Below are positions 1-58,898 of a DNA stretch of 58,898 nucleotides, piece after piece; within the stretch, counting starts at the first letter, position 1; each line of letters begins with the position of its first letter. A program made the translations under genes and the position numbers. The DNA comes from an uncultured bacterium (GTDB taxonomy: Bacteria; Verrucomicrobiota; Verrucomicrobiia; Verrucomicrobiales; DEV007). The notes under the pieces are model-generated. The model had not been told where the DNA came from, searched no databases, and saw only the letters and a list, made by a program, of their open reading frames with translations. The DNA lies in NCBI GenBank assembly GCA_963977015.1, contig CAXBMO010000032.1, forward strand, positions 1 through 58,898, read 5' to 3'.

Positions 1-93
1 AAACAGTCCAGCCAGAAACAGTCCAGCCAGAAACAGTCCAGCCAGAAACAGTCCAGCCAGAAACAGTCCAACCAGAAACAGTCCAACCAGAAA
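1..93. repeat. 15-bp tandem repeat (AAACAGTCCARCCAG x6, runs off the window start)
   Basis: Four copies of aaacagtccagccag, then two of aaacagtccaaccag, head-to-tail with no spacers. Confidence 0.95.
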
Positions 94-139
94 TGGGCTG
101 AAAGCCCAACCGCGCAAAGCACAGGGTTTCAACCCTGTG
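94..139. repeat. REP-like palindromic element, left flank of RAYT
   Basis: tgggctgaaagccca...cacagggtttcaaccctgtg contains two palindromes; a near-perfect inverted copy lies at 709-754. Confidence 0.85.
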
Positions 140-191
140 TCAATGAATCCCAAACGGGATGCGGCCTGAATGGCCGCCCGCAGTCGCCCGA

Positions 192-644
192 TCAACCCCA
201 AAGATACCGCTCATCAAAATCGACTTGATACTTCTTCAAGAACTTCAGGTATTCCTCCTGAAAGGTGGTGACCTTGTGATGTTCTTTCTGGTTTCGAAGA
301 TAGCCCATCGCGACGTCAAGATCGGGCGGACTAACGCTGAACCAGCCATACCCCACCTGCCACGCAAACTTCGGACGATCTGAAAAGGTCGAATTGATCC
401 AACGCGACGAGTCGCCTTTCAGTTGGCTCATGAATTCCTGGTCCGCGACCATTTTGGACTCCCTGATCAAGAGGTGGACATGATCCGGCATTCCACCAAT
501 TTCGAGAAGACTCCCTTCCAGCCGTCGGATGATTCCGCCCATGTATTCGTACAACCTGGACTCGATTTCACCAGTAATCATCGGTTCCCGATTCTTCGTG
601 GAGAACACGATGTGTCCATAGGTGCAGTGTAGTGACTGTGGCAT
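192..644 (-). mobile_element. IS200/IS605-type Y1 HUH transposase (REP-associated tyrosine transposase, RAYT)
   Basis: HIVFSTKNR, HUH motif DHVHLL, FAWQxGYG, YLRNQKEHH; flanked by inverted REP-like palindromes. Confidence 0.9.
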
Positions 645-708
645 GGTTGATGATGATTGGTCGACTGCTGGCGACCTGTCAGGCCGCGATCTTTGCTGAA
701 TCCGATTT

Positions 709-754
709 CACAGGGTTGAAACCCTGTGCTTTGTGCGGATGGGCTTTCAGCCCA
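709..754. repeat. REP-like palindromic element, right flank of RAYT
   Basis: cacagggttgaaaccctgtg...tgggctttcagccca, the reverse complement of 94-139 with few mismatches. Confidence 0.85.
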
Positions 755-820
755 TCATTGCCTAACGCTACTTCCTGGTCCCGCAGGATGCAACTGCCTT
801 GGTTTTTGCCGAAAGTAAAT

Positions 821-852
821 GGCGGCGAACCTGTTTACGCAGGCCCGCCGCC
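821..852 (-). terminator. GC-rich hairpin just downstream of the TROVE gene (possible terminator)
   Basis: ggcggcg-aa-cctg-tttacg-cagg-cc-cgccgcc hairpin about 17 nt past the stop; T-rich tail on the minus strand. Confidence 0.45.
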
Positions 853-869
853 GGGGTTGAAGGTTCCGA

Positions 870-2303
870 TTAAAGTTCCATCGCTTCGATTTGATGGAGA
901 AGCGCGCTCTTGTCCTTTTCGAGGAACATGAGCGTTTCCATCGTCTTATCCGAAAAGCCTGCGAGCGCGTAAACGCCGCGTTCCGGAAATTGAAGCGATC
1001 CGTAACCAGCCAGATCAAAGCTGTAGACACGAGGACGGTTTCCCGCCTTCTTGACATAAGCTTCGAAGCTTTCGGTTGGCGTATAATATCCCATCCAGCC
1101 CTGCATATCAGAGAGGATAACGACGCGATCGTAAGCCTTCCGAGCCGTTTGGAAGATCGCGTGGAAGTTGGTTCCGGCGAACCGGGCCTTTTCTTCCATG
1201 CGTTGCGCCAGACTCAAGGTGCTATCATCACGGTTGAAGGTCTTGAACTCGGCGATATCGCTGAAGAGCATGAGATCCGCATCGTTGGTCTTGTAAAGGA
1301 CCGATGCAAAGAGCGATCCGATCTTGATCGGATTTCCATGCATGGATCCGGAACTATCCAGCGCGATCAACGTACGACCTTCGAGCACCGGAACATTCTC
1401 CAATGCAAGATCGACAGCCTTACTGAGCGCACGAATCACCTTTTGGCGATTTGGCAAATCAGTCGCCTGTTCCACGGCATCCAGAGCGGTGCGGAAGCGG
1501 AACGGCAGCACGAGCGACTTGCGGATCAACCGCGGATCCTGCAGCAACGCAAGCGCGTCATCGACGACGTCCGGAGACTGTTCGAGGATGTTGCGCAGGT
1601 TGCGAAGCAGCGCGAAGTATCCGATCTTGCGACTACGAATGAGGTCCGCCCAGGCTCCCGCCTTACGACCAGCCTTGTCTTCGGCATTCTCCGCTTGTTG
1701 ACCAGCCTGCGTCAGCTTGGTTTCCCAGGTTTCCGCCGGCTGAAGCGTTCCCGCCATCAACTGCCCCAAAGCTTGGGTGTGCGGAGGGTGAAGCAGGTTC
1801 ACCGCATCCACCAGCTTGAGTTCAGCACCTTCGCGCCGGTACTTGGCCAGTTGGTAGGCATCGAACCGGGTCAGGGCTTGGCCCAATCCCTTCTTGAGAG
1901 AGTTTGGCAAGGGCTTTCCATGGACCGCCATGTGGTAGGCCAGGATTTCGAGAACGTCATCAACGCGGTAGACCACGCGATCGAAGAAGCGACGCGTCCA
2001 ATCGGCACCCTTGACCTGGTGCGCCAGTTCCCCGGCGACCAAGTGGCTGACCGAACGCATCCCTGCTTCACGACGAGCATAAAGCGCCGCCTTCGCGACA
2101 AAAGGCTTGTCGTTGATCTCGCGGATCAGTTCCTGGAGCCGCTTTGCGGAATCACCCGCCTTGCGGTAGTACTGGTTTTCCAGGAAACAGGTGAGGAGCA
2201 TGGTCACCAGTTCGAGCTTGGCGCTCTGGGTGAAGGCCTCGCCACCTGCCAGGTTGATGGTTGTCGATTCTGTTTGCTTTTGTCTTTTCAGATTGAACTT
2301 CAT
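870..2303 (-). CDS. rsr: TROVE-domain Ro60 ortholog with C-terminal vWA domain (Rsr-like)
   Basis: INLAGGEAF, FDAYQLAKY, TWETKLT and ALLRNLRN TROVE motifs; MIDAS DSSGS; GTNF; ILSDMQ. AGGAGG SD lies about 11 nt upstream and Y-RNA-like genes are adjacent. Confidence 0.93.
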   Translation of the reverse strand: MKFNLKRQKQTESTTINLAGGEAFTQSAKLELVTMLLTCFLENQYYRKAGDSAKRLQELIREINDKPFVAKAALYARREAGMRSVSHLVAGELAHQVKGADWTRRFFDRVVYRVDDVLEILAYHMAVHGKPLPNSLKKGLGQALTRFDAYQLAKYRREGAELKLVDAVNLLHPPHTQALGQLMAGTLQPAETWETKLTQAGQQAENAEDKAGRKAGAWADLIRSRKIGYFALLRNLRNILEQSPDVVDDALALLQDPRLIRKSLVLPFRFRTALDAVEQATDLPNRQKVIRALSKAVDLALENVPVLEGRTLIALDSSGSMHGNPIKIGSLFASVLYKTNDADLMLFSDIAEFKTFNRDDSTLSLAQRMEEKARFAGTNFHAIFQTARKAYDRVVILSDMQGWMGYYTPTESFEAYVKKAGNRPRVYSFDLAGYGSLQFPERGVYALAGFSDKTMETLMFLEKDKSALLHQIEAMEL

Positions 2304-2383
2304 GAGGTGGTCGGACCTCCTTTCTAGTTAGGGTTGTTGGAAAACTCCCTTCGCGAGCAACGAAGGAAGAAGTTGAGAAAGGA

Positions 2384-2471
2384 TCGGAGAGAAAACCGGT
2401 CGGGGTAATAGCTCACCCAATGTGGATGAATTCGTTTAACAGACGAAGGAACCCCAACCTCACTACTCCGA
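2384..2471 (-). ncRNA. Y-RNA-like gene 1 (short, YrlB-like)
   Basis: Minus strand: terminal stem TCGGAG/CTCCGA, internal loop TAGTGA / GGTTTTCT, stem GGTTGGGG/CCCCGACC, then TTCCTTCG. Same scaffold as the two neighbouring units; immediately upstream of rsr. Confidence 0.7.
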
Positions 2472-2489
2472 AATGGGTGGAGGGAAAGG

Positions 2490-2632
2490 TCACTCTGGAG
2501 AATGCCGGAAGGAGACACAATACCGTGCTCTACCAACTGAGCTATCTCCCAAGAACCTTGGGAGAGTGGGACTCGAACCCACGACCACGCGCGTCGAAAG
2601 CGAAGGAACTCCTCGCCTCACTGCCAGAGTGA
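2490..2632 (-). ncRNA. yrlA: Y RNA with permuted tRNA-like domain (YrlA-like)
   Basis: Terminal stem TCACTCTGG/CCAGAGTGA. The T-arm GTGGG-TTCGAGT-CCCAC comes before a closed acceptor-like hairpin TCTCCCAAG-GTT-CTTGGGAGA and then a D-arm TA-GCTC-AGTTGGTA-GAGC, the order known for YrlA. Confidence 0.88.
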
Positions 2633-2654
2633 TTTTATTTCCCAGGAAAGAGGT

Positions 2655-2780
2655 CACGCGAAGAATAGTGAACCGGGCAAAGTTGTCCGGTCCAAAAAGG
2701 CGGACCGGGCAGGAGTTGAACCTACTAATCTGAGCGCGTCAGACGTACACCGAAGTATCCCAGATTCTCGCTATCGCGTG
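2655..2780 (-). ncRNA. Y-RNA-like gene 3 (T-arm plus closed acceptor-like stem, no D-arm)
   Basis: Terminal stem CACGCGA/TCGCGTG, TAGCGA / ACTATTCT internal loop, ATACTTCG motif, T-arm GTAGG-TTCAACT-CCTGC, then CCGGTCC/GGACCGG hairpin. Confidence 0.75.
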
Positions 2781-2797
2781 TTTTAAAAAAGGCTGAG

Positions 2798-2868
2798 CAT
2801 CCGAGCATGGATTCGAACCATGATTCTCGCCTTCAAAGGGCGATGTCCTTCCGTTAGACGACTCGGAT
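2798..2868 (-). tRNA. tRNA-Gln(TTG)
   Basis: Acceptor ATCCGAG/CTCGGAT; anticodon arm TCGCC-CTTTGAA-GGCGA; T-loop TTCGAAT; no encoded CCA. Confidence 0.9.
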
Positions 2869-2881
2869 GAAAGAAGAAAAA

Positions 2882-2955
2882 TCGGTCTGGAAGGACTTGC
2901 ACCCTCAACCTGCCGGGTAAGAACCGGATGCTCTCCTAACTTGAGCTACAGACCG
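2882..2955 (-). tRNA. tRNA-Lys(CTT)
   Basis: Acceptor CGGTCTG/CAGACCG; anticodon loop TTCTTAC; T-loop TGCAAGT. Confidence 0.85.
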
Positions 2956-2960
2956 TTGTC

Positions 2961-3011
2961 GTAGCCACGATTGGTAATCGTGGTATGAATTCGAGTGCCA
3001 CTCGAATCTAC
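2961..3011. repeat. GTAG-bounded double-hairpin (REP doublet-like) element, copy 1
   Basis: GTAG-CCACGATT-GGT-AATCGTGG ... ATTCGAGT-GCC-ACTCGAAT-CTAC; second copy at 3748-3799. Confidence 0.8.
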
Positions 3012-3016
3012 AAAGG

Positions 3017-3109
3017 CGGAGCTTTGAGGACTTGCACCCCATGCCTCGTTTTCGCGAGGCACCATTCGTTTAGCAAACGACTCCGACACGCTTGTTCGGT
3101 TAAAACTCC
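3017..3109 (-). tRNA. tRNA-Ser(GCT)
   Basis: Acceptor GGAGTTT/AAGCTCC, G73; loop TTGCTAA; long variable arm TGCCTCG/CGAGGCA; T-loop TGCAAGT. Confidence 0.85.
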
Positions 3110-3124
3110 AATCGAAATACCAAG

Positions 3125-3197
3125 TGCCCGTAGCAGGATTTGCACCTGCACTGAACCGCTTTTGAGTCGGCTGCCTCTGCTGTTGGGCTATACGGGC
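3125..3197 (-). tRNA. tRNA-Leu(CAA), short variable loop
   Basis: Acceptor GCCCGTA/TACGGGC, A73; loop CTCAAAA; 5-nt variable loop; T-loop TGCAAAT. Confidence 0.85.
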
Positions 3198-3214
3198 GTT
3201 TCGTTGCAAAGAAG

Positions 3215-3287
3215 TGCTCACGGAAGGATTCGCACCTTCAACTCCTCGGTTTTAAGTCGAGTGCCTCTGCTCTTGGGCCACGTGAGC
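3215..3287 (-). tRNA. tRNA-Leu(TAA), short variable loop
   Basis: Acceptor GCTCACG/CGTGAGC; loop CTTAAAA; T-loop TGCGAAT. Confidence 0.85.
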
Positions 3288-3298
3288 CTGCTCATTCG

Positions 3299-3374
3299 TC
3301 GACCCGGTGGGAATCGCACCCACGTCCTCTCGCTTATAAGGCGAGCGCTCTCACTGCGCCTGAGCTACGGGTCA
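3299..3374 (-). tRNA. tRNA-Ile(TAT)
   Basis: Acceptor TGACCCG/CGGGTCG; arm CTCGC-CTTATAA-GCGAG; T-loop TGCGATT. Confidence 0.85.
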
Positions 3375-3387
3375 AAAGGTAGAACGG

Positions 3388-3460
3388 TACCCACGACAGG
3401 ATTTGCACCTGCAACCTTCCGCTTCTAAAACGGACGCCTCTGCTATTGGGCTACGTGGGC
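3388..3460 (-). tRNA. tRNA-Leu(TAG), short variable loop
   Basis: Acceptor GCCCACG/CGTGGGT; arm TCCGT-TTTAGAA-GCGGA; T-loop TGCAAAT. Confidence 0.85.
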
Positions 3461-3480
3461 CAATGTCAATTTGATGAACG

Positions 3481-3554
3481 TTCCACCGGTCGGTGTCGCA
3501 CCGACATGGTCTCCTTTACGAGAGGAGTGCATTGCTGACTTCTGCCACGGTGGA
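3481..3554 (-). tRNA. tRNA-Thr(CGT)
   Basis: Acceptor TCCACCG/CGGTGGA; arm CTCCT-CTCGTAA-AGGAG; T-loop TGCGACA. Confidence 0.85.
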
Positions 3555-3571
3555 TAAATGGAGTTTGTAGG

Positions 3572-3644
3572 CACTCCCGGTAGGACTCGAACCTACAACC
3601 TGATGCTTCGAAGGCACCCGCTCTTCCAATTGAGCTACAGGAGC
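3572..3644 (-). tRNA. tRNA-Arg(TCG)
   Basis: Acceptor GCTCCTG/CGGGAGT; arm GGTGC-CTTCGAA-GCATC; canonical D-loop GG and T-loop TTCGAGT. Confidence 0.92.
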
Positions 3645-3662
3645 GAAAAGAAATCTAATCAA

Positions 3663-3747
3663 TACGGGATGGAGGATTCGAACCCCTCGACAGCCAACCC
3701 ACAGTTTATGGTCGACACGTTAGAAGCATGTGGTGGGAACATCCCGC
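3663..3747 (-). tRNA. D-armless tRNA-like RNA, anticodon TCT (Arg)
   Basis: 8-bp acceptor GCGGGATG/CATCCCGT; no D-arm; arm ACATG-CTTCTAA-CGTGT; expanded variable region; 4-bp T-stem with TTCGAAT loop. Confidence 0.7.
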
Positions 3748-3799
3748 GTAGCCACGACTGGTAGTCGTGGTTTGAAATTCGAGTCCCACTCGAATCTAC
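3748..3799. repeat. GTAG-bounded double-hairpin (REP doublet-like) element, copy 2
   Basis: GTAG-CCACGACT-GGT-AGTCGTGG ... ATTCGAGT-CCC-ACTCGAAT-CTAC; compensatory T:A to C:G change relative to copy 1. Confidence 0.8.
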
Positions 3800-3810
3800 G
3801 ACTAAAAAAA

Positions 3811-3881
3811 TAGGGGCTGAAGGTAACGCTCCCTCGTCTCCTGTGTGTAAAACAGGCGTCCTACTATTGAACGAAGCCCCC
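3811..3881 (-). tRNA. tRNA-Val(TAC)
   Basis: Acceptor GGGGGCT/AGCCCCT; arm CCTGT-TTTACAC-ACAGG; T-loop AGCGTTA. Confidence 0.85.
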
Positions 3882-3904
3882 ATCACTATGATCATGTGAG
3901 GAAG

Positions 3905-3978
3905 TATCCCGGGAGGGATTTGCACCCCCAACCTCTGCGCACTCAACACAGCGCCTCTGCTGATTGGGCTACCGGGAC
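3905..3978 (-). tRNA. tRNA-Leu(GAG), short variable loop
   Basis: Acceptor GTCCCGG/CCGGGAT; arm CTGTG-TTGAGTG-CGCAG; T-loop TGCAAAT. Confidence 0.83.
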
Positions 3979-3980
3979 AT

Positions 3981-4052
3981 TGGGGCCAACGGCGAGTCTC
4001 TCACTCGCATCTTCCGACTTACAAGGTCGGCGCACTTCTCTGCCACGCTGGC
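3981..4052 (-). tRNA. tRNA-Thr(TGT), CCA encoded
   Basis: Acceptor GCCAGCG/CGTTGGC-C-CCA; arm CCGAC-CTTGTAA-GTCGG; T-loop TGAGAGA; small D-arm. Confidence 0.82.
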
Positions 4053-4069
4053 GTCTCAAAAGAAAGCGG

Positions 4070-4141
4070 TGCGCCGTGCCGGTGCTGCCCCGGCTCCTCC
4101 TGTTTGGAAGACAGACGTCCTAGCTGGTAGACGAACAGCGC
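4070..4141 (-). tRNA. tRNA-Gly(TCC)
   Basis: Acceptor GCGCTGT/ACGGCGC; arm TCTGT-CTTCCAA-ACAGG; T-loop GGCAGCA. Confidence 0.83.
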
Positions 4142-4155
4142 TTCAAGGTGAAAGA

Positions 4156-4229
4156 ATGCCCGTGCGGGAATCGCACCCGCCACACTCTGGGTTGCAACCA
4201 GGCCGGTTCACTAGCTCCGGTCACGGGCG
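4156..4229 (-). tRNA. tRNA-Cys(GCA)
   Basis: GCCCGT/ACGGGC acceptor with U73; loop TTGCAAC; T-loop TGCGATT. Confidence 0.8.
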
Positions 4230-4243
4230 TCTTCCGAGAAAGG

Positions 4244-4316
4244 GTTGATCGACGGGATTTGCACCCGCACCGCAACCTTCACAGGGTCGAATGCTAACAT
4301 TTACACTACGATCAAC
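4244..4316 (-). tRNA. tRNA-His(GTG)
   Basis: G-1:C73 present; acceptor TTGATCG/CGATCAA; arm CGACC-CTGTGAA-GGTTG; T-loop TGCAAAT. Confidence 0.87.
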
Positions 4317-4345
4317 ATCTCTGGATTCAATACCACTACCAAGAG

Positions 4346-4416
4346 TCCCCCCGGTGGGTAACGCTCCCACTTCTGCGGTTTAAAAGACCGCTGCATCACT
4401 TTAATGCTTCGAGGGA
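4346..4416 (-). tRNA. tRNA-Lys(TTT)
   Basis: Acceptor TCCCTCG/CGGGGGG; arm GCGGT-CTTTTAA-ACCGC; T-loop AGCGTTA. Confidence 0.85.
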
Positions 4417-4436
4417 AGAAGTGATGGATTTCTACC

Positions 4437-4507
4437 TATCCCCGCCAGGATTTGCACCTGATCCGACGCCTTCGCACGACGCCATGCTTCTCTTACACTA
4501 CAGGGAC
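4437..4507 (-). tRNA. tRNA-Arg(GCG)
   Basis: Acceptor GTCCCTG/CGGGGAT; arm GCGTC-GTGCGAA-GGCGT; T-loop TGCAAAT. Confidence 0.8.
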
Positions 4508-4530
4508 AACTCCATTCGCTACCGCCAAAA

Positions 4531-4601
4531 CGCCTCATGCCGGTTACGCTCCGACTCAACCTGTTCGACAGACAGGCAGGCTACTATTACATCAATGAGG
4601 C
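4531..4601 (-). tRNA. tRNA-Asp(GTC)
   Basis: Acceptor GCCTCAT/ATGAGGC, G73; arm CCTGT-CTGTCGA-ACAGG; T-loop AGCGTAA. Confidence 0.83.
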
Positions 4602-4613
4602 TTGTTGAAGAAG

Positions 4614-4685
4614 TGGCTGGCTCCGGAATTGCACCGGGCTCTCGTCGCCTTCAACGACACGCTAATCTGTCTCAGCTATCCAGCC
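4614..4685 (-). tRNA. tRNA-Phe(GAA)
   Basis: GGCTGG/CCAGCC acceptor; arm TGTCG-TTGAAGG-CGACG; T-loop TGCAATT. Confidence 0.8.
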
Positions 4686-4700
4686 TTTGAATTCCCGAAA

Positions 4701-4771
4701 TCGTCCTGGATGGTAACGCTCCACCGTCTACCGGTTATCAACCGGTTGCTCTGCTTTTGAGCTACAGGACG
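4701..4771 (-). tRNA. tRNA-Ile(GAT)
   Basis: Acceptor CGTCCTG/CAGGACG; arm ACCGG-TTGATAA-CCGGT; T-loop AGCGTTA. Confidence 0.87.
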
Positions 4772-4782
4772 CGAAAGAAAGG

Positions 4783-4854
4783 CACCTCCGCTTGGACTCG
4801 AACCAAGCTCGCGAGGCTTAACAGGCCTGCTGCACACCCGGTGCATTCGAAGGT
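4783..4854 (-). tRNA. tRNA-Asn(GTT)
   Basis: Acceptor ACCTTCG/CGGAGGT, G73; loop CTGTTAA; T-loop TTCGAGT. Confidence 0.85.
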
Positions 4855-4862
4855 CAAAGAAG

Positions 4863-4937
4863 ACTCGGGGGCGGGAATCGAACCCGCGTGAAAGGCGGCT
4901 TATGAGGCCCCTTCGAGACGCCAACGCTCTCCCCGAA
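4863..4937 (-). tRNA. tRNA with CAT anticodon (Met, atypical D-arm and anticodon stem)
   Basis: Acceptor TTCGGGG/CCCCGAG; loop CTCATAA; T-arm GCGGG-TTCGATT-CCCGC. Confidence 0.75.
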
Positions 4938-4962
4938 GAATGGAAATGTTCGAACCAAGATA

Positions 4963-5054
4963 CGGGCCACGGAGGTCCTGCCCCCCAAACGCAGGACTAC
5001 TGCGTTCAATCCGTTTTCAAGACGGTTCCGGCACGCTTGTCCGGTTCGGGACCC
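4963..5054 (-). tRNA. tRNA-Ser(TGA)
   Basis: Same unusual D region as Ser(GCT) (CCGGACAAGCGTGCCGG); loop CTTGAAA; long variable arm AACGCAG/CTGCGTT; T-loop GGCAGGA; G73. Confidence 0.78.
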
Positions 5055-5076
5055 ATGTCTCTTTGGTTGTGAAAGG

Positions 5077-5162
5077 TAGGTCCTGGTGGAATCGCACCAC
5101 GCGTCGACTTTCGGCTTCTTTTATGACAACGGTTTTACAGACCGCCAGCCGAGGCAGGACCT
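5077..5162 (-). tRNA. D-armless tRNA-like RNA, anticodon GTA (Tyr)
   Basis: 8-bp acceptor AGGTCCTG/CAGGACCT, A73; no D-arm; arm GCGGT-CTGTAAA-ACCGT; expanded variable region; 4-bp T-stem GTGG-TGCGATT-CCAC. Confidence 0.75.
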
Positions 5163-5175
5163 ATGTGAAAGAAAT

Positions 5176-5251
5176 TGGCAAGGCGTGGGGGAATTGAACC
5201 CGCCGTTCCCAGACTGAAAACCTGGTGTCCTAGCCATTAGACGAACGCCTC
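5176..5251 (-). tRNA. tRNA-Glu(TTC), CCA encoded
   Basis: Acceptor GAGGCGT/ACGCCTT-G-CCA; arm CCAGG-TTTTCAG-TCTGG; T-loop TTCAATT. Confidence 0.88.
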
Positions 5252-5268
5252 ATTTGGAAAAATGGAAA

Positions 5269-5336
5269 TGGGAGGTCCTGGTAACGCTCCAGGCATCCAG
5301 GGTTATGAGCCCCGGGGCAGAACTTTCTGACCTCCA
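5269..5336 (-). tRNA. Initiator-like tRNA-Met(CAT) with miniature D-arm
   Basis: 1:72 mismatch (T/C), GGAGGT/ACCTCC acceptor, three G-C pairs next to the CTCATAA loop, D-arm reduced to CAGA-AAGT-TCTG, T-loop AGCGTTA. Confidence 0.72.
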
Positions 5337-5350
5337 ATCTGCTGATTGCG

Positions 5351-5424
5351 TCGCGGTGGTAGGACTCGCACCTACTTCCTGAGACTTCCAAGGTCCCTAT
5401 CTCGACTACTTCGACCTCACCGCG
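5351..5424 (-). tRNA. tRNA-Pro(TGG)
   Basis: Acceptor CGCGGTG/CACCGCG, A73; arm GGGAC-CTTGGAA-GTCTC; T-loop TGCGAGT. Confidence 0.85.
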
Positions 5425-5434
5425 AAAACTGGTA

Positions 5435-5507
5435 TGGAGACACTCGGTAACGCTCCGAGTCCTGCTGCTTGCAAGGCAGCCGTGCTATCTTTTATCACTA
5501 TGCCCCC
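5435..5507 (-). tRNA. tRNA-Ala(TGC)
   Basis: Acceptor GGGGGCA/TGTCTCC with the G3:U70 identity pair; arm GCTGC-CTTGCAA-GCAGC; T-loop AGCGTTA. Confidence 0.88.
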
Positions 5508-5513
5508 AAAGAA

Positions 5514-5590
5514 TGGCAGACTGCGAGAGAATCGAACTCTCTAAGCGCAAGGTTTGGAATCTTGCCGCGACACCCACTCGCCGACAGTCT
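5514..5590 (-). tRNA. tRNA-Trp(CCA), CCA encoded
   Basis: Acceptor AGACTGT/GCAGTCT-G-CCA; loop TTCCAAA; T-arm GAGAG-TTCGATT-CTCTC. Confidence 0.82.
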
Positions 5591-5612
5591 GCATTGATAC
5601 TTCTTTCCACAA

Positions 5613-5797
5613 TTCTCTGAAGCATGAAGGGAACTTCCAAGCCTGACGATTCATCACGGATTCTTCACGCGTGAACCCATGTGATTTAGAAGCGGCATGC
5701 TGTTGAGCGCGCCGCCGTTTCAATATTTGGATTTGGGTTCCGGGAAGAGGAAGGATGGAATCGAACTGATGATCCGTTCTACCTTCGCTTCAGAGAA
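5613..5797 (-). ncRNA. Unassigned ~185-nt structured RNA (possibly a long Y-type RNA)
   Basis: Long closing helix TTCTCTGAAGC-GAAGG-TA-GAAC / GTTC-CCTTC-AT-GCTTCAGAGAA; internal helices GAACCCA/TGGGTTC and GCGGCGCGCT/AGCATGCCGC. Confidence 0.6.
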
Positions 5798-5800
5798 AGA

Positions 5801-5942
5801 CGAACACCGTTACCGATCGTTACTCGGTAGCCGCAGGTTTTCACAGACGGACGTTTCGGTGTCTAACAGGCACACCTCCCTTACATAGAAGCCTCTTGGG
5901 TTGCCATTCCCAAGAGACAAACACTTTCCGTAACACGATTCG
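5801..5942 (-). ncRNA. Unassigned ~140-nt structured RNA candidate
   Basis: Hairpin GTCTCTTGGG/CCCAAGAGGC (its G-U wobble works only on the minus strand), ACACCG/CGGTGT, TACCGA/TCGGTA; ends partly complementary. Confidence 0.4.
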
Positions 5943-6057
5943 AAAATGGTGTGATCCGGTTGACCAAGTTGAAGACTTGTATAAATTAGAAACTTGTAGG
6001 TGAGCTAATCTATCAGGCTTCCCCTTTCGGGAGAACTTGGTAAGGTTTGCCTCTCTG

Positions 6058-6112
6058 GCCTGTTCTTGAGGTTGGATCAGTTGCCGCTGACCGCCTCGGG
6101 AACGGGCTTTTT
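6058..6112 (+). terminator. Plus-strand hairpin plus T5 (possible terminator of an antisense transcript)
   Basis: GCCTGTTCTTGAGG/CCTCGGGAACGGGC, 14 bp with three G-U pairs that form only on the plus strand, followed by TTTTT. Confidence 0.45.
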
Positions 6113-6211
6113 AATGGCTATGTCTAATTGATTGATTGATTAATGAATTGGTTCGTCAGTTGATGAGATCAAAAATTCCTTTCTTGCTGATTTTAAGAGA
6201 GTTACAGGACA

Positions 6212-6245
6212 CAAAAAACCCTGCCTCGGGGATGAGAGCAGGGTT
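6212..6245 (-). terminator. Intrinsic terminator between leader ORF and RNA array (attenuator)
   Basis: Minus strand AACCCTGC-TCTCATCCCCGAG-GCAGGGTT-TTTTGT. Confidence 0.8.
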
Positions 6246-6292
6246 CACGTCAAAAAAACTGGGTAGTATTCTCGTTACGTAAACCGCCTCTC
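6234..6292 (-). promoter_or_regulatory. Candidate antiterminator helix
   Basis: GAGAG-GC-GGTTTACGT (6292-6277, last leader codons) pairs with ACGTGAACC-CTG-CTCTC (6250-6234, terminator 5' arm and loop). Confidence 0.65.
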
Positions 6293-6466
6293 TTTGGGTT
6301 CATCACCACTACGGTATCCCAGATGATTCTGGGCAAAAATGGCGACTGTCTCTCCTTTTGCATCCCACTTTGTCCGGGGCAAAATCCATCCCGCGATGAG
6401 ACACGATGTCTCCCGCTGAGGCAATGCTGCCTGCATTGGTATGGTTCTGTTGTTGGAGAATGACAT
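6275..6466 (-). CDS. Putative leader peptide (63 aa) of the tRNA/Y RNA/rsr operon
   Basis: ATG about 40 nt after the -10 box; the stop codon overlaps the antiterminator strand; terminator about 30 nt downstream. No obvious SD. Confidence 0.55.
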   Translation of the reverse strand: MSFSNNRTIPMQAALPQRETSCLIAGWILPRTKWDAKGETVAIFAQNHLGYRSGDEPKERRFT

Positions 6467-6506
6467 TGAAATTGAAAGCTAAAGTATTGCTCTTGTTCTG
6501 CGGGTG

Positions 6507-6535
6507 ACCTTAGCACTGAACAATACGATTGTCAA
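6507..6535 (-). promoter_or_regulatory. sigma70-type promoter for the leader/tRNA array
   Basis: Minus strand TTGACA (6535-6530), 17-nt spacer, TAAGGT (6512-6507) preceded by TGn; AT-rich upstream. Confidence 0.75.
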
Positions 6536-6715
6536 CCCTCTACTATTTCTATTTTCTCCTAACACTACCATCCTACTATATTATTTGAGAGCTTTCCGGT
6601 TTACACATTCCCCTGCAAACGGCATCAACGGTGCGGTATCCGATCATCTCCCCAGCCAGGGAGCATTTGAAAACGATGACGGACGCGCACGTTGTTCCTC
6701 TTTCTCAAACGCCGC

Positions 6716-7426
6716 CTAACCCTTCTTCCAAATCTTCAAATCGTCCACCACCGCATTCCGGGGAACGGCGAGACGCAGCATCCGCTTGGTGGGATGCGCG
6801 ATGCCCTCGGATTCGAAACTGCCAACTTCTTCCCCGTCGATGCTCACCATCAATTTGGATCCGTCAATCTGAACGACCAGGTCATGCCATTCTCCGGTCT
6901 CCAGCGAAGCCGGAACTTTTTTCTGTTTCCCTTTCAGCATCTCCACCTGCTCATTGCTGAGCGTTTTCGCCTGCCGGGCCTCACGAATCTTGAGATCCAT
7001 GCTCCCGGTCTTCAGATCCTGGAGCAAGACGTATTTCGGAAAGACCCGAACGGCAAAGAGGTGACCGGCGTGAACCTCCTTGAACTTCAGATCGGCAAAA
7101 TTGAGGCCCAGACTGTCTTTGGCATCTTCCAACATGAACCGCAGCGTGACCGCTCCATTCGTGAACTCGGCAGGTTGGGTCACGGATACGCCGTGGTCCG
7201 CCGTTTCATGAAGGTAGATGTACATGGCCCCGTCCCGGAGATCGACCTGCTTGTTCCCGTTGGCCCGTTTCGCGGAATTGGTCCCCCAGCCATTGCCGGG
7301 TTCATCCTTCACTTCCTGCGATTCTGATCGTTCAAAATCGTCTTCGAAAATGACCTTACCATAGTCATCAGCCAAGAGGACGGAAGAGGCAACCAACGAG
7401 AGAAAGCATACGGAACGTAGTGTCAT
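6716..7426 (-). CDS. Secreted hypothetical protein, concanavalin/LamG-like beta-sandwich
   Basis: Signal peptide, IFEDDFER start, WHDLVVQIDG motif; last gene of a sulfatase cluster. Confidence 0.7.
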   Translation of the reverse strand: MTLRSVCFLSLVASSVLLADDYGKVIFEDDFERSESQEVKDEPGNGWGTNSAKRANGNKQVDLRDGAMYIYLHETADHGVSVTQPAEFTNGAVTLRFMLEDAKDSLGLNFADLKFKEVHAGHLFAVRVFPKYVLLQDLKTGSMDLKIREARQAKTLSNEQVEMLKGKQKKVPASLETGEWHDLVVQIDGSKLMVSIDGEEVGSFESEGIAHPTKRMLRLAVPRNAVVDDLKIWKKG

Positions 7427-7491
7427 TCCGCAGATATAGAGAGAATCGGCAAGCATGCCAAGCCCGGAAATCGCGGGCTCGCGAACTGGCT

Positions 7492-8880
7492 CTAAGACTT
7501 ACGCTCTTCGGAAAAAACGTCGCCGGTTGGTTCGGGCGGCAACGTCGCCTTCCACTCCTCCAGCTTGCGCAGCAATTCCTGAACTTGTTCGGGGTTCTCC
7601 TCTTTCAGATCGGACTTCTCCATCGGATCCGCCACCAGGTCGTAGAGCTCGACATAGCTGCCATCCCCGTTGGAGAGCAACTTCCACTTCTGATCGACCA
7701 TCGCGAACGAAACCCAGTGAAACGGTTTGTGGGGCTGAGCCGGCCAGGGCGACTGCGATTTCCAAAAAAGCGGCTTCCCGCGTTCCGCAACCGGGGTTCC
7801 CGTCAGGACGTCGAGCTGATTGATTCCGTCAGGCTGATAGTCGGCCGGCAACTCGACTCCGGCGATTTCGCAAAACGTCGGAAGCAAATCCACGGCAGAA
7901 ATCAGCGAGGTGTTGTCGATCGCTCCCGGAGCGATCTTCCCCGGCCAGCGCGCAATGAACGGCACATTGATCCCGCCTTCAAACAAGGCCGCCTTGTAGC
8001 CCTTTCGTCCGGCTGTGATTCCTTTTGCCGCACCAATTCCCCAGCCTGCGCCCGTCGCCGTATCATACCCCAAGGTGAGCTCGGTTGGTTTCGACGCCCG
8101 CGCGGGACCGTTGTCCGAGCTGAAGATCACCAACGTGTTCTCGCTGACCCCTAACCGGTCCAGCGCATCCAAGACCTTACCAATGCGATCGTCCGCATGC
8201 GACAACACGGACGCGTAAATCTTGTCCGCCTCACTCTCCATATCCCGGAATCGCCACTCATACTTGGGCACCGTGTGGAAGGGCGTGTGAGGTTCGTGCA
8301 CCCACAGGTTCACGAAAAATGGCTTCTCCGCAGCCACGCTTTCCTCGATGAAATCGATTGTGTGCATCGCATCCTCATGAACCGGCATCTGCTCTCCCGA
8401 ACAATTGAACGCCCCATAGGCATCATAGCCGTAGTCGCCTGGCGCCGGCGAATCCGGAATCATGTTGTTCGCCAAATGCCACTTCCCAAAGTGAGCCGTG
8501 CGATAGCCGGCGGTCTGCAGGAAGCGCGGCAGCGTTGGCGCTTCGGGATCCAGCCAATCCGGCATTCCCCGCTTCGCATTGCTCGGCACCCAGGCAAAGT
8601 GGCCATCGATATTGTAGCGTGCCGGAAAATGTCCCGTCATCACCGCCGTCCGGCTCGGCGAACAAACTCCGCTGGCAACGGTGAAGCGATGGAAGTCCGT
8701 TCCCTCCCTCGCCAATCGATCGATGTTGGGCGTCTTGACATAGGGATGCCCGTGACAGCTCAAGTCTCCCCACCCCCAATCATCCGCAAAGATGAAGACG
8801 ATGTTGGGCTTGGCGGACTCGGCCCCGAGATTCCCCAACAAAATGGCAAGGAACAGAAAACTGATGACGTTTGATTTCAT
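7492..8880 (-). CDS. Sulfatase (formylglycine-dependent, S1)
   Basis: KPNIVFIFADD, CSPSR, GKWHL, SSDNG. Confidence 0.95.
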   Translation of the reverse strand: MKSNVISFLFLAILLGNLGAESAKPNIVFIFADDWGWGDLSCHGHPYVKTPNIDRLAREGTDFHRFTVASGVCSPSRTAVMTGHFPARYNIDGHFAWVPSNAKRGMPDWLDPEAPTLPRFLQTAGYRTAHFGKWHLANNMIPDSPAPGDYGYDAYGAFNCSGEQMPVHEDAMHTIDFIEESVAAEKPFFVNLWVHEPHTPFHTVPKYEWRFRDMESEADKIYASVLSHADDRIGKVLDALDRLGVSENTLVIFSSDNGPARASKPTELTLGYDTATGAGWGIGAAKGITAGRKGYKAALFEGGINVPFIARWPGKIAPGAIDNTSLISAVDLLPTFCEIAGVELPADYQPDGINQLDVLTGTPVAERGKPLFWKSQSPWPAQPHKPFHWVSFAMVDQKWKLLSNGDGSYVELYDLVADPMEKSDLKEENPEQVQELLRKLEEWKATLPPEPTGDVFSEERKS

Positions 8881-8906
8881 GAGTAGAGTCGAAAGTTGGT
8901 ATGGGG

Positions 8907-10475
8907 TTAGCTTCCCTGAACTCCGGTGTATTCGGCTTCCGTGATCCAGCCCAAATCCTTCCAGTATCCCGTGTCATTTTTCTGCAATGGTCCGGGCGTG
9001 GTGCGCCCCTGCAGAATGATCGCGGTGATTTTCTCCTGCAACTGCCGCGCCCTGTCGGCTTGCTTCTCGGCGAGATTCACTTCTTCGGCGGGATCGGCAG
9101 CCAGATCATACAGCTCCAACGGATGTTTCTTATCCGGAAGAATCAGTTTCCAACTCCCTTCGGTGATGGAGTAGCGCCGGTCATTACCGTGGTTGATCAG
9201 AGGTGCGCGCTCGGCACTGGACGAGGGATCACCTAACACAGCCGCAAAACTCTGGCTGTCTTCCCCGGCATCTTCCGGCAACGACGCTCCGACCAGCTCG
9301 GCAAACGTCGCCAACAGATCCGTCTGTCCAACGATCCGGTCCCACCGCCGCCCCGGCTCCTTGATTCCACCGGGCCAACGCACAAAAAACGGCACCCGGT
9401 GCCCGCCCTCGTAAACCGAGCGCTTGCCTTCCCGAAAACCGCCTCGGCTGTCGTGATTGAATTCCGGGATCCGCTCCCGCCACGAGTTCTCCGGACCATT
9501 GTCACTCGTGTAAACAATCATCGTGTCCTCATCCAAACCCGCCGCGTCCAGGAATTTGAGAATCCGCCCCACATGATGGTCGGTCTCGATCACAAACTCA
9601 CCATACGCGCCAGCCTCGCCCTTGCCGTGAAACTCGGGCAACGGACAAATTGGATAGTGGGGAGACGTATACGGCAGATAAAGAAAGAAGGGTGTCCCGC
9701 TCTTTGCTCCCTCCGCCTTGCCGGTCATCCACTCAATCGCCTTATCGGTAAACCGCGTCAGACATTCGTTATCGACAAAATCGGGCGCAACCTCCATCCC
9801 CGGCCGTCCCAGCGCCTCTTTCGTCTCGCCCGGCGTTTGCTCGTAAGGCGGCATGATCCGATAATCGCTCGCCCGCGCATTCTTCTTCTTATTGGTATAG
9901 AGCGTCGGCGGAACCTTCGCGTGGCGTCCTTCAAACCACGCCAGAATACCGTAGTTGAGCGAAGCCGGGATCCCGTAAAAATAGTCAAACCCTTTGTCCA
10001 ACGGCATATCCTGAACCGGTTTGGACCAATCCCGGGTTTTCGGCGTTCCCGGGAAGTCCATTCCCAAATGCCATTTCCCGACCATGGCGGTGGCATAGCC
10101 CTCCCCTTTCAGCAGCGACGCCAGGGTCATTCTGCCATCCTCGATCAGGCAGGCAGTCTCCGCTCCAAACACCCCGGACTTCAGAGTCGTTCGCCACGAA
10201 TACCTCCCCGTCAGCAAGCCATAGCGGGAAGGGGTGCAGACGGAATCCGAGCTGTGGCCATTGGTGAAGGAGATTCCCTCGTTGGCCAGCCGATCGAGGT
10301 TGGGAGTTTCGAATCGCGCATCAGGATTCAACACACTGGCATCTCCAAATCCCTGATCATCCGTGTAGATCACGATGATGTTGGGTCTCGTCGCAGCAGC
10401 ATTCGAAAACTGTGCCAGGGCGAGGGAAACGGCAAACAGGATGCCGGACAACAGAAGTGGGGGCTTTCTAAACAT
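8907..10475 (-). CDS. Arylsulfatase (S1)
   Basis: RPNIIVIYTDDQG, CTPSR, GKWHLG, TSDNG; start placed at MFRKPP (signal peptide). Confidence 0.93.
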   Translation of the reverse strand: MFRKPPLLLSGILFAVSLALAQFSNAAATRPNIIVIYTDDQGFGDASVLNPDARFETPNLDRLANEGISFTNGHSSDSVCTPSRYGLLTGRYSWRTTLKSGVFGAETACLIEDGRMTLASLLKGEGYATAMVGKWHLGMDFPGTPKTRDWSKPVQDMPLDKGFDYFYGIPASLNYGILAWFEGRHAKVPPTLYTNKKKNARASDYRIMPPYEQTPGETKEALGRPGMEVAPDFVDNECLTRFTDKAIEWMTGKAEGAKSGTPFFLYLPYTSPHYPICPLPEFHGKGEAGAYGEFVIETDHHVGRILKFLDAAGLDEDTMIVYTSDNGPENSWRERIPEFNHDSRGGFREGKRSVYEGGHRVPFFVRWPGGIKEPGRRWDRIVGQTDLLATFAELVGASLPEDAGEDSQSFAAVLGDPSSSAERAPLINHGNDRRYSITEGSWKLILPDKKHPLELYDLAADPAEEVNLAEKQADRARQLQEKITAIILQGRTTPGPLQKNDTGYWKDLGWITEAEYTGVQGS

Positions 10476-10525
10476 GGTTGTGGGAATAAAGGGCAGGGTT
10501 AGGAAATTGGCCAGCGTGAGAGGGG

Positions 10526-11830
10526 TTAGCCCAACAACTCGGGAATGTTTCCGGTGCTGTGACTGAAGTGGTCCACCTCTACTCCACCTTCCTGCATCAA
10601 CGTGAGCCAGTAGTTGGCCAACGGGGTGTCTTTCTTGGGAAGAACGAGATGGCGACCATGCTTGATCCGTTTTGCTCCACCACCGGAGAGGATCGCAGGC
10701 AGACCTTTCAACTCGTGACCGGAACGAAGGTTCGTTCCATAGCTGACGATACACTGATCATAGAGACGGCTACCGTCACTATCCCTGGCCTCCTTGAGGC
10801 GATCCAGAAAATGCGCGAACAATCCCGAACACTTCTGGTCCCGCTCGCGCGAGGCTGCCTTGCGTGGCTCGGAGAATCCGTAGTGACTCAACGAGTGCGC
10901 CTTGAGCTGGATCCCCATTCCCTCAAGAACCGAGCAAACCGGTTGGCGATAGGAGATAACCCGAGTCGAGTCGGTCTGGAGAGCCGCAATGATGATGTCA
11001 TACATCACGCGAATTTCTTCTTCGCCCGTGATTCCCTGGGTCGGGGCTTCGAAGGGAGCTTCCGGCTTCGGAATATCCGCCCACTCCGCTTGTCGTTCCA
11101 GGCTCTGCTCGATCTGACGCACCCCTTGAAAATACTCGTCGAGCTTCTCTTGATCGCCTTTGCTCAACACCCGCCTCATCGATCCGCCATCCAGCCTGAC
11201 AACATCCAGAATACTCTGCTTCTTGCGCAACGCCGCGTCGAGTTCCGCTCGCGAATCCGTTTTCTGGGCAAAGACGGCGTGATAAAGCTCAAGCGGTTGC
11301 GCAAAGCCGGGAAGCGGGTTGCCGGAATCGTCCCACGCCAGCGAAAGGCCTTTGCCGTGTCCTGAATTCTGTCCTCCATCGGATTCTTTGCTCGTCAAAA
11401 CCAGGGACGAGTATCGCGTTTCATGGCCAAGATGTTTCGCCGCAAATTGATCGCAGGATATGGAGTTGAAGAAGCGTTTCCCCGCCGTTCCCGAAACATT
11501 CGCACCCGTCAGATAGGAGACACTGCCCCCGTGAGGATCCGTCGCTCCCAGGTTCGTGAGATTCGCGACCATCGTGATATCGTCCTGATGACGCTTCAAC
11601 GGCATCAAACCTTCGGTGAGCCCGATCTCCGAAAATCGCCCCTCCTCGGTCGGGAAAAACGTTTCCTTGGTAAAACCGAACCCGCCACCAAGGAAGATCA
11701 TCCGCTTTGGCGGCGTCACGGAAGTCGATGCGGCGGTGGCAAACGTTTCGAGAAACGGAAGTGCGAGGCAATATCGGCCGGCCCGAAAAAACGAGCGGCG
11801 AGTTTGGGAGTTGGAGATGAACTGACTCAT
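10526..11830 (-). CDS. DUF1552 family protein (Tat-like leader)
   Basis: RRSFFR...LALPFLE, ISCDQ, ALQTDSTRV, HSLSH, PLANYWLT. Confidence 0.9.
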   Translation of the reverse strand: MSQFISNSQTRRSFFRAGRYCLALPFLETFATAASTSVTPPKRMIFLGGGFGFTKETFFPTEEGRFSEIGLTEGLMPLKRHQDDITMVANLTNLGATDPHGGSVSYLTGANVSGTAGKRFFNSISCDQFAAKHLGHETRYSSLVLTSKESDGGQNSGHGKGLSLAWDDSGNPLPGFAQPLELYHAVFAQKTDSRAELDAALRKKQSILDVVRLDGGSMRRVLSKGDQEKLDEYFQGVRQIEQSLERQAEWADIPKPEAPFEAPTQGITGEEEIRVMYDIIIAALQTDSTRVISYRQPVCSVLEGMGIQLKAHSLSHYGFSEPRKAASRERDQKCSGLFAHFLDRLKEARDSDGSRLYDQCIVSYGTNLRSGHELKGLPAILSGGGAKRIKHGRHLVLPKKDTPLANYWLTLMQEGGVEVDHFSHSTGNIPELLG

Positions 11831-11858
11831 GTGATGGGAATGTTAGGCCGTAAATGGT

Positions 11859-13316
11859 TCACGGGCTCCAGGGTTGGAGACCGTCTTTTTCCTGGAGAAA
11901 CCTGGCGTCGACGTCCTGATACCAGGCGTGAAGGCGCTTGCGCATTTCGGCAACGCGCTCGGGCATGGACTCGGCGATGTCGGATTGCTCGCCCGGATCC
12001 TCTTCGAGATTGTAGAGATGAACCCGGCCGTCTTCGTAACGCTCGACCAACTTGTAGGCCCCTTCTCGAACCGCGCCGCCAGGAAAGCCGCCTTGATTGC
12101 TGTAGTGCGGATAGTGCCAATACAGGCTCTCGCGATTCAGCGTCCCTCCTTCCAGAACTGGGCGAAGATCGAGCCCGTCGATTTGATGATCCACAGTCGC
12201 TCCAGCCGCTGCGATCAGCGTCGGAAACAGGTCGATCGAGCAAATCACCTCCTCGGAAACCGTGCCCGGTTTGGTAACGCCCGGATAACGAACTATCCAC
12301 GGCTCACGAATTCCCCCTTCATAAACCCACCCCTTTCCTCCGCGCAAAGGCAGGTTGCTGGTCGGCGAACCTTCCGATGTCGAGAGACCTCCGTTGTCCG
12401 AGGTGAAAATCACAACCGTTTCGTCAGCAACTCCGGATGCTTCCAACTGGTCAAGCACCTTCCCAACCGCCTGATCCATCGCTTCGACCATGGCCGCATA
12501 CACCGCATGCTTCTGCAGAACGCGAACCTTGCGCGGCTTATTACCAAACACCTGCTCTTCATCGGCAAACTCTTCGCCGTTGATGGCCTCCGCCTTCTTC
12601 TTGTACTTCTCGACCAAATCCGGGCGTCCCATCAAGGGCGTGTGGACCGAGTAGAACGAAAGGTAGGCAAGGAAGGGTTCGTCTTTGTTGGCATCGATAA
12701 AGGAGGCGGTGTCGCGCGCCAGCCGATCCGGAAGGTGATCTCCGGCCGGGCTCTCCACTTCCATCTCAGGGTTCTGGAACGGTGCGAAATATTTCTTCCC
12801 GGTGTAGGGGCCGCCTCTGCTGTGACCACCAATGTTGACGTCGAAACCACGATTCTGAGGATAGTATTCCCTGCTCTCGCCCAAGTGCCATTTTCCGGCG
12901 AAAAAGGTCGCGTAATCCCTGGTCTTCAAGGCATCGGCAAGCGTCACTTCATCGAGCGGCATCTCATTGATGAGCGGCGCGGGATGGAACTTCCCACTCC
13001 GCTTTCCGGAGAAGAAGTTGGTCGCTTGAACCCGGGTGGGATATTTGCCCGTCATCAACGCGTAGCGTGTCGGGGAGCAAACGGGGTTCGCGGCATAACC
13101 ATTCGTGAATCGCATTCCGGACTTCGCGAGCCCATCAATATTCGGCGTCTCATAGAAGCAGTTGGGGTTGTTCGCGCCGATGTCCATGAAACCGAGGTCA
13201 TCGACCAGGAAGACGACAAAATTCGGCGAGTCCTCAGCCTGGACCGTTACCGTGGAGAACAGGAGGGCGACTGCGGCCAGTCCGCACAGGACTTGGGAAA
13301 GAAGGGGTTTGATCAT
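11859..13316 (-). CDS. Sulfatase (S1)
   Basis: PNFVVFLVDDLG, CSPTR, GKWHLG, TSDNGG; start placed at MIKPLL. Confidence 0.93.
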   Translation of the reverse strand: MIKPLLSQVLCGLAAVALLFSTVTVQAEDSPNFVVFLVDDLGFMDIGANNPNCFYETPNIDGLAKSGMRFTNGYAANPVCSPTRYALMTGKYPTRVQATNFFSGKRSGKFHPAPLINEMPLDEVTLADALKTRDYATFFAGKWHLGESREYYPQNRGFDVNIGGHSRGGPYTGKKYFAPFQNPEMEVESPAGDHLPDRLARDTASFIDANKDEPFLAYLSFYSVHTPLMGRPDLVEKYKKKAEAINGEEFADEEQVFGNKPRKVRVLQKHAVYAAMVEAMDQAVGKVLDQLEASGVADETVVIFTSDNGGLSTSEGSPTSNLPLRGGKGWVYEGGIREPWIVRYPGVTKPGTVSEEVICSIDLFPTLIAAAGATVDHQIDGLDLRPVLEGGTLNRESLYWHYPHYSNQGGFPGGAVREGAYKLVERYEDGRVHLYNLEEDPGEQSDIAESMPERVAEMRKRLHAWYQDVDARFLQEKDGLQPWSP

Positions 13317-13332
13317 TGAAAGGGGGTTTGAG

Positions 13333-15843
13333 CTATTTGGTTCGAAAGAGTTTACTCGCGGCAATCTCATGAATCATCGCGCGGGTTGGATACCGATCTT
13401 TAGCGAGGCGCTCAATAATATTCAAGACCACGGTTTCGTCGGAGAACTCGATCGTCCGGCCCAAGCCGTAGGCGAGCATCGATTCGACCATCTCCTGAGC
13501 CAGGTCGGCTTCGTGGCTGAGCAAGACCGACTTCAATCCTTCAAGATCGCTAAACGCGGCCCCGTCTGGAAGCGTCCCGCCCGGCTCGATCGCAACGTCT
13601 CGGCGTCCAACTTTTTCGGTCGTGCGCCATTTGCCAATCACGTCGAAGTTTTCCAGGCCAAATCCAATCACGTCCATCTTCCGGTGGCACGAAGCGCAAA
13701 CCGCCTGGTTTTGGTGAAGCTCGACCAGTTGCCGATTCGTCGACGGCTTCTTGTTGTCGGTCCCCAACTCGGGAACATTCGGCGGCGGGGGCGCGGGCTT
13801 GTCGTGAAGCAATTTCTCCATCACGAGCGCTCCCCGAATCACCGGCGATGAACGCTCTCCGTTTGAGCCCAAGGTCAGGAACGCGGTCTGCCCCAGCAAA
13901 CCCCCACGCGGGCTCCCTTCCGGCAAACTCACCCGCCGAAATTCATCCGAATCCGCGCCGGGGATGTCGTAGTGTTCGCCAAGCACCGAGTTGATCACCA
14001 CAAAGTCGGAGTCGATCAGATTGGAGATGGGCAGATTCTCCTTCACGAGCTCGCCAAAGAACGCGGCCACTTCCTGATAGGCGGAAAGTCGAACTCCCGC
14101 GTTAAAACGAAAGTAGGCTTGTTCATCCACCGTAATCGCGTTGAAGCGGGGCAGCTCCGCCCATTGGCTCGCAAACCCGTCCATGAAGGAAGCAGACTTC
14201 GGATCATCGAGCATGCGATCGACCTGCGCCTTGAGCACCTTTGGCTGAAAGAGCGTCTTGTCTTTGGCGCATTGATAGAGCTCCGCATCCGGAGGGCGAC
14301 TCCACAGAAAATACGCCAACCGCACCGCGAATTCCCGCTCGTCGAGTTGTCGTTTTTCACCCGATTCCTCACTCGCCTCCTGAAGAAAGAGAAATCCCGG
14401 AGACGACAGAATGATTCCAATCACCTCCCCCATCGCCTCTTCGTACTTCATTCCGCTGGATCGATTGTTCTCAAAAATCGTGACCAACTGACCCACAAAT
14501 TCCGGGCTCGCTTCCTTGCGACGAAACGCCTCGAACGCGAACCGTTGAATCAACTCTCGCGCGCTGGCATCCTGCATCATCGCGGATCGCTTTCCACGCA
14601 CATACCCTTCCGGATAAATCAGGTTCCCAAAAAAGCTGAGCGGACGATCGTAGAACGGGCCTTCCATCTCCAACCGGTCAATCCAGATCGAAGCCCATTG
14701 GCCGCCGGGGTCCAACCGCTTCAGGTAGCTATCCAGGACGCGAATATCCGCGCGATTTTCTTCCACGTGAAAACTCATCACGCGATAGGAAATATTTCCC
14801 TCCACCGACATCCCAACCGTTTGCGGTTCTTCCGCCGTCCCTTGAACTTTCACCACGCCGATCGGGCCCGCGTTGTCCGAGAACCTCAGAAATTTGCGGA
14901 TCTCCGGCGGATCCCCAACGATCCCGGCCCGGACCTTCACCTCATAACGGGCCCGTGGATCGATTCCCCGATTCATCCCGAATCGCTTGGTCTCGTTCGT
15001 CGCGTCCACCACATACATTCCGGTATCCACGAGGGGATACTCCAGATATTGGCGAGGTTTGCCGGCTCGATTTTTGAACTGGCTGAAGATGATCTTGGCC
15101 TCGCCCTCATCCTTGAACCCCATTTCCTGCCAGGTCGCGCCAGCCAGCTTCATCTCCATTTTCTTGTCGAGATCGGCGAGCGTCGTTCGCAACCGTTCGG
15201 TGACGCGCTCTTCCGCTTCGCGACTATTCTTGGTGGGGCGCTGATGAGGCTTGCCCGACCATTGAAAGCCATTGGCCGCCACCACTTTTCCCAATTCGAG
15301 ATACTTCTCAAAGTGGGACGACGTGAAGAACTGATCAGCCCCGACCGTATCGAACGCTTCCGACTCTCCATCCTCCGGCACCATGTGTAGTGGAACCTTG
15401 AAGCCAAACAACTCGGTAATCGTGTTCGCGTATTCCCGTTGATTGAGTCGACGCATCTTGATTTCGCCGCCGTGATCGGTCAGCCGCATTCGCGCCTTCA
15501 GCAGCGCGCCGGTCAAGGTGTCGAGAATCCGCGACAGCTCGGCGTCGCTCGGCTGCGGTTCATCTTCCGGAGGCATCTCGCCGCCATTCAATACGTCCAG
15601 CACATCCTGCCATCGCTGCGCCGTGTCGTTGTTGGTGATTTCCCAGGAAACCTCATCAAACCGAACCTGGCCTTTCTGTTTGTCAGGCCCGTGACACTTC
15701 ACACAATTCTCTTTCAGGAATGGCTCCAACTTCGCTTTCGGCATCCGCGTGCGTTGCGGCAACTCGGCCTGCACCAGAACCGGCAGAAAGGCCAGCACGA
15801 CACTCCATCTCACCATTCGTTTCCGGGATTTCGTCAACTTCAT
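13333..15843 (-). CDS. DUF1592/DUF1588/DUF1587-type PVC cytochrome c protein
   Basis: CVKCH and CASCH heme motifs, RRLNQREY, RLAYFLWS, SSPVIRG. Confidence 0.92.
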   Translation of the reverse strand: MKLTKSRKRMVRWSVVLAFLPVLVQAELPQRTRMPKAKLEPFLKENCVKCHGPDKQKGQVRFDEVSWEITNNDTAQRWQDVLDVLNGGEMPPEDEPQPSDAELSRILDTLTGALLKARMRLTDHGGEIKMRRLNQREYANTITELFGFKVPLHMVPEDGESEAFDTVGADQFFTSSHFEKYLELGKVVAANGFQWSGKPHQRPTKNSREAEERVTERLRTTLADLDKKMEMKLAGATWQEMGFKDEGEAKIIFSQFKNRAGKPRQYLEYPLVDTGMYVVDATNETKRFGMNRGIDPRARYEVKVRAGIVGDPPEIRKFLRFSDNAGPIGVVKVQGTAEEPQTVGMSVEGNISYRVMSFHVEENRADIRVLDSYLKRLDPGGQWASIWIDRLEMEGPFYDRPLSFFGNLIYPEGYVRGKRSAMMQDASARELIQRFAFEAFRRKEASPEFVGQLVTIFENNRSSGMKYEEAMGEVIGIILSSPGFLFLQEASEESGEKRQLDEREFAVRLAYFLWSRPPDAELYQCAKDKTLFQPKVLKAQVDRMLDDPKSASFMDGFASQWAELPRFNAITVDEQAYFRFNAGVRLSAYQEVAAFFGELVKENLPISNLIDSDFVVINSVLGEHYDIPGADSDEFRRVSLPEGSPRGGLLGQTAFLTLGSNGERSSPVIRGALVMEKLLHDKPAPPPPNVPELGTDNKKPSTNRQLVELHQNQAVCASCHRKMDVIGFGLENFDVIGKWRTTEKVGRRDVAIEPGGTLPDGAAFSDLEGLKSVLLSHEADLAQEMVESMLAYGLGRTIEFSDETVVLNIIERLAKDRYPTRAMIHEIAASKLFRTK

Positions 15844-15875
15844 CTTTAACTACGGCTTCGTGTATCGACAGGGGT

Positions 15876-17462
15876 TCAGGGGCGGGTTTGAAGATAGATC
15901 TTCCGAATTTCTTCGGGACTCAGCGCCGATTTCCAAACCGTCATTTCATCGATTCGCCCGACGAAATTGCGAATCGCCTGGCTGGATTTTTGGGGACGAT
16001 AGGGCAGCCCCCAGTTGCCAATCTCAGCTTCCCCAATCGTCAGGGACTGATCATACACAATCTTCTCACGAGCCACCTCCCGGCTGTTCAGGAAATGACG
16101 AACTTCACCGGCCTCCCGGTCATAGGTCGAACAAACGAGGTTCCAGGTTCCAATCCGGCGCGGGTTCAACAACACCGGCGATCCATAGCCACTCGCCGAA
16201 AGCTTCTCATCACGGGACGGCAGGCGAATCCCCAGTCGCAACGTCCCTTCGGCAGAGAACTGCCAGTGAACGCGCCCCACCTCATAACTATCGGTCAACA
16301 GCAGGGACTGCGCTCTCCCGGTCAAGGCATCCATCCGAATCCAGGCAGACAGCGTTAACGCGTCAAACTCACCGGGAATCTCAATCCGGACCCGGTCTCC
16401 CGGACGCTTGAACTCGAGAGCGCCTTTTCCAGGCCATCGTCCGGATGCCGACTCGGTCCCCACAACCACGCCATGGTAGTTCGGCGAGCTTCGATCCAGA
16501 ACCTGCGACTGCACGTCTTCAAAATCATAGTAGGCAACCAGCCGGGAATCCGTCCGGACATCCTGGTTCCACTTTTGCCACCGCTCGAATTTGCGCTGCG
16601 ACGCGTCGCGAGTCTGACTCTTGAACTCTTCGAACGAGGCAAAGTTGGATTGCTCGGGCACAATGCGTTCGGTTTCCCCTGAAGCCGCCCAGGACAACCC
16701 CGAACCGCCGAGAAGCCGTTGCAACTTGCCCGGCGCCCGTTTCCCATCGGGTGGATACAACTCCACCTCGCCGTCAAACACGAGCACCTTGGCTCCTCCT
16801 GTTGCGCCGACCTCAACCCCAAACTCCGTCCCCAGGTCGACCAGCTCAAACTGCGGCGCCAAGACCGTAAACCCGCGAGCCTGAGGCGGAACCTGCGCCC
16901 TGACTTTGCCGTTGTGGCAAACCGTTCGGCTCGCCGAAACCAGTTCCAACTCGGCTGGACCTTCCACAATCAACCGGGCCCCACTGTAAAACTCAATCTG
17001 GGCAAGCCCCTTCAAGAGCTTCAACGTTCCCGGCGAAAACACGGCTCCCGATTCCAGATCCGAATCCCCTTCCCAAATCGCATTGACCGACTGCTTCAAA
17101 TAGGCAACGCCATCGTCCTGCAACTCAGCGACCGGCAACACCGCGCCATCGCCATTGTCAAACATTGATCCCAATCCGAGACCGATCCCAAACACAACGA
17201 CTGCGGCCGCCGCCGCCCAAACCCATCCCATGGTTGGTCGATTGATCGCAATCACCTTCTCTCCCCAGGCTTCCTTGATCTCGTCCACACGTTCCGCGCC
17301 CTGCTGGAGATGAGCGTCCAACGCGAGATACTGTCGCAGATCCGCCCGTAGCGCTGCCGATTCCTCCAGGGCCTTTTCAAACCGCGTAAACTGCTCCGGA
17401 GACATCGTCTCGTTGCAATACGCCTCGATCCATTTTCGATGCTCGTCTCCACTTCCACTCAT
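15876..17462 (-). CDS. FecR-domain anti-sigma factor with LamG-like C-terminus
   Basis: TM helix, VDLGTEFGV FecR motif, LamG-like end; ATGA overlap with the upstream sigma factor. Confidence 0.9.
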   Translation of the reverse strand: MSGSGDEHRKWIEAYCNETMSPEQFTRFEKALEESAALRADLRQYLALDAHLQQGAERVDEIKEAWGEKVIAINRPTMGWVWAAAAAVVVFGIGLGLGSMFDNGDGAVLPVAELQDDGVAYLKQSVNAIWEGDSDLESGAVFSPGTLKLLKGLAQIEFYSGARLIVEGPAELELVSASRTVCHNGKVRAQVPPQARGFTVLAPQFELVDLGTEFGVEVGATGGAKVLVFDGEVELYPPDGKRAPGKLQRLLGGSGLSWAASGETERIVPEQSNFASFEEFKSQTRDASQRKFERWQKWNQDVRTDSRLVAYYDFEDVQSQVLDRSSPNYHGVVVGTESASGRWPGKGALEFKRPGDRVRIEIPGEFDALTLSAWIRMDALTGRAQSLLLTDSYEVGRVHWQFSAEGTLRLGIRLPSRDEKLSASGYGSPVLLNPRRIGTWNLVCSTYDREAGEVRHFLNSREVAREKIVYDQSLTIGEAEIGNWGLPYRPQKSSQAIRNFVGRIDEMTVWKSALSPEEIRKIYLQTRP

Positions 17463-17992
17463 GCCGGGCTCTCCTTCAATGATTTTTGGATGCAATCCAG
17501 CAACGACGCGCGAATGCGGTTCAATCGCATATAAAAGGCCCCTTCCTTGACGCCGAGACGCGCTGCTTCATCGCGAGCGCTGGTGCCCTGGGTGTAGGCA
17601 AGCGTCACCCAGCGGCGCTGTTTCTCCGGCAACTTTTCCAAACACCCTTCCAACGCCTGATATTCCTGCGACCGAATCTCCGACTCGTCCACCGCCTCAT
17701 CCGCCATCAGCTCCAACAACTCCGTGTTAAACGCGAGGCGTTCCCGCGCCATTTTGCGGCGAAATGACAGCGTCTTGAATCGCGCGATCACGCAAACCCA
17801 TTTCAGGAAGGAAGTGCCCTGCTCAAACTCGGCAAACTTGCGCAAGGCGACGAGCGCGACCTCCTGCACAATTTCGTCCGCATCATGCCAATTCAGCCCC
17901 AACGACCGCACGAACGTCCGCAACCCCTGCTCATGGCTGGTGAACAGTTCGACGAACTTTTCGTAGTTTTCGGCGGAGGGAGCTTCTTCCAT
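17459..17992 (-). CDS. ECF sigma-70 factor
   Basis: DADEIVQE, FLKWVCVIAR, CLEKLP, RLNRIRASL; GGAGG SD before MEEAPS. Confidence 0.92.
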   Translation of the reverse strand: MEEAPSAENYEKFVELFTSHEQGLRTFVRSLGLNWHDADEIVQEVALVALRKFAEFEQGTSFLKWVCVIARFKTLSFRRKMARERLAFNTELLELMADEAVDESEIRSQEYQALEGCLEKLPEKQRRWVTLAYTQGTSARDEAARLGVKEGAFYMRLNRIRASLLDCIQKSLKESPA

Positions 17993-18097
17993 TCCTCCAC
18001 TAATTCCCGCCGCCAAAGAAACCTCACACAAATTCCTCAAAAAAACTTCAACGCTCGAACCTGACACCGGCCTTCCGTCGCTTCCAGCCAGCCGACC

Positions 18098-18742
18098 TTA
18101 CCCGGGCCGTTGAAACCCATTTCGCACCGCCTCGATCGGAACTCTCGCACAGCATCCTTCGATGTGATCATTCACCATTCCCATCGCCTGCATGAACGCG
18201 TAAGCCGTCGTCGGCCCCACGAACCGCCAGCCGCGCTTCTTGAGATCCTTGCTCAACGCTTTGGACTCGGCGGTCTGATTCAACTCACGCAATGCCGCCC
18301 AGGTCAGTTTCCTGGGCCGCGAAGCCGGATCCGGCTCCCATTGCCAGAAATACGCCGCCAACGATCCAAACTCCTTCTTCATCTCGCAAGCCCGTTTCGC
18401 GTTATTCATCGTCGCCTCAATTTTGCCCCGATGCCGAACAATCCCCGCGTCCCCGAGCAGTCGCGCCACATCTTTCTCCCCAAACTTCGCCACCGTTTCG
18501 AAGTCGAACCCCCGAAACGCCTTCCGAAAATTCTCCCGCTTGCGCAAAATCGTCAGCCAGCTCAATCCCGACTGAAACCCTTCCAGGCAAATCTTCTCGA
18601 ACAGCCGATGGTCATCGACAACCGGGTTGCCCCATTCCGCATCGTGATAGGCGATGTAATCATCATGCTCGGCGCCCCAAAAGCACCGAAGCTTCCCGTC
18701 CGGCCCTTTGGCCAACCCATTTTGAGGAATTTCGTAAGCCAT
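18098..18742 (-). CDS. tag: DNA-3-methyladenine glycosylase I
   Basis: RCFW, YHDAEWG, LEGFQSGLSW, IVRHRGKI, FVGPTT, NDH..C. Confidence 0.95.
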   Translation of the reverse strand: MAYEIPQNGLAKGPDGKLRCFWGAEHDDYIAYHDAEWGNPVVDDHRLFEKICLEGFQSGLSWLTILRKRENFRKAFRGFDFETVAKFGEKDVARLLGDAGIVRHRGKIEATMNNAKRACEMKKEFGSLAAYFWQWEPDPASRPRKLTWAALRELNQTAESKALSKDLKKRGWRFVGPTTAYAFMQAMGMVNDHIEGCCARVPIEAVRNGFQRPG

Positions 18743-19022
18743 GGTCCGGATCCTCGGCCAACACATCCTACTCGGCCATCAAATTCACGGAACAGAACCT
18801 GACTTCGCAACCAGCGGTGGAGAGGTTTGGCATTCGCAGAGCCCCCGCCTGGCTGCGCAGCTTCAAGAACAGGCGATTCCGGAGATGGCCGCCAGGTTGG
18901 ACGTTCCCTCCAAAAGCCATCGTGCCAGCGCCACCAACTAATCACGAATTTGTCCTTGGACAACCAGCCTGATCCGATGCTTGAATTCCCTGACGGAACT
19001 ACTCCGTTTTGAGATCAATCTG

Positions 19023-22000
19023 ATGCAGGAGAATTGGACAGCAGAAAGTGGCTATATCGAAGCGCAGCGACGCATTCGGGCGGCCGCAGAATCGAACCAC
19101 ACCACCCTGGACCTTCATGATCTTCCTTTGGCCGATCTCCCTCCGGAACTAGGCCAATTAGGGGGATTGAAAGAACTCTTTCTGGGGAACCAGTTTCGAG
19201 ATCCCGAAACTGGTTACATTCTATTGGACCGCCCCCCACCCAACAAAAATATTGTAGATCTCTCGGCCCTGGCCGGCCTCAGCGCCCTGCAGCTCCTCGA
19301 TTTGGGCGGGTGCCGCCGGCTGAGCGATTTCTCGGGGCTGGCCGGCCTCAGCGCCCTGCAGCACCTCAATTTGAGCGGGTGCCGCCAGCTGAGCGACCTC
19401 TCGGTCCTGGCCGGCCTCGGCGCCCTGCGGCACCTCAATTTGGGCGGGTGCGACCGGCTGAGCGACCTCTCGGTCCTGGCCGGCCTCAGCGCCCTGCAGC
19501 ACCTCGATTTGGGCTGGTGCGACCAGCTGAGCGATCTCTCGGTCCTGGCCGGTCTCAGCGCCCTGCAGCACCTCGATTTGGGCTGGTGCGGCCAGCTGAG
19601 CGACCTCTCGGTCCTGGCCGGCCTCGGCGCCCTGCGGCACCTCAATTTGAGCGGGTGCCGCCAGCTGAGCGACCTCTCGGTCCTGGCCGGTCTCGGCGCC
19701 CTGCGGCACCTCTATTTGCGTAGTTGCGACCAGCTGAGCGATCTCTCGGCCCTGGCCGGTCTCAGCGCCCTGCAGCACCTCGATTTGGGCTGGTGCGGCC
19801 GGCTGAGCGATCTCTCGGCCCTGGCCGGCCTCAGCGCCCTGCAGCACCTCGACCTGTGGGGGACTAGCTCACCCACAATTTCCCGAGGGTTTCTTCAAGG
19901 TCTGAAAGACCGTTGTGACGGATTAAGTCATCTCATTATTCAACAGGCTGTTGAGATTCATCCGGCACTCCTGTCCAGAAGTGAAAGAGACAACTGTTTA
20001 GAGCGACTCTTTTCTGCACTCCGCGCGTTCGAGGATCCCCAGGCAAAGCCGGTGACGGATCAGGATGTCAAAGTGTTAGTTTTGGGAAATGGTGAAATTG
20101 GAAAGACCTGGTTTTGTCACCGATTGATGGGTCATGACCCGACCGCCCTGAAGTTGAAGTCCACCCACGGGATCCAGGTCTTGCGCGCGGGATTTCCCCA
20201 GGAGTTTATTGAGAGGCAGTTTCAGGATCAGACTGAGGCAAGCCCTACCAATTGGCTCAATCTATGGGATTTCGGGGGGCAGGATTTGTATCACGGAACC
20301 CACGCGTTGTTTCTCAATACACGCTCGGTGTTTTTGATGCTTTGGAAGGCCGGAGATGACGAGGAACAGGAGAGGATCGACTCTCTCGGTCATCCGGATC
20401 AGCGCCATACGCAACAGTATTGGGCCGACTACATCGAATCGCTCGCCCCGCGTGACAGCGCGGTGGTGGTCGCACAGAGTTTGTGGCGAGATGCGGAGAC
20501 GGGCGTGGACGATCGACCGGGCTCTTTGAACGCGGAGTTCCGGCATCTGAAACCGATCGAAAGCTATTACAATGCCAGCACCGGTGAACATGGTAAGGTC
20601 CTGAAAGAGGACTTGGAAACGGCGATCGCGCAGATTCGGGGAACGACGGGTGATCTTCTCATTCCCGGTTCCTGGGCCAAGGTTCGAGATGAGATTCAGG
20701 CGTGGCAGCAGGAATGGGTGGAATCCGAAGAGGTTTCGTTTGCGGAGCGCAAACGTCAGACGATTCCCTGGGATGAAGGTGAGGATTCGTTCGTGAAACT
20801 TTGCCAGTCCGCTGGAGATGTGGGCGATCCCAAGGTGCTGCTACAGTTTCTCCACGACACCGGGGTCCTGTTTCACAAAGAGGGAGCGTTTCAGAATCAA
20901 ATTGTTCTCGATCAGGAATTCGTGCTCAAGGCGATCTATGAGGTCCTCGACCGTGAAAATGTTCTCGAGTCCATCAAGCGCACCGGGCGTTTTACGATGG
21001 CAGAACTGTGGCAGAAAACGCCCTATTCCGAAGGTGATCAGGCATTGTTTCTTTCCTTGATGCAAGAATGTGGAATCTGTTTTGAGTTCCGCAAAGGTCC
21101 ACAGGGTGAGTCCGTCTATGTCGCGCCGGACCTCCTGCCGGATCGAAACGGCATCGATGATCCGGACCACCGCGACCGAGCCTCACTCGATGCGTGGAAC
21201 GCGATCCCAACACCGGAAACAGTCTATCGGCTGGACTTCGATTTCTGGCATCAGGCAATGGCGCGATCCTTCTTCAGCGAAGTTGGACGGGCGGCCGGGG
21301 ACCGGGCGACGTATTGGAAAAACGGGGTCTACTTTGAGGTACGGGAACATGGAGAAGAAGCGGTATGCCGGATCACCAAGGAACCGAGCCGGGCGGGAAC
21401 GGTGAATTGCGGATGCCTGACGATTCGCGTGAAAGGAGAGACTGCCGGTTCCATTCCGCTTCTGGCAAAAATGATTGCGGTGGTTCACAAAATCCAGACC
21501 GGAGTTCCACCTCGCGAGACTTTGGAGCGCGACGGCTGTCTTGTGAAGGTGAACTACGCTGACGAAAGCAAAGTGGACCAAAAGCGCCTCACATTGGATG
21601 AGGTTCATGCGGAAGAAGGCGGCGAAGAAAAGGTCGTGGCTTACGATCCGAATGACCCGGACCAATCCGAGCTGAAACCCGCAGCACCATTTCAAGAGAT
21701 TCTGCGATTCTTGGGAGATCGGGATCCAAGGCGAGCGATGAAGCAGGAAATGATGGAGGCCATCGCCGACAAGGATGACGCTTCGGAAGAACCGGAAAGC
21801 GGTCTTGAAAAGCTCGGGTTCATGCAAATCAAGGATTCGCTGCAAATGAAGCGAGGGCATGATGGGAGATTTGCGACGAGCGATGAATCGTCGGAGGTAT
21901 TGCCGAATCCCAGTGATCTCGTGCCTGTGACGACTACGCACGCCTCGGAATATGAGTACGACGTTTTCATCTCCCATAGCGATCGCGATCTGGAAGCCGC

Positions 22001-23327
22001 CAAATCCTTGACCGAGTTTTTGAGAGAGAAGGGCCTCACCGTGTGGCTCTTCGAAACCGCGATGAAGCCAGCGGATCCATGGAAGAATTGGGACACGGCA
22101 ATGGAGTTGAGCCAGAATCTCGTAATTCTTTTGGGTGGTCATTCAACCGGCCAAGAGCGGGAACTGGAATACTTCGAGAATCGGCAGAGGTCGGAGGGAG
22201 AGGAAACTTGCCGCATTCTTCCAGTATTGCTTCCTGGTGCTCGCGATCACGTTTTGTTCCCCCGATTTTTGGATCGTTGGATGTGGATTGAGGCGAAACA
22301 GGAATTCGGCGTTCGGGAGATGAAGTTGATCGCTAGCGTGTTTACCCGAGCTGAACCGGTGCTCGGCAAACGTCCAAAGCGCCGATGGATACCAGCCGTG
22401 CTTGTGCTCGGTTTAACCGGCGTAGTGGCTAGCGCTGGATGGCATTGGCGCGATTCGATTCAGGATTGGTCGGACAAGATCGGGGGCCGAGGAATCGTCG
22501 TCACAGAAATAGGCAGCGACGGCCAATCGCCACCCGCTGATTCACCAAGGGAAATTCCATCCATCGACAAACTCTACCAAGGGAGCCATGCCCTTATTAT
22601 CGGCAACGATACCTATCAACACTGGTCGAACCTGCCTTCGATCGTGGAAGAGACCAAGGAGGTGCAAGAGGCTTTGAAGAAGCAGGGGTTTACCATCTTC
22701 AAGGGTGGAGTTCAAAGGAACCTGACGGAGGACGAACTGCGCAGAACCTACGAAGACTTCATCGATGATCACGGGTTGGCTGACAAAAACCGATTGGTGC
22801 TCTATTTTGCGGGTCACGGTTTTACGCGCAAGAACGGAGACATTGGCTACATCGTGCCGGTTGACGCTCCCAACCCAAACGATGATGAAACCGGGTTTAC
22901 GCGAAAAGCGGTCGAAATGGATGCGGTCCGAACGTGGATGCGGAAGATCGAATCCCATCACGCACTCTTTCTTTTCGATTCCTGTTTTTCGGGCACGGCT
23001 TTCCTAACTCGCAGTCTAACCAATGAGGAATTGCCATCAGATATTGCGGCATTGGCTGAACTACCGGTCCGGCAGTTCATGACATCCGGCAGCGCGGACG
23101 AAGAAGTACCAGCTCGCTCCGTGTTTACCCAAGCCTTTGTCGATGCCATGACCAGACCCGTGGCGGATTTGGATGACAACGGCTATGTGATTGGCGCGGA
23201 ACTGGCGATTTACCTCCGCAAGGAAGTCGCAAAGTTCACTCCGATGGGAAACCGGGTTCAATACGGTGTCATCCGAGACCGAGCCCTCAGCCAGGGAGAC
23301 ATCGTTTTTGAAGTTTTGAGGGATTAA
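19023..23327 (+). CDS. Roco-family protein: LRR - Roc GTPase - COR - TIR - TM - caspase-like peptidase C14
   Basis: 23-aa LRRs; P-loop GNGEIGKT, STHGI, WDFGGQD; COR (LQFLHDTG); TIR YDVFISHS...RELEY; TM WIPAVLVLGLTGVVASAGW; C14 ALIIGN, FAGHG, DSCFSG. The start may be the TTG at 18981. Confidence 0.88.
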   Translation: MQENWTAESGYIEAQRRIRAAAESNHTTLDLHDLPLADLPPELGQLGGLKELFLGNQFRDPETGYILLDRPPPNKNIVDLSALAGLSALQLLDLGGCRRLSDFSGLAGLSALQHLNLSGCRQLSDLSVLAGLGALRHLNLGGCDRLSDLSVLAGLSALQHLDLGWCDQLSDLSVLAGLSALQHLDLGWCGQLSDLSVLAGLGALRHLNLSGCRQLSDLSVLAGLGALRHLYLRSCDQLSDLSALAGLSALQHLDLGWCGRLSDLSALAGLSALQHLDLWGTSSPTISRGFLQGLKDRCDGLSHLIIQQAVEIHPALLSRSERDNCLERLFSALRAFEDPQAKPVTDQDVKVLVLGNGEIGKTWFCHRLMGHDPTALKLKSTHGIQVLRAGFPQEFIERQFQDQTEASPTNWLNLWDFGGQDLYHGTHALFLNTRSVFLMLWKAGDDEEQERIDSLGHPDQRHTQQYWADYIESLAPRDSAVVVAQSLWRDAETGVDDRPGSLNAEFRHLKPIESYYNASTGEHGKVLKEDLETAIAQIRGTTGDLLIPGSWAKVRDEIQAWQQEWVESEEVSFAERKRQTIPWDEGEDSFVKLCQSAGDVGDPKVLLQFLHDTGVLFHKEGAFQNQIVLDQEFVLKAIYEVLDRENVLESIKRTGRFTMAELWQKTPYSEGDQALFLSLMQECGICFEFRKGPQGESVYVAPDLLPDRNGIDDPDHRDRASLDAWNAIPTPETVYRLDFDFWHQAMARSFFSEVGRAAGDRATYWKNGVYFEVREHGEEAVCRITKEPSRAGTVNCGCLTIRVKGETAGSIPLLAKMIAVVHKIQTGVPPRETLERDGCLVKVNYADESKVDQKRLTLDEVHAEEGGEEKVVAYDPNDPDQSELKPAAPFQEILRFLGDRDPRRAMKQEMMEAIADKDDASEEPESGLEKLGFMQIKDSLQMKRGHDGRFATSDESSEVLPNPSDLVPVTTTHASEYEYDVFISHSDRDLEAAKSLTEFLREKGLTVWLFETAMKPADPWKNWDTAMELSQNLVILLGGHSTGQERELEYFENRQRSEGEETCRILPVLLPGARDHVLFPRFLDRWMWIEAKQEFGVREMKLIASVFTRAEPVLGKRPKRRWIPAVLVLGLTGVVASAGWHWRDSIQDWSDKIGGRGIVVTEIGSDGQSPPADSPREIPSIDKLYQGSHALIIGNDTYQHWSNLPSIVEETKEVQEALKKQGFTIFKGGVQRNLTEDELRRTYEDFIDDHGLADKNRLVLYFAGHGFTRKNGDIGYIVPVDAPNPNDDETGFTRKAVEMDAVRTWMRKIESHHALFLFDSCFSGTAFLTRSLTNEELPSDIAALAELPVRQFMTSGSADEEVPARSVFTQAFVDAMTRPVADLDDNGYVIGAELAIYLRKEVAKFTPMGNRVQYGVIRDRALSQGDIVFEVLRD
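19257..19856 (+). repeat. 69-bp tandem repeat encoding LRRs (8 full units plus 1 partial)
   Basis: Unit approximates DLSvLAGLsALqHLdLgwCdqLS, near-identical at DNA level. Confidence 0.95.
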
Positions 23328-23336
23328 AGCCGATCG

Positions 23337-26300
23337 CTACCCTTTTTTGCTCGCCAAGTAGGCCACGAGGGAGGCGAAGTCGTCGACGCTCAAGGCGTTG
23401 GCGAGTCCGGGCGGCATCATGGAGATCTCCAATTCGTGGCGCTGGGCGACATCCGCTGCTTTGACCTTGTGGACCTGGCCGGCGATGTCGCGCAACTCGA
23501 GTTGATCGCTGGTCTCGCCGGTTACGAATCCAGTTACCGATTTCCCGTCCTTGGTCGAGATCATGACGGTGGCGAAGCCCTGGGAAATGGAGGCGTTTGG
23601 CTTGAGGATGGACTCGGCGATTTGTTCGCGGCTGAGCACCGCTCCGACCTGCCCCATGTGCGGACCTTTCAACGGCTGACCGACTTCGGTGGTGTGGCAG
23701 GCAATGCATCCCTGGGTCGTGAAAATCGCCGCCCCTTTCTTGGGATCGCCCTTGTGGGTATCGAGCGCGAGCATGACGTCCTCGATCGACATCTTCCCGA
23801 TTTCGCCCGCTTTTCCGGCAATCATGGACAGATCGACCTTGGGTTCGTCGTTCGCCACCGCGGCAACGGCCACCGGCTCAATCCCGGACAAGTCCATGCG
23901 ATAATTCTCATTCAAGAGCGCCAGCCACCTCTTCCGGTCGGTCTCGGCTGCCTGGTACTCGGCCAACAGAAACTGCTCGATTCCGGCTGAGGCTTCCCAG
24001 GTTTCTCCCACATAGAAAGGGCCACGGGTGTCGGGGCGGGTTCCCCACCACCAGGAACCGTCATAGGCTTTTTCTCGTTGATAGAGGCGCGCCAACAATT
24101 CGGTCAATTCCTCGCGCTGAGTTCCTTGTGCGTTCTTCGCCTGGGCGAGGACCGTTTCGACAACCTTGGGCTCGAACTGATACCGCAATGCCCAGAGCGC
24201 GCCTTGACGATTGGGACCGTTCAACGCACCGAGGCTGGCATCCACCGCCTTGAGCTGAGTAAGCGCCTTTACCGCGACATGAGGCAGAATGATCGCCGCA
24301 TTGGGTTTGGCGTGCGGCCCCTCCGCCGATGGAGTCCCGGGAATCCTGGGAATGGCATTGTGGACGGCAAAGGCAGAGGAACCACCTTTGTCCGACGTGC
24401 TGGCGATGCCGATGGTCGCCTTGAAGCGTTTTGCGCCGGGCGGAAGTTTGTAGACGAGGGAAGAGGGTGCATGGCTGCCGAGCCCGGTAGGACTTGGGGT
24501 GCCATCGTGCCGTTTCAAAGCGTTCCCATTCGGCGCTTTACCAACGGCAATTTTTCCCCAACCAACCTCGGCCGATTCTTGTTTCGCGCCCTCTGAGAGG
24601 GGCACTTCAGAACCATCTGCCATGACCAAAATCGGGTCGAACCAGGAACTGTGATCCAGCCCACTGCCGTTCCCACCGTCGGTGGTGTGGAGGTGAAGCT
24701 TTTCGAACCCTGTCAGATCAATATCGATGTCCTGGGTTTCGTCGCCCTTCAGGATCTTGCTCATGAACACCGGAGGCTCGGTCGGCGCCTTCTTCTGACC
24801 TTCCGTGGAAAGAGGATTGGCAACGGCAAGCAAGGCCTCCGCCGCCGTGACATCACCCAACCGACCGAGTGATACCGCCGCCGCGACCTGCACCCGCGGG
24901 TTGGAGTCGCGCAAGGCTCCGGCAAACACGTCCTTGCTCAATCCACCAAGTTGCGTCTTCCGGTCCGTCGCCGCGCGAAGCGCCCACTCCCTCACCACAG
25001 CGTCGCCCGCCAACTGAACCAATTCCGCGTTCGCGCCTTCGCCGAGCAATTGCTTGTAGGTGAAGATCGCCGCAACCCGGGAGTCGAGCGACGCGTCATG
25101 ACTCTTCGCCATCGCCAGCAAAGCTTCAGCCACCGATGGATCGCCACGGCGAAGAATCGCCTGTTGGGCATGAAGCCGGGCTTTCGCACTGGCAGCCCCG
25201 ATCAGAGCCACCAACTCCGATGGTGAAGCTTTCGCGAGATCCGGAAACGCCTGGTAGGTCCAACCTTTGGGAACAACTCGCTGCACATAGCCCTTCTCTG
25301 ACGAACCCTTGTATCCAGCCCCATCCCAAGCCGCTACATAAAGCGCGGAAGAACCGTCGCAATCCACATCGGAAATCTGATTTACTTTCAAGAACACTTC
25401 CGGCTCCTGGGTAAAGCTTGCCCCATCAGGTTTCAGGCGATGGATATATAAGGTGCTGCGCCCCCAATCACACATCATGGGTTGATTGTTGAACTTCGCG
25501 GGCCAACCCGGCTCCTGAAAATACATCGAGCCTGTTCCCGAACCGCCGCCCAGGTCTTCCAGCGCCGGGAGAATCTCGCCGGTGAAGTTCTTGAAATGCA
25601 TTGGGTAACCATAATGCGCGGATTGAATGTGATGAATGAAACGCACGTTCCAGCCCCCTCCGTCATTGGTATTTCCCCGCGTGTAGATATTCATCAGCGG
25701 ATCGATCGCGATGTCGTAGATATTACGCAGGCCGGTGGTGTAGACCTCCAACTCGGTGCCGTCCGGTCGAACCCGAACCACGCCCCCGCCGAGCATCGTC
25801 AGTTCCGTGCCGTCGGTGCCTTTGGCGCCGTGAATACCGAAGTCGCCCACTGCGATGTAGATCCAGCCGTCAATGCCCATGCGGATTCCGTTCGTGGTAT
25901 GATCCGCGCCGCGATCCTGATTGTGCTTCGGCGGGCTCACATCGCTGACCAGAATCTGGTACGGCCCATCGGCGACACCATCCCAGTCCTTGTCCTCAAA
26001 CACGGAAAGGTGCATGCCGGTCAATTTACCGACGGACTCGGGAATGACGGTGTGGAGCACGAACAGCTGGTTCCCGACCGGAATCAAGCCACGCGGGTTG
26101 TCGATTTTGGCGAACTCGGTGTGGGAGTCGGCGACGCCGTCCTGGTCCTCATCGATCAACCGGATGATTTTGCCTTTTCCCGGTCCTTTCCCGAGCGAAC
26201 CCAGCATGTCGACCCCGACAAAGACCTCCCCGGTTGGAGCTGCGGCCAGGCACGCCGGTGAAGGCGTGATTTCAGGGCCGGAAAAGCGTGTCGATTCCAG

Positions 26301-26369
26301 TTCTGCGGGAAGTTGAGCCCAAAGCAGACCGGGCAACAGGATCAAAGGAAGGGAAAAAAGGCGGGACAT
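23337..26369 (-). CDS. PVC-type heme-binding CxxCH protein (beta-propeller dehydrogenase-like, HEAT repeats, NPCBM, cytochrome c)
   Basis: GLRNIYD propeller motif, HEAT-like repeats, GLGSHAPS NPCBM-like segment, CIACH, SMMPPGL. Confidence 0.88.
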   Translation of the reverse strand: MSRLFSLPLILLPGLLWAQLPAELESTRFSGPEITPSPACLAAAPTGEVFVGVDMLGSLGKGPGKGKIIRLIDEDQDGVADSHTEFAKIDNPRGLIPVGNQLFVLHTVIPESVGKLTGMHLSVFEDKDWDGVADGPYQILVSDVSPPKHNQDRGADHTTNGIRMGIDGWIYIAVGDFGIHGAKGTDGTELTMLGGGVVRVRPDGTELEVYTTGLRNIYDIAIDPLMNIYTRGNTNDGGGWNVRFIHHIQSAHYGYPMHFKNFTGEILPALEDLGGGSGTGSMYFQEPGWPAKFNNQPMMCDWGRSTLYIHRLKPDGASFTQEPEVFLKVNQISDVDCDGSSALYVAAWDGAGYKGSSEKGYVQRVVPKGWTYQAFPDLAKASPSELVALIGAASAKARLHAQQAILRRGDPSVAEALLAMAKSHDASLDSRVAAIFTYKQLLGEGANAELVQLAGDAVVREWALRAATDRKTQLGGLSKDVFAGALRDSNPRVQVAAAVSLGRLGDVTAAEALLAVANPLSTEGQKKAPTEPPVFMSKILKGDETQDIDIDLTGFEKLHLHTTDGGNGSGLDHSSWFDPILVMADGSEVPLSEGAKQESAEVGWGKIAVGKAPNGNALKRHDGTPSPTGLGSHAPSSLVYKLPPGAKRFKATIGIASTSDKGGSSAFAVHNAIPRIPGTPSAEGPHAKPNAAIILPHVAVKALTQLKAVDASLGALNGPNRQGALWALRYQFEPKVVETVLAQAKNAQGTQREELTELLARLYQREKAYDGSWWWGTRPDTRGPFYVGETWEASAGIEQFLLAEYQAAETDRKRWLALLNENYRMDLSGIEPVAVAAVANDEPKVDLSMIAGKAGEIGKMSIEDVMLALDTHKGDPKKGAAIFTTQGCIACHTTEVGQPLKGPHMGQVGAVLSREQIAESILKPNASISQGFATVMISTKDGKSVTGFVTGETSDQLELRDIAGQVHKVKAADVAQRHELEISMMPPGLANALSVDDFASLVAYLASKKG

Positions 26370-26467
26370 AGGCAGCGCTTAGTGATGGCGTGATCGATTT
26401 TGTTCAAAACGACCAAAAGCCGTCACCCGGACATGAGCGGCGGCTTTTGGTTACGAAGCTTGGATCC

Positions 26468-27952
26468 TCACGCCAACACATCCTTGATCACATGGCCATG
26501 AACGTTGGTCAGACGCCGCTCCAGGCCATTGTGATAGTAGCTGAGTCGTTCGTGATCGAGCCCCATGAGATGGAGAATGGTCGCGTTGAAGTCGTAGACC
26601 GAAGCGGGATTGGAGACGGCTTTGAAGCCGAATTCGTCGCTTTCCCCATAGCTGAACCCTTTCTTGACGCCGGCCCCGGCGAGGAAACAGGTAAACGCGC
26701 CGGGATTGTGATCGCGCCCGGTGCCGTTGCCTTGCAGAAAGGGCATGCGACCAAATTCCGTGCACCAAACCACGAGGGTATCGTCGAGCAATCCGCGCCG
26801 TTTCAGATCGTGGATGAGTGCGGCGGTGGGCTGATCCATGATCTCGGCCTGCATCGCATGGGTCTCGGCAATCTTTGAATGCGAATCCCAGTTCGTGATT
26901 CCATTTCCCCCGGAGGGATCGCTCCCGTTGAAAAGCTGAACGACGCGGACGCCTTTCTCGATCAACCGTCGCGCGAGGATGCAGTTCTTGGCGTATTCGC
27001 GCTTCAGTTCCGTTCCGCTCTCGGTGCCGTATTCCTTGTGAATCGACGCGGGCTCGGCGGAAAGATCCATCATGTCGGGAACGGAAAGCTGCATCTGGCC
27101 CGCCAACTCGTAGCTCGCGATCCGGGCGGCGAGGTTGGCGTCGCCAGGATATTTCTCAAGGTGTTTGTCGTTGAGCCGCTTCAAGAGATCGACCGTCGCC
27201 TGGTCGTCCTGTGCCGTGTAGGCACCGGGACGGCCGAGGTTTGCGGGAGGATTCTTCGCATTGAAGTCCGTGCCCTGAAATGCCGCGGGAAGGAACCCGT
27301 TTCCAAAGTTATTCTTCCCTGAACGCGCCAGGCCGCGCGGATCATTGATCGCAACAAACGCGGGCAAATCCTGGGTCGCGGATCCCAACGCATACGTTAC
27401 CCACGCGCCAAAGGAGGGAAAGCCTTCCATCGTGAATCCGGTGTGGAGAAAGTTCTCGCCCTGTGGATGGGCGCTGGTCTGGGTGTGGAGCGAATGCAGG
27501 AAACAGAAGTCGTCAGCCAACGCGCCCAGATTCGGCAACAACTCGGACGTCATCTTCCCACTTTGACCACGTGGTTTGAACTCCCAAAACGGCTTGGCGA
27601 TGTTTCCGGAAGGGCCCTCGAACGTCACCGCCGGCATTCCGGGCGGCTTTTTGCCATGATACCGGGTCAACGCACGCTTGTAGTCGAAGGTGTCGACGTG
27701 GCTGACGGCCCCGGGGCAGAAAATAACGAGAACCCGCTTAGCCTGGCTTTGGAAGTGACCATTGCGCGGCAAATACGGGTTGTCCGGATTGATGTCCGGA
27801 CGGATTGGAGCTTTGCCACTGAACTCCGCCGGGTTCTCGCTCCCGAGAAGTTGCGACAACCCCAACGCGCCCATCGAGAGGCCCGCCTGGCCCATGAAAT
27901 GACGGCGATTGAGGAGCTTGCGTCCGTGAGAAGAAATCGATTCAGGATTCAT
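26468..27952 (-). CDS. DUF1501 family protein
   Basis: Tat RRHF, SHVDTFDYK, CILARRLIE, WDSH, EFGRMP, GRDHNP. Confidence 0.93.
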   Translation of the reverse strand: MNPESISSHGRKLLNRRHFMGQAGLSMGALGLSQLLGSENPAEFSGKAPIRPDINPDNPYLPRNGHFQSQAKRVLVIFCPGAVSHVDTFDYKRALTRYHGKKPPGMPAVTFEGPSGNIAKPFWEFKPRGQSGKMTSELLPNLGALADDFCFLHSLHTQTSAHPQGENFLHTGFTMEGFPSFGAWVTYALGSATQDLPAFVAINDPRGLARSGKNNFGNGFLPAAFQGTDFNAKNPPANLGRPGAYTAQDDQATVDLLKRLNDKHLEKYPGDANLAARIASYELAGQMQLSVPDMMDLSAEPASIHKEYGTESGTELKREYAKNCILARRLIEKGVRVVQLFNGSDPSGGNGITNWDSHSKIAETHAMQAEIMDQPTAALIHDLKRRGLLDDTLVVWCTEFGRMPFLQGNGTGRDHNPGAFTCFLAGAGVKKGFSYGESDEFGFKAVSNPASVYDFNATILHLMGLDHERLSYYHNGLERRLTNVHGHVIKDVLA

Positions 27953-27984
27953 GAAATGACGGGTTCAGGGAATTTGCGTGAGCT

Positions 27985-29604
27985 TTACTTGGCGATGATC
28001 CGGTTCATCCTGGCGGTCAGGTTCGCGACCACCTCGGGATGATCCGCGGCAATGTTCACGGTTTCATGGGGATCGTTTTCGTGATCAAAGAGCTCCACAA
28101 AAACGGGTGGGGCAGACGGATCACGGTAGTCTTTCCAGGCGATCAAACGATAGCGCGAAGAGCGCGCGGTATAACCCATGAGGTGGTTTTCAAAGAGGTC
28201 GCGGTCCCAGGCGTCGCCGTGTTGTTTGATGATGCGTCCTTCGACTTCTTCGATCAACGGCCCAAAGAACGTTTCCCTCATCTCGGGGGAGAGCGGGTTC
28301 GCCGCCCATTCGCGCAGGGCTGGACTCGGAAACTGGCTCACCGCGAGGTCCTTCCATTCCTGCTCCGGATCGTCGAGCAACGGGGCAAAGCTCTTTCCCG
28401 CCAAATGATCCGGCTTGGGAAGCCCCGCAAGTTCACACAAGGTTGGGTAAATATCGACCAGTTCCACCAACGCATCGGTCCCCTTCCCGCGCTCCTTCAT
28501 GTCCGGCGTCGACAAAATCATCGGAACCCGGGTGGCGATCTCGTAGTTCGTCGCCTTTCCCCAGATTCCCATTTCACCCAGGTGCCAACCGTGATCGCCC
28601 CAAACAATGATGATCGTGTTTTCGCGAACGCCGGCCTCCTCCAGGGCAGCGATCATCTTCCCGATCTGCGCATCCACATAACTGACGCTTGCATAGTAGG
28701 CGTGAAGCAGGGTCCGGGAAAGATCGTCTCCCATGGGACCAATCTTGGGAATATTGGCCCGCACCCTCAACTCAAAAGAGGCATGAAGTCCGACCTGTGC
28801 GCCATTCTCCGGGCCGGTTGTCTGAGATGGCAGAACGATCTTCTCCCGATCATAGAGGTCCCAATACTTTTTCGGTGCAACCCAATTGAGATGAGGAAGC
28901 TTGAAGCCGAGCGCCAGAAAAAACGGCTTTTCCGCATCCTGTTTCCTCATGTCCTTGAGCGTGGCGATCGCGACCTGTGTATTATATCCGTCAAGGTAGG
29001 CATGATCGGGAACCTCAGCACATTCAAAGGCCGGGCCGCTGGCGAGACCGCGCCTGGAAGCCTCCCCATATCTCTCAAACATCTCCTTCTTCTGCTGCAT
29101 GTGCAGTTCGTGGTTCTCAGGAAGGGCAAACGTATAATTCGGCTTCTTGAACGGCGTCTGCTTTCTCGCGGCGGGTCGACTCCAGGATTGCGGATCGTCG
29201 CCGGGACGGTGGAAAACTTTGCCGCTGGAAACCGTCTCATAACCATTGGCCATAAAATGCTGAGGTAACGTGACCGCATCGGGATTCAGGTCGCGAAACT
29301 GGACGTAGTTGTGGGTGATGCCCGTTTGATCCGGACGCATTCCCGAGAGCAGGCTGGCGCGAGACGGAGAACAGATCGCCTCCTGGCAATAGGCGCGATC
29401 AAAACGCAACCCGTCGGCGGCAAGCGCATCCAGATTCGGCGATTGAACCGCCGTTGAACCGTAGCAACCAAGCTCAGGACGCAAATCGTCGATCGCTATG
29501 AAGAGGACGTTGGGCTTGTTCGCGGCGAACGCGCTCGCGATGAAACAGAGGCTCACGCAGAGCCGCAGAGGCGCGGAGGATTTTTTTCGGGGGATTTTGG
29601 TCAT
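27985..29604 (-). CDS. Sulfatase (iduronate-2-sulfatase-like)
   Basis: KPNVLFIAIDDLRPELGCYG, CSPSR, GDHGWHLGE. Confidence 0.93.
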   Translation of the reverse strand: MTKIPRKKSSAPLRLCVSLCFIASAFAANKPNVLFIAIDDLRPELGCYGSTAVQSPNLDALAADGLRFDRAYCQEAICSPSRASLLSGMRPDQTGITHNYVQFRDLNPDAVTLPQHFMANGYETVSSGKVFHRPGDDPQSWSRPAARKQTPFKKPNYTFALPENHELHMQQKKEMFERYGEASRRGLASGPAFECAEVPDHAYLDGYNTQVAIATLKDMRKQDAEKPFFLALGFKLPHLNWVAPKKYWDLYDREKIVLPSQTTGPENGAQVGLHASFELRVRANIPKIGPMGDDLSRTLLHAYYASVSYVDAQIGKMIAALEEAGVRENTIIIVWGDHGWHLGEMGIWGKATNYEIATRVPMILSTPDMKERGKGTDALVELVDIYPTLCELAGLPKPDHLAGKSFAPLLDDPEQEWKDLAVSQFPSPALREWAANPLSPEMRETFFGPLIEEVEGRIIKQHGDAWDRDLFENHLMGYTARSSRYRLIAWKDYRDPSAPPVFVELFDHENDPHETVNIAADHPEVVANLTARMNRIIAK

Positions 29605-29659
29605 GGCTGGAAACTTGGATTTGTGATTCTGGAAAGGAGCTCTGCGGCTCTGCGTGAGC
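29551..29659. repeat. Inverted CACGCAGAGCCGCAGAG-type repeat pair
   Basis: 29551-29570 is the exact reverse complement of 29640-29659; a third copy lies at 30057-30083. Confidence 0.85.
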
Positions 29660-29664
29660 TTATC

Positions 29665-30048
29665 TTATTCTTGGAAGTCGTTAACGATGCGATGGATGCC
29701 GTCTTTGAGGAGTGGCGCACCAAAATTGATCAGGAGACCCAGTTTGATTTTGGTGAGCTTCAGATACGTTAGAGTTTGTTTTTTGTGGACGTTTTGAAGC
29801 GTTTCGACGGACTTCAACTCCACCAGAATTCTGCCCGCCACGATCATATCGGCCCGAAACCCCTCGTCCATAACATGTCCATCCCATTCCACGGGAATTG
29901 GAACTTCGGTCTCAACCGCCAAACCGCCCTTTCGTAACTCATACGCCAAAATTCGCTGGTAGACAGACTCCAACAATCCAGGCCCCAAAGTCCGGTGCAT
30001 GAAGAGTGAGCGATCCACGATTACTCCTGTTATTTCGTTGGGTATCAT
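29665..30048 (-). CDS. GxxExxY protein (PD-(D/E)XK-like)
   Basis: LGPGLLESVY, RADMIV, VELKSV, QTLTYLK, GLLINFG. Confidence 0.92.
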   Translation of the reverse strand: MIPNEITGVIVDRSLFMHRTLGPGLLESVYQRILAYELRKGGLAVETEVPIPVEWDGHVMDEGFRADMIVAGRILVELKSVETLQNVHKKQTLTYLKLTKIKLGLLINFGAPLLKDGIHRIVNDFQE

Positions 30049-30056
30049 CACGATAT

Positions 30057-30083
30057 CTCTGCGTCTCAGCGGCTCTGCGTGAG
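30057..30083. repeat. Third copy of the CACGCAGAG-type repeat, upstream of GxxExxY
   Basis: ctctgcgtctcagcggctctgcgtgag. Confidence 0.8.
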
Positions 30084-30095
30084 GCTCCTTCAAAC

Positions 30096-32843
30096 TCAAG
30101 GCAGGAAGGCAAATTCGTTCGAGTTGATCAGGCTGCGACAGATGATCGGAAGGTCGACGTTGAGGCAGGCGGCAAGCTCATCCGCATCGGGTTGCCGCGT
30201 GAGGAGCAATTCAAAGATGCGGCGAATCTGCGCCTCCCTGCCCGGACCGGCTTCTGCCTGAACCCGTTCCGCGATCAGACTCGCCTGCTGCACCACAAAA
30301 TTGCTGTTCATGAGATTGAGCGCCTGGAGCGGCGTGGTTGAGACGGGACGCTTCGCCCGAACCTGGCCGCAATCCGGAAAGTCGAACGCGGTAAAGATGC
30401 GATCATCCACGCGGCGCATGCGCTCCTGATAGAGCATGCGACGCCAGGTCTCTTCGCCAAAATTGTCGACAACCTCCCATTGCGCGTAGGTCTTCTTGAC
30501 GTTGTGGATCCGAAAACTGCGTCCTCCCAGGGTTGGATCCAGCTTGCCCGATGCCTGGAGGATGCCGTCGCGGATCACTTCTGCTTCGACCCGCTGCGGA
30601 GGATAGCGCCAGAGAAACACGGTGCCCGCATCCACGTTCATCGCCGCTTCTGAGGGCTGGCTGGAGCGGCGAAAAGCGTCCGTCATCACGAGTTGGCGGA
30701 TGATCGCCTTGACCGACCATGGCGCGACTTCCGTTTGCGTTGGGTCGACAAACTCCGCCGCGAGCCAGTCGAGCAGCTCGGGATGGCTCGGTCTTGCGCC
30801 CGCCTTTCCAAAGTCGCTCGCCGTCGGCACGATCCCCGTTCCAAACACATGATGCCAAATGCGGTTCACCATGACCCGGGCGGTGAGCGGGTGATCCGGT
30901 TGCGTCAGCCATTGGGCGAATTTCATGCGGCGCTGGGAATCTGGAGCCGTGGAATCCAAACCCAGATCGCCATGGAGAATCTCGAAACCCGCGGGCATCA
31001 CCTCATCCCGCGGATTCTCCGGACTCCCGCGATGCAACACCTTCGTTACCGGCGGCATCGTCGAAAAATGACCGACAAAGCTGTGCTGCGGACCTTCCTC
31101 CCCCAAGGTTGCGATGTGACCATTCAACCGATTGACGGCTTGGGCCGCCTCCGGATTCCGCTTCTGCAACTCCAGCGCCCACGCCGTCTTTCCAACTTCT
31201 TTCCAGGTCCCATCGGCCTGTGGCACGGCAAGCTTATAACCTGGAAACTGGGTATTCCCCCGGGACTCGAGGTAGTCCGTCTCAAAGTAGTATTCCCGGT
31301 TGCTGCTGAACCGGAACCGGCTGATCTCCACCTCACTGGCAAAGCGAACCTCGATCCAGGGCCGCTCCTTACTTCCCTTGGGCGCGGAAGCTCGCCAGGC
31401 CATCGTCCCAAACTTGCCGTCGTTCGCCTTCCACGGCTCGTTCCCCGGCTTCGTCATCTCCTCATCCGCCAGCAACGTTGCGCCGCTGGAAGCAAGCGCC
31501 ACGTTGCGAGTGTAGTTCTCCGGACCAAACACCTGCAACTCATCAATCCCGACGGAAGGACGACTGAACTCAATCCGAAGCGCCTTCGTCCTGGAGGCCG
31601 GAAAGTGAAACTCCCGGAAACCACCCCAGTCCTCCTCCCATTGCCCCACGTTTTCGCGCAGAAACTGACGTTCCCGATACATTTGGCTCCGAATCTCCCT
31701 GGCCCGCTGCCGCCGCGGATGTTCCTCGGCAAACTCCGGATACCGGCCGCCAAACTCAACTCCCTGAACGACCGCCGTGAGCGAATAATAGTCCTGGATC
31801 GAAATCGGGTCGAATTTGTGATTGTGACAACGCGCGCAACTGACCGTCACCCCTAACATGGAAGCTCCGATCGTCTGTATCACCTCATCGACCCGGTCCG
31901 CGCGAGCCTGGCGAATGGCCGAAGGTTCCCGACCAACGGTTGCCGCGGGAACATGAGGCCCGGCAACGAGAAAACCGGTCGCCTCTCCCACCCCCAGTTG
32001 ATCGCCGGCCAGTTGCTCAGTGACAAAGCGATCGTAGGGAATGTCCTCGTTCAAGGCTCGAATCACATAGTCGCGGTAGATCCAGGCGTTCTTGCGATAG
32101 AGATTTGCCTCCGAACCATTGGTCTCCGCCCAGCGAATCACATCGAGCCAATGCTGCGCCCAGCGTTCCCCAAAGTGCTCCGACGCGAGCAGTTCATCAA
32201 TCAACGCGGCATAGGCAACCTCGGGATTCTCCGCAAACTCCGTCGTAAATTTCGCGACGCGCTCTGGCGTTGGCGGCAACCCGGTCAGAACAATCGAAGC
32301 ACGCCGAATCTGCGAACGCGCGTCTGCCGGACCATTCGGCTCCAGCCCGTTTTCCTCCAGTTTCGCATTCAGCAAGGCATCAATCGGGTTCTCCCCCTTT
32401 GCCGGGATCCTGGGCCGCTCCACGGGAAGAAACGACCAGTGATCGATCTTGGTTTCGACCACCGCATCCATCTGTCCGGGCCATTGCGCTCCGTGCTCAA
32501 TCCAGGTTTTGAGCAAGGCAACCTGATCGCTCGTCAACGGATCGCCCTTCGGCGGCATGATCATGTCAGGATCACTCCCATCCAGCACCTCGAGCAAGTA
32601 GCTCGCCTTGGGATCGCCTGGCACGAGGGCCGCCAATCCGGAATCGCCGCCCTTCAGCATCACGGCGCGTTGATCGACGCGAAATTCGGATTTCTGCTTG
32701 TCCGGCCCGTGGCAATCGAGGCAGTTGTCCTCAAAAATGGGCCAAATATCGCGCTCGAAATCCACCGCAGACGAAAGCGAAGGCGCGAGGGCGATGGCCA
32801 TCACGCCAATGTAGTTGGAGAAGCGACAGAGACCTTGCATCAC
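30096..32843 (-). CDS. PSD1/DUF1549/DUF1553 planctomycete cytochrome c protein
   Basis: CLDCH, HWSFLP, HFGERWAQHWLD, CARCHNHKFDPI, TARVMVNRIW, TPLQALNLMN. Confidence 0.93.
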   Translation of the reverse strand: MMQGLCRFSNYIGVMAIALAPSLSSAVDFERDIWPIFEDNCLDCHGPDKQKSEFRVDQRAVMLKGGDSGLAALVPGDPKASYLLEVLDGSDPDMIMPPKGDPLTSDQVALLKTWIEHGAQWPGQMDAVVETKIDHWSFLPVERPRIPAKGENPIDALLNAKLEENGLEPNGPADARSQIRRASIVLTGLPPTPERVAKFTTEFAENPEVAYAALIDELLASEHFGERWAQHWLDVIRWAETNGSEANLYRKNAWIYRDYVIRALNEDIPYDRFVTEQLAGDQLGVGEATGFLVAGPHVPAATVGREPSAIRQARADRVDEVIQTIGASMLGVTVSCARCHNHKFDPISIQDYYSLTAVVQGVEFGGRYPEFAEEHPRRQRAREIRSQMYRERQFLRENVGQWEEDWGGFREFHFPASRTKALRIEFSRPSVGIDELQVFGPENYTRNVALASSGATLLADEEMTKPGNEPWKANDGKFGTMAWRASAPKGSKERPWIEVRFASEVEISRFRFSSNREYYFETDYLESRGNTQFPGYKLAVPQADGTWKEVGKTAWALELQKRNPEAAQAVNRLNGHIATLGEEGPQHSFVGHFSTMPPVTKVLHRGSPENPRDEVMPAGFEILHGDLGLDSTAPDSQRRMKFAQWLTQPDHPLTARVMVNRIWHHVFGTGIVPTASDFGKAGARPSHPELLDWLAAEFVDPTQTEVAPWSVKAIIRQLVMTDAFRRSSQPSEAAMNVDAGTVFLWRYPPQRVEAEVIRDGILQASGKLDPTLGGRSFRIHNVKKTYAQWEVVDNFGEETWRRMLYQERMRRVDDRIFTAFDFPDCGQVRAKRPVSTTPLQALNLMNSNFVVQQASLIAERVQAEAGPGREAQIRRIFELLLTRQPDADELAACLNVDLPIICRSLINSNEFAFLP

Positions 32844-32979
32844 CCAATCACTGCCGCGGGTTGGGAATCATAACAGTTTTTCTGAAATTAGTCCGCGCTC
32901 CCAGCCCGATCACCATCGTTACACGGCGGAAAAGTTTCTCGTTGTGTTCCTGACAACGCAGCGTTTTCTACCCTCAACT

Positions 32980-33339
32980 ATGGCCAAAATCACGATCTAC
33001 CACAATCCCCACTGAGGCTCCTCAAAAAATGCTCTCGCGGTCGCGGATGAGCTTGGTGTGGACTACGAAGTCGTCCTTTACATGAAAACGCCCCCCACAA
33101 AGGCGGAACTGATGAAACTGGTCGCCGGATTGGAAGACCCGGTTGAGGATCTGGTGCGCAAAGATTCGGTCTTCAAGAAATTGGAGCTCAATCCGGACGA
33201 CTATGTCGGGAACCCGGAGGCCGTCGTCGAGCTGCTTTCCCAGAAAAAAGCGCTCCTGCAACGTCCGGTTGTCGTGAAGGGGAAAAAGGCGATCATCGGT
33301 CGCCCGAAAACTCGGATTAGTGAGTTCCTGAAGAAGTAA
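32980..33339 (+). CDS. arsC: ArsC/Spx-family (glutaredoxin-type arsenate reductase) selenoprotein; TGA at codon 12 read as Sec
   Basis: MAKITIYHNPH-TGA-GSSKNAL continues in frame to ...LLQRPVV...IGRP; the TGA aligns with the catalytic Cys of the HNPxCxxSR motif; downstream hairpin. Confidence 0.8.
33031..33052 (+). promoter_or_regulatory. Candidate bacterial SECIS hairpin
   Basis: GCTC-TCGC-GGTC-GCGG-AT-GAGC; apical loop starts with G about 23 nt after the UGA. Confidence 0.6.
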
Positions 33340-33565
33340 CTGCGGTTCCTCCCACCTATCTTCTCGTCCTTCGCTCGGAGCGAACCTTGGCTTCCTGGGT
33401 CCGGACTCGCCAGAGTAAAAGGCGTAGGCCGCAAAAACTCCGACCAACAAAAGAATGAGAGTGCCTCCGGCAAGGAAATCGATGATGTTCATGATATTCT
33501 GACGCTAACGCCACCTCCTCATTACACGGCCGCTTGGAATGAGGATCCTCAATACTCTATTCACG

Positions 33566-34093
33566 ATGAAGACCGCGCGCTTTGCTTCGACCACCATCGG
33601 GATAGGCTTCCTGCTGGCCACGGTATTGACCGGGAATGCGGAGGAAGAATTGACGTTGGAAGATTATTTGGATGTCGCGGGGATCGTGGCCTGGACGTTT
33701 GAAATTCCCGATGATGTCAGAGACGACGAGGTTTACGAAGCCGTGTGGCGCATGCCATCCACTCGAGATCGCGAGACGGAGAATTTACCAAGCGGACTCG
33801 AATTCAGCATGGTTCCGGGCGGGCGGCAGGTGAAGGTTTTTCTTTGGCTGGAAGGCCTTTGGGACGACTTCAAACCCACCCGATTTTGTATCAAGTTCCG
33901 CGATTCCAACGGCAAACTTCAGAAACACGAAGGCACCTTGCAGGTGCCGGAAGGATTCACTTCGATCTACAGCCTGATGAAGAGCGGGGAAAAGACGGAC
34001 GACGGTTGGTTGATGATGATCAGCAATCCCGAGCGGGAACGAAACAACAACGCCGCCTTTTTGGAGCTCGACTACAGAAGTGTTGAGGAGTGA
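33566..34093 (+). CDS. Secreted hypothetical protein
   Basis: Signal-peptide-like N-terminus (MKTARF...GNAEE); typical codon usage; start could be 33539. Confidence 0.65.
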   Translation: MKTARFASTTIGIGFLLATVLTGNAEEELTLEDYLDVAGIVAWTFEIPDDVRDDEVYEAVWRMPSTRDRETENLPSGLEFSMVPGGRQVKVFLWLEGLWDDFKPTRFCIKFRDSNGKLQKHEGTLQVPEGFTSIYSLMKSGEKTDDGWLMMISNPERERNNNAAFLELDYRSVEE

Positions 34094-34169
34094 CCTCGCT
34101 TCTGCAAGTGGGACGCGATTCGGACGCCCGGACCTGCAACGTGCGGCAACGCGAACTCGCTCATGTTTC

Positions 34170-34193
34170 GGCGACGACGGAGCGTCGCCCTCC
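34170..34193 (-). repeat. REP-like GGAG-palindrome
   Basis: Minus strand GGAG-GGCGACG-CTCCGT-CGTCGCC, intergenic. Confidence 0.45.
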
Positions 34194-34252
34194 AAATTTT
34201 GCTTGTCCCTGGAGAATTCTGAGTGAACGAGACTAACATCCACCCAATTCCC

Positions 34253-35290
34253 ATGACCACTGAATGGCACTACATCACCAACGCCGGCGAGTCCCAGACG
34301 ACGACCGAAGACCAATTTTCCGCGTTGATCGCGGATGGAGTCCTCACCGCTCGAACCCAGATTTGGCGCCGTGGACTTCCGTCCTGGATCACGGCGGGTG
34401 AGGCGTTGCCGAATCTGTTTTCCGGTTCGGGTAGTGCCGCCGCTCCGCCTCCCCTTCCCCAACCGTCAGCCGCGCCGGCGTCAGGAAAACCGGTGCGCTG
34501 CCACGAGGTCGACTACGAGATTTTTGGCGACGACCTTCAATTGGTGGAGGTGGAATTGGATCCGGGTGAAACGGTGGTGGCGGAAGCCGGCGCGATGAAT
34601 TACGTGGAGGAAGACATCGAGTTTGAGGCCAAGATGGGAGACGGCTCCAACCCGAACGAGGGACTAATGGGGAAACTCCTGAATGTCGGCAAACGCGTCC
34701 TCACCGGAGAATCCATCTTCATGACGCACTTCACGCATCGGGGCAGCCACAAGAAACGCCGGGTTGCCTTCGCCGCGCCGTATCCCGGACGAATCATTCC
34801 GGTGAACATGGCCGACCTCCCGAATGATATCCTCTGCCAAAAAGACTCTTTTCTCTGTGCCGCGAAAGGCACCCAAATCAGCATCGCGCTCCAGAAACGG
34901 CTCGGCACCGGGCTGTTCGGCGGCGAAGGTTTTATTCTGCAGAAGATCAGCGGGGATGGAATGCTCTTTCTCCACGCGGGCGGCACCATCATCAAACGCG
35001 AACTACGCGGTGAAACCCTCCGCGTCGATACCGGCTGCATTGTCGCGTTCGACGCTGGGGTGAACTACGATATCCAGCGTGCGGGGAACCTGAAATCCAT
35101 GATTTTGGGCGGTGAAGGCCTCTTTCTCGCCACGCTCAGCGGTCACGGAACCGTTTGGCTCCAAAGCCTCCCGTTCTCCCGTCTCGCTGATCGGATTTTC
35201 AAGGCGGCACCCCAACGGAACTCCGGAGCGGCTTCGACTGGGGAAGGTTCGGTCCTGGGTAGCCTTGGGAATTTGCTGGATGGAGATTAG
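34253..35290 (+). CDS. GYF_2 domain plus TIGR00266/AIM24 family protein
   Basis: WHYI...[12 protein letters not shown] (GYF_2), Pro linker, then [30 protein letters not shown]. Confidence 0.88.
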
Positions 35291-35324
35291 AGAGTTTTGA
35301 GTTAGTTTCCGGATGATGCACTAG

Positions 35325-35708
35325 TTACGCGGTTTCCTCTCGATTCCGCATGAAGTCCGCCACCTCTGCGAAGAAGGCATCCAACCCGTCGCGGATCTCG
35401 CCCTCGACTCCAGCCTCATCCATTGAGGCTCCCATCAGCATCAACCATCGATCCCGCTCCGCCTGACCAATGGAAAAAGGCAGGTGACGCATGCGAAGGC
35501 GTGGGTGACCACGCTTCGTGAGATAATCCTTCTTCCCCGCGAACCGAAACAAGAGGAAATCCCGCAACCTTTCCTCCGCGCCATCCATATCACTTTCCGG
35601 ATACATCGGTCCCAACAGATCGTCACCGGGAACTCTTCGGTAAAATCCCGCGACAATCTTCCCAATCCCTTCTTCGCCCAGTTCCTTCATGATCAATTCT
35701 TCCATCAT
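35325..35708 (-). CDS. Group II truncated hemoglobin
   Basis: FYRRV..D..L.PMYP, RGHPRLRMRH, ERDRWL. Confidence 0.9.
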   Translation of the reverse strand: MMEELIMKELGEEGIGKIVAGFYRRVPGDDLLGPMYPESDMDGAEERLRDFLLFRFAGKKDYLTKRGHPRLRMRHLPFSIGQAERDRWLMLMGASMDEAGVEGEIRDGLDAFFAEVADFMRNREETA

Positions 35709-35939
35709 CCGAAAAAGGCTAATTCACGAATGGCCAGCCGGAAAGTCTCAATTGGACCACGAGCCGGATTGAACCGTGAGTTTGTAGCGGAAGATGCAAA
35801 ATCTTCCGACCCGCCGAAGCGGAATTTTTCGCAAATCCCGCTACCAAACTCACGGGCACATTGCGGTCCGGCGTAAAGCTCGGATTGGGAAGAATCTGGA
35901 GGGGGAGGCGCGAACTCCCCCCACTCCGAGCCTATCCAA

Positions 35940-36013
35940 TCGTTACACCAACCCGTCCATCTCCCCGGTGCTCCGTCCAAACTGCTCTACTTCCTCCAAC
36001 CCGATCTGGTGCA
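35940..36013. repeat. 74-bp direct repeat duplicating the 3' end of the DUF1552 gene (other copy 37239-37312)
   Basis: 63 identical bases, then 2 mismatches in the last 11. Confidence 0.92.
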
Positions 36014-36195
36014 ATGCCCCGAAGGCGTCGACAGCTGGGGCATGTTTGGATGCTCCAGAAAGTGAACGTCGTCATCACGACGGGAGCCGGATTCGGCGCC
36101 GCCGACGAAGGATTCTTCCGCATTCCCGCTTTTAACAGCCGTGCCAACGCCGAAGAAGTCTGACGCCGGATCGAAGCAGAGTTGGGGCGAAGTAG
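36004..36195 (+). pseudogene. Decayed 3' fragment of LL-diaminopimelate aminotransferase (dapL-like)
   Basis: Reads across frameshifts and a stop as [54 protein letters not shown], resembling the DapL C-terminus (NVVxTPGxGFGxxGEGxFRxSAF). Confidence 0.7.
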
Positions 36196-36260
36196 CGCGC
36201 GGGGGGGCACACCTAGACACCGAGAAATGCACACCACCAAATCAAGGGAAAAGGCATCAT

Positions 36261-36872
36261 TCAAAAGGGGCGAACACTAAGATCAAAGTAGGTTGAGCCG
36301 GGAGAATGTGTCACCACCTCGTTGTTGTCCTTTCGATTCCAAGTGTACGGCTCCCGATGAGTAAGAATTCCCTCTACTTTGGAGTTCAACCAATCCCACC
36401 TACGGAACAAGTGTGGGCTTACCTCATATTTTTTCGATTCCTCGAATCTCAATTGGTTGTCAAAAAGGGAGCCCGGGTCACCAACGGCTTGTCCCGGGTT
36501 GTCACTTGGCTCAGAATCCATGGTTGACACGATATCCCGTGCTTCGCCATATGCGCGCTCTATCGCTGCAAGAATGTGTGATCCCATCGCTTCTTCCGAG
36601 TTGCTCAGCGTAAAATCGGTTACTTTATTGGTAATCTTGGAAACTCGAACTGTGACCGTTACATTTCCCTCGGCTCCTTCGTAGTAGGTTGCGGACCTAT
36701 CTTCATCAATTTTGCCCAGAAAATCTGGCTTCTTGAAGTTTTCGCCAACGATCACTGCACTGACGGCCTTTCGGGCAAATTTTACGTCTTCTCGTTCGAC
36801 GCAGTGCGAAGTGCCGAGGCCGCCTACCAAAGCAATCCCGATCATCATTATCAACCGTGCTCCGATATTCAT
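36261..36872 (-). CDS. Secreted hypothetical protein (lower GC than flanks)
   Basis: 203-aa ORF with N-terminal hydrophobic segment, inside the direct-repeat-bounded segment. Confidence 0.6.
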   Translation of the reverse strand: MNIGARLIMMIGIALVGGLGTSHCVEREDVKFARKAVSAVIVGENFKKPDFLGKIDEDRSATYYEGAEGNVTVTVRVSKITNKVTDFTLSNSEEAMGSHILAAIERAYGEARDIVSTMDSEPSDNPGQAVGDPGSLFDNQLRFEESKKYEVSPHLFRRWDWLNSKVEGILTHREPYTWNRKDNNEVVTHSPGSTYFDLSVRPF

Positions 36873-37241
36873 ATCGCCCAGACTTGAATCGCTCGTGATT
36901 ACCTGTCAAGGGGTAACTGGAATTCGAAACGCCCATAGCAGGAATTTGCTTTTGACCCGGGGTTGGAGTGGGCCAGTGAAACTTGTGAACGCCGCAGCAG
37001 GGTGTGTAAGCCGGCTTCTGATCCGTGGGCCGCTCCTGGGAAACCGGCAGCGACTTTTTGTGGAGACGCATGGCGGCAGAATTGATCACATTAATGTCCC
37101 AACTCTTACGCTAGTTCGATCCTGAGCTGAGTCAGGCGACTATTCAGGGCTACTTTTTCGGCATCGGAAAGGTAAATGGTGAGCCGCTTGTGATTGGCCG
37201 ATGAGCGTTCTGTCCGCTTCGCTCGAAACCGTCGGCATTCG

Positions 37242-38507
37242 TTACACCAACCCGTCCATCTCCCCGGTGCTCCGTCCAAACTGCTCTACTTCCTCCAACC
37301 CAACCTGGTGCAGGGCGTTGAGGTAGAGATTGGGGAGCGGGTAGTTGTTCTTTTGATCGAAGGCGAGGTGGCGTCCGTGCTTGAAGCCTCCGCCAGCGAA
37401 GAGAACCGGCATGTTCTTGTTGTTGTGACTGGAGGCGTTGCCGAGGTTGGACGTCAGGATGACCATGGTCTCGTCGAGCAGGGAGGCGGTCTTGAGTTCG
37501 CGCAGGAAGTCTGCCCACTCATTCACGACGGCGTGCTCGACAATCGCGAGTTGATCCAGCTTCTCTTCATCCAATCCGTGGTGACTGAGACCGTGATAGC
37601 CTTCGTCAACGCCTTCCAAACTGGAGACGCGACCGTTGCCGGGCATGTGGAGCGTGACGAATCGGGTCGAGTCGGTTTGCAGGGCGAGAGAGACGATGCC
37701 GAGCATGGCTTCCTGAATGGAGACGACGTTGTTGCGATCGACTTTCGGCTTTTTGAGTCCGACCTTCGGCTTGGGCCGGTTCACCCAGGCTTCGTTGGCT
37801 TCGAGCCGTTGCTCGAGTTCGCGAACGCTGGTTAGCCAGGCATCGATTTTTTCGCGATCGCCGGCGCCGAGTTCGCGCTTCAAGCTTTTCGTCTCCGCAC
37901 CAATTACGTCCATGACACTGCGACCCTGACGAATCAACTCAGCCTGACGCTCCTGCTCTTTTGGCGAGTCATCGATAAAGAGCTGGGTGTAGACTTTCAA
38001 CGGATCGCTCTGTGGCGGAATCATGGCGCCATTCTCGGTGTAGGACGGGCTGGAATTCGCCCCGGTGTTGAGGACGAGCGACGGAAACCGCGTTTCGTGG
38101 CCGAGATGCTTGGCCATGAGTTGATCGAGAGAAATCGTGTTGCGAGACGTCGCTCCCCGGGAATTCGGGCACGCCGTGAAGATGCTTCCTTCCGCAGTAT
38201 GCCCACCGGTTACGCCGGGGTGAGAGGTGCCGGAAACGACGGTGAAGTCGTCGCGCAAATCCTGAAGCGGCTGCAAATACGGTGACGGCGTGTAGTTCGA
38301 TCCGGCATCCTTCGGAACCCAGTTTGGAGCATGCAACCCCAGGGCGAGGCTGACGCCGACAAAACGTTTGGCTTTGGGCCCGGGTGCTGCGGCGGCGAAG
38401 GCCGGTGTCATCGCATCAAGCAGGGGCAATCCCATGGCGACGCTTGCATGACGGAGAACCGTGCGGCGGGACAGCTTTTTTCCAAAATTGAAATTGACGT
38501 TCTTCAT
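37242..38507 (-). CDS. DUF1552 family protein
   Basis: SRRTVLR...LPLLDAM, ISLDQ, ALQTDSTRF, YHGLSHH, PLPNLYL. Confidence 0.92.
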   Translation of the reverse strand: MKNVNFNFGKKLSRRTVLRHASVAMGLPLLDAMTPAFAAAAPGPKAKRFVGVSLALGLHAPNWVPKDAGSNYTPSPYLQPLQDLRDDFTVVSGTSHPGVTGGHTAEGSIFTACPNSRGATSRNTISLDQLMAKHLGHETRFPSLVLNTGANSSPSYTENGAMIPPQSDPLKVYTQLFIDDSPKEQERQAELIRQGRSVMDVIGAETKSLKRELGAGDREKIDAWLTSVRELEQRLEANEAWVNRPKPKVGLKKPKVDRNNVVSIQEAMLGIVSLALQTDSTRFVTLHMPGNGRVSSLEGVDEGYHGLSHHGLDEEKLDQLAIVEHAVVNEWADFLRELKTASLLDETMVILTSNLGNASSHNNKNMPVLFAGGGFKHGRHLAFDQKNNYPLPNLYLNALHQVGLEEVEQFGRSTGEMDGLV

Positions 38508-38533
38508 CTCAGGATCTTTTCGGCGGTAGAGTT

Positions 38534-40930
38534 TTACTTGGTGCGGAAGACTTCACTTCCCAGCGTGGAATGGATAATGGACCGTACGCCGTAGTTTTTG
38601 TCTCGGGCGCTTTTGACGATTTTTTCGATGGCTTGACGGTCGCTGAACCGTGGTGGCGCACCGGTGGCATAGGTGAGCAACTGCCTGGCGAAAGCCTCGG
38701 TCAACTGATCCGGCCGCTGCACATAAATCTTCTTCCACGCTTTGAGATCGGCAAACTCAACACCATCCGGCGTAATGCCTGACGGATCGACCACTGCGGC
38801 GCTATTCTGTGTGCCATACTTTTGGCGCCACAACCCGACCGCGTCGAAATTTTCGAGCGCGAATCCCGCCGGATCAATGTTGCGATGACAACCGGCGCAC
38901 GTCTCGCTGTTCATATGCTTGGTGAGTTGATCCCGAATGCTGACGGCTCCGCGAATGTCGGGCTCCACAGCGGGAACATCGGCCGGTGGCGGCGGAATCT
39001 CCAACCCCAGAATGCGTTCACCCACCCAAACGCCACGAATCACCGGGGACGTCGTCGTCCCGTTCGCCGTCACTTTCAACACCGCACCCTGCGTCACCAA
39101 TCCGCCGCGAAGATGATTGTCGAGACTGACGCGCTGGAGACCATCGCCAACTTTCAGAGGGACGTCTGTGATCCCGTAAAACCGGGCGAGACGCTCATTC
39201 CACATCGCAAAATCCGAATCGATCAGGTGCGTGATGGGCAGGTTGTTCCGCATCAGTTCCCGCACGAACGCCCGCGTCTCCGCGAGCATGGAGTCCTGAA
39301 CCACCGAGTCGAAACTGCGAAACCGGCGGGTGTCCGGCGTGGTGAAATCGATCTCTTTCAGGTTCAACCATTGATCGGTGAAGCTCTCGATGAAGCGATC
39401 CGACTTCGGGTTCTCCACCATCCGCGAGATGTGCGCGTGAAGCACCTTCCAATCCTTCAGTTTCCCCTCGTCGGCGGAGGTCCGCAGCTTCGCGTCCGGC
39501 ATCGAATTCCAAAGAGTGTAGCTGAGGCGGGAGGCGATCGCATGATCGTCCAACACCCCCGGCTTTTCGATCAGGGTGAGGAATCGCGGCGAACAGAGAA
39601 CGGCTCGATAAGCTGCCTTCAGACCATCGACCGGCTTCTTGCCCGGCTCGTCCATCGCCTCGAGGGCGAGGTCGACGTAAAGCGCGACCTGCTCATTCGT
39701 GACGGGGCGGCGAAACGCGCGGCTCGCGAAATTTCGAATCGCCCGCGTCACCAGCTCCTTCCGTCCCTGATCCTGCTGCAACTTCGGCAAGTCCTCTTTC
39801 GAGATTCCGCCAAAGAGTTTCGTGCGCAGCTCCCACCTTTTCGCGTTGGGGTAGATCCGCTCCATCTCGATCGCCTTGACCGCGATTCCCTTGATCCCGG
39901 CCTTCTCGTGTTCCAGCCCCTTGTAGGAAACCTTGCCGCCTTTGGCTCCGGACGGCGCGCGTTTCAGGCTCGCGTCATTGGGCTTCAACTCGAGCATGTG
40001 GCCTTCGCGAATCCAGGCCTCAAACGTCAGGTCACGCTTCTGGGCGGTCGCCTCGACCGTGCCAACGTGAAACAGCATCGGTGAACTGGAGGAACAGGTG
40101 CCCGAGCGCAGCGTTCCCCAAACCGCGCCATCCTTCACATTGATCCCATGGACCTCTTTGAGGGTAACCCGGTACCAGCCCGACTCCGGAACCGCGGTTG
40201 CCCTCATCCGTCCATAAAACTGGAGCGTAATCGGCCAGCTGATGGAATAGCCGTCGCGAAGCTCCGGACCGCGATAGTTGCCCGGCCCACTGTTTTGGTA
40301 GGCAACCTTTTCCGCGGGAAAGGTCTTCTGATACTTCGCCTCACCTTCGGGAGAAAGTCGCCCGAACGCTTCTTCCAGGGCAATGTCCGCCGCTTCCAGG
40401 TAGCTGGCGAGGTTGTGATGGGAGAGTTGTTGTCCCTCCGCCACGGTTTCAAATCCATGGGTCGCCGGGTCCTCCGGCAGCAGTTCCTGAAGCGGCAAAT
40501 CGATCCCCAGCAGATCGTGAAGCGTGTTCTCATATTCGCGTCGAGTCAGACGCCGGACATGCACGCTGCCAATTTCCCGCTTCTCCTTCAGATCTGCCGC
40601 CAACATCGGCTTCTCCAGTTGCGCGAGAAAAGCGGCCTTTTTCGTTTCGTCCGGGCGCGGTTTCTTCTCTGGCGGCATCTCCCCGTTTTCCACCCGGCTG
40701 AAAATCCGCTCCCAGGCTTCGAAATTGGAGTGGTTCCCGAGTTCAAACTCCAGGTCGAACAGATTCAGGCTGCCTTTGCTCGTAGTATCGTCGTGGCAAT
40801 CATAGCAATGCTCCGAGAAAAACGCCTCCACCTCTTTGGGAGGGTAATGTTGGGAAAATCCGGGACTCGCAGCGATCAGCGTTGCGAAAAGGATCAGCAA
40901 ATAGGGGGTTTCCTGGGGTTTGGGAAGCAT
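38534..40930 (-). CDS. DUF1592/DUF1588-type PVC cytochrome c protein
   Basis: CYDCH, RRLTRREY, SRLSYTLW, TSPVIRG, CAGCH. Confidence 0.92.
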   Translation of the reverse strand: MLPKPQETPYLLILFATLIAASPGFSQHYPPKEVEAFFSEHCYDCHDDTTSKGSLNLFDLEFELGNHSNFEAWERIFSRVENGEMPPEKKPRPDETKKAAFLAQLEKPMLAADLKEKREIGSVHVRRLTRREYENTLHDLLGIDLPLQELLPEDPATHGFETVAEGQQLSHHNLASYLEAADIALEEAFGRLSPEGEAKYQKTFPAEKVAYQNSGPGNYRGPELRDGYSISWPITLQFYGRMRATAVPESGWYRVTLKEVHGINVKDGAVWGTLRSGTCSSSSPMLFHVGTVEATAQKRDLTFEAWIREGHMLELKPNDASLKRAPSGAKGGKVSYKGLEHEKAGIKGIAVKAIEMERIYPNAKRWELRTKLFGGISKEDLPKLQQDQGRKELVTRAIRNFASRAFRRPVTNEQVALYVDLALEAMDEPGKKPVDGLKAAYRAVLCSPRFLTLIEKPGVLDDHAIASRLSYTLWNSMPDAKLRTSADEGKLKDWKVLHAHISRMVENPKSDRFIESFTDQWLNLKEIDFTTPDTRRFRSFDSVVQDSMLAETRAFVRELMRNNLPITHLIDSDFAMWNERLARFYGITDVPLKVGDGLQRVSLDNHLRGGLVTQGAVLKVTANGTTTSPVIRGVWVGERILGLEIPPPPADVPAVEPDIRGAVSIRDQLTKHMNSETCAGCHRNIDPAGFALENFDAVGLWRQKYGTQNSAAVVDPSGITPDGVEFADLKAWKKIYVQRPDQLTEAFARQLLTYATGAPPRFSDRQAIEKIVKSARDKNYGVRSIIHSTLGSEVFRTK

Positions 40931-41011
40931 CTTAAGACACCTTGATCGCAGTTTTTGCGATTTCAACAGAGATACACGTGTGCAACAGCGAGCATTCATC
41001 TCAAAAAAAAG

Positions 41012-42706
41012 TTATCGCGCCCGTGCCCGGCTCTGGAGATACAGTTTGGAAATCTCACCAGGCTGGAGAGCCGATCGAAAGATGGCGAGTTCGTCCATTC
41101 GCCCGTTGAGGTTGCGAATCGCCCAGGTTGGGTCTTCGCGAAATGGCAGGCCCCAGTTGCCGATTTCACCGTTTCCAATGCGGAGGGTTTTGATCTCGTA
41201 TTCATCCTCGATTTCCTGCTCGGAAATGCGCTTACCATTAACATAATGCGAAACCAACCGATTCGCGGGATCAAACACGGAGGTCAGATGCAGCCATTGG
41301 CCGCTCATCGACAGATCCCACATCGGCGGCGAAAAATAGACCCGATGGAAGCCCGCGTCGTTCGGCGCGTACGGATTGGGGCGGGTGTCGTCCACCATGA
41401 CGGAAAGCATCAGCTTTCCATCGTTGCGGATTTGCCAATGCGGCTCTCCGGTCTCGTAACCATCGCCCATGAACAAAGCGTTGTACCAGCGGTCGAGGCT
41501 GTCGATCCGCACCCAGGTCATGAAGGTAAAGGCGGGAAACTCGCCCGGAATATTGACGCGAACGCGGGAGCCGGGGCGGCGAAACTCCAAGGCGGATTTC
41601 AATCCCGGCCAACGTCCGGAAACCGGCTCCGCGAGGATGACGGCTCCATCAAATTCTGAGTTTCGCGGCATCGTCAAATTGGGAACGAGACCGTTGGCTT
41701 CCTTCCGATCAAAGGAGTAGTAGGCAATGAGCCGATCATCGGCGGCGAGCCGGTCGCGATGCGTCTCCCAACGCGCGAAATCCAGTTGCCGCTGGGCAAG
41801 CGCCTGGGAACCGAAGCCCCGAACGTCCGGAAACCGGGTCTTGCCAAATTCAGCCGGGTGAGAGGGCTGATCTGCGGGAAGCCCCAACGCACCACCTTTC
41901 GTGATGAGCTGTTCGTCGCCGCCCTGATGCCGAACTGAAATCTCGCCATCAAACACTTCAACGTGACTCTTTCCATCGCGCACCTCGAGTCCGAACTCGG
42001 TTCCCAAATCGACGATCTCGGTCTCCGGCGCCTGGAGTTTGAAGCCTCGCGCGGCGGGTGGCACCTGCATCCGAACGGAACCCTGGAGACACGCGGCTTC
42101 CCAAGCCGATGTCAGAGAAATCTCCGCCGGACCTTCCACAATCATCGTCGCTCCCGAGAAAAACTGAATCTCCGCCGTTCCCGACGCCAACCGCACGTTC
42201 TCCGCTCCCAGGATATCGCCCTTCTCCCGCGAATCCTCTTCTCCGGCCCATTCAACGTCGTAGAGTTGTCCCAAAACGGCAAACCCGCGAGCGGACGGCT
42301 CTTCGGATTCGATCTGTGCGAAACCTTCGCCGCCGGATTCTTCGCGAACACTGAAATACATCGCGGCGTAACCGAAAAGAAAGGCGATCGCCGCAGCCGC
42401 AGCGATCGGCGCGAAGGTTGGAAACTGGAGGATTTTGCCCAGCAAGGTCGGATTCGGCTCATCCACGCTTTCGGCATCGAGCCAGGGTCGGGTCGCACCT
42501 CCGAATTCGTCTTCGAACTGGCCGCTTTCATGCTGGAGCGAGTTGTCGATCCCGAGATAGCGACGCATGACCGCGCGCAACTCGGCGCTTTCCATCATCC
42601 GGTCCTGAAGCGCCTCAAAGTCTGCCGGGGCGATCGATCCATCGAGATACGCATCGACCCATTCCCGTTCCTGTGGCGACAAATCGCGAAAGGTAGGCCG
42701 ACTCAT
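41012..42706 (-). CDS. FecR-domain anti-sigma factor with LamG-like C-terminus
   Basis: TM, IVDLGTEFG; paralog of 15876-17462. Confidence 0.9.
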   Translation of the reverse strand: MSRPTFRDLSPQEREWVDAYLDGSIAPADFEALQDRMMESAELRAVMRRYLGIDNSLQHESGQFEDEFGGATRPWLDAESVDEPNPTLLGKILQFPTFAPIAAAAAIAFLFGYAAMYFSVREESGGEGFAQIESEEPSARGFAVLGQLYDVEWAGEEDSREKGDILGAENVRLASGTAEIQFFSGATMIVEGPAEISLTSAWEAACLQGSVRMQVPPAARGFKLQAPETEIVDLGTEFGLEVRDGKSHVEVFDGEISVRHQGGDEQLITKGGALGLPADQPSHPAEFGKTRFPDVRGFGSQALAQRQLDFARWETHRDRLAADDRLIAYYSFDRKEANGLVPNLTMPRNSEFDGAVILAEPVSGRWPGLKSALEFRRPGSRVRVNIPGEFPAFTFMTWVRIDSLDRWYNALFMGDGYETGEPHWQIRNDGKLMLSVMVDDTRPNPYAPNDAGFHRVYFSPPMWDLSMSGQWLHLTSVFDPANRLVSHYVNGKRISEQEIEDEYEIKTLRIGNGEIGNWGLPFREDPTWAIRNLNGRMDELAIFRSALQPGEISKLYLQSRARAR

Positions 42707-43257
42707 GAGGCTCCTCCCGGTTGTTGAATTTTCGATTCGACGCACTCCATGAGCTGGTGACGTAATCGCTTGATCCGCATGTAAAAGGCCGCGGCGGTCG
42801 AACCGGCTTCTTCAGCCAGCTCCTTCACCTTGACGCCGGGCGTGTAGGCCAGAGTGATGAGTTGGCGTTGCTTTTCCGGCATCCCTTGGAGGCAGGCTTG
42901 AAGCGCCTCGTGCTCGTCACGGCGTTGCTCGATCTCTTCCGCGCCTTCGTCGGCCATGATATCGAGCACGTCTTCGCGGAAAACGAGCCGGTCGCGCGCC
43001 ATTTTTCGCCGATAGGCCAGGGCCTCGAACCGGGCGATGACGCAGGCCCACTTCATGAAGTTCGTCTCGGGATCATACTGCTCGAACTTCCGCCAAATCA
43101 CGATCGCGGTTTGCTGAACAACCTCGTCGGCATCCGTCCACGTGGGCAGGAGCGAGCGGATGAAGCGCCGCAAATCCGGCTCATAGTGCGCGAATTTGGC
43201 GACGAACCCTTCGTAACGGGCGTCTTCCGATTCGGATTGCGAGGTGGGCTCAGGCAT
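42703..43257 (-). CDS. ECF sigma-70 factor
   Basis: DADEVVQQ, FMKWACVIAR; paralog of 17459-17992; ATGA overlap with fecR. Confidence 0.92.
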   Translation of the reverse strand: MPEPTSQSESEDARYEGFVAKFAHYEPDLRRFIRSLLPTWTDADEVVQQTAIVIWRKFEQYDPETNFMKWACVIARFEALAYRRKMARDRLVFREDVLDIMADEGAEEIEQRRDEHEALQACLQGMPEKQRQLITLAYTPGVKVKELAEEAGSTAAAFYMRIKRLRHQLMECVESKIQQPGGAS

Positions 43258-43348
43258 GGATGGAACTCTACCTGAACACTGCCGCAATCCCGAAAACCTA
43301 ACGGCAATTCTTCGCAGAACCGGAATTCGCGCCCCAACCCAGGCAGGA

Positions 43349-43816
43349 TCAGCCGTCGATGTTGTCGAACATCTGCCGGCAGTGCGCGAACTGAAGCCGT
43401 CCGCTGAGCAACGCCTTGGACTTCCTGAAGCAACCGTCTTCCAGAATCTCGATCTCCACGATCTGGACGCCCCACGTGTTCATCGCCCTGGTCGTCGGTT
43501 GGTAAATGTCGATCGTGCGCGTGCCGACCAGCGCACTTCCGTAGTCGTCAATCACGTAGATGGTTGGCTGACCTTTGATCCGGAATTTGGTTCCCAGGGG
43601 AAATTGGGACCAATCGGCCGCTGCGGAACTGTATTCCCGGCTGAAGCGGAGCACGGAGCCACTCGCGGTTTTGCGGCCATACTTGAGGTGATCGGCCTCG
43701 GAGTGGGTGTAGGCCGTGGTGCGCACGGTCTGAAACTGCTGAGCCACGGCGGAGTTGGAGAATCGAAGAGAAGTGAAAACTACGAGACAGGAAACAAGGA
43801 AGGTCTGGGATGTCAT
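43349..43816 (-). CDS. 3D-domain (MltA-like) protein
   Basis: VRTTAY, AAADWS..PLGT, YVIDDYGSA, TIDIY. Confidence 0.88.
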   Translation of the reverse strand: MTSQTFLVSCLVVFTSLRFSNSAVAQQFQTVRTTAYTHSEADHLKYGRKTASGSVLRFSREYSSAAADWSQFPLGTKFRIKGQPTIYVIDDYGSALVGTRTIDIYQPTTRAMNTWGVQIVEIEILEDGCFRKSKALLSGRLQFAHCRQMFDNIDG

Positions 43817-43948
43817 TTCTGGAACCCCCGAAAAGGATTGGCACCGTGCCGGACTCGAGGGCGTGTTTAGAATTCCCGGAAAATTAAGAATTATCGATTA
43901 TAAGGATATTTAAGGATTGTAGCGCGCTGCGAACCGATAAAAATCGGC

Positions 43949-45793
43949 TTGGAATTCCCCCGGTTTCCGTCTAAACCAAGCCTCGTGGTATCCCAAATTG
44001 GTGACGTTTACTTTGATACGCGCGCTCGACTGAGTAGCGCGATCACGTCGTTGGCGAATCTCGCCGGGCAGCTTGACGTTCATCCCTCGCACGTCAGCCT
44101 GCTGCAAAACCTGCTCGCGAACCTGAAAGAGCCCTTTCTTTTCGTGGTCGTTGGCGAGGTCAATGCCGGTAAATCGACGCTACTGAACGCGATCTTTGGA
44201 GCGGATTTCTGCGAAGTCGGCGTCATTCCCACCACCGCGCGGATCAATCTGTTCAAGCACGGCCCCGAGCGGCGCGATATCGAAGTCGGGAAAACGCTCG
44301 TCGAGCTCTATCGACAGGACGACTTTCTCAAGGATTTCAACATCGTCGATACGCCGGGCACCAACTCGATTGAAGACGATCACCAGGAGATCACGGAACG
44401 CTTTATCCCGATGGCCGATTTGGTGATTTTTTCCTTCTCGGTCGCGAATCCCTGGGCTGCGAGTGCCTGGAATCTTCTCCAGAAGATCCACAAGCGGTGG
44501 TACAAGAACATCACCTTCGCCCTGACCCAGTGCGACCTTCGCAACGCGGAGGAAATTCAGGCGATTGAAGAGCACCTCCAGGTGACCGCCATGCAGAAGC
44601 TCGGGATGCGCTTTCCCACCTTCATGGTTTCCGGCAAGAAGGCGTTTCTTTCGAAGACCAGCGCTCTGGATAAGGAGCGGCTTTGGGAGGAAAGCGGATT
44701 TCAGGATTTTGAGAGTTATATCAACGAAGTCGTCAACTCGCCCGAAATCCGGATTAGCAAGCTGGGCAACGTGAGTCGGTCCGCCCGGGTCGTTCTCACG
44801 GAAGTTCAGGAGCAACTCGCGGCGGGAGCCCGAATTCTGCAAGCCGACGAAGAACTGCTGAGCGGTTTGGGGAACGAGGTTCGCAAACAGCGCCAACGCA
44901 CCGTTGAGAAGTTTCCGCCGCTGCTCAAAAGCCTCGACAGCGACTACATGGAATTCACGATGACCGGCATGGCGCGTCTTCAGGACCGGATGGGCCCGGG
45001 AAGCGGCGTCTTCGGCAAAAACACGGTTCCGGAAGAAATCGAGGAAGCGATGACCGACGGCATGACGCGATCCGCCAAGCATTACGCGGATGACGCGACG
45101 CGAATTGTGGAGGACGATCTGCAACATCTCTGGCGTCAACTCGCCGGGAAGATGCAGGAGCATTTCAACTTCAAACTTCGCATCGGAAGCGAATCCGGTG
45201 AACCGGATTGGACGGCGCAAAAGAATCACATGCGCGAGCGCATCACCGCCACCGTTGCGGAGAAGATGCCCGAACTGGAGCTCAAGAAGCTGTTGCGCGG
45301 CAGGTTGGCTCGCCGCCGCCTCACGGGATTGTTCTTTCTCCTGACCGGATTGACGGCTGCGATCGGGGGAGGTGCGCTGATTTTGTTGGGCAAGGTTCCG
45401 AGCGATCAATTGGTTGTCTTTGGCATCATTGCCGCCAGCATCGTCGTCGCGTCACTCATCTTTTCCGGCATCGCGACCCAGGTTTCGAGCAAGGAAGCCG
45501 TTCGGGTCTTGGGCGAACGATTCGAACAACAACGCGACAACCTCGACGCCGCGCTCAAGGTGGCCATGGAGGAACAGATGAGTGGATTTTTTGACGATTT
45601 CCTCGCGCTCTTCGGCCCGCTCCATCAGCTGTGCGAAGAGCATCGCTCGGAATACCAACCTCACGTCACGGAGCTCGAGAACATCATCCGCTCGTTCGAA
45701 GAGATCGACCTGGTGATCGGGCTCGATCCCCTCCCCCAACCGGAAGAGAAGGTTTCGCCGATTCCCGTTGAGCGCCCGGCCGCGGTTCTCTAA
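43949..45793 (+). CDS. Bacterial dynamin-like protein with TM hairpin
   Basis: GEVNAGKS, PTT, IVDTPG, helical stalk, two hydrophobic segments; the true start may be slightly downstream. Confidence 0.85.
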   Translation: MEFPRFPSKPSLVVSQIGDVYFDTRARLSSAITSLANLAGQLDVHPSHVSLLQNLLANLKEPFLFVVVGEVNAGKSTLLNAIFGADFCEVGVIPTTARINLFKHGPERRDIEVGKTLVELYRQDDFLKDFNIVDTPGTNSIEDDHQEITERFIPMADLVIFSFSVANPWAASAWNLLQKIHKRWYKNITFALTQCDLRNAEEIQAIEEHLQVTAMQKLGMRFPTFMVSGKKAFLSKTSALDKERLWEESGFQDFESYINEVVNSPEIRISKLGNVSRSARVVLTEVQEQLAAGARILQADEELLSGLGNEVRKQRQRTVEKFPPLLKSLDSDYMEFTMTGMARLQDRMGPGSGVFGKNTVPEEIEEAMTDGMTRSAKHYADDATRIVEDDLQHLWRQLAGKMQEHFNFKLRIGSESGEPDWTAQKNHMRERITATVAEKMPELELKKLLRGRLARRRLTGLFFLLTGLTAAIGGGALILLGKVPSDQLVVFGIIAASIVVASLIFSGIATQVSSKEAVRVLGERFEQQRDNLDAALKVAMEEQMSGFFDDFLALFGPLHQLCEEHRSEYQPHVTELENIIRSFEEIDLVIGLDPLPQPEEKVSPIPVERPAAVL

Positions 45794-45823
45794 AGGACCA
45801 CGCGGTCACTTTCCTTTTCTAAC

Positions 45824-46561
45824 TTACGCACTCAGCTTCGACGCCGCGGCGGAATCCAGAAAGAGGCGGCAGTCAGGATGCTCCTGCAGAATCGAGGCGG
45901 GAACATCCGGCGTCACCGGCCCTTCCACCGCGTTCTTCACCGCCTCAGCCTTTCGCTCATCCGGCACGGTGCAGATGATCGTCTTGCTCTTCAAAATCTG
46001 GCGAATCGACATGGAGATGGCCTGCTTGGGCACGGATTCGAAATCCGGAAACCAGCCTTCGCCGAGTTGCTGCCGGCGACAGTCTTCGTCCAGATCGACC
46101 ACGAGATAGGGCGACTCCGTCTCAAAATCCGCCGGGGGATCATTGAACGCCAGATGGCCATTTTCGCCAATCCCGACAAATGCCACCGCAATCTCGGTCT
46201 TCGCGATCAGCGCGCCAACGCGGTCGCACTCCACTTTTGCGTCGCTCTCACCATTCAGGAAATGGAAGGCGTGCATCGGATACGGCAGGGTGCTGACAAA
46301 CCGCTGCCAAAGATATTTGCGGAACGAGGCGTCGTGCGTGATCGGCAAACCAATGTACTCGTCAAGATGAAACCCGGTCACCGAAGGCCAGGCGACTTCC
46401 TGTTTCGTCAGACTCTCCAGCATCTCAAACTGCGACGCACCGGTCGCCACAATGATGGACGCTGCCGAGTTTCGGGACATGGCAGCCCGGATCTGGGTCG
46501 CGCCCGCCTTTGCCGCCGCGGCTCCCATCTCTTCCTTCGAATCAAAAATTTGGATGTTCAT
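45824..46561 (-). CDS. nagB: Glucosamine-6-phosphate deaminase/isomerase family
   Basis: [32 protein letters not shown]. Confidence 0.85.
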
Positions 46562-46564
46562 GGT

Positions 46565-47416
46565 TTAGATCGTTGAAACCAGCTTTTCCAGGCGCTTGGC
46601 GAACTCCACCCAAACGACACGCGCCTCCCCGGAATCATCGACATCCTGACCCGCGTGAACCGCCGCCTTCAAGTGCGGCTCGATCGACAGCCAACCGTCA
46701 TACCCCGTCGCCTCAAGGTCGGCGATGATCCGCCGCTGAACCGGATCCTCATCGACGTGACAGGTCACATACTTGCCATCCTCACCCGGTCTCGCACACT
46801 TGATGTGAACATGATCGATCTGATCGCGGCACTTTTGATAATAATCCCAGGTAACGTCCGTCGTGTGATCATGAAGGCTGTTGTTGCCGGTGTCGAAAAT
46901 CAATCGCAACGCCGGGCTGTCGACCGCCTCCGCCAGTTCGAGATAGCCTTCGGCCGTTTCGCCATAACCGCTGCAATTCTCGTGACCGAGAACGACGCCT
47001 TCGCCCTCCGCGATCGTCGCCAACTCCTTGAGCCGCCGCACCGTCTCCGCCTTCCAATCCGCTCGACTCAACGGATTGTCAGGATCATTGGGATACGACA
47101 TGATGCGAAGAAACTTCGTGCCCGCCTCGCGCATTCGCGGAGCCACGCGCCGCAATTCATCGATGTCCTGCTGGAGATCCGCCGTGATCGGCCGGGCCCA
47201 GTTTCCGATCTGCCCGCCAAATCCCGCGACGAAAATATTCTCGGCCTGAAGGCGCTCCCACGTTTGCTTCCATTGGTCGTCCGTTTGATCGCAGACATTC
47301 TTTCCATCGAGAAGACGCAGCTCAATGGAGGACCAGCCGACTTCGCGAAGCGTGGAAATTTGGCCGTCGAGAGACTTTTCCGCCTCATCGGCGAATCCGG
47401 TAAATTGAAAGGGCAT
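46565..47416 (-). CDS. Sugar phosphate isomerase/epimerase (xylose-isomerase-like TIM barrel)
   Basis: GFADE, HENC, FDTGN, HVHIK, SIEPH. Confidence 0.88.
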   Translation of the reverse strand: MPFQFTGFADEAEKSLDGQISTLREVGWSSIELRLLDGKNVCDQTDDQWKQTWERLQAENIFVAGFGGQIGNWARPITADLQQDIDELRRVAPRMREAGTKFLRIMSYPNDPDNPLSRADWKAETVRRLKELATIAEGEGVVLGHENCSGYGETAEGYLELAEAVDSPALRLIFDTGNNSLHDHTTDVTWDYYQKCRDQIDHVHIKCARPGEDGKYVTCHVDEDPVQRRIIADLEATGYDGWLSIEPHLKAAVHAGQDVDDSGEARVVWVEFAKRLEKLVSTI

Positions 47417-47530
47417 GATTGGTAGGGTTTTTGGGGTTGAACAGACCTTTAGGACCGATTGCAACGCGCACAAGAGGCTTTTCGCTTCTCAATTCATCTT
47501 TCCTGACCGGCGAATCCTCCAACCCCGGTT

Positions 47531-48433
47531 TTGAACTTTCGCCATCCTCGTGCCAAGGTGATCACGTTGAAAAAACTGTTGCTGCCCCTACTTGGGACCA
47601 CCCTCTGCTTTGCGATGATTGGCCTCCTCCTCGTTGAACCCGACCGCTACGAAACGGTCTATGGAGAGATCCTCCACGAAACGACCTCGGATTTTTCGCA
47701 CATTCGGGTTCGGCAACGTGGCGCGATCCGCAGCCTGCTCTTTGTCGATGACGACGGCAGCGAGCAACGCCAGAGCGCCATCTCGATGGACAACCCCGAG
47801 GAGCTTCAGTTGAGCTACACGCGCTCGCTCTTTGTCTCCTTCCTCTTCCGGCATCCCCAGGAGCGCGTCCTCATCGTCGGCCTTGGCGGAGGCGGCATGG
47901 TTCGCTACCTCAACCAGCTTCAACCGGAAACCCACGTCGACTCCGTCGAGATCGACCCTGCCGTTGTTCAAATTGCCGCCGACTACTTCGACACCAAACC
48001 GGGGCCCAAAACCTCGATCTTCACCGCCGACGCCTTCGTCTACCTCAAAGAAACGGAAACCACCTACGACGCCATTTACATGGACGCCTTTCTCCGGCCG
48101 CCGGACGACTCCGGATTGGAAACCGTCACCGAACGGCTCAAAACCGTGAACTTCCTCAAGAGCCTCCATCCCCGGCTCAAGCCCAAGGGCCTCGTCGCCT
48201 TCAACCTCATCGAAGTGGATCCCTCCACCGACGAAGACCTCGAAGCGATGAAGGAAGCCTTCCCCAACGTCTACATCTTCTCCGCGCCCAAGTCCGGCAA
48301 CCTCGCCGTCATCGCCTCGCTCGACCCGGAACGCCTCAGCAAAGAAACGCTCATGGAACGCGCCGTCGACTTCGCCGCGAACACCTCGCTCGAACTCGAT
48401 TTTGAGGATTTGGTGATTGAGTATTGGGATTAG
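47531..48433 (+). CDS. Spermidine-synthase-like SAM-dependent methyltransferase
   Basis: LIVGLGGG, VEIDP, YDAIYMDAF; start uncertain. Confidence 0.85.
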   Translation: MNFRHPRAKVITLKKLLLPLLGTTLCFAMIGLLLVEPDRYETVYGEILHETTSDFSHIRVRQRGAIRSLLFVDDDGSEQRQSAISMDNPEELQLSYTRSLFVSFLFRHPQERVLIVGLGGGGMVRYLNQLQPETHVDSVEIDPAVVQIAADYFDTKPGPKTSIFTADAFVYLKETETTYDAIYMDAFLRPPDDSGLETVTERLKTVNFLKSLHPRLKPKGLVAFNLIEVDPSTDEDLEAMKEAFPNVYIFSAPKSGNLAVIASLDPERLSKETLMERAVDFAANTSLELDFEDLVIEYWD

Positions 48434-48546
48434 TGAAACTTTTCGAGAAACCAAGCAATGCCCGTTCGCTCAGTTGGGGCCACACAAGCACAGTTGGTTT
48501 AGCTCATCCAAGGAAATGCGAATGCCGCTTGCTGTAGCACCGCAAA

Positions 48547-49557
48547 GTGCCACCATATCTCATGACTCGTTGGCAAACGGCATTGGTATTTAGCCTGATT
48601 TTGGGACTGAATTGTCATTCGGAGGAATCCGTAATCGCTCCAAGGGGCCAGAATTTAGCCCGACTCAAACACACCTGGCGATTGGAAGACGGGAGTTCCA
48701 TCTATGGAGTCATCATCGGATCTTCGAACGCAAAAGAAATAGAAATCGTCGATCTCGAAACGTCGCAGCAACGATCGATTCCAACCAGCCAATTGACTCC
48801 TGAGAGCCGGGAAATCATGGAGCAACACAAAAGCGGAATTCTAACCGGAAAGGTCATTAGAATCCTCGACGGGGATACTATCGATATCCTCACTTCGGAA
48901 AACCGCGCTATCCGAATCCGCCTCCACGGTATCGACGCGCCAGAAAAGGCCCAACCTTTTTGCGCACAGTCACGAGAAATGCTGAAGAAATTGGTCCTAG
49001 GTAAAACAGTAACAGTTCATCGCTACGGGCGCAGTTTTTACCGGATAACGGGAACGGTTTATCTTCCTGATCCAGAAGGCATGAATGTAAACTTAGAAAT
49101 GATCAAAGCCGGCTTGGCCTGGCACTCTGCCAACTACTTTGTTAGTGATGGATATACTGAAGCGGAGAACAACGCAAAAACAGCGAATCCCAAAAAGGGT
49201 TTGTGGGCCGGAGTTGGTGACCAAAAAGCAGTCCCCCCGTGGGAGTATCGTAATGGCAGACCGCCTGGGCGGAAAGTCCGCGTGATCAATCCGCGTTTTT
49301 CTCCAGTTCATAGAAAGGTGTGGGTCAATCTGCGATCGTCCCATGGAATCGATTCTCCATTTAAACCTTTGGGCATCCAAATCTTTCGCCCAACCGAAGT
49401 CGGCAACGTTTTCTTACTCAACACCAATACCAATAGGCGTCACCTGGCCGGATGCTCTGAGTTGAGAAACGTCCAAACTATTCGTGTCTGTAAACCCACT
49501 GAAGGTAAGCCATGTAGCTACTGCTCTCCGTTCGCCCCCTTCAGTTCCCAGGAGTAA
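48547..49557 (+). CDS. Thermonuclease (SNase) family protein with extra N- and C-terminal domains
   Basis: VIRILDGDTI, IRLHGIDAPE, GLAW, KGLW, PPWEYR; C-terminal H..GC...CSYC. Confidence 0.85.
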   Translation: MPPYLMTRWQTALVFSLILGLNCHSEESVIAPRGQNLARLKHTWRLEDGSSIYGVIIGSSNAKEIEIVDLETSQQRSIPTSQLTPESREIMEQHKSGILTGKVIRILDGDTIDILTSENRAIRIRLHGIDAPEKAQPFCAQSREMLKKLVLGKTVTVHRYGRSFYRITGTVYLPDPEGMNVNLEMIKAGLAWHSANYFVSDGYTEAENNAKTANPKKGLWAGVGDQKAVPPWEYRNGRPPGRKVRVINPRFSPVHRKVWVNLRSSHGIDSPFKPLGIQIFRPTEVGNVFLLNTNTNRRHLAGCSELRNVQTIRVCKPTEGKPCSYCSPFAPFSSQE

Positions 49558-49774
49558 TCGCAGCGGCAACGACGATTGCGAGCGAGATGAACACCGCAGC
49601 AGTAACGATCGCGACCGCAACATTACCTTCACCGATCAGCTTCCACTCATCAATTGGCGTAATCTTTTTCCAAAGTGTGATGAGAAGCCAAAAGGCAAGG
49701 GTCAGCATCAAAGCTGCCGCAATCCCGTATCCAAAGAGAATGAAAATATTCTGAAAGAAAGGTACCCATTGCAT
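49541..49774 (-). CDS. DUF350 family small membrane protein
   Basis: KITP.D.WK.I.EGNVAVAIV between two TM helices. Confidence 0.8.
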   Translation of the reverse strand: MQWVPFFQNIFILFGYGIAAALMLTLAFWLLITLWKKITPIDEWKLIGEGNVAVAIVTAAVFISLAIVVAAAITPGN

Positions 49775-50173
49775 AACATATCACTTACAACATGGGTTAC
49801 CCTTGTTGCAAGAAAAGCATCGCTCAAAATCTTCATACCGAACTGTCTCGACGTCGGACACCAGCTCGCCTTCAAGAGCTTAATTGAAGGCATTACCGCT
49901 ATCCCCTATAGTCCCTTTCCAAAATCGTTCGAATTTCATCAGGATGATCATCGCGACCCGAATTCGCGGAAGCCGCGCAAATCGCGGTTCGCCATCTTGA
50001 GTCGAAATGTGTGGGTAGCTCGCTGGCGCTACCGCCATAATCGATCCTTAACTGAACAAGAAACTCTGAAAACTTGAATCTCAACCGGTTACCTGCCCGA
50101 ACGACACTCCCTCTTCATTCTCTCCCCTCGTGGTTGCATTTGCGATCCCGGCGGCGTTGGCCTATCACAACCC

Positions 50174-50956
<783 letters not shown>

Positions 50957-50968
50957 GACAGAAACGGC

Positions 50969-52564
50969 TTATCCGTCCTGGCTACCGGGCTTGCTCCGGC
51001 CAAACACCGAGGTGATATCGGTAACCTTGGTGATGAGCAGCTGACCGTTGGTGTCGCTCCCGCTTCCGGTCAGCGTGATGGGCGTCCCAACATGATAGGC
51101 GAGGTTGAAGTTGTGAAAATCGCGGAATTCGATTTCAACCCGCACGGAGTCTTTACCTTCGACATCGACGTAAAACACCTTGGCTTCGTCCAGATTGTCG
51201 GACATGCGGAGCCGGCCTTGCACGGTGATGCGGCCATCCGTGCTCTTGACCCAGCTTTCGAACGGACGCTCGCGGAATTCCTCGAACGCGCCGCCATCGA
51301 GCCCGGGAAGCACCTCGGTCGAGCCCGCGTAGGAACCCACCTCCACACCGAATTTCCGGAGCAGGGAGAGGTGCAGGCGACCGAGCTGCTGATTTTCGGA
51401 ATAGCGCACATAACGCCCCGTCTTCAGCATTCCACCACCCTGCCCGGCGAGGACGATCGGGATCCGCTGAGCCGTGTGGTTATCGCTATGGCCCATGCCG
51501 GAGCCATAGAGAACGACGCTGTGATCGAGGAGCGAGCCCTGATGGTCCTGATAGGATTTCAGCTTGGTGAGGAGCGAATCGAACTTCTCCATGTGCCAGA
51601 GACTGATCTTGAGCAGGGCATCGATGTTCGACCGGCTGAAGTTGCGGAAAAAGTGGGAGAGGTAGTGATGCTGTTCGGTGATTCCGAGGAAGTCGAAGAT
51701 CATCCGGCTGTTGCTGTTTCCGAGCATGTAGGTTGCGCACCGGGTCGAATCCGTCCAGAGAGCCAGGGCGATGAGATCGAGCATCGTCTCGACCTGATCG
51801 TCCATGGTGGCGCCGGCCTTGGGCCGTTGCAGGGTCGTGAAGTCGACCTTGGAATTGCCGGCTGATCCGTTCTCCAATCGTTCCAGCCGCTGCTCGGTTT
51901 CGCGAACCACGGTGAGATACTGGTCGAGGATTTCGCGATCCTCACGACCCGCTTTTCGCGAAAGCCCCTTGGTATCATCGCCCACCCGATCGAGCAAACT
52001 CGACATCTCGCGACGCTTGCGTGGGTGACTCATTGGACTGCGAAACAGCCGATCGAAAATGAGCTGGGGATCGCTCTCCCGCGGAATCGCGTCGCCGTTC
52101 TGATCGTAGGAAATGTAGCTGCACCCAAACTGACCGGTAAAGAGCCCTTCCGTTGTCAACTCGAGCGAGCGATGGGCCGTTTCGCCCCCAATCTTGTCCG
52201 CGATGAGCTGATCCACCGAAGGCGCCTTGGTGTTGTTGTGATGCCCGGACAGAAAGCGGCGGGTGGAGTTCTTGTGGGAGGAAAACCCGAAATCGCCCAT
52301 GTTGTCGAGAATCAGGAGATCATCCCGATGCTTCGAAAAGGGCGCCATCAGTGGAGACATGCGGAAATCGAATTCCGTTCCGCCATTGATGTTCCAAGAC
52401 GGTGGATGAACGCCATTCGGCTTGAAGAGCGTCACAAACCGAATCGGGGGATTGGGATCGCTTTTCGCACTCGCCTCCATCAAATTCAGAAACGGAAGCG
52501 GCAACATGGCTCCTCCAAGTCCTCGTAAAAATGAGCGGCGTTCGATTCTCCAATTCTTCGTCAT
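50969..52564 (-). CDS. DUF1552 family protein with C-terminal extension
   Basis: ERRSFLRGLGGAMLPLP, SVDQ, ALWTDSTR, HHYLSH; TGATG coupling with the upstream gene. Confidence 0.9.
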   Translation of the reverse strand: MTKNWRIERRSFLRGLGGAMLPLPFLNLMEASAKSDPNPPIRFVTLFKPNGVHPPSWNINGGTEFDFRMSPLMAPFSKHRDDLLILDNMGDFGFSSHKNSTRRFLSGHHNNTKAPSVDQLIADKIGGETAHRSLELTTEGLFTGQFGCSYISYDQNGDAIPRESDPQLIFDRLFRSPMSHPRKRREMSSLLDRVGDDTKGLSRKAGREDREILDQYLTVVRETEQRLERLENGSAGNSKVDFTTLQRPKAGATMDDQVETMLDLIALALWTDSTRCATYMLGNSNSRMIFDFLGITEQHHYLSHFFRNFSRSNIDALLKISLWHMEKFDSLLTKLKSYQDHQGSLLDHSVVLYGSGMGHSDNHTAQRIPIVLAGQGGGMLKTGRYVRYSENQQLGRLHLSLLRKFGVEVGSYAGSTEVLPGLDGGAFEEFRERPFESWVKSTDGRITVQGRLRMSDNLDEAKVFYVDVEGKDSVRVEIEFRDFHNFNLAYHVGTPITLTGSGSDTNGQLLITKVTDITSVFGRSKPGSQDG

Positions 52565-54405
52565 CAATCTTTTTGGCTTATAATCATGGTTTCCCGGAAC
52601 GGCAGGCTGGTCACCACCTCGAAGAAGAGATCGCGCCAGGTTCCATCGCTTTCGTGAATCGTCTGGGTGATCGCCTTCACGGCCGGTTGATCGTGCAGTT
52701 CCAGTTTGCGGCAGAGCGCATAGGACATCGTCCGTTCGACCGCGTTGCGAATAATCGCCTCGCGTTGATTGGTCAGGAGAATGGCTTTCAGCTCCGCGTA
52801 ATCCTGAAACGTCTCGCCGGAAGGCAGTTTGCCGCTGGTATCGATTTCGGCCGAGGGCCTGAATGCCCCGTCGTCGGAGTAGGCCTGCAGAGCAAATCCC
52901 AGTGGATCGATCTTCTGGTGGCAACGGGCGCAGGCCACGTTGCTGCGGTGCTGTTCAAAGCGCTCGCGAAAGGTGAGTTCCTGTCCGGGAGGACTCGGCT
53001 TGATGGGCGGAACATCCGCAGGAGGCTCCCCAAGATGCTCGCCAAGAATCGCCCGCAACATCCAGGTCCCGCGCAGAATCGGCCCATGATTCATGGCCAA
53101 CACGCCCGGAATCGTCAAAATCCCGCCGCGATCATGGGCGTGCTCCAACACGATCTTCTGATTCGGCGCGACCTGCTGCTCGACCCCTTTCGGCTTGATA
53201 TGCCGTTGGATTTGCTTGCGATCGTTCCCATAATATTTCGCGGTCAGGTAATTGGCGAACGCAGTCTTCGAATCGACCAACTCCATTACCGGTCGATTCT
53301 CCGTAAACAGGTAATCCAGAAAATCGATCGGCTGGCTTTTCATGGTTTCCCGCTGATTCGCATCGGAGAACGCCTCGTCGATTTGATCCAACCCCAACCA
53401 TTGAACTCCGAAACTCTCCGCCAGGCTGCGCGCCTTGGGCGAATCGAGCATGCGATCCAGCTGCCGCGCCAAAACTCCCGATTCGGCCAAGGTGCCCTCG
53501 CCCGCCAACTGCATCAGCTCCGCATCCGGCATGTCTTCCCAGAGAAAGTAGGAAAGCCGCTCCGCCAACTCAAAGTCATCAACCGGTTGTTGCCCCGGCT
53601 CCCCTTCCATCAACAAACCGCGATACATGAACGCCGGCGACATCAACACGACCTTGAGCTCGTTTCGCACCGCCGCGCTCAACGCCTCGCCGTCCTTGTC
53701 TGCAATCGACTCCAGGATGTTTGCCATCTGATGCTCGGAAACCGGTCGTCTCAAGGCGCGCGGCACAAACTCACGAATCATCGTCTCCGCCTGCTCGATG
53801 CTCAGATCGTCGTTGACCCAACGCTCCAGCGCGACGTCCGCCAGATAGGAATACTGATCCCAAAGCACGGCTGAAAGGGGCGCGCCGTGCGTGTCGTTCA
53901 CGAACCCACTCGCTCCCGGGGGCTCGGTCGGAAGCAATTTTATGACCAACGACCGTTCCGTTTCGGTTTGCTCCGCCTCCATGATGTTGACCTCCAATTC
54001 GAAGCCAAACAGGGAATGGAGCGTGTTGCGATACTCCAAGGCCGATAGCCGTCTCGGTCGAAAATTCCCGGGAAGCGCCTCCACTTCATCGGTGAATCGC
54101 TTCCCATACCAATTCAGGACCATCTCCCGCTCCTCATCGTTGGGTTGCGGCTCGTCTTCGGGCGGCATTTCCGCGAATTCCAGCACCTCCACGACCGTTT
54201 CCCAGAGCTCGAACTGGGCCGCGGCATCCGCATCGGTCTGAATCGTCGAAAAATCGACTTTTCCCTTCACCTTGTCGGCTCCGTGGCACTTGACGCAGTA
54301 TTGCTTCAGAAACGGCTGGATATCCGCTTCATACGCGGAGGCGAGCCCAAGAATAAAGACTTGGCTGAGGAGAAAGAGTTGGAGGAAGCGTTGCAACGCG
54401 CCCAA
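52564..54405 (-). CDS. DUF1592/DUF1588-type PVC cytochrome c protein
   Basis: CVKCH, RRLSALEY, ERLSYFLW, CARCH. Confidence 0.92.
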   Translation of the reverse strand: MGALQRFLQLFLLSQVFILGLASAYEADIQPFLKQYCVKCHGADKVKGKVDFSTIQTDADAAAQFELWETVVEVLEFAEMPPEDEPQPNDEEREMVLNWYGKRFTDEVEALPGNFRPRRLSALEYRNTLHSLFGFELEVNIMEAEQTETERSLVIKLLPTEPPGASGFVNDTHGAPLSAVLWDQYSYLADVALERWVNDDLSIEQAETMIREFVPRALRRPVSEHQMANILESIADKDGEALSAAVRNELKVVLMSPAFMYRGLLMEGEPGQQPVDDFELAERLSYFLWEDMPDAELMQLAGEGTLAESGVLARQLDRMLDSPKARSLAESFGVQWLGLDQIDEAFSDANQRETMKSQPIDFLDYLFTENRPVMELVDSKTAFANYLTAKYYGNDRKQIQRHIKPKGVEQQVAPNQKIVLEHAHDRGGILTIPGVLAMNHGPILRGTWMLRAILGEHLGEPPADVPPIKPSPPGQELTFRERFEQHRSNVACARCHQKIDPLGFALQAYSDDGAFRPSAEIDTSGKLPSGETFQDYAELKAILLTNQREAIIRNAVERTMSYALCRKLELHDQPAVKAITQTIHESDGTWRDLFFEVVTSLPFRETMIISQKD

Positions 54406-54504
54406 AACGTTGATCCCGGGTTATTTCTTTCATGTAAACGCTTGGTTATTCCCCCTGAAAATTCGATTTGCTCATTCGTCGTTTTTCTCGAATCTAACTC
54501 CCGT

Positions 54505-55998
54505 TTGAATTTCTCCATCATATTCCGGATTCTCGGAACAATTCTCAGCCTGTTGGCCCTGATGATGGGGCTTTGCTTCTTGGGAACCTGGATCATGTCC
54601 ATCCACAGCGGAGAAGGCGAGGGAATGAAGTCGATCGGCTATTCCATTCTCATCACCGGCGCGTTTGGTGGCTTACTGTTCTATCTCGGCCGAAAAAGCA
54701 GCCCGGAACAGATTTTGAGAAAGGAGGCGATCGCCACCGTCGCATTGGGCTGGATTGTCGCCTCGTTTTTCGGGTGTTTGCCCTATGTTCTGGGCGAGGC
54801 TCACTTTTCGCTGCCCCGGGCGTTCTTCGAGTCCATGTCTGCCTTTACGACGACCGGGGCGACCGTGTTTACGGATCTCAATGACACCCCCTCCGGCATC
54901 CTCCTCTGGCGAAGCCTTTCCCAGTGGCTCGGCGGGTTGGGCATTCTCGCGCTGGTGGTCGCATTGCTCTCCATCCTCGGGGTCGGCGGCAAGCACCTGT
55001 TCGGGGTGGAAACGTCCATGAACCTGAGTGGTTCGCCGATGGCCCGGGCCCAGGATTTGACCGTTCGTCTCTGGATCGTGTACTGCGGATTGACGATCGT
55101 CTGCTGGCTCGGCCTGTGGATCATCGGCAGCCGGGCACCCATTCCGGCCACCGGCTTTGAGGCGTTTCTCTATGCGCTGACCACGGTTTCGACCGGAGGC
55201 TTCGCGCCCCACAACGCCAGTGCCGGACATTTCAACAGCGCGGCGGTGGAGATCTTTCTCTGCATTTTCATGTTCATCAGCAGCCTGAACATGATCCTGG
55301 TGACCTACACGTTCTTCGGCAATTTTCAGTCGAAAGCCGGTCGAACCGAAGCCATCGGCTTTGCCGTCATGATTCTCGCGGCGTGGTTTACCATCACGCT
55401 CGATCTCTGGTTGAACCATGAGTCGGAAGGCTGGGCCGCGTTGCGCGAAAGCCTCTTCCCCGTCGTCTCGCTCGCCTCCTCAACCGGCTTTGCCGCCGGT
55501 GACTACGATCAATGGCCGCTCTTTGCCCGAACCGTGCTCTTTTTCCTGATGGTCGTTGGAGGTTGCAGCGGCTCGACGGCGGGCGGCGTCAAGGTTGCCC
55601 GCCTCGTCATCTTGTTGAAGGTCATCTCCCAGGAAATTGCGAAGACGTTTCGTCCCAAGCTCGTGTCCTCCGTCAAGATTGACGGGAAAGCCATCAGCAC
55701 GGAGGGCCAACTCGCCGTCCTCACCTACCTCGCCCTCACCGCCGGAATCATCCTCTTTTCCACCTCGCTCATCTCCATGTTCGAACCCGGGATCGACGAT
55801 CTCAACTCCGCCTTCGGCGCGGTGCTCGCGACCTTTTTCAACATGGGCCCCGGCTTTGGTTCGCTCGGCCCAACTGACAACTTCGCCCACCTGCACCAGG
55901 TGACCCTGGTCTACCTCAGCCTGCTCATGTTGCTGGGACGCCTCGAGATTTTCGTCGTCCTGACGCTATTCTCAAAGCACCTCTGGGCGAAGTATTAG
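54505..55998 (+). CDS. trkH: Trk-type potassium uptake membrane protein
   Basis: FESMSAFTTTGAT, QWLGGLG, STGGF, GGCSGSTAGG, NMGPG, LGRLE; start placed at TTG (LNFSII). Confidence 0.92.
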   Translation: MNFSIIFRILGTILSLLALMMGLCFLGTWIMSIHSGEGEGMKSIGYSILITGAFGGLLFYLGRKSSPEQILRKEAIATVALGWIVASFFGCLPYVLGEAHFSLPRAFFESMSAFTTTGATVFTDLNDTPSGILLWRSLSQWLGGLGILALVVALLSILGVGGKHLFGVETSMNLSGSPMARAQDLTVRLWIVYCGLTIVCWLGLWIIGSRAPIPATGFEAFLYALTTVSTGGFAPHNASAGHFNSAAVEIFLCIFMFISSLNMILVTYTFFGNFQSKAGRTEAIGFAVMILAAWFTITLDLWLNHESEGWAALRESLFPVVSLASSTGFAAGDYDQWPLFARTVLFFLMVVGGCSGSTAGGVKVARLVILLKVISQEIAKTFRPKLVSSVKIDGKAISTEGQLAVLTYLALTAGIILFSTSLISMFEPGIDDLNSAFGAVLATFFNMGPGFGSLGPTDNFAHLHQVTLVYLSLLMLLGRLEIFVVLTLFSKHLWAKY

Positions 55999-56127
55999 GC
56001 GCGTTAATCTGCCATTTACCGCTCACAGCCGAAAAGTGAGTAAACATCAGGTTTTGCTTTGACCTAACCCACACCATACTTTTCTCTAAACAATTGGGTG
56101 CAGAATAACTGATCCGCAGCTGGATAA

Positions 56128-57459
56128 GTGATGATCAAGCGAATACTTTCCAACATTAGATGGGCACGTCGATCAAAAGAAAGGCAGTTGGGCTGTCCGT
56201 ACTGCGAGACCGAGAACACTCCAAAACTTAAACTTAAAAAGCGAAGGAGACGGATATCTGATAATCAACTCTGTAACGGATGTTGGCTTCCAATCCTGAC
56301 ATCTTGCTCGGAATGTGGCGAAAATCTCGATGATTTGTCTGAGACTTGTTGGAATTGTTCTGCCCATATTTATCCGCCACTTGAAACGGCGGACAAAAGG
56401 AAACTACCGAAGTTTCTTCGACTTGAAACCAGTCGAATCGAACATTTTCAGAACAGCTCTATCGAAAAGTGGCGCGAGCAAGATTTATTTAAGAAGCACG
56501 GAGCCACAATCTCAAAAATGCCCGCACCTTGGCTTACTGAAGATAGGTTAGATTTCATAAAATATGGCCCCAAAATCTTTATACACTTGGAAACCCTTGC
56601 TCGAATTCCATCTACTCAGTCTCTAAACTCCTCATCCTCTACATACTGCGACGCAATACAATCCAAATTTGAAGGGCACATCAAAGACTATAGTGACCGA
56701 ATGGAGAACTATCGCTTGCAGTTGCGATCGCAACCCGAAGTCATCAATTACCATAATGGTATAGCAAATCTTGCGATTGACAAAATTTTCCAAGCAATAA
56801 GCGACGTTCGAATTGAACTAGGCCAAATCGTTGAGAATGCACCATTGGATTCGGCTAGAGTCAACGTATTGAAGCTCTTACAGGAGCAGAAGAAAACGTT
56901 TCACCCTAACATCCTGCAACGTGGTAGTAATGAGTTAAGTCGAGCAATAAAGTCTACGGCAAGATCTACCCTAGAAGTCGCCGGGTTCGTGGGGGCGGCC
57001 GTCCTAACAGGTGGATACCTCATTCTTAAATTTGGAGGTCTGGATCTACCACTTGATAATCTTGAAGTGGACATGAACCTCGAAGACATCGGGACTACTC
57101 CCGAACCAGAAGAGACCCTTAACAAAATGGCGTCCAGAGCTATTGAAGGCGCATTGAGCCAAATTCAGACGGTAGCCGCAGAAGGTGTCGCAGATTCAAT
57201 CTACACCTATTCTTGCGAACACATCGAAGAGATCGCTTCGTTTTTGGCCATCCCGAAAAGAGGCTCTTTTGAATCCCCCCAAGAAAGCACAATGGGATTG
57301 GTCGGAGATTTCGTGGAATCTGCCACTAGAGTTCATGAACAAATGATCGAAAGACTCAATGATAGGCTCTCACAGATAATTCAACTTCTTGCCTATCTCA
57401 GGGCAAACGAATTGTGTCTCATCCGCCAATCAGGACATGTAGGTATCGACTTACTCTAA
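56128..57459 (+). CDS. Hypothetical protein with N-terminal zinc ribbons (four CxxC), AT-rich
   Basis: CPYC, CNGC, CSEC, CWNC; helical body with one hydrophobic segment. Confidence 0.7.
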   Translation: MMIKRILSNIRWARRSKERQLGCPYCETENTPKLKLKKRRRRISDNQLCNGCWLPILTSCSECGENLDDLSETCWNCSAHIYPPLETADKRKLPKFLRLETSRIEHFQNSSIEKWREQDLFKKHGATISKMPAPWLTEDRLDFIKYGPKIFIHLETLARIPSTQSLNSSSSTYCDAIQSKFEGHIKDYSDRMENYRLQLRSQPEVINYHNGIANLAIDKIFQAISDVRIELGQIVENAPLDSARVNVLKLLQEQKKTFHPNILQRGSNELSRAIKSTARSTLEVAGFVGAAVLTGGYLILKFGGLDLPLDNLEVDMNLEDIGTTPEPEETLNKMASRAIEGALSQIQTVAAEGVADSIYTYSCEHIEEIASFLAIPKRGSFESPQESTMGLVGDFVESATRVHEQMIERLNDRLSQIIQLLAYLRANELCLIRQSGHVGIDLL

Positions 57460-57620
57460 TCTTTCGGAAATCGACTGAGCCGCACAAGATTCCCCGGAAC
57501 AATCGACCGCACGATTAAGTTCGGATTTCCTACGAACTTAGGCTTCCAGCATCCTATCTAGCTCTCCGCCGCGCTACTATCCGTGATCTTTCCGCCAACC
57601 AATCGATTTTTAGTTCGAAG

Positions 57621-57839
57621 TTACGCACGTTGAACGGAAGGCTCTGGCAACTGTTTCCCAAGTTCGTTTGCACGTTGAATGTGCCATTCGATCAGATCAA
57701 ACAACTCCGCGTAAGCGAGTTTTGGATCCTCGTTGTGGCACATTCCGCCACGGGACAAATCCGGGCAATAGCCGATAAAGCACTGATCGTCTTCACTCCA
57801 TTCGACCCAGTGATGATATTTTCTGGCTTCTGCGGTCAT
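57621..57839 (-). CDS. HicB-like antitoxin-domain small protein
   Basis: Y..WVEWSEDDQCFIGYCPDL..G.CH..D...AY.EL...G..LP.P pattern of HicB RNase H-like domains. Confidence 0.75.
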   Translation of the reverse strand: MTAEARKYHHWVEWSEDDQCFIGYCPDLSRGGMCHNEDPKLAYAELFDLIEWHIQRANELGKQLPEPSVQRA

Positions 57840-58130
57840 CTCATTGTGAGGCGTTTTAAACGAACCTGTATCCAATGGATTTGACAAGGATCAAGTAAAG
57901 AGTGCGGCTTTGCCGAAGGAAGAGCGAAAGCGGAATTTTTGGCTACCTGCTGCGTCCTTACGCTGTCAAAGAGCTTGCTCTGCTCCCTCATGCTGCCTTG
58001 CAGGACACCAGATCTTCTCGCTTCAATGGCTACCTCCCCACTTAAGGTGCTCTGGAGCGCCTGAAAATACGAGCAAGACACGGGAACCAATAGATTTGAC
58101 CAAAATTGATGACACGGCACAACGAGCCCA

Positions 58131-58234
58131 GCCTGAAAGGCTGAGACATGCCAGCCCGGGGCATCGCGAGCTCACAGCGAGCAACGCCCCGGGTAAGACA
58201 CCAGCAAGAATCGAGCGCTGAAAGTGCGAGACAA
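58131..58234. repeat. REP-like palindromic array, left flank of second RAYT
   Basis: gcctgaaaggc...cccggggc...gccccggg...gcgctgaaagtgcgagacaa; inverted copy at 58719-58821. Confidence 0.82.
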
Positions 58235-58262
58235 TCGTCCTCAAAATGGTTGATTGGAAGCG

Positions 58263-58712
58263 ATGGCTCAATCTCTCTCCAAGGTTTACATCCATCTTGT
58301 TTTCAGCACCAAAAACCGGGAGCCGTTGATTGCTGACGAATGGCAACCGGATCTCTGGGCTTATCTTGCTGGCGCGATTCAGGGACAGAAATGTTTTGCT
58401 CACCGAATTGGAGGCGTCAGGGATCACGTTCACATTCTTTTCGAGCAGCACCGGACAACGTCCCTGAGCAAGGTGGTGGGAGAGATCAAATCCGAAACCA
58501 GCAAATGGATCAAAGCACAAAAGGGAGTTAACCAATTTGCATGGCAAGCGGGCTACGGAGCGTTTTCGGTGAGCGCGTCAAACGTTGAGGAAGTGAAGTC
58601 CTACATTGACCAACAGGCGTCCCATCATCAGAAGAAGACCTTCCAGGATGAGTTTCGTGAGTTTCTGTCGAGATACGGTGTGGAATACGATGAACGCTAT
58701 GTTTGGGACTAA
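58263..58712 (+). mobile_element. IS200/IS605-type Y1 HUH transposase (RAYT)
   Basis: MAQSLS..HLVFSTKNR, DHVHIL, FAWQAGYG, YIDQQ..HH, ERYVWD; paralog of 192-644. Confidence 0.9.
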
Positions 58713-58718
58713 GAACGC

Positions 58719-58821
58719 TTGTCTCACGCCTTCAGCGCTCGCAACTGCGGGCATCCTGACCCGGGGCTTTGCTCGCTGAAGCTCGCGCCACCCCGGGCTG
58801 GCATATTCTGGCCTTTCAGGC
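58719..58821. repeat. REP-like palindromic array, right flank of second RAYT
   Basis: Imperfect reverse complement of 58131-58234. Confidence 0.82.
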
Positions 58822-58898
58822 CAACTCGTACTGCACTTAGGGTGCGTTTGAAAAAGAGGTCGAGACGCGCTGCGAGTGATTTTGTCGACTGGGAATGA

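Follow-up and report, generated by a model that had tools for sequence, protein, structure and literature searches.

A supernumerary tRNA array with a conserved leader RNA, Y-like RNAs and rsr forms a patchily distributed unit in Verrucomicrobiota

Why does a bacterium with 41 dispersed tRNA genes elsewhere in its genome carry about 30 more in one array, next to a gene for a Ro60/TROVE protein? The question is raised by a 58,898-nucleotide contig (the window), in which a tRNA array, three Y-like RNAs and a TROVE/Rsr gene, with sulfatase genes in the flanks, all lie together; array, RNAs and rsr are on the minus strand. In the direction of transcription, a leader RNA is followed by the array, the Y-like RNAs and rsr (Table 1). 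The initial annotation had described a supernumerary tRNA set, Y-like RNAs and rsr as one tightly packed, same-strand unit, which is indeed visible in the sequence. The source is a metagenome-assembled genome of the Verrucomicrobiales (Verrucomicrobiota) and not a planctomycete. These elements make up one conserved, co-oriented unit of an unclassified leader RNA, an 'L-type' array, two or three Y RNAs, of which one is YrlA-type, and rsr. Our preferred reading, with a probability of about 60%, is a mobile tRNA array that is related to phages, linked to HNH and combined with genes of RNA repair and quality control.

Table 1. Features of the unit and its surroundings in the window.
Feature	Position	Strand	Remarks
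Proposed leader ORF, 88 aa from GTG or 63 aa from ATG	6250–6516	-	Unsupported as a gene
Hairpin (8 bp, 13-nt loop) with U-run	6212–6245	-	Visible in sequence
Leader RNA, ~115 nt	5789–5902	-	Conserved; heads the array
tRNA array, ~30 genes	2797–5590	-	27 program-supported, 3 by eye
Array genes 1–10, 5′ to 3′			Trp, Ala, Pro, Met, Glu, Tyr, Ser-UGA-like, Met, Asn, Ile-GAU
Array genes 11–20			Phe, Asp, Arg-GCG, Lys-UUU, His, Cys, Gly-UCC, Thr-UGU, Leu-GAG, Val
Array genes 21–30			Unassigned, Arg-UCG, Thr-CGU, Leu-UAG, Ile-UAU, Leu-UAA, Leu-CAA, Ser-GCU, Lys-CUU, Gln
Class II tRNA-Ser(UGA)-like element	4963–5054	-	By eye only
tRNA-Gly(UCC)-like gene	4070–4141	-	GGCAGCA T-loop; by eye only
Degenerate tRNA-like element	3663–3747	-	Canonical T-loop; isotype unassigned; by eye only
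Double-hairpin insert, 55–59 nt	2956–3014; second copy 3747–3799	-	Between tRNA genes
Y-like RNA A	2655–2780	-	Terminal stem around T-arm-like hairpin and closed hairpin
Y-like RNA B, YrlA-type	2490–2632	-	Permuted tRNA-like core inside terminal stem
Y-like RNA C	2384–2471	-	Terminal stem, conserved internal loop, CGAA-containing hairpin
GGAGG ribosome-binding site of rsr	2304–2320	-	12 nt upstream of ATG, within 5-bp hairpin
rsr, Ro60/TROVE protein, 477 aa	870–2303	-	DxSxS-type vWA motif; Pfam TROVE
GC-rich terminator-like hairpin	821–852	-	Directly past rsr stop codon
IS200-like (Y1_Tnp) transposase ORF	192–644	-	Pfam PF01797, E = 9e-26

A first explanation takes the locus as a host operon that replaces damaged tRNAs rather than repairing them, with a promoter at about 6535, attenuation by a leader peptide, and Rsr and Y RNAs as obligate parts. 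The promoter, ORF and terminator strings on which it relies do exist in the sequence. However, the claimed σ70 promoter (TTGACA-17-TAAGGT, 6535–6507) fails a promoter scan, which returned 4 sites where 2.9 were expected. The leader ORF has no Pfam hit and no conserved homolog by tblastn; a 30-aa match in the same-genus locus L146 and a weak, chance-level hit in locus L105 (E = 0.098) were obtained, and neither the other loci searched nor the genome gave a significant match. Moreover, the region 6333–6760 shows no conservation, even within the genus. As for the terminator, its hairpin and U-run are present but are not conserved as an attenuator, and the conserved leader lies elsewhere. Owing to its position upstream of that leader, we assign this hairpin to the upstream transcription unit, which it probably ends rather than attenuating the array.

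The array tRNAs are headed by an unclassified conserved leader RNA, present as one copy per locus. It possesses an invariant 5′ GGGAGGUGUGCC, a helix P1 in which AACACC (GACACC in the window) pairs with GGUGUU, a helix P2 formed by CCGY and GCGG, and a variable covarying hairpin P3, followed by a U-rich tract. No Rfam family matches it. The leader was recovered by blastn in 36 loci, and a covariance model (R1) scored 81.5 bits in the window and, among 98 sources, hit 61 exactly once each. Across 38 loci, 689 tRNAs lie downstream of the leader and 3 upstream. In an RNAalifold alignment of 35 leader sequences, compensatory changes occur in 8 of 21 pairs, with no double changes in P1, and the fold energy is no better than that of shuffled sequences (z = +0.56).

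The tRNA genes themselves are only partly recognised by standard tools. ARAGORN with default settings called 18 in the array, all on the minus strand, and Rfam at the gathering score 17. Relaxed ARAGORN raised the number to 25 at ps90, with Tyr and Pro added at ps80, the latter also being above the Rfam threshold. The earlier count of 30 tRNA or tRNA-like genes was thereby upheld at about 30, 27 of them by ARAGORN or Rfam (relaxed ARAGORN included) and three by eye. Among these three, the Gly-UCC gene gave no ARAGORN call even at ps60 and no Rfam match, and the Ser-UGA-like element no ARAGORN call in the minus orientation. The proposed coverage of all 20 amino acids holds for 19 by program calls and for Gly by eye only; since no AGA/AGG tRNA is established in the array, complete decoding cannot be claimed. 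As first noted, CCA is encoded in only three array tRNAs (Trp, Glu and Thr-UGU). The 'initiator-like' tRNA shows U1-G72 by inspection, not C1xA72. Just six genes have the canonical UUCRA T-loop, namely those for Trp, Glu, Met-4862, Asn, Arg-UCG and Gln, and the remainder have UGCRA, AGCGU or related types. All four array tRNA-Leu are 74–75 nt long, compared with 82–85 nt in the host, and lack the long variable arm (class I).

Such a cluster might be read as horizontally acquired and decaying pseudogenes that lie beside rsr by chance. Besides the many genes missed at default thresholds, this explanation is favoured by relatives that keep only 0–2 tRNAs and by Kim et al. 2016, who are cited as reading 'degenerate tRNA gene clusters' of Planctomycetes as partly degraded (PMC4807772). 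However, the departures from canonical tRNAs are systematic and coupled, not random, the stems covary and identity elements are kept. At least three non-canonical T-loops are present in 54 of 81 sources (the window and 80 genome loci), from Verrucomicrobiales to Chthoniobacter records, and the carriers include Chthoniobacter flavus, Prosthecobacter fluviatilis and Brevifollis gellanilyticus. Decaying junk is thus disfavoured, and we consider it very improbable.

The array is supernumerary and foreign to the host: array tRNAs share only 53–71% identity with host isoacceptors, and host tRNAs carry the UUCRA T-loop in 40 of 41 and GG in the D-loop in 41 of 41 cases. The array tRNAs are nevertheless under purifying selection. 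In the alignment of array tRNA-His, 96.9% of cells are paired, with double changes at 17 of 21 pairs, and in that of Leu-UAA 98.1%, with double changes at 15 of 20, the percentages paired being inflated because ARAGORN favours cloverleaves. For His, none of 500 shuffles was as good and slid controls reached 31–48%. G3:U70 is found in 39 of 40 array tRNA-Ala across loci, while of the remaining 921 array tRNAs, in a set of 961, 11 have GU at 3:70. Discriminator bases follow bacterial rules in Cys (U, 19/20), Asp (G, 23/24) and Leu (A, 120/135). In turn, G-1:C73 is present in only about 15–17 of 38 tRNA-His and A73 occurs in 33 of 38 tRNA-Gly, so that charging by host enzymes is not assured for every member. 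The array tRNAs are real and selected, and can probably be charged.

About 80% of the array tRNAs have a systematic alternative elbow, in which G55 replaces U55 together with the loss of G18G19, mostly to AG, sometimes along with a swapped A54:U58. Among 950 array tRNAs, 756 have G55, 187 U55 and 926 C56. The D-loop GG is kept in 181 of the 187 U55 tRNAs but in only 54 of the 756 with G55, of which 669 have AG; because the 54 loci behind these counts were chosen by this feature, the G55 share is too high, while the coupling of position 55 to the D-loop is unaffected. Positions 54:58 are U:A in 662, A:U in 150, C:A in 53, G:G in 28, A:A in 15 and U:U in 14, and 134 of 135 array tRNA-Leu across loci measure at most 80 nt. 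The T-loop classes could stem from paralogy, by duplication and a switch of anticodon, and need not mean that a special elbow was selected. With this elbow the modification sites U54, U55 and G18 are lost, as would suit RNAs that the ribosome does not use and that act either as decoys or sponges for tRNA-targeting nucleases or as partners that Rsr, the Y RNAs and RtcB take as ligands or substrates; YrlA, described as a tRNA mimic partnering Rsr (PMC4201824), gives such a role a parallel. However, anticodons are coupled to synthetase marks (G3:U70 in Ala, isotype-specific discriminators and D-arms), as is expected only with charging and decoding, and arrays persist without Rsr. A non-translational role is therefore hardly probable.

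Between the array and rsr, the three structured RNAs first seen by eye were borne out by fold z-scores of −2.9 to −3.4. RNA A (z = −2.9, segment 2645–2796) has no Rfam hit and no family match. RNA B (z = −3.4, segment 2478–2650) contains a T-arm, a closed acceptor hairpin and a D-arm, and matches positions 24–84 of the 114 in Rfam YrlA (E = 2.6e-7; 39.6 bits, under the gathering score of 69). A regular expression for this core matched one or more times in 81 of 161 related loci; judging by the listed positions, the matches fall mostly within the few hundred bases that precede rsr. The internal loop of RNA C (z = −3.2, segment 2304–2480) reads YAGYGAG on the 5′ side and UUUUCU on the 3′ side, and a Y-module pattern that fits this RNA had 103 hits, spread over 63 of 72 loci, compared with a single hit on the reverse complement and 0–4 in shuffles.

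The rsr ORF was correctly annotated as a TROVE protein (Pfam E = 6e-21), with a Ro60 vWA match of 20.7 bits, under the cut-off of 27.7. Almost the whole protein (residues 9–464) can be aligned with Ro60 of a Thermus phage (PDB 9KOP/9L5Y; E = 5e-23), the closest solved Ro60 structure; 2NVO matches at E = 3e-7. Orthologs across Verrucomicrobiota are 60–84% identical. The GGAGG described as a strong Shine-Dalgarno sequence is present, but its distance from the ATG and its small hairpin qualify that description; a scan reported this hairpin on the plus strand, at 2304–2319. Past the stop codon, the terminator scan found 13 pairs, 10 of them GC, in a region with 82% identity to L146. The IS200-like ORF beyond it occurs once in the assembly. 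It does not belong to the conserved unit but has inserted next to it, between rsr and the place where an HNH gene would be expected. An HNH-endonuclease gene probably followed rsr originally and was split off by this insertion and the contig break; it probably continues on contig C19, behind the insertion. The remark in the initial annotation that no integrase or phage gene is adjacent is thus misleading.

The array–rsr layout is conserved across Verrucomicrobiota. A lack of linkage in other genomes had been named as evidence against the unit, and at least five tRNA genes, mostly upstream and on the same strand, were found in 22 of 28 family loci with full-length Rsr. At the same time the unit is patchy, occurring in 37 of 134 family genomes (~28%). 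In five loci (L231, L234, L235, L238 and L206), only 0–2 tRNAs were called between the leader and HNH or rsr, which makes the array dispensable. Right after rsr, relatives carry HNH (51 loci), RtcB (23) or RlaP (17), and also Band7, and 'replace rather than repair' fails for the family. Of 11 informative loci that lack Rsr, 10 have an HNH gene directly behind the leader and whatever array tRNAs are left, with no Rsr match; Rsr and Y RNAs are therefore optional parts. The host rescue operon draws on an array that is supernumerary and nearly complete, on frequent Rsr linkage and on the Anabaena L-array, reported to be induced by translational stress (PMC8421152). Set against the repair genes, the Rsr-less loci with HNH and the upstream results, it appears unlikely.

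The same tRNA type is common in viral-contig arrays. At least 134 stretches with adjacent G55 T-arms were found on viral contigs, and contigs of 131–275 kb hold 35–37 G55-type tRNAs among 37–42 called. At least ten tRNAs are present in 47 of 80 fetched viral stretches, and an HNH homolog in 28 of these 80. In a separate comparison, Rsr relatives of 44–56% identity occur on 80 viral loci. The array tRNAs belong to a lineage common in phage-contig arrays, and the array of about 30 genes is horizontally spreading. These data would also suit a selfish phage or mobile module of array, HNH and Rsr, whose tRNAs serve the element, for example in counter-defence against tRNA-cleaving host immunity or in codon supply during infection, while the copies in chromosomes would be leftovers or pieces of prophages that hardly benefit the cell. 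Patchy distribution, decayed copies, the IS200-like gene beside the unit and a proposal of tRNA arrays as anti-defence (PMC12803027) agree with this. However, the flanks of the unit in the window are sulfatase genes, the leader occurs in 61 Verrucomicrobial sources but in no more than 3 of the 81 searched in the viral collection, and purifying selection on chromosomal copies is strong. In many loci of the 60–63% identity group, including Prosthecobacter and Brevifollis records, a ZnuA gene lies 5–9 kb upstream, which fits long vertical residence. Pure selfish cargo is a possibility to be kept in mind, yet a doubtful one.

For the preferred reading, a phage-related mobile array joined to repair and quality-control genes, it seems rational to hypothesize a role in stress rescue. 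Transcription of the unit would begin ahead of the leader, with read-through probably gated by the leader, and the transcript would be processed into a self-sufficient second tRNA pool. Rsr and Y RNAs would be made simultaneously, in relatives also RlaP, RtcB and Band7, so that translation could continue and damaged RNA be handled when housekeeping tRNAs come under attack or translation falters. The benefit may go to the host, or else to a phage or mobile element.

The double-hairpin insert is a minor feature of the array. It is present in two array copies and one partial copy elsewhere in the genome, with no copy in the related loci searched, and the contig of a close relative skips 2956–3012, the region of the insert.

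The genome holding the window comprises 6.9 Mb in 51 contigs, and the window is the whole of one of them, the 58.9-kb contig C32. With default settings, ARAGORN called 18 tRNA genes upstream of rsr, the gene of the Ro60/TROVE protein, and Rfam at gathering score recognized 17. At a relaxed threshold (ps90), 25 array tRNA genes were called, and the addition of a tRNA-Pro, also matched by Rfam, and a tRNA-Tyr brings the number to 27. Three more elements, a Gly-UCC, a Ser-UGA-like element and one without isotype, are tRNA-like by eye only. Therefore, the count of about 30 tRNA genes in the initial annotation is a fair one, with 27 found by program (ARAGORN/Rfam, relaxed thresholds) and three by eye. 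When the gaps of the array were searched at ps60, nothing but noise in the wrong orientation was obtained. The proposed coverage of all 20 amino acids holds if the by-eye Gly is accepted but fails on the program calls alone, and no tRNA reading AGA/AGG could be established in the array. CCA is encoded in three array tRNAs, as had been claimed, and in 16 of the 41 host tRNAs.

Outside the array, the genome contains 41 dispersed tRNA genes and a tmRNA, so that the array is supernumerary. Its genes (25 at ps90, or 27 with Pro and Tyr) lie within 2.8 kb and are all on the minus strand, which places it in the size range of the L-arrays; in the accessible part of PMC4758250, a tRNA array unit is defined by at least 20 tRNA genes at a density of at least 2 per kb. 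The array also looks foreign: compared with the closest host tRNA of matching amino acid specificity, its tRNAs are 53-71% identical, and five anticodons (Arg GCG, Arg UCG, Leu GAG, Ile UAU and Lys CUU) are exclusive to the array.

Features of the window and their coordinates
Feature	Position	Strand	Remark
IS200-like Y1 transposase gene	192-644	-	occupies the site of the HNH gene in a same-genus relative
rsr (Ro60/TROVE)	870-2303	-	
GGAGG before rsr	2304-2320	-	12 nt from ATG
Y-like RNA C	2384-2471	-	
Y-like RNA B	2490-2632	-	YrlA model positions 24-84 align at 2524-2589
Y-like RNA A	2655-2780	-	
tRNA array	2797-5590	-	
Double-hairpin element, two copies	2956-3014 and 3747-3799	-	~55 nt, between tRNA genes
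Stretch between leader RNA and first tRNA	5591-5788	-	~200 nt
Leader RNA	5789-5902	-	~115 nt, array head
Leader ORF of the initial annotation	6250-6516		distinct from the leader RNA
LamG/3-keto-disaccharide-hydrolase-like protein, three sulfatases, DUF1552 protein	6716-13370	-	ordinary polysaccharide-degradation context, without phage genes

In general, tRNAs are regarded as having U55, in the form of pseudouridine, and G18 almost without exception. The host tRNAs conform to this, with UUCRA T-loops in 40 of 41 genes, the D-loop GG in all 41 and Leu genes of 82-85 nt. In the window array, the UUCRA T-loop is present in only 6 genes, and the array as a whole does not follow the canonical U54-U55-C56/G18G19 elbow. 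At least three non-canonical T-loops were found in 54 of 81 sources (the window and 80 genome loci from a wider scan), and the carriers include the cultured Chthoniobacter flavus Ellin428, Prosthecobacter fluviatilis and Brevifollis gellanilyticus. Among 950 array tRNAs that lie on the rsr strand in these 54 sources and have a T-loop of 7 nt, position 55 is G in 756 (a share inflated by the choice of the sources on this feature, which leaves the couplings uninflated) and U in 187, and position 56 is C in 926. The base at position 55 is coupled to the D-loop: GG accompanies U55 in 181 of 187 tRNAs but G55 in only 54 of 756, whereas AG without GG is found in 669 of the 756 G55 tRNAs. The 54:58 pair is U:A in 662 of the 950, A:U in 150, C:A in 53 and G:G in 28, with A:A (15) and U:U (14) being rare. 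Furthermore, the tRNA-Leu of the relatives measure 80 nt or less in 134 of 135 cases, and those of the window 74-75 nt, and thus lack the long arm of class II. Long arms are kept in Ser (33 of 37) and Tyr (24 of 28) among the array tRNAs of the relatives.

On L102, a contig from the viral collection, the array beside an Rsr relative (5945-9354) contains seven tRNAs with the T-loop UCCGA, mixed with UGCRA and canonical types. Therefore, position 55 can be C too.

Low-scoring tRNA genes in clusters may be decaying copies, and this is how the 'degenerate tRNA gene clusters' of Planctomycetes, with 2-28 such genes, are read in the accessible text of Kim et al. 2016 (PMC4807772). These clusters, likened to the present array by description only, also belong to the PVC superphylum and hold a canonical-looking tRNA-Ile(UAU) that is confined to the cluster, as Ile-UAU is confined to the array here; in contrast to the present unit, the part of that report available to us makes no mention of TROVE linkage or systematic T-loop classes. 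The stems of the array tRNAs argue against decay. In an alignment of 38 tRNA-His sequences 96.9% of cells are paired, and in one of 26 class I tRNA-Leu(UAA) sequences 98.1%, percentages that are inflated by the preference of ARAGORN for cloverleaves, which does not create compensatory changes between orthologs; double changes occur at 17 of 21 and 15 of 20 pairs, respectively. For tRNA-His, none of 500 shuffles was as good, and slid alignments were 31-48% paired. Identity elements are kept as well: G3:U70 is present in 39 of 40 tRNA-Ala, compared with GU at 3:70 in 11 of the 921 other array tRNAs (961 in total), and the discriminators follow bacterial rules in Cys (U, 19 of 20), Asp (G, 23 of 24), Asn (G, 40 of 45), Leu (A, 120 of 135), Ser (G, 28 of 37) and Tyr (A, 23 of 28). 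In addition, the D-arm is invariant among the array Leu isoacceptors. The exceptions are tRNA-His, with G-1 in 15 of 38 and C73 in 17 of 38, and tRNA-Gly, which carries A73 in 33 of 38 array genes from the 54 related sources, U73 being the bacterial discriminator rule for this tRNA. Cloverleaf, covarying stems and isotype identity elements are thus all found in the array tRNAs. Judged from their sequences, these are not decaying genes, and their deviations from the canonical form are systematic.

Adjacent G55 T-arms occur in 10 of 401 sampled genomes of the phylum (control 0), and two adjacent G55 T-arms were found in at least 134 stretches of contigs that are viral by the collection's own classification. 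Among 80 of these stretches, 47 contain at least 10 tRNAs, and on viral contigs of 131-275 kb, 35-37 of the 37-42 tRNAs called per locus are of the UGCRA type, with class I Leu. The coupling between position 55 and the D-loop holds in the viral loci too, with GG in 380 of 410 U55 tRNAs and in 63 of 416 G55 tRNAs. The 80 viral loci, some of which overlap on one contig, contain an HNH homolog in 28 cases, Rsr in 5 and RtcB in 5. When the viral collection was searched from the protein side, 80 loci with Rsr relatives at 44-56% identity were obtained; a few of them have upstream arrays, which are mostly canonical.

The assignment of rsr rests on a Pfam TROVE match (PF05731, E=6e-21), which at 75.5 bits is well above the cut-off of 23. 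The match to the C-terminal Ro60 vWA domain (PF25045), which would carry a MIDAS-type DxSxS motif, stays at 20.7 bits and thus under the 27.7 required. The nearest solved structure is that of a Ro60 from the Thermus phage phiLo (9KOP/9L5Y, E=5e-23), with the Rsr of D. radiodurans far weaker (E=3e-7), so that the window protein is nearer to phage Ro60 than to the latter. The alignment with 9L5Y covers residues 9-464 and places D-S-S-G-S on D-V-S-G-S. Upstream of the gene, GGAGG is able to pair with ACCUC just before the start codon, and this pairing may occlude the rsr ribosome-binding site.

The three structured RNAs annotated between the last tRNA and rsr were recovered (A, B and C), with fold z-scores of -2.9, -3.4 and -3.2, respectively, for the stretches containing them. 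They are situated 80-480 nt upstream of rsr, and we regard them as putative Rsr partners. All three share a terminal stem, an internal loop (5' YAGYGAG, 3' UUUUCU) and a UNCUUCG hairpin. B contains a permuted YrlA tRNA-like core consisting of T-arm, closed acceptor hairpin and D-arm, and this core is matched by the YrlA model (RF02553) with E=2.6e-7. A likeness to YrlA is borne out by Infernal/Rfam for the core, while the whole model reaches 39.6 bits against a gathering score of 69, a shortfall due to the unmatched outer stem, the Ro-binding portion of the model. In the accessible part of Chen et al. 2014 (PMC4201824), YrlA is looked for within 4 kb of rsr; the YrlA-type RNA of the window lies ~190 nt upstream of the rsr start. 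A relaxed pattern of the Y module gave 103 matches in 63 of 72 related upstream regions, whereas the reverse complement gave one match and each of 20 shuffles 0-4, and within the window it matched C only. In one sequencing run tentatively taken as RNA (X18), compared alongside three DNA runs, contigs of a relative cover parts of the Y RNA and tRNA region but neither rsr nor the leader; contigs of this kind cannot show transcription.

Upstream of the array, two of the originally annotated elements could not be substantiated. A consensus scan of the minus strand for the claimed sigma70 promoter gave nothing convincing, and tblastn found no conserved homolog of the claimed leader ORF. The region 6333-6760 cannot be aligned even to a same-genus locus. 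The bases preceding the leader RNA were also inspected for a sigma54-like promoter and did not fit by eye.

The leader RNA itself is conserved with 80-92% identity across dozens of loci. RNAalifold of 35 sequences gives a three-way junction in which P1 and the 5' GGGAGGUGUGCC are nearly invariant, while P2 and the variable P3 contain compensatory changes (8 of 21 pairs). A covariance model of the leader matched exactly once per source in 61 of 98 sources (E 1e-14 to 3e-34), 26 of the 61 being outside the seed, and gave no match in the non-Verrucomicrobial loci. It also matched in 3 of 81 viral-collection sources. A strict regular expression found a single match in the genome, on C32, and the core pattern occurs once in each of 37 family genomes out of 134, the reversed control giving no match. 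The tRNAs of 38 loci were counted on either side of the leader, with 689 on the downstream side and 3 on the upstream side. Its structure can plausibly, if on a thin basis, be read as an attenuator or riboswitch, because the ACACC of P1 has an alternative partner in the 5' GGUGU and P1 is followed by a U-rich tract. Against such a switch, double changes are absent from P1, and in fold energy the leader does not surpass its shuffles (z=+0.56). Neither in the window nor in the related locus L184 did the leader match Rfam 15 at E<=10, and hammerhead, T-box and ZTP, which were considered as candidates, do not fit by eye. Some related loci retain the leader with only 0-2 tRNAs called between it and the HNH gene (L231, L234, L235 and L238) or between it and rsr (L206). 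Since it is kept where so few tRNAs remain, the leader may matter for the downstream protein genes too.

The linkage of array and rsr in one unit, as initially annotated, recurs in other genomes. An Rsr protein match is present in 37 of 134 family genomes, a count that takes in the genome of the window, a few fragments and distant paralogs. Of 28 loci with full-length orthologs, 22 have at least five tRNA genes, mostly directly upstream and on the same strand; of the other six, four have a contig end within 1.3 kb upstream, and two have upstream DNA with 0 and 2 tRNAs. The distant TROVE paralogs (27-31% identity) have no array. The distribution of the supernumerary array is patchy and HGT-like, as in L-arrays. 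ORF clustering of 75 loci identified recurrent genes after rsr, namely an HNH-domain protein (51), RtcB (23) and RlaP (17), together with Band7 and two proteins of no named family; no RtcR, the sigma54 activator with a CARF domain, was found among these clusters. In the window, rsr is followed by the IS200-like gene and then the contig end, without an RtcB ligase gene in the unit, and the sole RtcB match in the genome, on contig C2, has 31% identity to the RtcB of the relatives. The only piece of an HNH gene found in this genome stands at the start of contig C19; it encodes the C-terminal 67 residues and is 91% identical to the same-genus HNH directly after rsr. Because this is the tail of the gene expected there, C32 and C19 probably adjoin in the genome.

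An Rsr ortholog is missing in 16 of the 37 leader-bearing genomes. Twelve such loci were retrieved, of which one was too short, and in 10 of the 11 informative ones the leader and a G55-type array (0-21 tRNAs) are followed by the HNH gene, without an Rsr match; in some, Band7 and RlaP come next. As judged from gene content, Rsr is an optional part of the array unit.

In comparison with known systems, the unit brings together an L-type tRNA array, an Rsr gene with its Y RNAs and neighbouring genes of RNA repair, each of a known kind. L-arrays have been reported in Verrucomicrobia, Planctomycetes and other phyla, with HNH linkage and, in Anabaena, stress induction (PMC8421152), and in Mycobacterium with HNH and the idea of an anti-defence role (PMC12803027), according to the accessible parts of these papers. 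Like the trn operon of Anabaena PCC 7120 and the Mycobacterium arrays, the present one has 20 or more tRNA genes in a single orientation, packed much more densely than 2 per kb, is supernumerary to a dispersed housekeeping set, is patchily distributed and, in 51 related loci, is associated with an HNH endonuclease gene. Its own conserved leader RNA, the G55/AG elbow, class I Leu and the downstream Y RNAs and rsr set it apart, and none of these was found in the L-array descriptions as far as the available portions of PMC8421152, PMC12803027 and PMC4758250 go. With the Salmonella rsr-yrlBA-rtcBA operon, as described in the accessible sections of PMC4201824 and PMC7790460, it shares a TROVE protein, here with a vWA match below the cut-off, a tRNA-mimic Y-like RNA directly upstream and, in 23 related loci, an adjoining RtcB. 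Unlike that operon, the window has no adjoining RtcB, RtcA or RtcR, its Y RNA is below the Rfam gathering score and a tRNA array lies upstream. A TROVE gene also accompanies tRNA gene clusters in archaea, in 20 of 29 clusters, with HNH and transposase genes (Morgado and Vicente 2019, PMC6333295); these belong to another domain of life, and the part of that study available to us reports no Y RNA, leader or T-loop analysis. In jumbo phages, tRNA sets are accompanied by RtcB and RlaP and now and then by a TROVE protein (PMC7824862, in its accessible part), and RlaP is treated in the available text of PMC12776372. Arrays of the G55 type lie on viral contigs as well, whereas the copy in the window is chromosomal and flanked by sulfatase genes, and its leader motif was found in only 3 of the 81 viral-collection sources searched. 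A limited literature search found no published report of G55-type arrays, the leader or the operon layout, which does not prove their absence, and the term 'G55' is missing from the T-loop review PMC7912444 in a term search of its accessible text. We could thus not find the coupled G55/AG elbow, the universal class I tRNA-Leu or the leader RNA described.

Combined, the anatomy and conservation of the unit are well supported by the genome comparisons. From its context, we infer a function in backup translation and RNA quality control under tRNA attack or translational stress. A fuller joint reading, to which we assign as a whole a probability of about one in five, would run as follows. The array would be a parallel working tRNA set in which A18-G55 stands in for G18-Psi55, U54:A58 and A54:U58 are interchangeable and Leu is class I, and its elbow architecture would be widespread in phages and domesticated across Verrucomicrobiota. 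The leader, whose invariant 5' part is near-perfect Shine-Dalgarno-like, would act as a riboswitch or attenuator sensing the state of translation, and would turn on the spare tRNAs along with Rsr, the Y RNAs and the enzymes of RNA repair. Enzymes and toxins that read the elbow would be blind to the array tRNAs, which would allow emergency translation beyond the reach of attackers of normal tRNAs.

Hundreds of tRNA genes, across a whole bacterial phylum and on many phage contigs, swap both elbow positions in a coupled way while keeping stems and identity marks. Activity of these tRNAs would mean that the tRNA elbow, recognition by LeuRS and modification by TruB, TrmA and TrmH obey looser rules than assumed, and that a large class of genuine tRNAs is being lost as pseudogenes in annotation pipelines. 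The unit joins three topics that are usually kept apart, namely tRNA arrays, Ro60/Y RNA quality control and RtcB/RlaP repair, and the cultured carriers allow the roles of bacterial Ro60/Y RNA and of cryptic tRNA arrays to be tested jointly. The leader is a candidate new regulatory RNA.

Two smaller elements of the array region were also observed. The stretch between the leader and the first tRNA gives a weak malK-III match (E=0.027 to 0.26), far below the gathering score, and a poor tRNA-like call. The double hairpin was considered as a genome-wide REP tied to the IS200-like gene, and this was rejected in view of its 2 copies and 1 partial copy in the genome and none in related loci. Because it is so scarce, is missing in the related loci and is skipped by the contig of a close relative, which omits exactly 2956-3012, it looks like a small lineage-specific insertion.

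Follow-up and report, generated by a model that had tools for sequence, protein, structure and literature searches.

Can an RNA whose chain does not follow the cloverleaf path still serve as a tRNA? The window, by which we mean the whole 58,898-nt stretch analyzed here, from a contig of an uncultured Verrucomicrobiota bacterium, raises this question because its tRNA array holds two RNAs, Arg(UCU) and Tyr(GUA), for which a preliminary description had proposed a pseudoknot in which the D-stem is re-formed by the variable loop. Our findings suggest that both belong to an apparently new family of bacterial and phage tRNAs with a non-cloverleaf chain path, and no description of the rewired fold was found in the literature searched.

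Two rewired RNAs in a verrucomicrobial tRNA array

Both RNAs lie on the minus strand at the positions first reported, and each has the 8-bp acceptor, 4-bp T-stem, normal anticodon arm, and strand of 8-9 nt originally ascribed to it. Read from 3747 to 3663, the Arg(UCU) RNA consists of an 8-bp acceptor, an 8-nt single strand, a 5-bp anticodon stem, a 4-bp variable stem around 19 nt, and a 4-bp T-stem; the Tyr(GUA) RNA matches this layout except for a 9-nt single strand. The complementarity reported between this strand and the variable loop (CCCAC/GUGGG in Arg, UCGGCU/AGCCGA in Tyr) is also present. The features are as follows, with all coordinates on the minus strand.

2797..5592, tRNA array of 30 units for 20 amino acids, holding both RNAs (anticodon-arm reading)
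3663..3747, rewired 8/4 tRNA-Arg(UCU), 85 nt; discriminator A at 3663, CCA not encoded
3733..3737, Arg strand CCCAC, corresponding to the D-stem's 3' side and continuing into the anticodon stem (covariation)
3722..3724, Arg anticodon UCU (anticodon-arm reading)
3703..3714, 5' side of the Arg variable stem (3714-3711) and 8-nt linker with the conserved AAA (3707-3705)
3693..3702, Arg transplanted 5' D strand and D-loop residues (covariation)
3702-3698, Arg transplanted 5' D strand GUGGG
3697, Arg U pairing with T-loop A59 (3677)
3695-3694, Arg equivalent of G18G19
3693, Arg position 20, a C in this copy
3672..3686, Arg T-stem of 4 bp with loop UUCGAAU (U55)
5077..5162, rewired 8/4 tRNA-Tyr(GUA), 86 nt; A1-U72, discriminator A73 at 5077, then CCU
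5147..5152, Tyr equivalent of the 3' D strand, UCGGCU (covariation)
5136..5138, Tyr anticodon GUA (anticodon-arm reading)
5107..5116, Tyr transplanted 5' D strand and D-loop residues (covariation)
5116-5111, Tyr transplanted 5' D strand AGCCGA
5110, Tyr A opposite U59 (5091)
5109-5108, Tyr equivalent of A18G19, matching T-loop G55
5107, Tyr U20
5086..5100, Tyr T-stem of 4 bp with loop UGCGAUU (G55)

Neither RNA carries an encoded CCA, and both were missed by ARAGORN and Rfam; at the two sites the cloverleaf model RF00005 gave no match even at E 5. These RNAs are not cloverleaf tRNAs, as no D-arm hairpin stands between the acceptor and anticodon arms. In a sequencing run of uncertain kind, available as contigs only, pieces from a related sequence span 3388-3747 and 5070-5235, which speaks neither for nor against expression.

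A family found in bacterial tRNA arrays and phages

Descriptor searches returned 247 hits, reduced to 232 sequences by dropping 15 misparsed Ser/Leu-type cloverleafs and chance hits, and to 229 distinct sequences by dropping three odd Arg RNAs. These come from bacterial tRNA arrays and phages and carry the anticodons UCU, CCU, UCG, and ACG for Arg, GUA for Tyr, UAU for Ile, and GCA for Cys; anticodon changes within the class with an 8-nt strand are all among Arg anticodons. Cultured carriers include Oceaniferula spumae NT6N and the phages Av-05, KARL-1, AhSzw-1, D260, and phiAB441. ARAGORN detected only two of the 171 members checked. The window Arg RNA is its genome's best match to model R1 (84.3 bits) and the Tyr RNA scores 91.5 bits with model R2, each being part of the respective seed.

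Because several of the search patterns prescribed the variable stem, AAA, and RG, and one (seven loci) prescribed the helix strand and GG, these motifs look more conserved than they are; the couplings between them and free positions are not inflated in this way. A later set of 35 new hits left 12 sequences after the removal of 23 in which the acceptor or anticodon arm was not intact; many of these 23 presumably resemble the 3' ends of tmRNA. Tyr queries against annotated phages and plasmids returned no family member, nor was the family found in a phylum-wide sample of 150 other genomes, in which only 29 candidates were scored per genome.

Members have the 5-bp anticodon stem, 7-nt loop, T-loop, discriminator, and CCA of functional tRNAs, with U33 and purine 37 in anticodon arms whose form was partly required by the descriptor. 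CCA is encoded in 196 of 232 sequences (Arg 127/152, Tyr 62/73, others 7/7).

Covariation of the helix formed with the variable loop

The single strand between the acceptor and anticodon arms measures 7-9 nt in all 229 members, and its helix with the variable loop covaries as strongly as ordinary stems do. Of the 232 sequences, 97% can form a helix of 5 bp or more; exchanging strands between sequences lowers this share to 38% (maximum 45%), and shuffling the loop lowers it to 21%. The homologs keep the complementarity, with all five core pairs in 213 of 229 members and four of five in the other 16, and the helix recurs in 12/12 of the later set, fetched with patterns that left it free. Two-sided changes occur in all five Arg and all six Tyr/Ile pairs, 94-95% of cells being paired. 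For instance, Arg pair D6:L10 (G=165) changed on both sides on 23 branches, and D5:L11 reached G=106. Judged against a null that takes the tree into account, these two Arg pairs are significant, as are D7:L10, D5:L12, and D8:L9 in Tyr (E 0.000-0.013). None of 500 shuffles matched the observed covariation, and slid controls likewise supported the helix.

Similarly, pair 7a:65 forms in 50-54 of 54 sequences with two-sided changes, whereas 49:65 is mostly A-C or C-C, which rejects a 7/5 acceptor/T branch and leaves a 12-bp branch in the 8/4 arrangement. Together, homolog covariation demonstrates the helices at the level of sequence and supports the proposed pseudoknot, in which the variable loop restores the D-stem; we consider the D strand/variable-loop rewiring, taken as a fold alone, very probable.

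A D-loop and a probable elbow supplied from the variable loop

The preliminary description had called these RNAs D-armless. The usual place indeed holds no D-arm hairpin, but the label fails in that the variable loop carries both the D strand and D-loop positions 16, 18, 19, and 20; the RNAs are therefore not D-armless and, unlike in mitochondrial D-armless tRNAs, the D-loop/T-loop elbow seems to form anew. Covariation links T-loop base 59 to the base that follows the helix: the Arg pair L14:T59, which had not been predicted beforehand, is paired in 52 of 54 sequences with 17 two-sided changes (E=0.007). In Tyr/Ile members the equivalent of 16:59 includes C-C and U-U, and C16:C59 and U16:U59 are described for tRNA-Sec (PMC7609411).

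Base 55 likewise follows the transplanted RG, which documents an 18:55 elbow coupling in the alignment: among 229 members we counted GG/U 166 times, AG/G 60 times, GG/G never, AG/U once (a register error), and other combinations twice. The switch is seen in both Arg and Tyr, with eight changes each and nine jointly, on a weak tree built with these bases masked. Cloverleafs of the same arrays keep the rule as well (AG/G55 387, GG/U55 113, GG/G55 45, and AG/U55 1, of 561). Positions 19 and 56 are both invariant, and the 19:56 contact therefore shows no covariation signal.

The shared CATAAA motif first noted at the start of the loop is off by one base in register between the two RNAs, the C of the Tyr copy being the last stem base, but its AAA is conserved at loop positions 4-6 (227/229, partly imposed by the search patterns).

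Identity elements

The main ArgRS determinant is A20 (PMC9976931). An A after RG occurs in 142 of 149 Arg members versus 2 of 80 non-Arg members, the pattern that would be expected of this determinant, and at the same position in 50 of 56 cloverleaf Arg tRNAs of these arrays; among the later Tyr members, 4 of 12 have A20. Discriminator A is found in 73/73 Tyr and 6/6 Ile members, the single Cys member having U, whereas 75 of 152 Arg members carry U, against the A/G of the E. coli rule. A1-U72 rather than G1-C72 occurs in 20 of 73 Tyr members, including the window's. Across the family, A20, A73, and U73 thus track the amino acid implied by the anticodon, with C20 in the window Arg, A1-U72 in the window Tyr, and U73 in half of the Arg members to be set beside this trend. 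The uncoupling of Ser/Ala identity from the anticodon that marks allo-tRNAs (G73/U73, long paired V-arm) is absent, and identity bases follow the anticodon.

Proposed chain path

In the model, the chain would run from the 8-bp acceptor strand through a 2-nt linker into the usual 3' strand of the D-stem and the anticodon arm. It would then pass through a variable stem of 3-4 bp and across the AAA linker to the 5' D strand (for a helix of 5 bp in Arg and of 6 bp in Tyr/Ile/Cys), deliver D-loop residues 16, 18, 19, and 20, close the variable stem, and enter the T-arm, the two crossing helices making a pseudoknot. With both helices folded simultaneously, the outer shape would be an L like that of tRNA-Sec or allo-tRNAs, with elbow contacts 16:59, 18:55, and 19:56 and position 20 exposed. 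The RNAs would be processed, charged by the host's own synthetases, and read by EF-Tu and the ribosome, and may be induced by stress. They would serve this genome as spare copies in a stress-type tRNA array and supply phages with readers of AGA, UAY, or AUA.

Array context and slot replacement

Reading the anticodon arms of the 30 units bears out the earlier observation that the Tyr RNA is the array's only Tyr and the UCU RNA its only AGR reader; both fill the last slots of the 20-amino-acid set. Other units of this array also lack an encoded CCA. The genome has 41 further tRNA genes outside the array, which is thus additional to the housekeeping set, and because ordinary Tyr-GUA and Arg-UCU genes exist elsewhere in the genome, the window copies are redundant.

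None of 31 cellular arrays has both a rewired and a cloverleaf form of one anticodon: the Tyr slot is rewired only in 18, cloverleaf only in 6, and empty in 7, and the Arg-UCU slot is rewired only in 19, cloverleaf only in 6, and empty in 6. These counts are kin-structured, and many of the loci were chosen because they contain a member. At L031 and L171 the rewired gene has UCG or ACG and the adjoining cloverleaf has UCU. A same-anticodon cloverleaf is present in 3 of 171 loci, all viral or metagenomic (L051, L193, L254).

This replacement of same-anticodon cloverleafs, which the array counts document, and the completion of the window's full decoding set argue against the leading alternative, namely that RNAs of the same fold are non-decoding tRNA mimics acting as decoys or sponges for tRNA nucleases, synthetases, or RNA-repair proteins, in a Y-RNA-like role beside Ro60/TROVE. 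Elements that fit such a role do come after the array:

870..2303, minus strand, TROVE/Ro60-like gene downstream of the array (Pfam PF05731, E 6e-21)
about 2384-2780, Y-RNA-like repeats preceding the TROVE gene (YrlA 39.6 bits, under the gathering score of 69)

A TROVE gene, however, adjoins only 9 of 146 member loci and is context rather than a dedicated partner. The two RNAs are not Y RNAs, the sole YrlA (RF02553) match lying off them at 2524-2589. Clustering of 960 ORFs from 146 loci, with 28 representatives scanned, revealed no dedicated synthetase or elongation factor and no recurring partner gene; recurrent neighbors among those representatives were HNH and GIY-YIG nucleases, TROVE, and Band 7. 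A conserved RNA upstream has no Rfam name. A synthetase decoy would keep identity bases too, hosts have ordinary copies, and Mukai et al. (PMC5389517) describe irregular 8/4 tRNAs that are charged yet unused in translation; the normal anticodon arms nevertheless speak for decoding. We regard mimicry as unlikely, and use of the family as working tRNAs, fold and translation together, as quite probable on these comparative grounds.

Coexistence of the crossing helices

The variable stem, initially given as 4 bp, is better taken as a 3-bp core, since its outermost pair is unreliable (unpaired in 18/54 and 11/33), and in some phage copies it is shorter still. This shortness (2-4 bp), the frequent failure of the outer pair, and a family-wide mean pairing probability of 0.10 (0.41 for the helix, in ViennaRNA, which models neither pseudoknots nor tertiary contacts) would suit a scheme in which the helices do not coexist, the variable stem acting only in folding or processing, or the AAA linker being cut to give a nested or two-piece mature tRNA. 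We consider this very unlikely, given that the middle pair covaries strongly (G=141, joint in 9 of 9-10 changes), the G-C pairs are nearly invariant, and linker length and stem shrink together. Single-sequence folding in itself speaks neither for nor against the pseudoknot model.

Least probable is that the family functions while the window copies, above all Arg(UCU), are weakly active or decaying, as the Tyr A1-U72, the C20 found in 5 of 149 Arg members, and a competing nested fold of the Arg copy might suggest (5.2 kcal/mol below the model's nested part, the proposed helices having about zero pairing probability under the same program), since all stems are intact, same-genus orthologs retain both genes with helix-preserving changes and C20 as well, and encoded CCA is absent from other array units too.

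Comparison with known systems

Permuted and split tRNA genes alter gene order and yield a cloverleaf as the mature product, viral tRNA-like structures mimic tRNA with a pseudoknot that builds the acceptor arm, and tmRNA and Y RNAs are comparable cases of altered gene order or tRNA mimicry.

The closest relatives are the 8/4 allo-tRNAs and the 8/4 tRNA-Ser/His of phages and bacteria, described by Mukai et al. (PMC5389517), which share the 8-bp acceptor and 4-bp T-stem, a long D-stem whose loop is short, and a long variable region. Allo-tRNAs, as described there, keep a D-arm hairpin between the acceptor and anticodon arms, whereas the family lacks a local tetraloop hairpin and makes the helix with the variable loop; "Pseudoknot" and "Tyr" are absent from the supplement, and D-arm loss is not described in the text as available. 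The phage KVP40 8/4 tRNA-Tyr (annotated "tRNA-Pseudo-2") and an 8/4 Ser(UGA) of the Anabaena array share the family's T-arm G-R-G-G/C-C-U-C and score higher with model R1 than any other non-member (26-27 bits), but retain the D-arm hairpin. The family may descend from 8/4 cloverleaf tRNAs.

Like the Tyr/Ile/Cys class, tRNA-Sec has a 6-bp D-stem, a 4-nt D-loop, and a 16:59 contact (PMC7609411), and the Av-05 copy matches Rfam tRNA-Sec weakly (29.6 bits, cut-off 47); unlike the family, tRNA-Sec has a 13-bp acceptor branch, cloverleaf order, and dedicated SelA/SelB. Mitochondrial D-armless tRNA-Ser and the designed mini HisT (PMC11551756) also have a short single strand between the acceptor and anticodon stems, but they lose the D-T elbow and are modeled as Y-shaped, whereas the family takes the D strand and 18/19/20 from the variable loop; with its strand paired and elbow couplings present, it is not of the mitochondrial type.

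The window resembles the L-array/trn operon tRNAs (PMC8421152), which in Verrucomicrobia and Planctomycetes are spare tRNAs gathered in long arrays that have spread horizontally and lie near HNH genes, as its 30 units are co-oriented on one strand and exceed the housekeeping set. The Anabaena operon Tyr and Arg-UCU are cloverleafs, unlike the window's; the accessible part of that paper makes no mention of the rewired form and shows induction by translational stress for Anabaena only. The Arg/Tyr tRNAs of T4, T5, and Anabaena are not members, nor are T4 rnaC/rnaD and T5 RNA1-3/I/III/IV/2H, the T4 and T5 RNAs having other folds and at most 14 bits with model R1.

Implications

It is known that 8/4 tRNAs work in E. 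coli (PMC5389517), as does a designed D-armless tRNA (PMC11551756). Our findings point to a probable natural tRNA class, shared by bacteria and phages, that would decode without a cloverleaf, in which the 5' D strand, D-loop, elbow contacts, and A20 are delivered from the variable loop via a pseudoknot, covering at least four amino acids, interchangeable with array cloverleafs, and unannotated in cultured phages. Speculatively, the rewired body may be kept because it escapes enzymes that recognize, modify, or destroy ordinary tRNAs.

If this is true, synthetases and the ribosome would read the shape of a tRNA and not its chain order, and a natural, widespread tRNA of another topology would make it possible to test directly which tRNA-binding enzymes depend on the cloverleaf path. 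Standard annotation would have overlooked a gene class in phages, and the fold would offer a new scaffold for the design of suppressor or orthogonal tRNAs. With cultured carriers at hand, these rewired tRNAs are testable at once.

Array and genomic setting

Contig C32, whose initial 58.9 kb form the window, belongs to a 6.9-Mb genome, and the sulfatase and planctomycete-type cytochrome genes found here (Pfam) are typical for Verrucomicrobiota. Reading all anticodon arms gave 30 units for 20 amino acids in the tRNA array, of which ARAGORN called 18 and Rfam 17. Both missed the Arg-UCU and Tyr-GUA RNAs, and no Rfam match covered either site, even at E 5. With these two RNAs the array could presumably read all sense codons under the usual wobble rules; ordinary Tyr-GUA and Arg-UCU genes are also present in the genome.

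Features of the window
1-90: contig end, 15-nt tandem repeats (six)
192-644: IS200-like transposase
2384-2780, minus: several Y-RNA-like, tRNA-like repeats between array and TROVE gene, kept in related arrays; YrlA match of 39.6 bits, under the cut-off
2797-5592, minus: tRNA array, followed by the repeats and TROVE gene
3663-3747, minus: Arg-UCU RNA
3748-3805 and 2956-3012, minus: double-hairpin spacer of ~55 nt, one copy immediately upstream of the Arg-UCU RNA; both absent from a related contig
5077-5162, minus: Tyr-GUA RNA
5600-6330, minus: conserved leader upstream of the array, containing a structured RNA of ~100 nt (5790-5900)
6466-6275, minus: 63-aa ORF, then a hairpin and U-run (6270-6200)
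6535-6506 (approximate): TTGACA-17-TAAGGT site ahead of the ORF, seen by eye and absent from the scan's list
18981-23327, plus: 1448-aa protein with LRR, Roc-COR, TIR and caspase-like domains, likely an immune-type signalling protein

Many related arrays contain the 5790-5900 RNA at 80-92% identity; it shows two-sided changes at 6 of 27 predicted pairs (10 sequences), has no Rfam name and perhaps belongs to a larger noncoding RNA linked to the array. The ORF with its hairpin and U-run looks like a translation-sensing attenuator before the array.

Pairing between the D strand and the variable loop

In the preliminary description, both RNAs were D-armless 8/4 forms (acceptor/T-stem bp) in which the single strand after the acceptor pairs with part of the variable loop, a pairing referred to here as the helix. 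This anatomy agrees with both sequences, apart from two corrections: the shared loop element is a common AAA at positions 4-6 and not the full CATAAA, and the 4-bp variable stem is present with an outer pair that is unreliable in homologues.

The helix itself held up in homologues, with at least 5 bp in 97% of 232 sequences versus 38% when strands were swapped among sequences. When 101 Arg and 54 Tyr sequences are aligned without gaps, the varying helix pairs score within the range of acceptor and anticodon pairs and covary beyond a tree-simulated null, which the conserved C-G pairs vary too little to pass alone. Reduced sets gave two-sided changes in 5/5 and 6/6 helix pairs, a score unapproached by 500 shuffles or any slid register. 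All five pairs also form in 12/12 further members (three met before, yet outside earlier counts), retrieved with patterns that left the helix free. Judged by sequence comparison, the helix is real.

A transplanted D-loop

The single strand leads into the anticodon stem, like the 3' D strand of a cloverleaf. After its partner strand come one or two bases, then RG (the equivalent of D-loop 18/19), then one or two more. An unpredicted pair links the first base past the helix to T-loop base 59, with covariation at E=0.007 and 52/54 paired. Its combinations in Tyr and Ile are A-U, C-G, U-U or C-C, comparable to the 16:59 contact of tRNA-Sec (PMC7609411). RG is linked to base 55: GG with U in 166 members, AG with G in 60, one cross (register) and two others. 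This switch occurs in Arg as well as Tyr members; a weak tree gives 8 changes for each site and 9 for the two jointly, which may safely be read as at least two independent events; the window's two RNAs represent one type each. Finally, the base following RG is A in 142/149 Arg versus 2/80 other members (4/12 of the later Tyr set) and occupies the place of A20, an ArgRS determinant (PMC9976931).

Because of these three couplings, the moved bases can be identified as D-loop positions; the Tyr/Ile/Cys class thus carries the 6-bp stem and residues 16, 18, 19 and 20 of a tRNA-Sec-type D-arm, here supplied by the variable loop.

Cloverleaf tRNAs in the same arrays follow the identical RG/55 rule, and A18 with G55 replaces G18 with U55 in most of them (387/561 cloverleafs of related arrays). 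Array Leu tRNAs have short variable arms.

Distribution of the family

Related arrays occur in 30 of 41 genomes, and 20 such regions were retrieved; more loci were added by scanning viral, genome and metagenome collections for patterns and by running blastn against annotated phages. Pattern matches in named genomes were nearly all in Verrucomicrobiota. A family descriptor requiring no variable stem, pseudoknot or anticodon returned 247 distinct matches at 415 loci. Anticodons retained 232, and dropping three odd Arg RNAs left 229: Arg 149 (mostly UCU; also CCU, UCG and ACG), Tyr 73, Ile-UAU 6 and Cys 1. Covariance models matched 40/134 genomes in the window's family, 0/150 others sampled phylum-wide, 4/42 within the family to which a Leptospiraceae carrier belongs and 9/150 within a Phycisphaerae carrier's phylum, these nine comprising seven full members, one truncated copy and one ordinary tRNA. 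The Arg query matched 373 annotated phage records, mostly near-identical Vibrio phages, 305 across more than 80% of its length; in 6/6 records inspected the gene was present without tRNA annotation.

Three phage Arg-UCU RNAs (L048:5280-5358, L328:1246-1324, L384:1492-1571) lack the D-arm, look 7/5 and lie outside the family register, possibly representing a second non-cloverleaf type. Irregular members (L430, L432, L431 [L143:1610-1700], L162:5599-5684, L028:5354-5456) show insertions after the anticodon loop, an odd anticodon arm, T-arm decay together with a CCA anticodon, or a duplicated internal segment.

Origin, function and class

Outside the family, the closest RNAs are 8/4 cloverleafs that share its T-arm, including a Tyr gene of phage KVP40 with an intact 6-bp D-stem and an AGG loop. 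That gene (L197:5944-6029) bears the annotation tRNA-Pseudo-2; it is an 8/4 tRNA-Tyr(GUA), intact and with its CCA encoded. On the simplest reading, the family would descend from an 8/4 cloverleaf gene by moving the 5' D strand and loop; no intermediate was found between that form and the rewired one.

Against function stand C20 and a lower-energy alternative fold in the window's Arg copy, U73 in half of Arg members, A1-U72 in a quarter of Tyr members, and the charged yet non-decoding irregular tRNAs on record (PMC5389517). In favour, the discriminator agrees with the anticodon, being A throughout Tyr and Ile and U in Cys, and 196/232 encode CCA. Rewired and cloverleaf genes of one anticodon never occur together in 31 distinct cellular arrays, where chance predicts about 3.5 cases each by simple proportion, the arrays being related by kinship and partly selected. 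Two arrays pair a rewired gene of another Arg anticodon with an adjacent UCU cloverleaf, and both forms are present in 3/171 loci (viral or metagenomic). No recurrent partner protein lies near members, which implies that host enzymes would have to handle the rewired RNAs; 8/4 tRNAs (PMC5389517) and a designed D-armless tRNA (PMC11551756) function in E. coli.

The listings from full-text searches, with subscription journals, other supplements and candidate RNA motif lists outside their coverage, showed no description of the rewired form, nor did the supplement of Mukai et al. yield one when searched by terms, and no family in Rfam 15 covers it. The array may, by analogy with the Anabaena operon (PMC8421152), be inducible by translational stress. 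Our findings suggest that rewired RNAs work like tRNAs. They fall outside the cloverleaf, allo-tRNA and mitochondrial D-armless types, and a new structural class of tRNA would suit them best.

What the first reader, a model, noticed from the sequence alone, without database searches (positions are those of the whole stretch)
6212..6466. Leader-peptide attenuator that could sense global ribosome stalling and gate the tRNA/Y RNA/rsr array
Seen: a 63-codon ORF starts about 40 nt after the -10 box. Its last codons (GAGAGGCGGTTTACGT, 6292-6277, overlapping the TAA) can pair 9+5 bp with ACGTGAACC-CTG-CTCTC (6250-6234), which overlaps the 5' arm of the terminator AACCCTGC/GCAGGGTT-TTTT. The two helices are mutually exclusive. 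Known: this is the logic of trp/his-type attenuators. Inference: a ribosome reaching the stop masks the antiterminator (OFF), and stalling anywhere earlier allows read-through (ON). The leader has no single-amino-acid run. It uses all 20 amino acids and 41 different codons (hand count), including AGA, AGG and ATA, as expected for a pan-tRNA sensor. Caveat: a random ORF of this length would have similar codon diversity, and no SD is evident.
Basis: partly seen in the sequence, partly recalled or inferred. Interest (0 to 1): 0.85.

Follow-up and report, generated by a model that had tools for sequence, protein, structure and literature searches.

The report
All-amino-acid leader attenuator gating tRNAs
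A short translated "test" gene that nearly always contains all 20 amino acids is joined to a switchable transcription stop in front of a spare set of tRNA genes and an RNA quality-control gene in a family of planctomycete bacteria, so these genes are probably switched on whenever ribosomes stall for lack of any charged tRNA.

Summary

- **Layout (minus strand):** promoter, 63-codon ORF (6466-6275), then an intrinsic terminator (6245-6213). The last ORF codons pair with the 5' flank and 5' arm of that terminator.
- **Spread:** a covariance model finds the element in 55 of 134 genomes of the family (20 of 30 genera).
- **Structure:** both competing helices show compensatory changes: antiterminator 12 of 17 pairs, terminator 5 of 12.
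- **ORF:** an ATG ORF of 45-137 codons ends on the antiterminator's 5' strand in all 58 evaluable genome copies. The peptides are otherwise mostly unalignable.
- **All 20 amino acids:** 44 of 58 leaders contain all 20, against 8-10 expected (P about 1e-26). In a set found only by the model and scored automatically it is 21 of 31. The other frames of the same DNA do not show this.
- **Downstream:** same-strand tRNA arrays in 25 of the first 27 loci. In this window these are about 22 supernumerary tRNAs, a YrlA-like RNA and rsr.
- **Not supported:** unusual codon diversity.
- **Limits:** no expression data exist, so the regulation is inferred.

My literature searches found no published description of this control.

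The parts
6507..6535 (-). Promoter: -35 TTGACA (6535-6530), 17-nt spacer, -10 TAAGGT (6512-6507)
   Evidence: Read. A TTGAC-type -35 with a TAnnnN -10 lies at the same place in 50 of 58 homologous leaders. The median distance from the -10 end to the ATG is 22 nt. The -10 box is closer to consensus in relatives, for example TACAAT in G002.
6467..6506 (-). 5' untranslated region, G-poor, without a Shine-Dalgarno sequence
   Evidence: Only 1 of 58 leaders has GGAG, GAGG or AGGA within -20..-4 of the ATG.
6275..6466 (-). Leader ORF, 63 codons, all 20 amino acids, stop TAA 6277-6275
   Evidence: An ATG ORF ends at the same model position in 58 of 58 evaluable homologues. 44 of 58 hold all 20 amino acids.
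6277..6292 (-). 5' strand of the antiterminator, inside the last codons: GAGAG (6292-6288) and GGTTTACGT (6285-6277, includes the T of TAA)
   Evidence: Duplex z = -3.9. Covariation across 57 sequences: 12 of 17 pairs with changes on both sides.
6251..6274 (-). Spacer of 24 nt between the two antiterminator strands; forms a small weak hairpin and differs in sequence among homologues
   Evidence: Folds. The stop-to-terminator-arm distance is 25-35 nt in the first 14 loci.
6234..6250 (-). 3' strand of the antiterminator: ACGTGAACC (6250-6242) and CTCTC (6238-6234). It overlaps the terminator 5' arm.
6213..6245 (-). Intrinsic terminator: stem AACCCTGC(T)CTC / GAGGCAGGGTT, then a T-run 6218-6213
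   Evidence: Hairpin energy -17.0 kcal/mol. 94.3% of cells paired and 5 of 12 pairs with changes on both sides in 25 sequences.
5796..5880 (-). Conserved structured RNA motif of unknown function ('element B') between the attenuator and the first tRNA
   Evidence: BLAST matches in nearly all leader loci, and in G026 and G037 of other families. The consensus fold has 6 of 21 pairs with changes on both sides. No Rfam match.
2797..5590 (-). Array of about 22 tRNA genes (an L-array), all on the minus strand
   Evidence: 18 by ARAGORN, plus 4 found by Rfam only. The genome has 41 further tRNAs elsewhere that cover all 20 amino acids.
2524..2589 (-). YrlA-like (bacterial Y RNA) candidate
   Evidence: Rfam RF02553, 39.6 bits, E 3.5e-6. 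This is below the gathering score of 69.
870..2303 (-). rsr (Ro60 orthologue), 477 aa
   Evidence: Pfam TROVE, E 6.2e-21. vWA_Ro60 scores 20.7 bits, below its cut-off of 27.7.

Best explanation
This is a ribosome-operated transcription attenuator at the head of an operon. The operon carries a spare (supernumerary) tRNA array, a Y-like RNA and the Ro60 orthologue Rsr.

**Proposed mechanism**
- RNA polymerase starts at the sigma-70-type promoter and transcribes a 63-codon leader ORF. A ribosome translates it without a Shine-Dalgarno sequence.
- The last codons of the ORF (GAGAG..GGTTTACGT, ending in the U of the stop codon) are complementary to the 5' flank and 5' arm of an intrinsic terminator about 30 nt downstream.
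- If the lead ribosome has kept pace and sits on or near the stop codon when the terminator is made, it covers this strand. The terminator hairpin then forms and transcription ends at about 6213 (OFF).
- If the ribosome is delayed anywhere earlier in the ORF, or has not loaded, the antiterminator forms first. It removes the base of the terminator stem, and polymerase reads on into the conserved RNA motif, the tRNAs, the Y-like RNA and rsr (ON).
- Selection keeps at least one codon for every amino acid in the leader, upstream of the last five codons. A shortage of any single charged tRNA (starvation, damage or cleavage of a tRNA, or an inhibitor of translation) should therefore be enough to trigger read-through.

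**Shown here:** the anatomy, its conservation, covariation in both helices, conservation of the ORF, the amino-acid completeness, and the downstream gene content.

**Inferred:** translation of the ORF, the direction of the switch, co-transcription of the array, and the physiological signal.
For: 2. **Spread.** Model R1 finds the element in 55 of 134 genomes of the family, 20 of 30 genera. It matched none of 9 ordinary terminators that share the same stem.
3. **Antiterminator.**
   - 57 sequences: 87.3% of cells paired, 12 of 17 pairs and 52 cells changed on both sides. 0 of 500 shuffles reach the covariation score. Slid registers pair 24-52%.
   - On a plain MAFFT alignment of 25 sequences, the 9-bp core is 96% paired with 3 pairs changed on both sides.
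4. **Terminator.** 94.3% paired, 5 of 12 pairs changed on both sides. Alignment column 78 (window 6240) covaries with both of its alternative partners.
5. **ORF.** An ATG ORF ends on the antiterminator strand in 27 of 27 loci and in 31 of 31 evaluable loci found by the model. This holds despite in-frame indels and near-total divergence of the peptides.
6. **All 20 amino acids.**
   - 12 of 14, expected 0.3-1.1.
   - 23 of 27.
   - Independent automated set: 21 of 31, expected 4.9-5.9, P 2e-10 to 4e-12.
   - Total: 44 of 58, P 4e-26 to 9e-30.
   - Worst member of each of 17 peptide clusters: 11 of 17, P about 1e-7.
   - 4 of 4 new metagenome leaders.
   - A leader of a different sequence in another family (G037): 55 aa with all 20.
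7. **Frame specificity.** The other frames of the same DNA give 1 and 5 of 27. The three reverse frames give 5, 8 and 2 of 27.
8. **Position.** Completeness survives removal of the last 5 codons (43 of 58) but not of 8-13 codons (32, 21 and 11 of 58). This fits the last codons being blind to stalling.
9. **Energetics.**
   - In the nascent transcript the antiterminator is the minimum-energy fold in 14 of 14.
   - The two full-length states are near equal: mean -30.1 against -28.5 kcal/mol.
   - With a ribosome footprint on the stop, the terminator forms in 25 of 25.
10. **Context.**
   - Same-strand tRNA arrays lie downstream in 25 of the first 27 loci, and within 1.5 kb in 10 of 14 further loci.
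   - One exception (G011) is followed by an RNA-repair operon: RlaP x2, an RNA ligase, and an HD plus kinase protein.
   - The consensus scan found no minus-strand promoter-like site between 6213 and 5590.
11. **Spare set.** 41 other tRNAs in the genome cover all 20 amino acids.
Against: - There are no expression data of any kind. No RNA run holds the stretch.
- 14 of 58 leaders lack one to three amino acids, so completeness is a strong tendency and not a rule.
- Codon diversity in this leader is not above expectation (P = 0.14).
- A 45-137-codon leader needs polymerase and the lead ribosome to stay in step. I found no conserved pause hairpin or trp-like anti-antiterminator. The 5' strand is only about half unpaired before its partner is made (15 loci).
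- The terminator state and the antiterminator state are nearly equal in energy. The core of the 9-bp helix can coexist with the terminator.
- About 620 nt lie between the terminator and the first tRNA. This stretch includes a second conserved RNA motif. In G017 a further strong hairpin plus T-run follows that motif. What is gated directly is therefore not settled.
- Two leader loci (G149, G011) have no tRNA array downstream.
- The leaders are related by descent. The statistics across them overstate independence, although the conservative cluster test still holds.
Confidence: 0.75

Rival explanations
1. The attenuator is real, but what it gates directly is the conserved RNA motif ('element B') or another leader RNA. 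The tRNA array, Y-like RNA and rsr would then be driven or further controlled by separate signals. This would be a two-tier or unrelated arrangement.
For: - About 620 nt separate the terminator from the first tRNA.
- Element B is more widespread than the leader: it also occurs in G026 and G037 of other families.
- In G017 a strong hairpin (-27 kcal/mol) plus T-run follows element B.
- A weak terminator-like hairpin lies at 5918-5891.
Against: - Leader, element B and array keep the same order and strand in nearly all loci.
- No promoter-like site was found on the minus strand between 6213 and 5590.
- An all-amino-acid sensor makes most sense for a tRNA supply.
Confidence: 0.12
2. The ORF is an ordinary small-protein gene, or the region an sRNA gene, with its own terminator. 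The array has its own promoter, and the pairing of the ORF tail with the terminator has no regulatory role.
For: The transcript from promoter to terminator, about 290 nt, would be a complete unit. It folds better than shuffles (z = -4.0).
Against: - The peptides are mostly unalignable. Even the C-terminus changes (RFT, RST, RLT, RFM, RFI, GST and others), while the RNA pairing is kept by compensatory changes.
- No Pfam match.
- Between G000 and G002 the conserved 3' part has 6 non-synonymous changes and 1 synonymous change (my reading of the alignment).
- Covariation supports a helix that excludes the terminator.
Confidence: 0.05
3. It is an RNA-only switch: a protein, an uncharged tRNA or a small ligand chooses between the two helices. 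The ORF is not translated.
For: - No Shine-Dalgarno sequence (1 of 58).
- The two helices alone form a workable switch.
Against: - The ORF is kept open in 58 of 58 copies through indels, with the stop fixed on the helix.
- Amino-acid completeness is specific to that frame.
- No ligand-pocket-like conserved core lies upstream of the helices. The middle of the leader is not conserved.
Confidence: 0.05
4. It is a drug-specific arrest-peptide attenuator of the erm / cat type. A particular nascent peptide would stall the ribosome when an antibiotic is bound.
For: Leader ORFs of this kind also lack runs of regulatory codons.
Against: Arrest peptides are conserved in sequence. Here nothing is conserved except the part fixed by RNA pairing. 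The downstream genes are not resistance genes.
Confidence: 0.03

Closest known systems
Leader-peptide transcription attenuators of amino-acid operons (trpL, hisL, pheL, leuL, thrL, ilvL)
   Same: - A promoter-proximal short ORF.
- An intrinsic terminator and a mutually exclusive antiterminator.
- The ORF end is placed so that a ribosome at the stop favours the terminator, while a ribosome stalled upstream favours read-through.
The stop-to-terminator spacing is similar to trp; I recall that figure, it comes from no call.
   Different: - There is no run of codons for one amino acid. Instead the ORF is long (45-137 codons) and nearly always holds all 20 amino acids.
- No conserved 1:2 anti-antiterminator was found.
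- The genes controlled are tRNAs, a Y-like RNA and Ro60, not biosynthetic enzymes.
Anabaena sp. PCC 7120 L-array (trn operon), Santamaria-Gomez et al. 2021, PMC8421152 (abstract and passages read)
   Same: A long, supernumerary tRNA array that is silent by default and is induced when translation is impaired. The paper lists Planctomycetes among the phyla with L-arrays.
   Different: [quoted passage not shown] The words 'leader' and 'terminator' occur 0 times in that paper. Here the control element is a translated leader with a terminator.
Salmonella rsr-yrlBA-rtcBA RNA repair operon controlled by RtcR (Hughes et al. 2020, PMC7790460; only the search listing and the start of the abstract seen)
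   Same: Ro60 and Y RNA genes are switched on by a signal of trouble with tRNAs or translation.
   Different: In Salmonella the sensor is a sigma-54 activator protein that responds to damaged tRNAs. Here it is a cis-acting leader ORF. No rtcB or rtcR lies in this locus, and the operon carries about 22 tRNA genes.
uORF attenuators that sense translation stress broadly: E. coli toiL before topAI-yjhQ (PMC12121999) and the mycobacterial whiB7 uORF (PMC10274678). Only search listings and abstract starts seen.
   Same: An upstream ORF reports ribosome stalling of several kinds and acts through premature termination.
   Different: Going by their abstracts, those systems concern antibiotic or alanine-starvation responses and control a toxin-antitoxin pair or a transcription factor. 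I saw no mention of an all-amino-acid design or of tRNA genes.

Membership tests
Ribosome-mediated (leader-peptide) transcription attenuator | Short ORF directly downstream of the promoter, in the leader transcript | tested here: met
   ATG 40 nt after the -10 box, 63 codons. Present in 58 of 58 evaluable homologues.
Ribosome-mediated (leader-peptide) transcription attenuator | Intrinsic terminator between the leader ORF and the regulated genes | tested here: met
   Hairpin of -17.0 kcal/mol plus six T. 94.3% paired, 5 of 12 pairs changed on both sides.
Ribosome-mediated (leader-peptide) transcription attenuator | Alternative helix that excludes the terminator | tested here: met
   17-bp two-part helix, 87.3% paired, 12 of 17 pairs changed on both sides in 57 sequences. 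It shares AACC..CTCTC with the terminator 5' arm.
Ribosome-mediated (leader-peptide) transcription attenuator | ORF placed so that ribosome position chooses between the helices | tested here: met
   The stop codon overlaps the 3' end of the antiterminator's 5' strand. The stop falls at model offset 33 in 29 of 31 automated calls and at 36 in 2. Masking a footprint at the stop gives the terminator in 25 of 25.
Ribosome-mediated (leader-peptide) transcription attenuator | Run of regulatory codons for the cognate amino acid | tested here: not met
   No runs. In this leader no amino acid exceeds 6 of 63 residues, and all 20 are present (table).
Ribosome-mediated (leader-peptide) transcription attenuator | Upstream pause or anti-antiterminator helix (segment 1:2 of trp) | tested here: inconclusive
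   No conserved partner was seen. The mean unpaired probability of the 5' strand was 0.35-0.70 in the 15 loci printed before that script stopped.
Ribosome-mediated (leader-peptide) transcription attenuator | Termination depends on translation of the leader | not testable with these tools
   No RNA run was available. This needs reporter fusions or 3'-end mapping.
L-array (long supernumerary tRNA gene array, PMC8421152) | Many closely spaced same-strand tRNA genes, in addition to a complete dispersed set | tested here: met
   About 22 tRNA genes in 2.8 kb. 41 tRNAs elsewhere cover all 20 amino acids, and 13 of the 17 array anticodons also occur elsewhere.
L-array (long supernumerary tRNA gene array, PMC8421152) | Induced under translational stress | not testable with these tools
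   Inferred from the attenuator only.
Bacterial Ro60 / Y RNA module | Rsr protein with TROVE and vWA domains | tested here: met
   TROVE E 6.2e-21. vWA_Ro60 scores 20.7 bits, below its cut-off of 27.7. Orthologues of 61-84% identity lie beside arrays in 5 relatives: G002, G017, G009, G016, G037.
Bacterial Ro60 / Y RNA module | Adjacent Y RNA (YrlA family, RF02553) | tested here: inconclusive
   39.6 bits, E 3.5e-6. The match covers model positions 24-84 of 114 and is below the gathering score of 69.

The most novel reading that the evidence does not exclude
The leader is a universal 'test strip' for the translation apparatus. Selection keeps at least one codon for each of the 20 amino acids in a peptide that is otherwise free to drift. 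Loss of any one aminoacyl-tRNA (starvation, an anticodon nuclease from a phage or a competitor, chemical damage) then delays the lead ribosome. That delay switches on a complete back-up kit: replacement tRNAs plus Ro60 / Y RNA quality control, and in one relative an RNA-repair operon. This would be a cis-encoded, protein-free alarm for tRNA integrity. It would be a bacterial counterpart of the all-amino-acid leaders that other readers of this scan noted before phage tRNA arrays.
Probability: 0.55. Interest if true: 0.92.

Novelty: new variant of a known kind. Interest (0 to 1): 0.87.

Why it matters
- **How L-arrays are controlled.** Outside one cyanobacterium, where a promoter-bound repressor is proposed, little is known about how long spare tRNA arrays are controlled or what they are for. 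This gives a concrete, testable answer for a whole bacterial family: the array is wired to a sensor of ribosome progress.
- **A new design for attenuators.** Classic attenuators report one amino acid through a run of its codons. This one appears to report all of them through completeness. That is also a rare case where selection can be seen acting on the composition of a peptide and not on its sequence.
- **Link to Ro60 / Y RNA.** It ties bacterial Ro60 / Y RNA, whose triggers are poorly understood, to translational stalling. This parallels the RtcR system of Salmonella but uses an unrelated mechanism.
- **A search criterion.** An ORF ending on an antiterminator, with all 20 amino acids in fewer than 90 codons, could be used to find such sensors elsewhere.

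Tried and rejected
- **RNA evidence.** No RNA holder is listed for window 2300-6700. I laid contigs of four runs, one of them only guessed to be RNA. They gave pieces of relatives' tRNA and Y-like regions. The guessed-RNA run had nothing over 5681-6562. Contigs cannot show transcript ends, so no conclusion follows.
- **Rfam.** No family matches the leader or element B, even at E <= 5.
- **Pfam.** No family matches the 63-aa peptide or the overlapping 88-aa ORF.
- **First DNA search.** It also returned L004 (G037, query 134-171). That match is to another part of the query, with no tRNA nearby. I dropped it.
- **Exact-pattern search.** It returned 9 ordinary terminators with the same stem. I kept them as negative controls.
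- **Second pattern search.** One hit outside the family (G391) has no ORF and no hairpin. I dropped it.
- **Viral contigs.** The 4 pattern hits have no model match and no tRNAs, so they are chance matches.
- **Metagenome contigs.** The scan reported 83 stretches, of which the 80 listed loci were scored with R1. 72 of those 80 failed the model.
- **Peptide clustering by percent identity.** It was meaningless, because cheap gaps chained random pairs. I replaced it with shuffle-calibrated local alignment. That method still chains 33 leaders into one cluster, so I report the worst-member test.
- **Codon-level 'pan-tRNA' idea.** Not supported.
- **Energy script.** The first version used a faulty constraint and then crashed. 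Only its promoter and unpaired-probability lines are used. I redid the energies. There, the column-based terminator constraint fits poorly for G017, G044 and G071, so their terminator energies are underestimates.
- **Earlier notes of this scan.** Nothing was filed for this place or for element B.
Full report
**What is there.** The window is a whole contig of a planctomycete genome. It carries DUF1552, DUF1592 and PSCyt proteins and many sulfatases. The minus strand reads, in order:
- a promoter: TTGACA 6535-6530, 17 nt, TAAGGT 6512-6507;
- a 40-nt G-poor untranslated region;
- an ATG ORF of 63 codons, 6466-6275;
- a 24-nt spacer;
- an intrinsic terminator, 6245-6213;
- about 620 nt that contain a conserved RNA motif;
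- about 22 tRNA genes, 5590-2797;
- a sub-threshold YrlA-like match, 2589-2524;
- rsr with a TROVE domain, 2303-870;
- an IS200-type transposase gene.

The tail of the ORF pairs with the terminator's 5' flank and arm at -19.4 kcal/mol, against -9.4 +/- 2.6 for shuffled tails.

**Relatives.**
- A DNA search of 40 relatives found the 3' third of the leader in a congener. It found the terminator region alone in eight other genomes, several with tRNAs downstream.
- Reading those loci showed the same layout each time: an ATG ORF ends 25-35 nt before the arm AACCCTGC.
- Two pattern searches (134 genomes of the family; 401 of the order), plus inspection of rsr loci, raised the set to 27.
- Nine ordinary terminators with the same stem served as negative controls.
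- A covariance model built on 25 sequences matched none of those controls. It found the element in 55 of 134 family genomes, 20 of 30 genera.
- With the pattern, the element was not found in 163 genomes of six other families of the order. The single hit among 119 genomes of a seventh family was false.
- A metagenome scan added four new leaders. A viral scan gave only chance hits.

**The two helices.**
- The antiterminator has two parts.
  - The first is a 9-bp core, GGTTYACGT with ACGTRAACC, often extended across the stop codon.
  - The second is an upstream G-rich strand, typically GGGAGGGCG, which pairs with the top of the terminator's 5' arm.
- Many variants keep the core pairing. Examples are ACAT:ATGT, ATAT:ATAT, CATG:CATG, TTTAC:GTAAA, GTCCAC:GTGGAC and GCTCAC:GTGAGC.
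- Counted formally:

| Helix and alignment | Cells paired | Pairs changed on both sides | Controls |
|---|---|---|---|
| 9-bp core, MAFFT, 25 sequences | 96% | 3 of 9 | 0 of 500 shuffles reach the covariation score |
| Whole 17-bp helix, model-fitted, 57 sequences | 87.3% | 12 of 17 (52 cells) | 0 of 500 shuffles; slid registers 24-52% paired |
| Terminator, 25 sequences | 94.3% | 5 of 12 | 0 of 500 shuffles; slid registers 37-62% paired |

- The model-fitted alignment leans towards the structure it was fitted to.
- One position of the shared strand changes together with both of its alternative partners.
- In nascent transcripts that stop before the terminator's 3' arm, the antiterminator is the minimum-energy fold in 14 of 14.
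- In the full-length RNA the two states are nearly equal: mean -30.1 against -28.5 kcal/mol, with the antiterminator more stable in 13 of 25.
- Masking a ribosome footprint at the stop gives the terminator in 25 of 25.

**The ORF.**
- An ATG ORF of 45-137 codons ends on the antiterminator strand in all 58 evaluable genome copies. One further copy is cut by a contig end.
- In 31 automated calls the stop lies at the same model position in 29, and 3 nt later in 2.
- One copy (G141) has a 1-nt deletion and uses a stop 5 nt further on.
- The peptides are mostly unalignable. Even the C-terminus varies with the RNA.
- 50 of 58 have a TTGAC-type promoter, with a median of 22 nt from the -10 end to the ATG. 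Only 1 of 58 has an SD-like 4-mer.

**All twenty amino acids.** I noticed this by eye in the first nine loci and then tested it.

| Set | Leaders with all 20 | Expected under the nulls | P |
|---|---|---|---|
| First set | 12 of 14 | 0.26 (same-length ATG ORFs of this genome), 0.66 (windows of long ORFs), 1.07 (random codons of the leader's base composition) | 1e-21, 7e-16, 6e-14 |
| After the pattern searches | 23 of 27 | 3.0-4.1 | 4e-22 to 8e-18 |
| Clusters not used to form the idea | 8 of 10 | 1.5-1.8 | about 1e-6 |
| Set defined only by the model, ORFs called by script | 21 of 31 | 4.9-5.9 | 2e-10 to 4e-12 |
| All genome copies | 44 of 58 | 8.3-9.9 | 4e-26 to 9e-30 |
| Worst member of each of 17 peptide clusters | 11 of 17 | 1.7-2.1 | about 1e-7 |
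| Clusters made only of the third set | 5 of 7 | 1.0-1.2 | about 1e-3 |

- The four new metagenome leaders all have 20.
- The other frames of the same DNA give 1 and 5 of 27. The reverse frames give 5, 8 and 2 of 27.
- Rare residues (Trp, Cys, Tyr) usually occur exactly once.
- Removing the last 5 codons leaves 43 of 58 complete. Removing 8, 10 or 13 leaves 32, 21 and 11. So the set is kept upstream of the few codons where a stalled ribosome would itself cover the antiterminator.
- The amino acids missing from the 14 incomplete leaders are W and V (5 leaders each), Y (4), D (3), E (2), and C, I, F and K (1 each).
- Codon diversity is not unusual (41 codons, P = 0.14). The leader does use poorer codons than genes of this genome: index 0.61 against 0.77.

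**What lies downstream.**
- Same-strand tRNA arrays follow in 25 of the first 27 loci, and within 1.5 kb in 10 of 14 further loci. The remaining 18 loci of the third set were fetched too short to tell.
- G149 has an HNH gene and glycosyltransferases instead.
- G011 has a weaker variant of the leader. An RNA-repair operon follows it directly: two RlaP genes, an RNA ligase, and an HD plus kinase protein.
- In the rsr search of 40 relatives, rsr lies next to a tRNA array in 5 of them: G002, G017, G009, G016 and G037.
- In this genome 41 tRNAs outside the array cover all 20 amino acids. The array is therefore a spare set. Four of its anticodons (Arg-TCG, Ile-TAT, Leu-GAG, Lys-CTT) are found nowhere else.
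- Arrays with rsr in two other families carry leaders of different sequence but similar layout. G037 has a 55-aa leader with all 20 amino acids, and G026 a 67-aa leader with 19.

**Mechanism and its weak points.**
- The best reading is a race between polymerase and the lead ribosome.
  - If the ribosome arrives at the stop in time, it covers the antiterminator strand, and the terminator forms.
  - Any delay lets the antiterminator form first, and polymerase reads through. With no ribosome at all the default is also read-through.
- Weak points:
  - there are no expression data;
  - no conserved pause element was found;
  - the two states are nearly equal in energy;
  - there is a long gap before the tRNAs, containing a second conserved motif, and in G017 a second terminator-like hairpin follows it.

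**Literature.**
- Five full-text searches found no paper describing a leader ORF or attenuator before a tRNA array or a Ro60 operon. They combined terms for tRNA arrays, L-arrays, leader peptides, attenuators, ribosome stalling, all 20 amino acids, Rsr / Y RNA and Planctomycetes.
- The closest paper is PMC8421152 (abstract and passages read). It shows that the Anabaena L-array is induced by translational stress through promoter repeats. It lists Planctomycetes among phyla with L-arrays, and does not contain the words 'leader' or 'terminator'.
- Its supplements were not seen.
- Notes by other readers of this scan describe similar all-amino-acid leaders before phage tRNA arrays, and leader attenuators before a Hymenobacter Ro60 / RtcB locus. 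These are unchecked leads, not evidence.

**Verdict.** It works like a trp-type attenuator but fails that family's defining 'run of cognate codons' test. Its sensor design and its targets have not been described in the literature I could search. It is a new variant of a known kind.

Noticed in passing
window 5796-5880 (minus strand); also L033:8989-9046 (G026) and L035:5659-5706 (G037): A strongly conserved RNA motif of about 85 nt. It reads GGGAGGUGUGCC..ACACCGAAACGUCCG..GAAA..CCUGCGGCU, then a variable hairpin, then AACGGUGUUCGUUCUUUU. It lies 300-400 nt downstream of the attenuator in nearly all loci, and also at the head of arrays in two other families that lack this leader sequence. The predicted fold is a hairpin plus a three-way junction, with 6 of 21 pairs changed on both sides. 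No Rfam match. Function unknown.
   Followed up: partly
window 3124-3978, array tRNA-Leu genes (3124-3197, 3214-3287, 3386-3460, 3904-3978): The four array tRNAs with Leu anticodons are 74-75 nt long, so they lack the long variable arm. The five tRNA-Leu genes elsewhere in the genome are 82-85 nt. Their identity and charging are open questions.
   Followed up: partly
L096 (G011:C91:3300-7723), ORFs 478-4204: In G011 a weaker variant of the leader and terminator sits directly before an RNA-repair operon instead of a tRNA array. The operon has two RlaP nucleotidyltransferases, an RNA ligase (PF09414) and an HD plus AAA_33 kinase protein.
   Followed up: partly
L030:6627-6659 (G017): A strong hairpin (-27 kcal/mol) followed by a T-run lies directly after element B in G017. 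This may be a second terminator in tandem with the leader attenuator.
   Followed up: no
window 6030-6135 (minus strand): By eye, a second shared stretch follows the terminator in several genomes: ACATAGC..AAAAGCCCG, a hairpin with CAGCGGCAACTG, then GAGAGGCAAACC. BLAST at E 1e-3 found it only in this genome.
   Followed up: partly
window 5891-5918 (minus strand): A 10-bp hairpin followed by TTCTATGT lies just upstream of element B (terminator-like hit). It is conserved in G002.
   Followed up: no
window 22-139: Tandem 15-nt repeats (TCTGGCTGGACTGTT type) lie at the contig end next to the IS200-like transposase gene. A sub-threshold Acido-Lenti-1 RNA match lies at 94-139: 31.1 bits against a gathering score of 37.
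   Followed up: no
G001:C16:123476-123580 and G001:C36:657-758; G023:C194:4005-4104 and G023:C131:10700-10795: Two genomes carry two copies of the leader element each. The second copies score lower and hold 18 and 17 amino acids.
   Followed up: partly
L093 (G149:C13:18400-29000): The leader closest in terminator sequence to this window's has no tRNA within 10 kb downstream. An HNH endonuclease gene and glycosyltransferase genes follow instead, so the array may have been lost or moved.
   Followed up: partly
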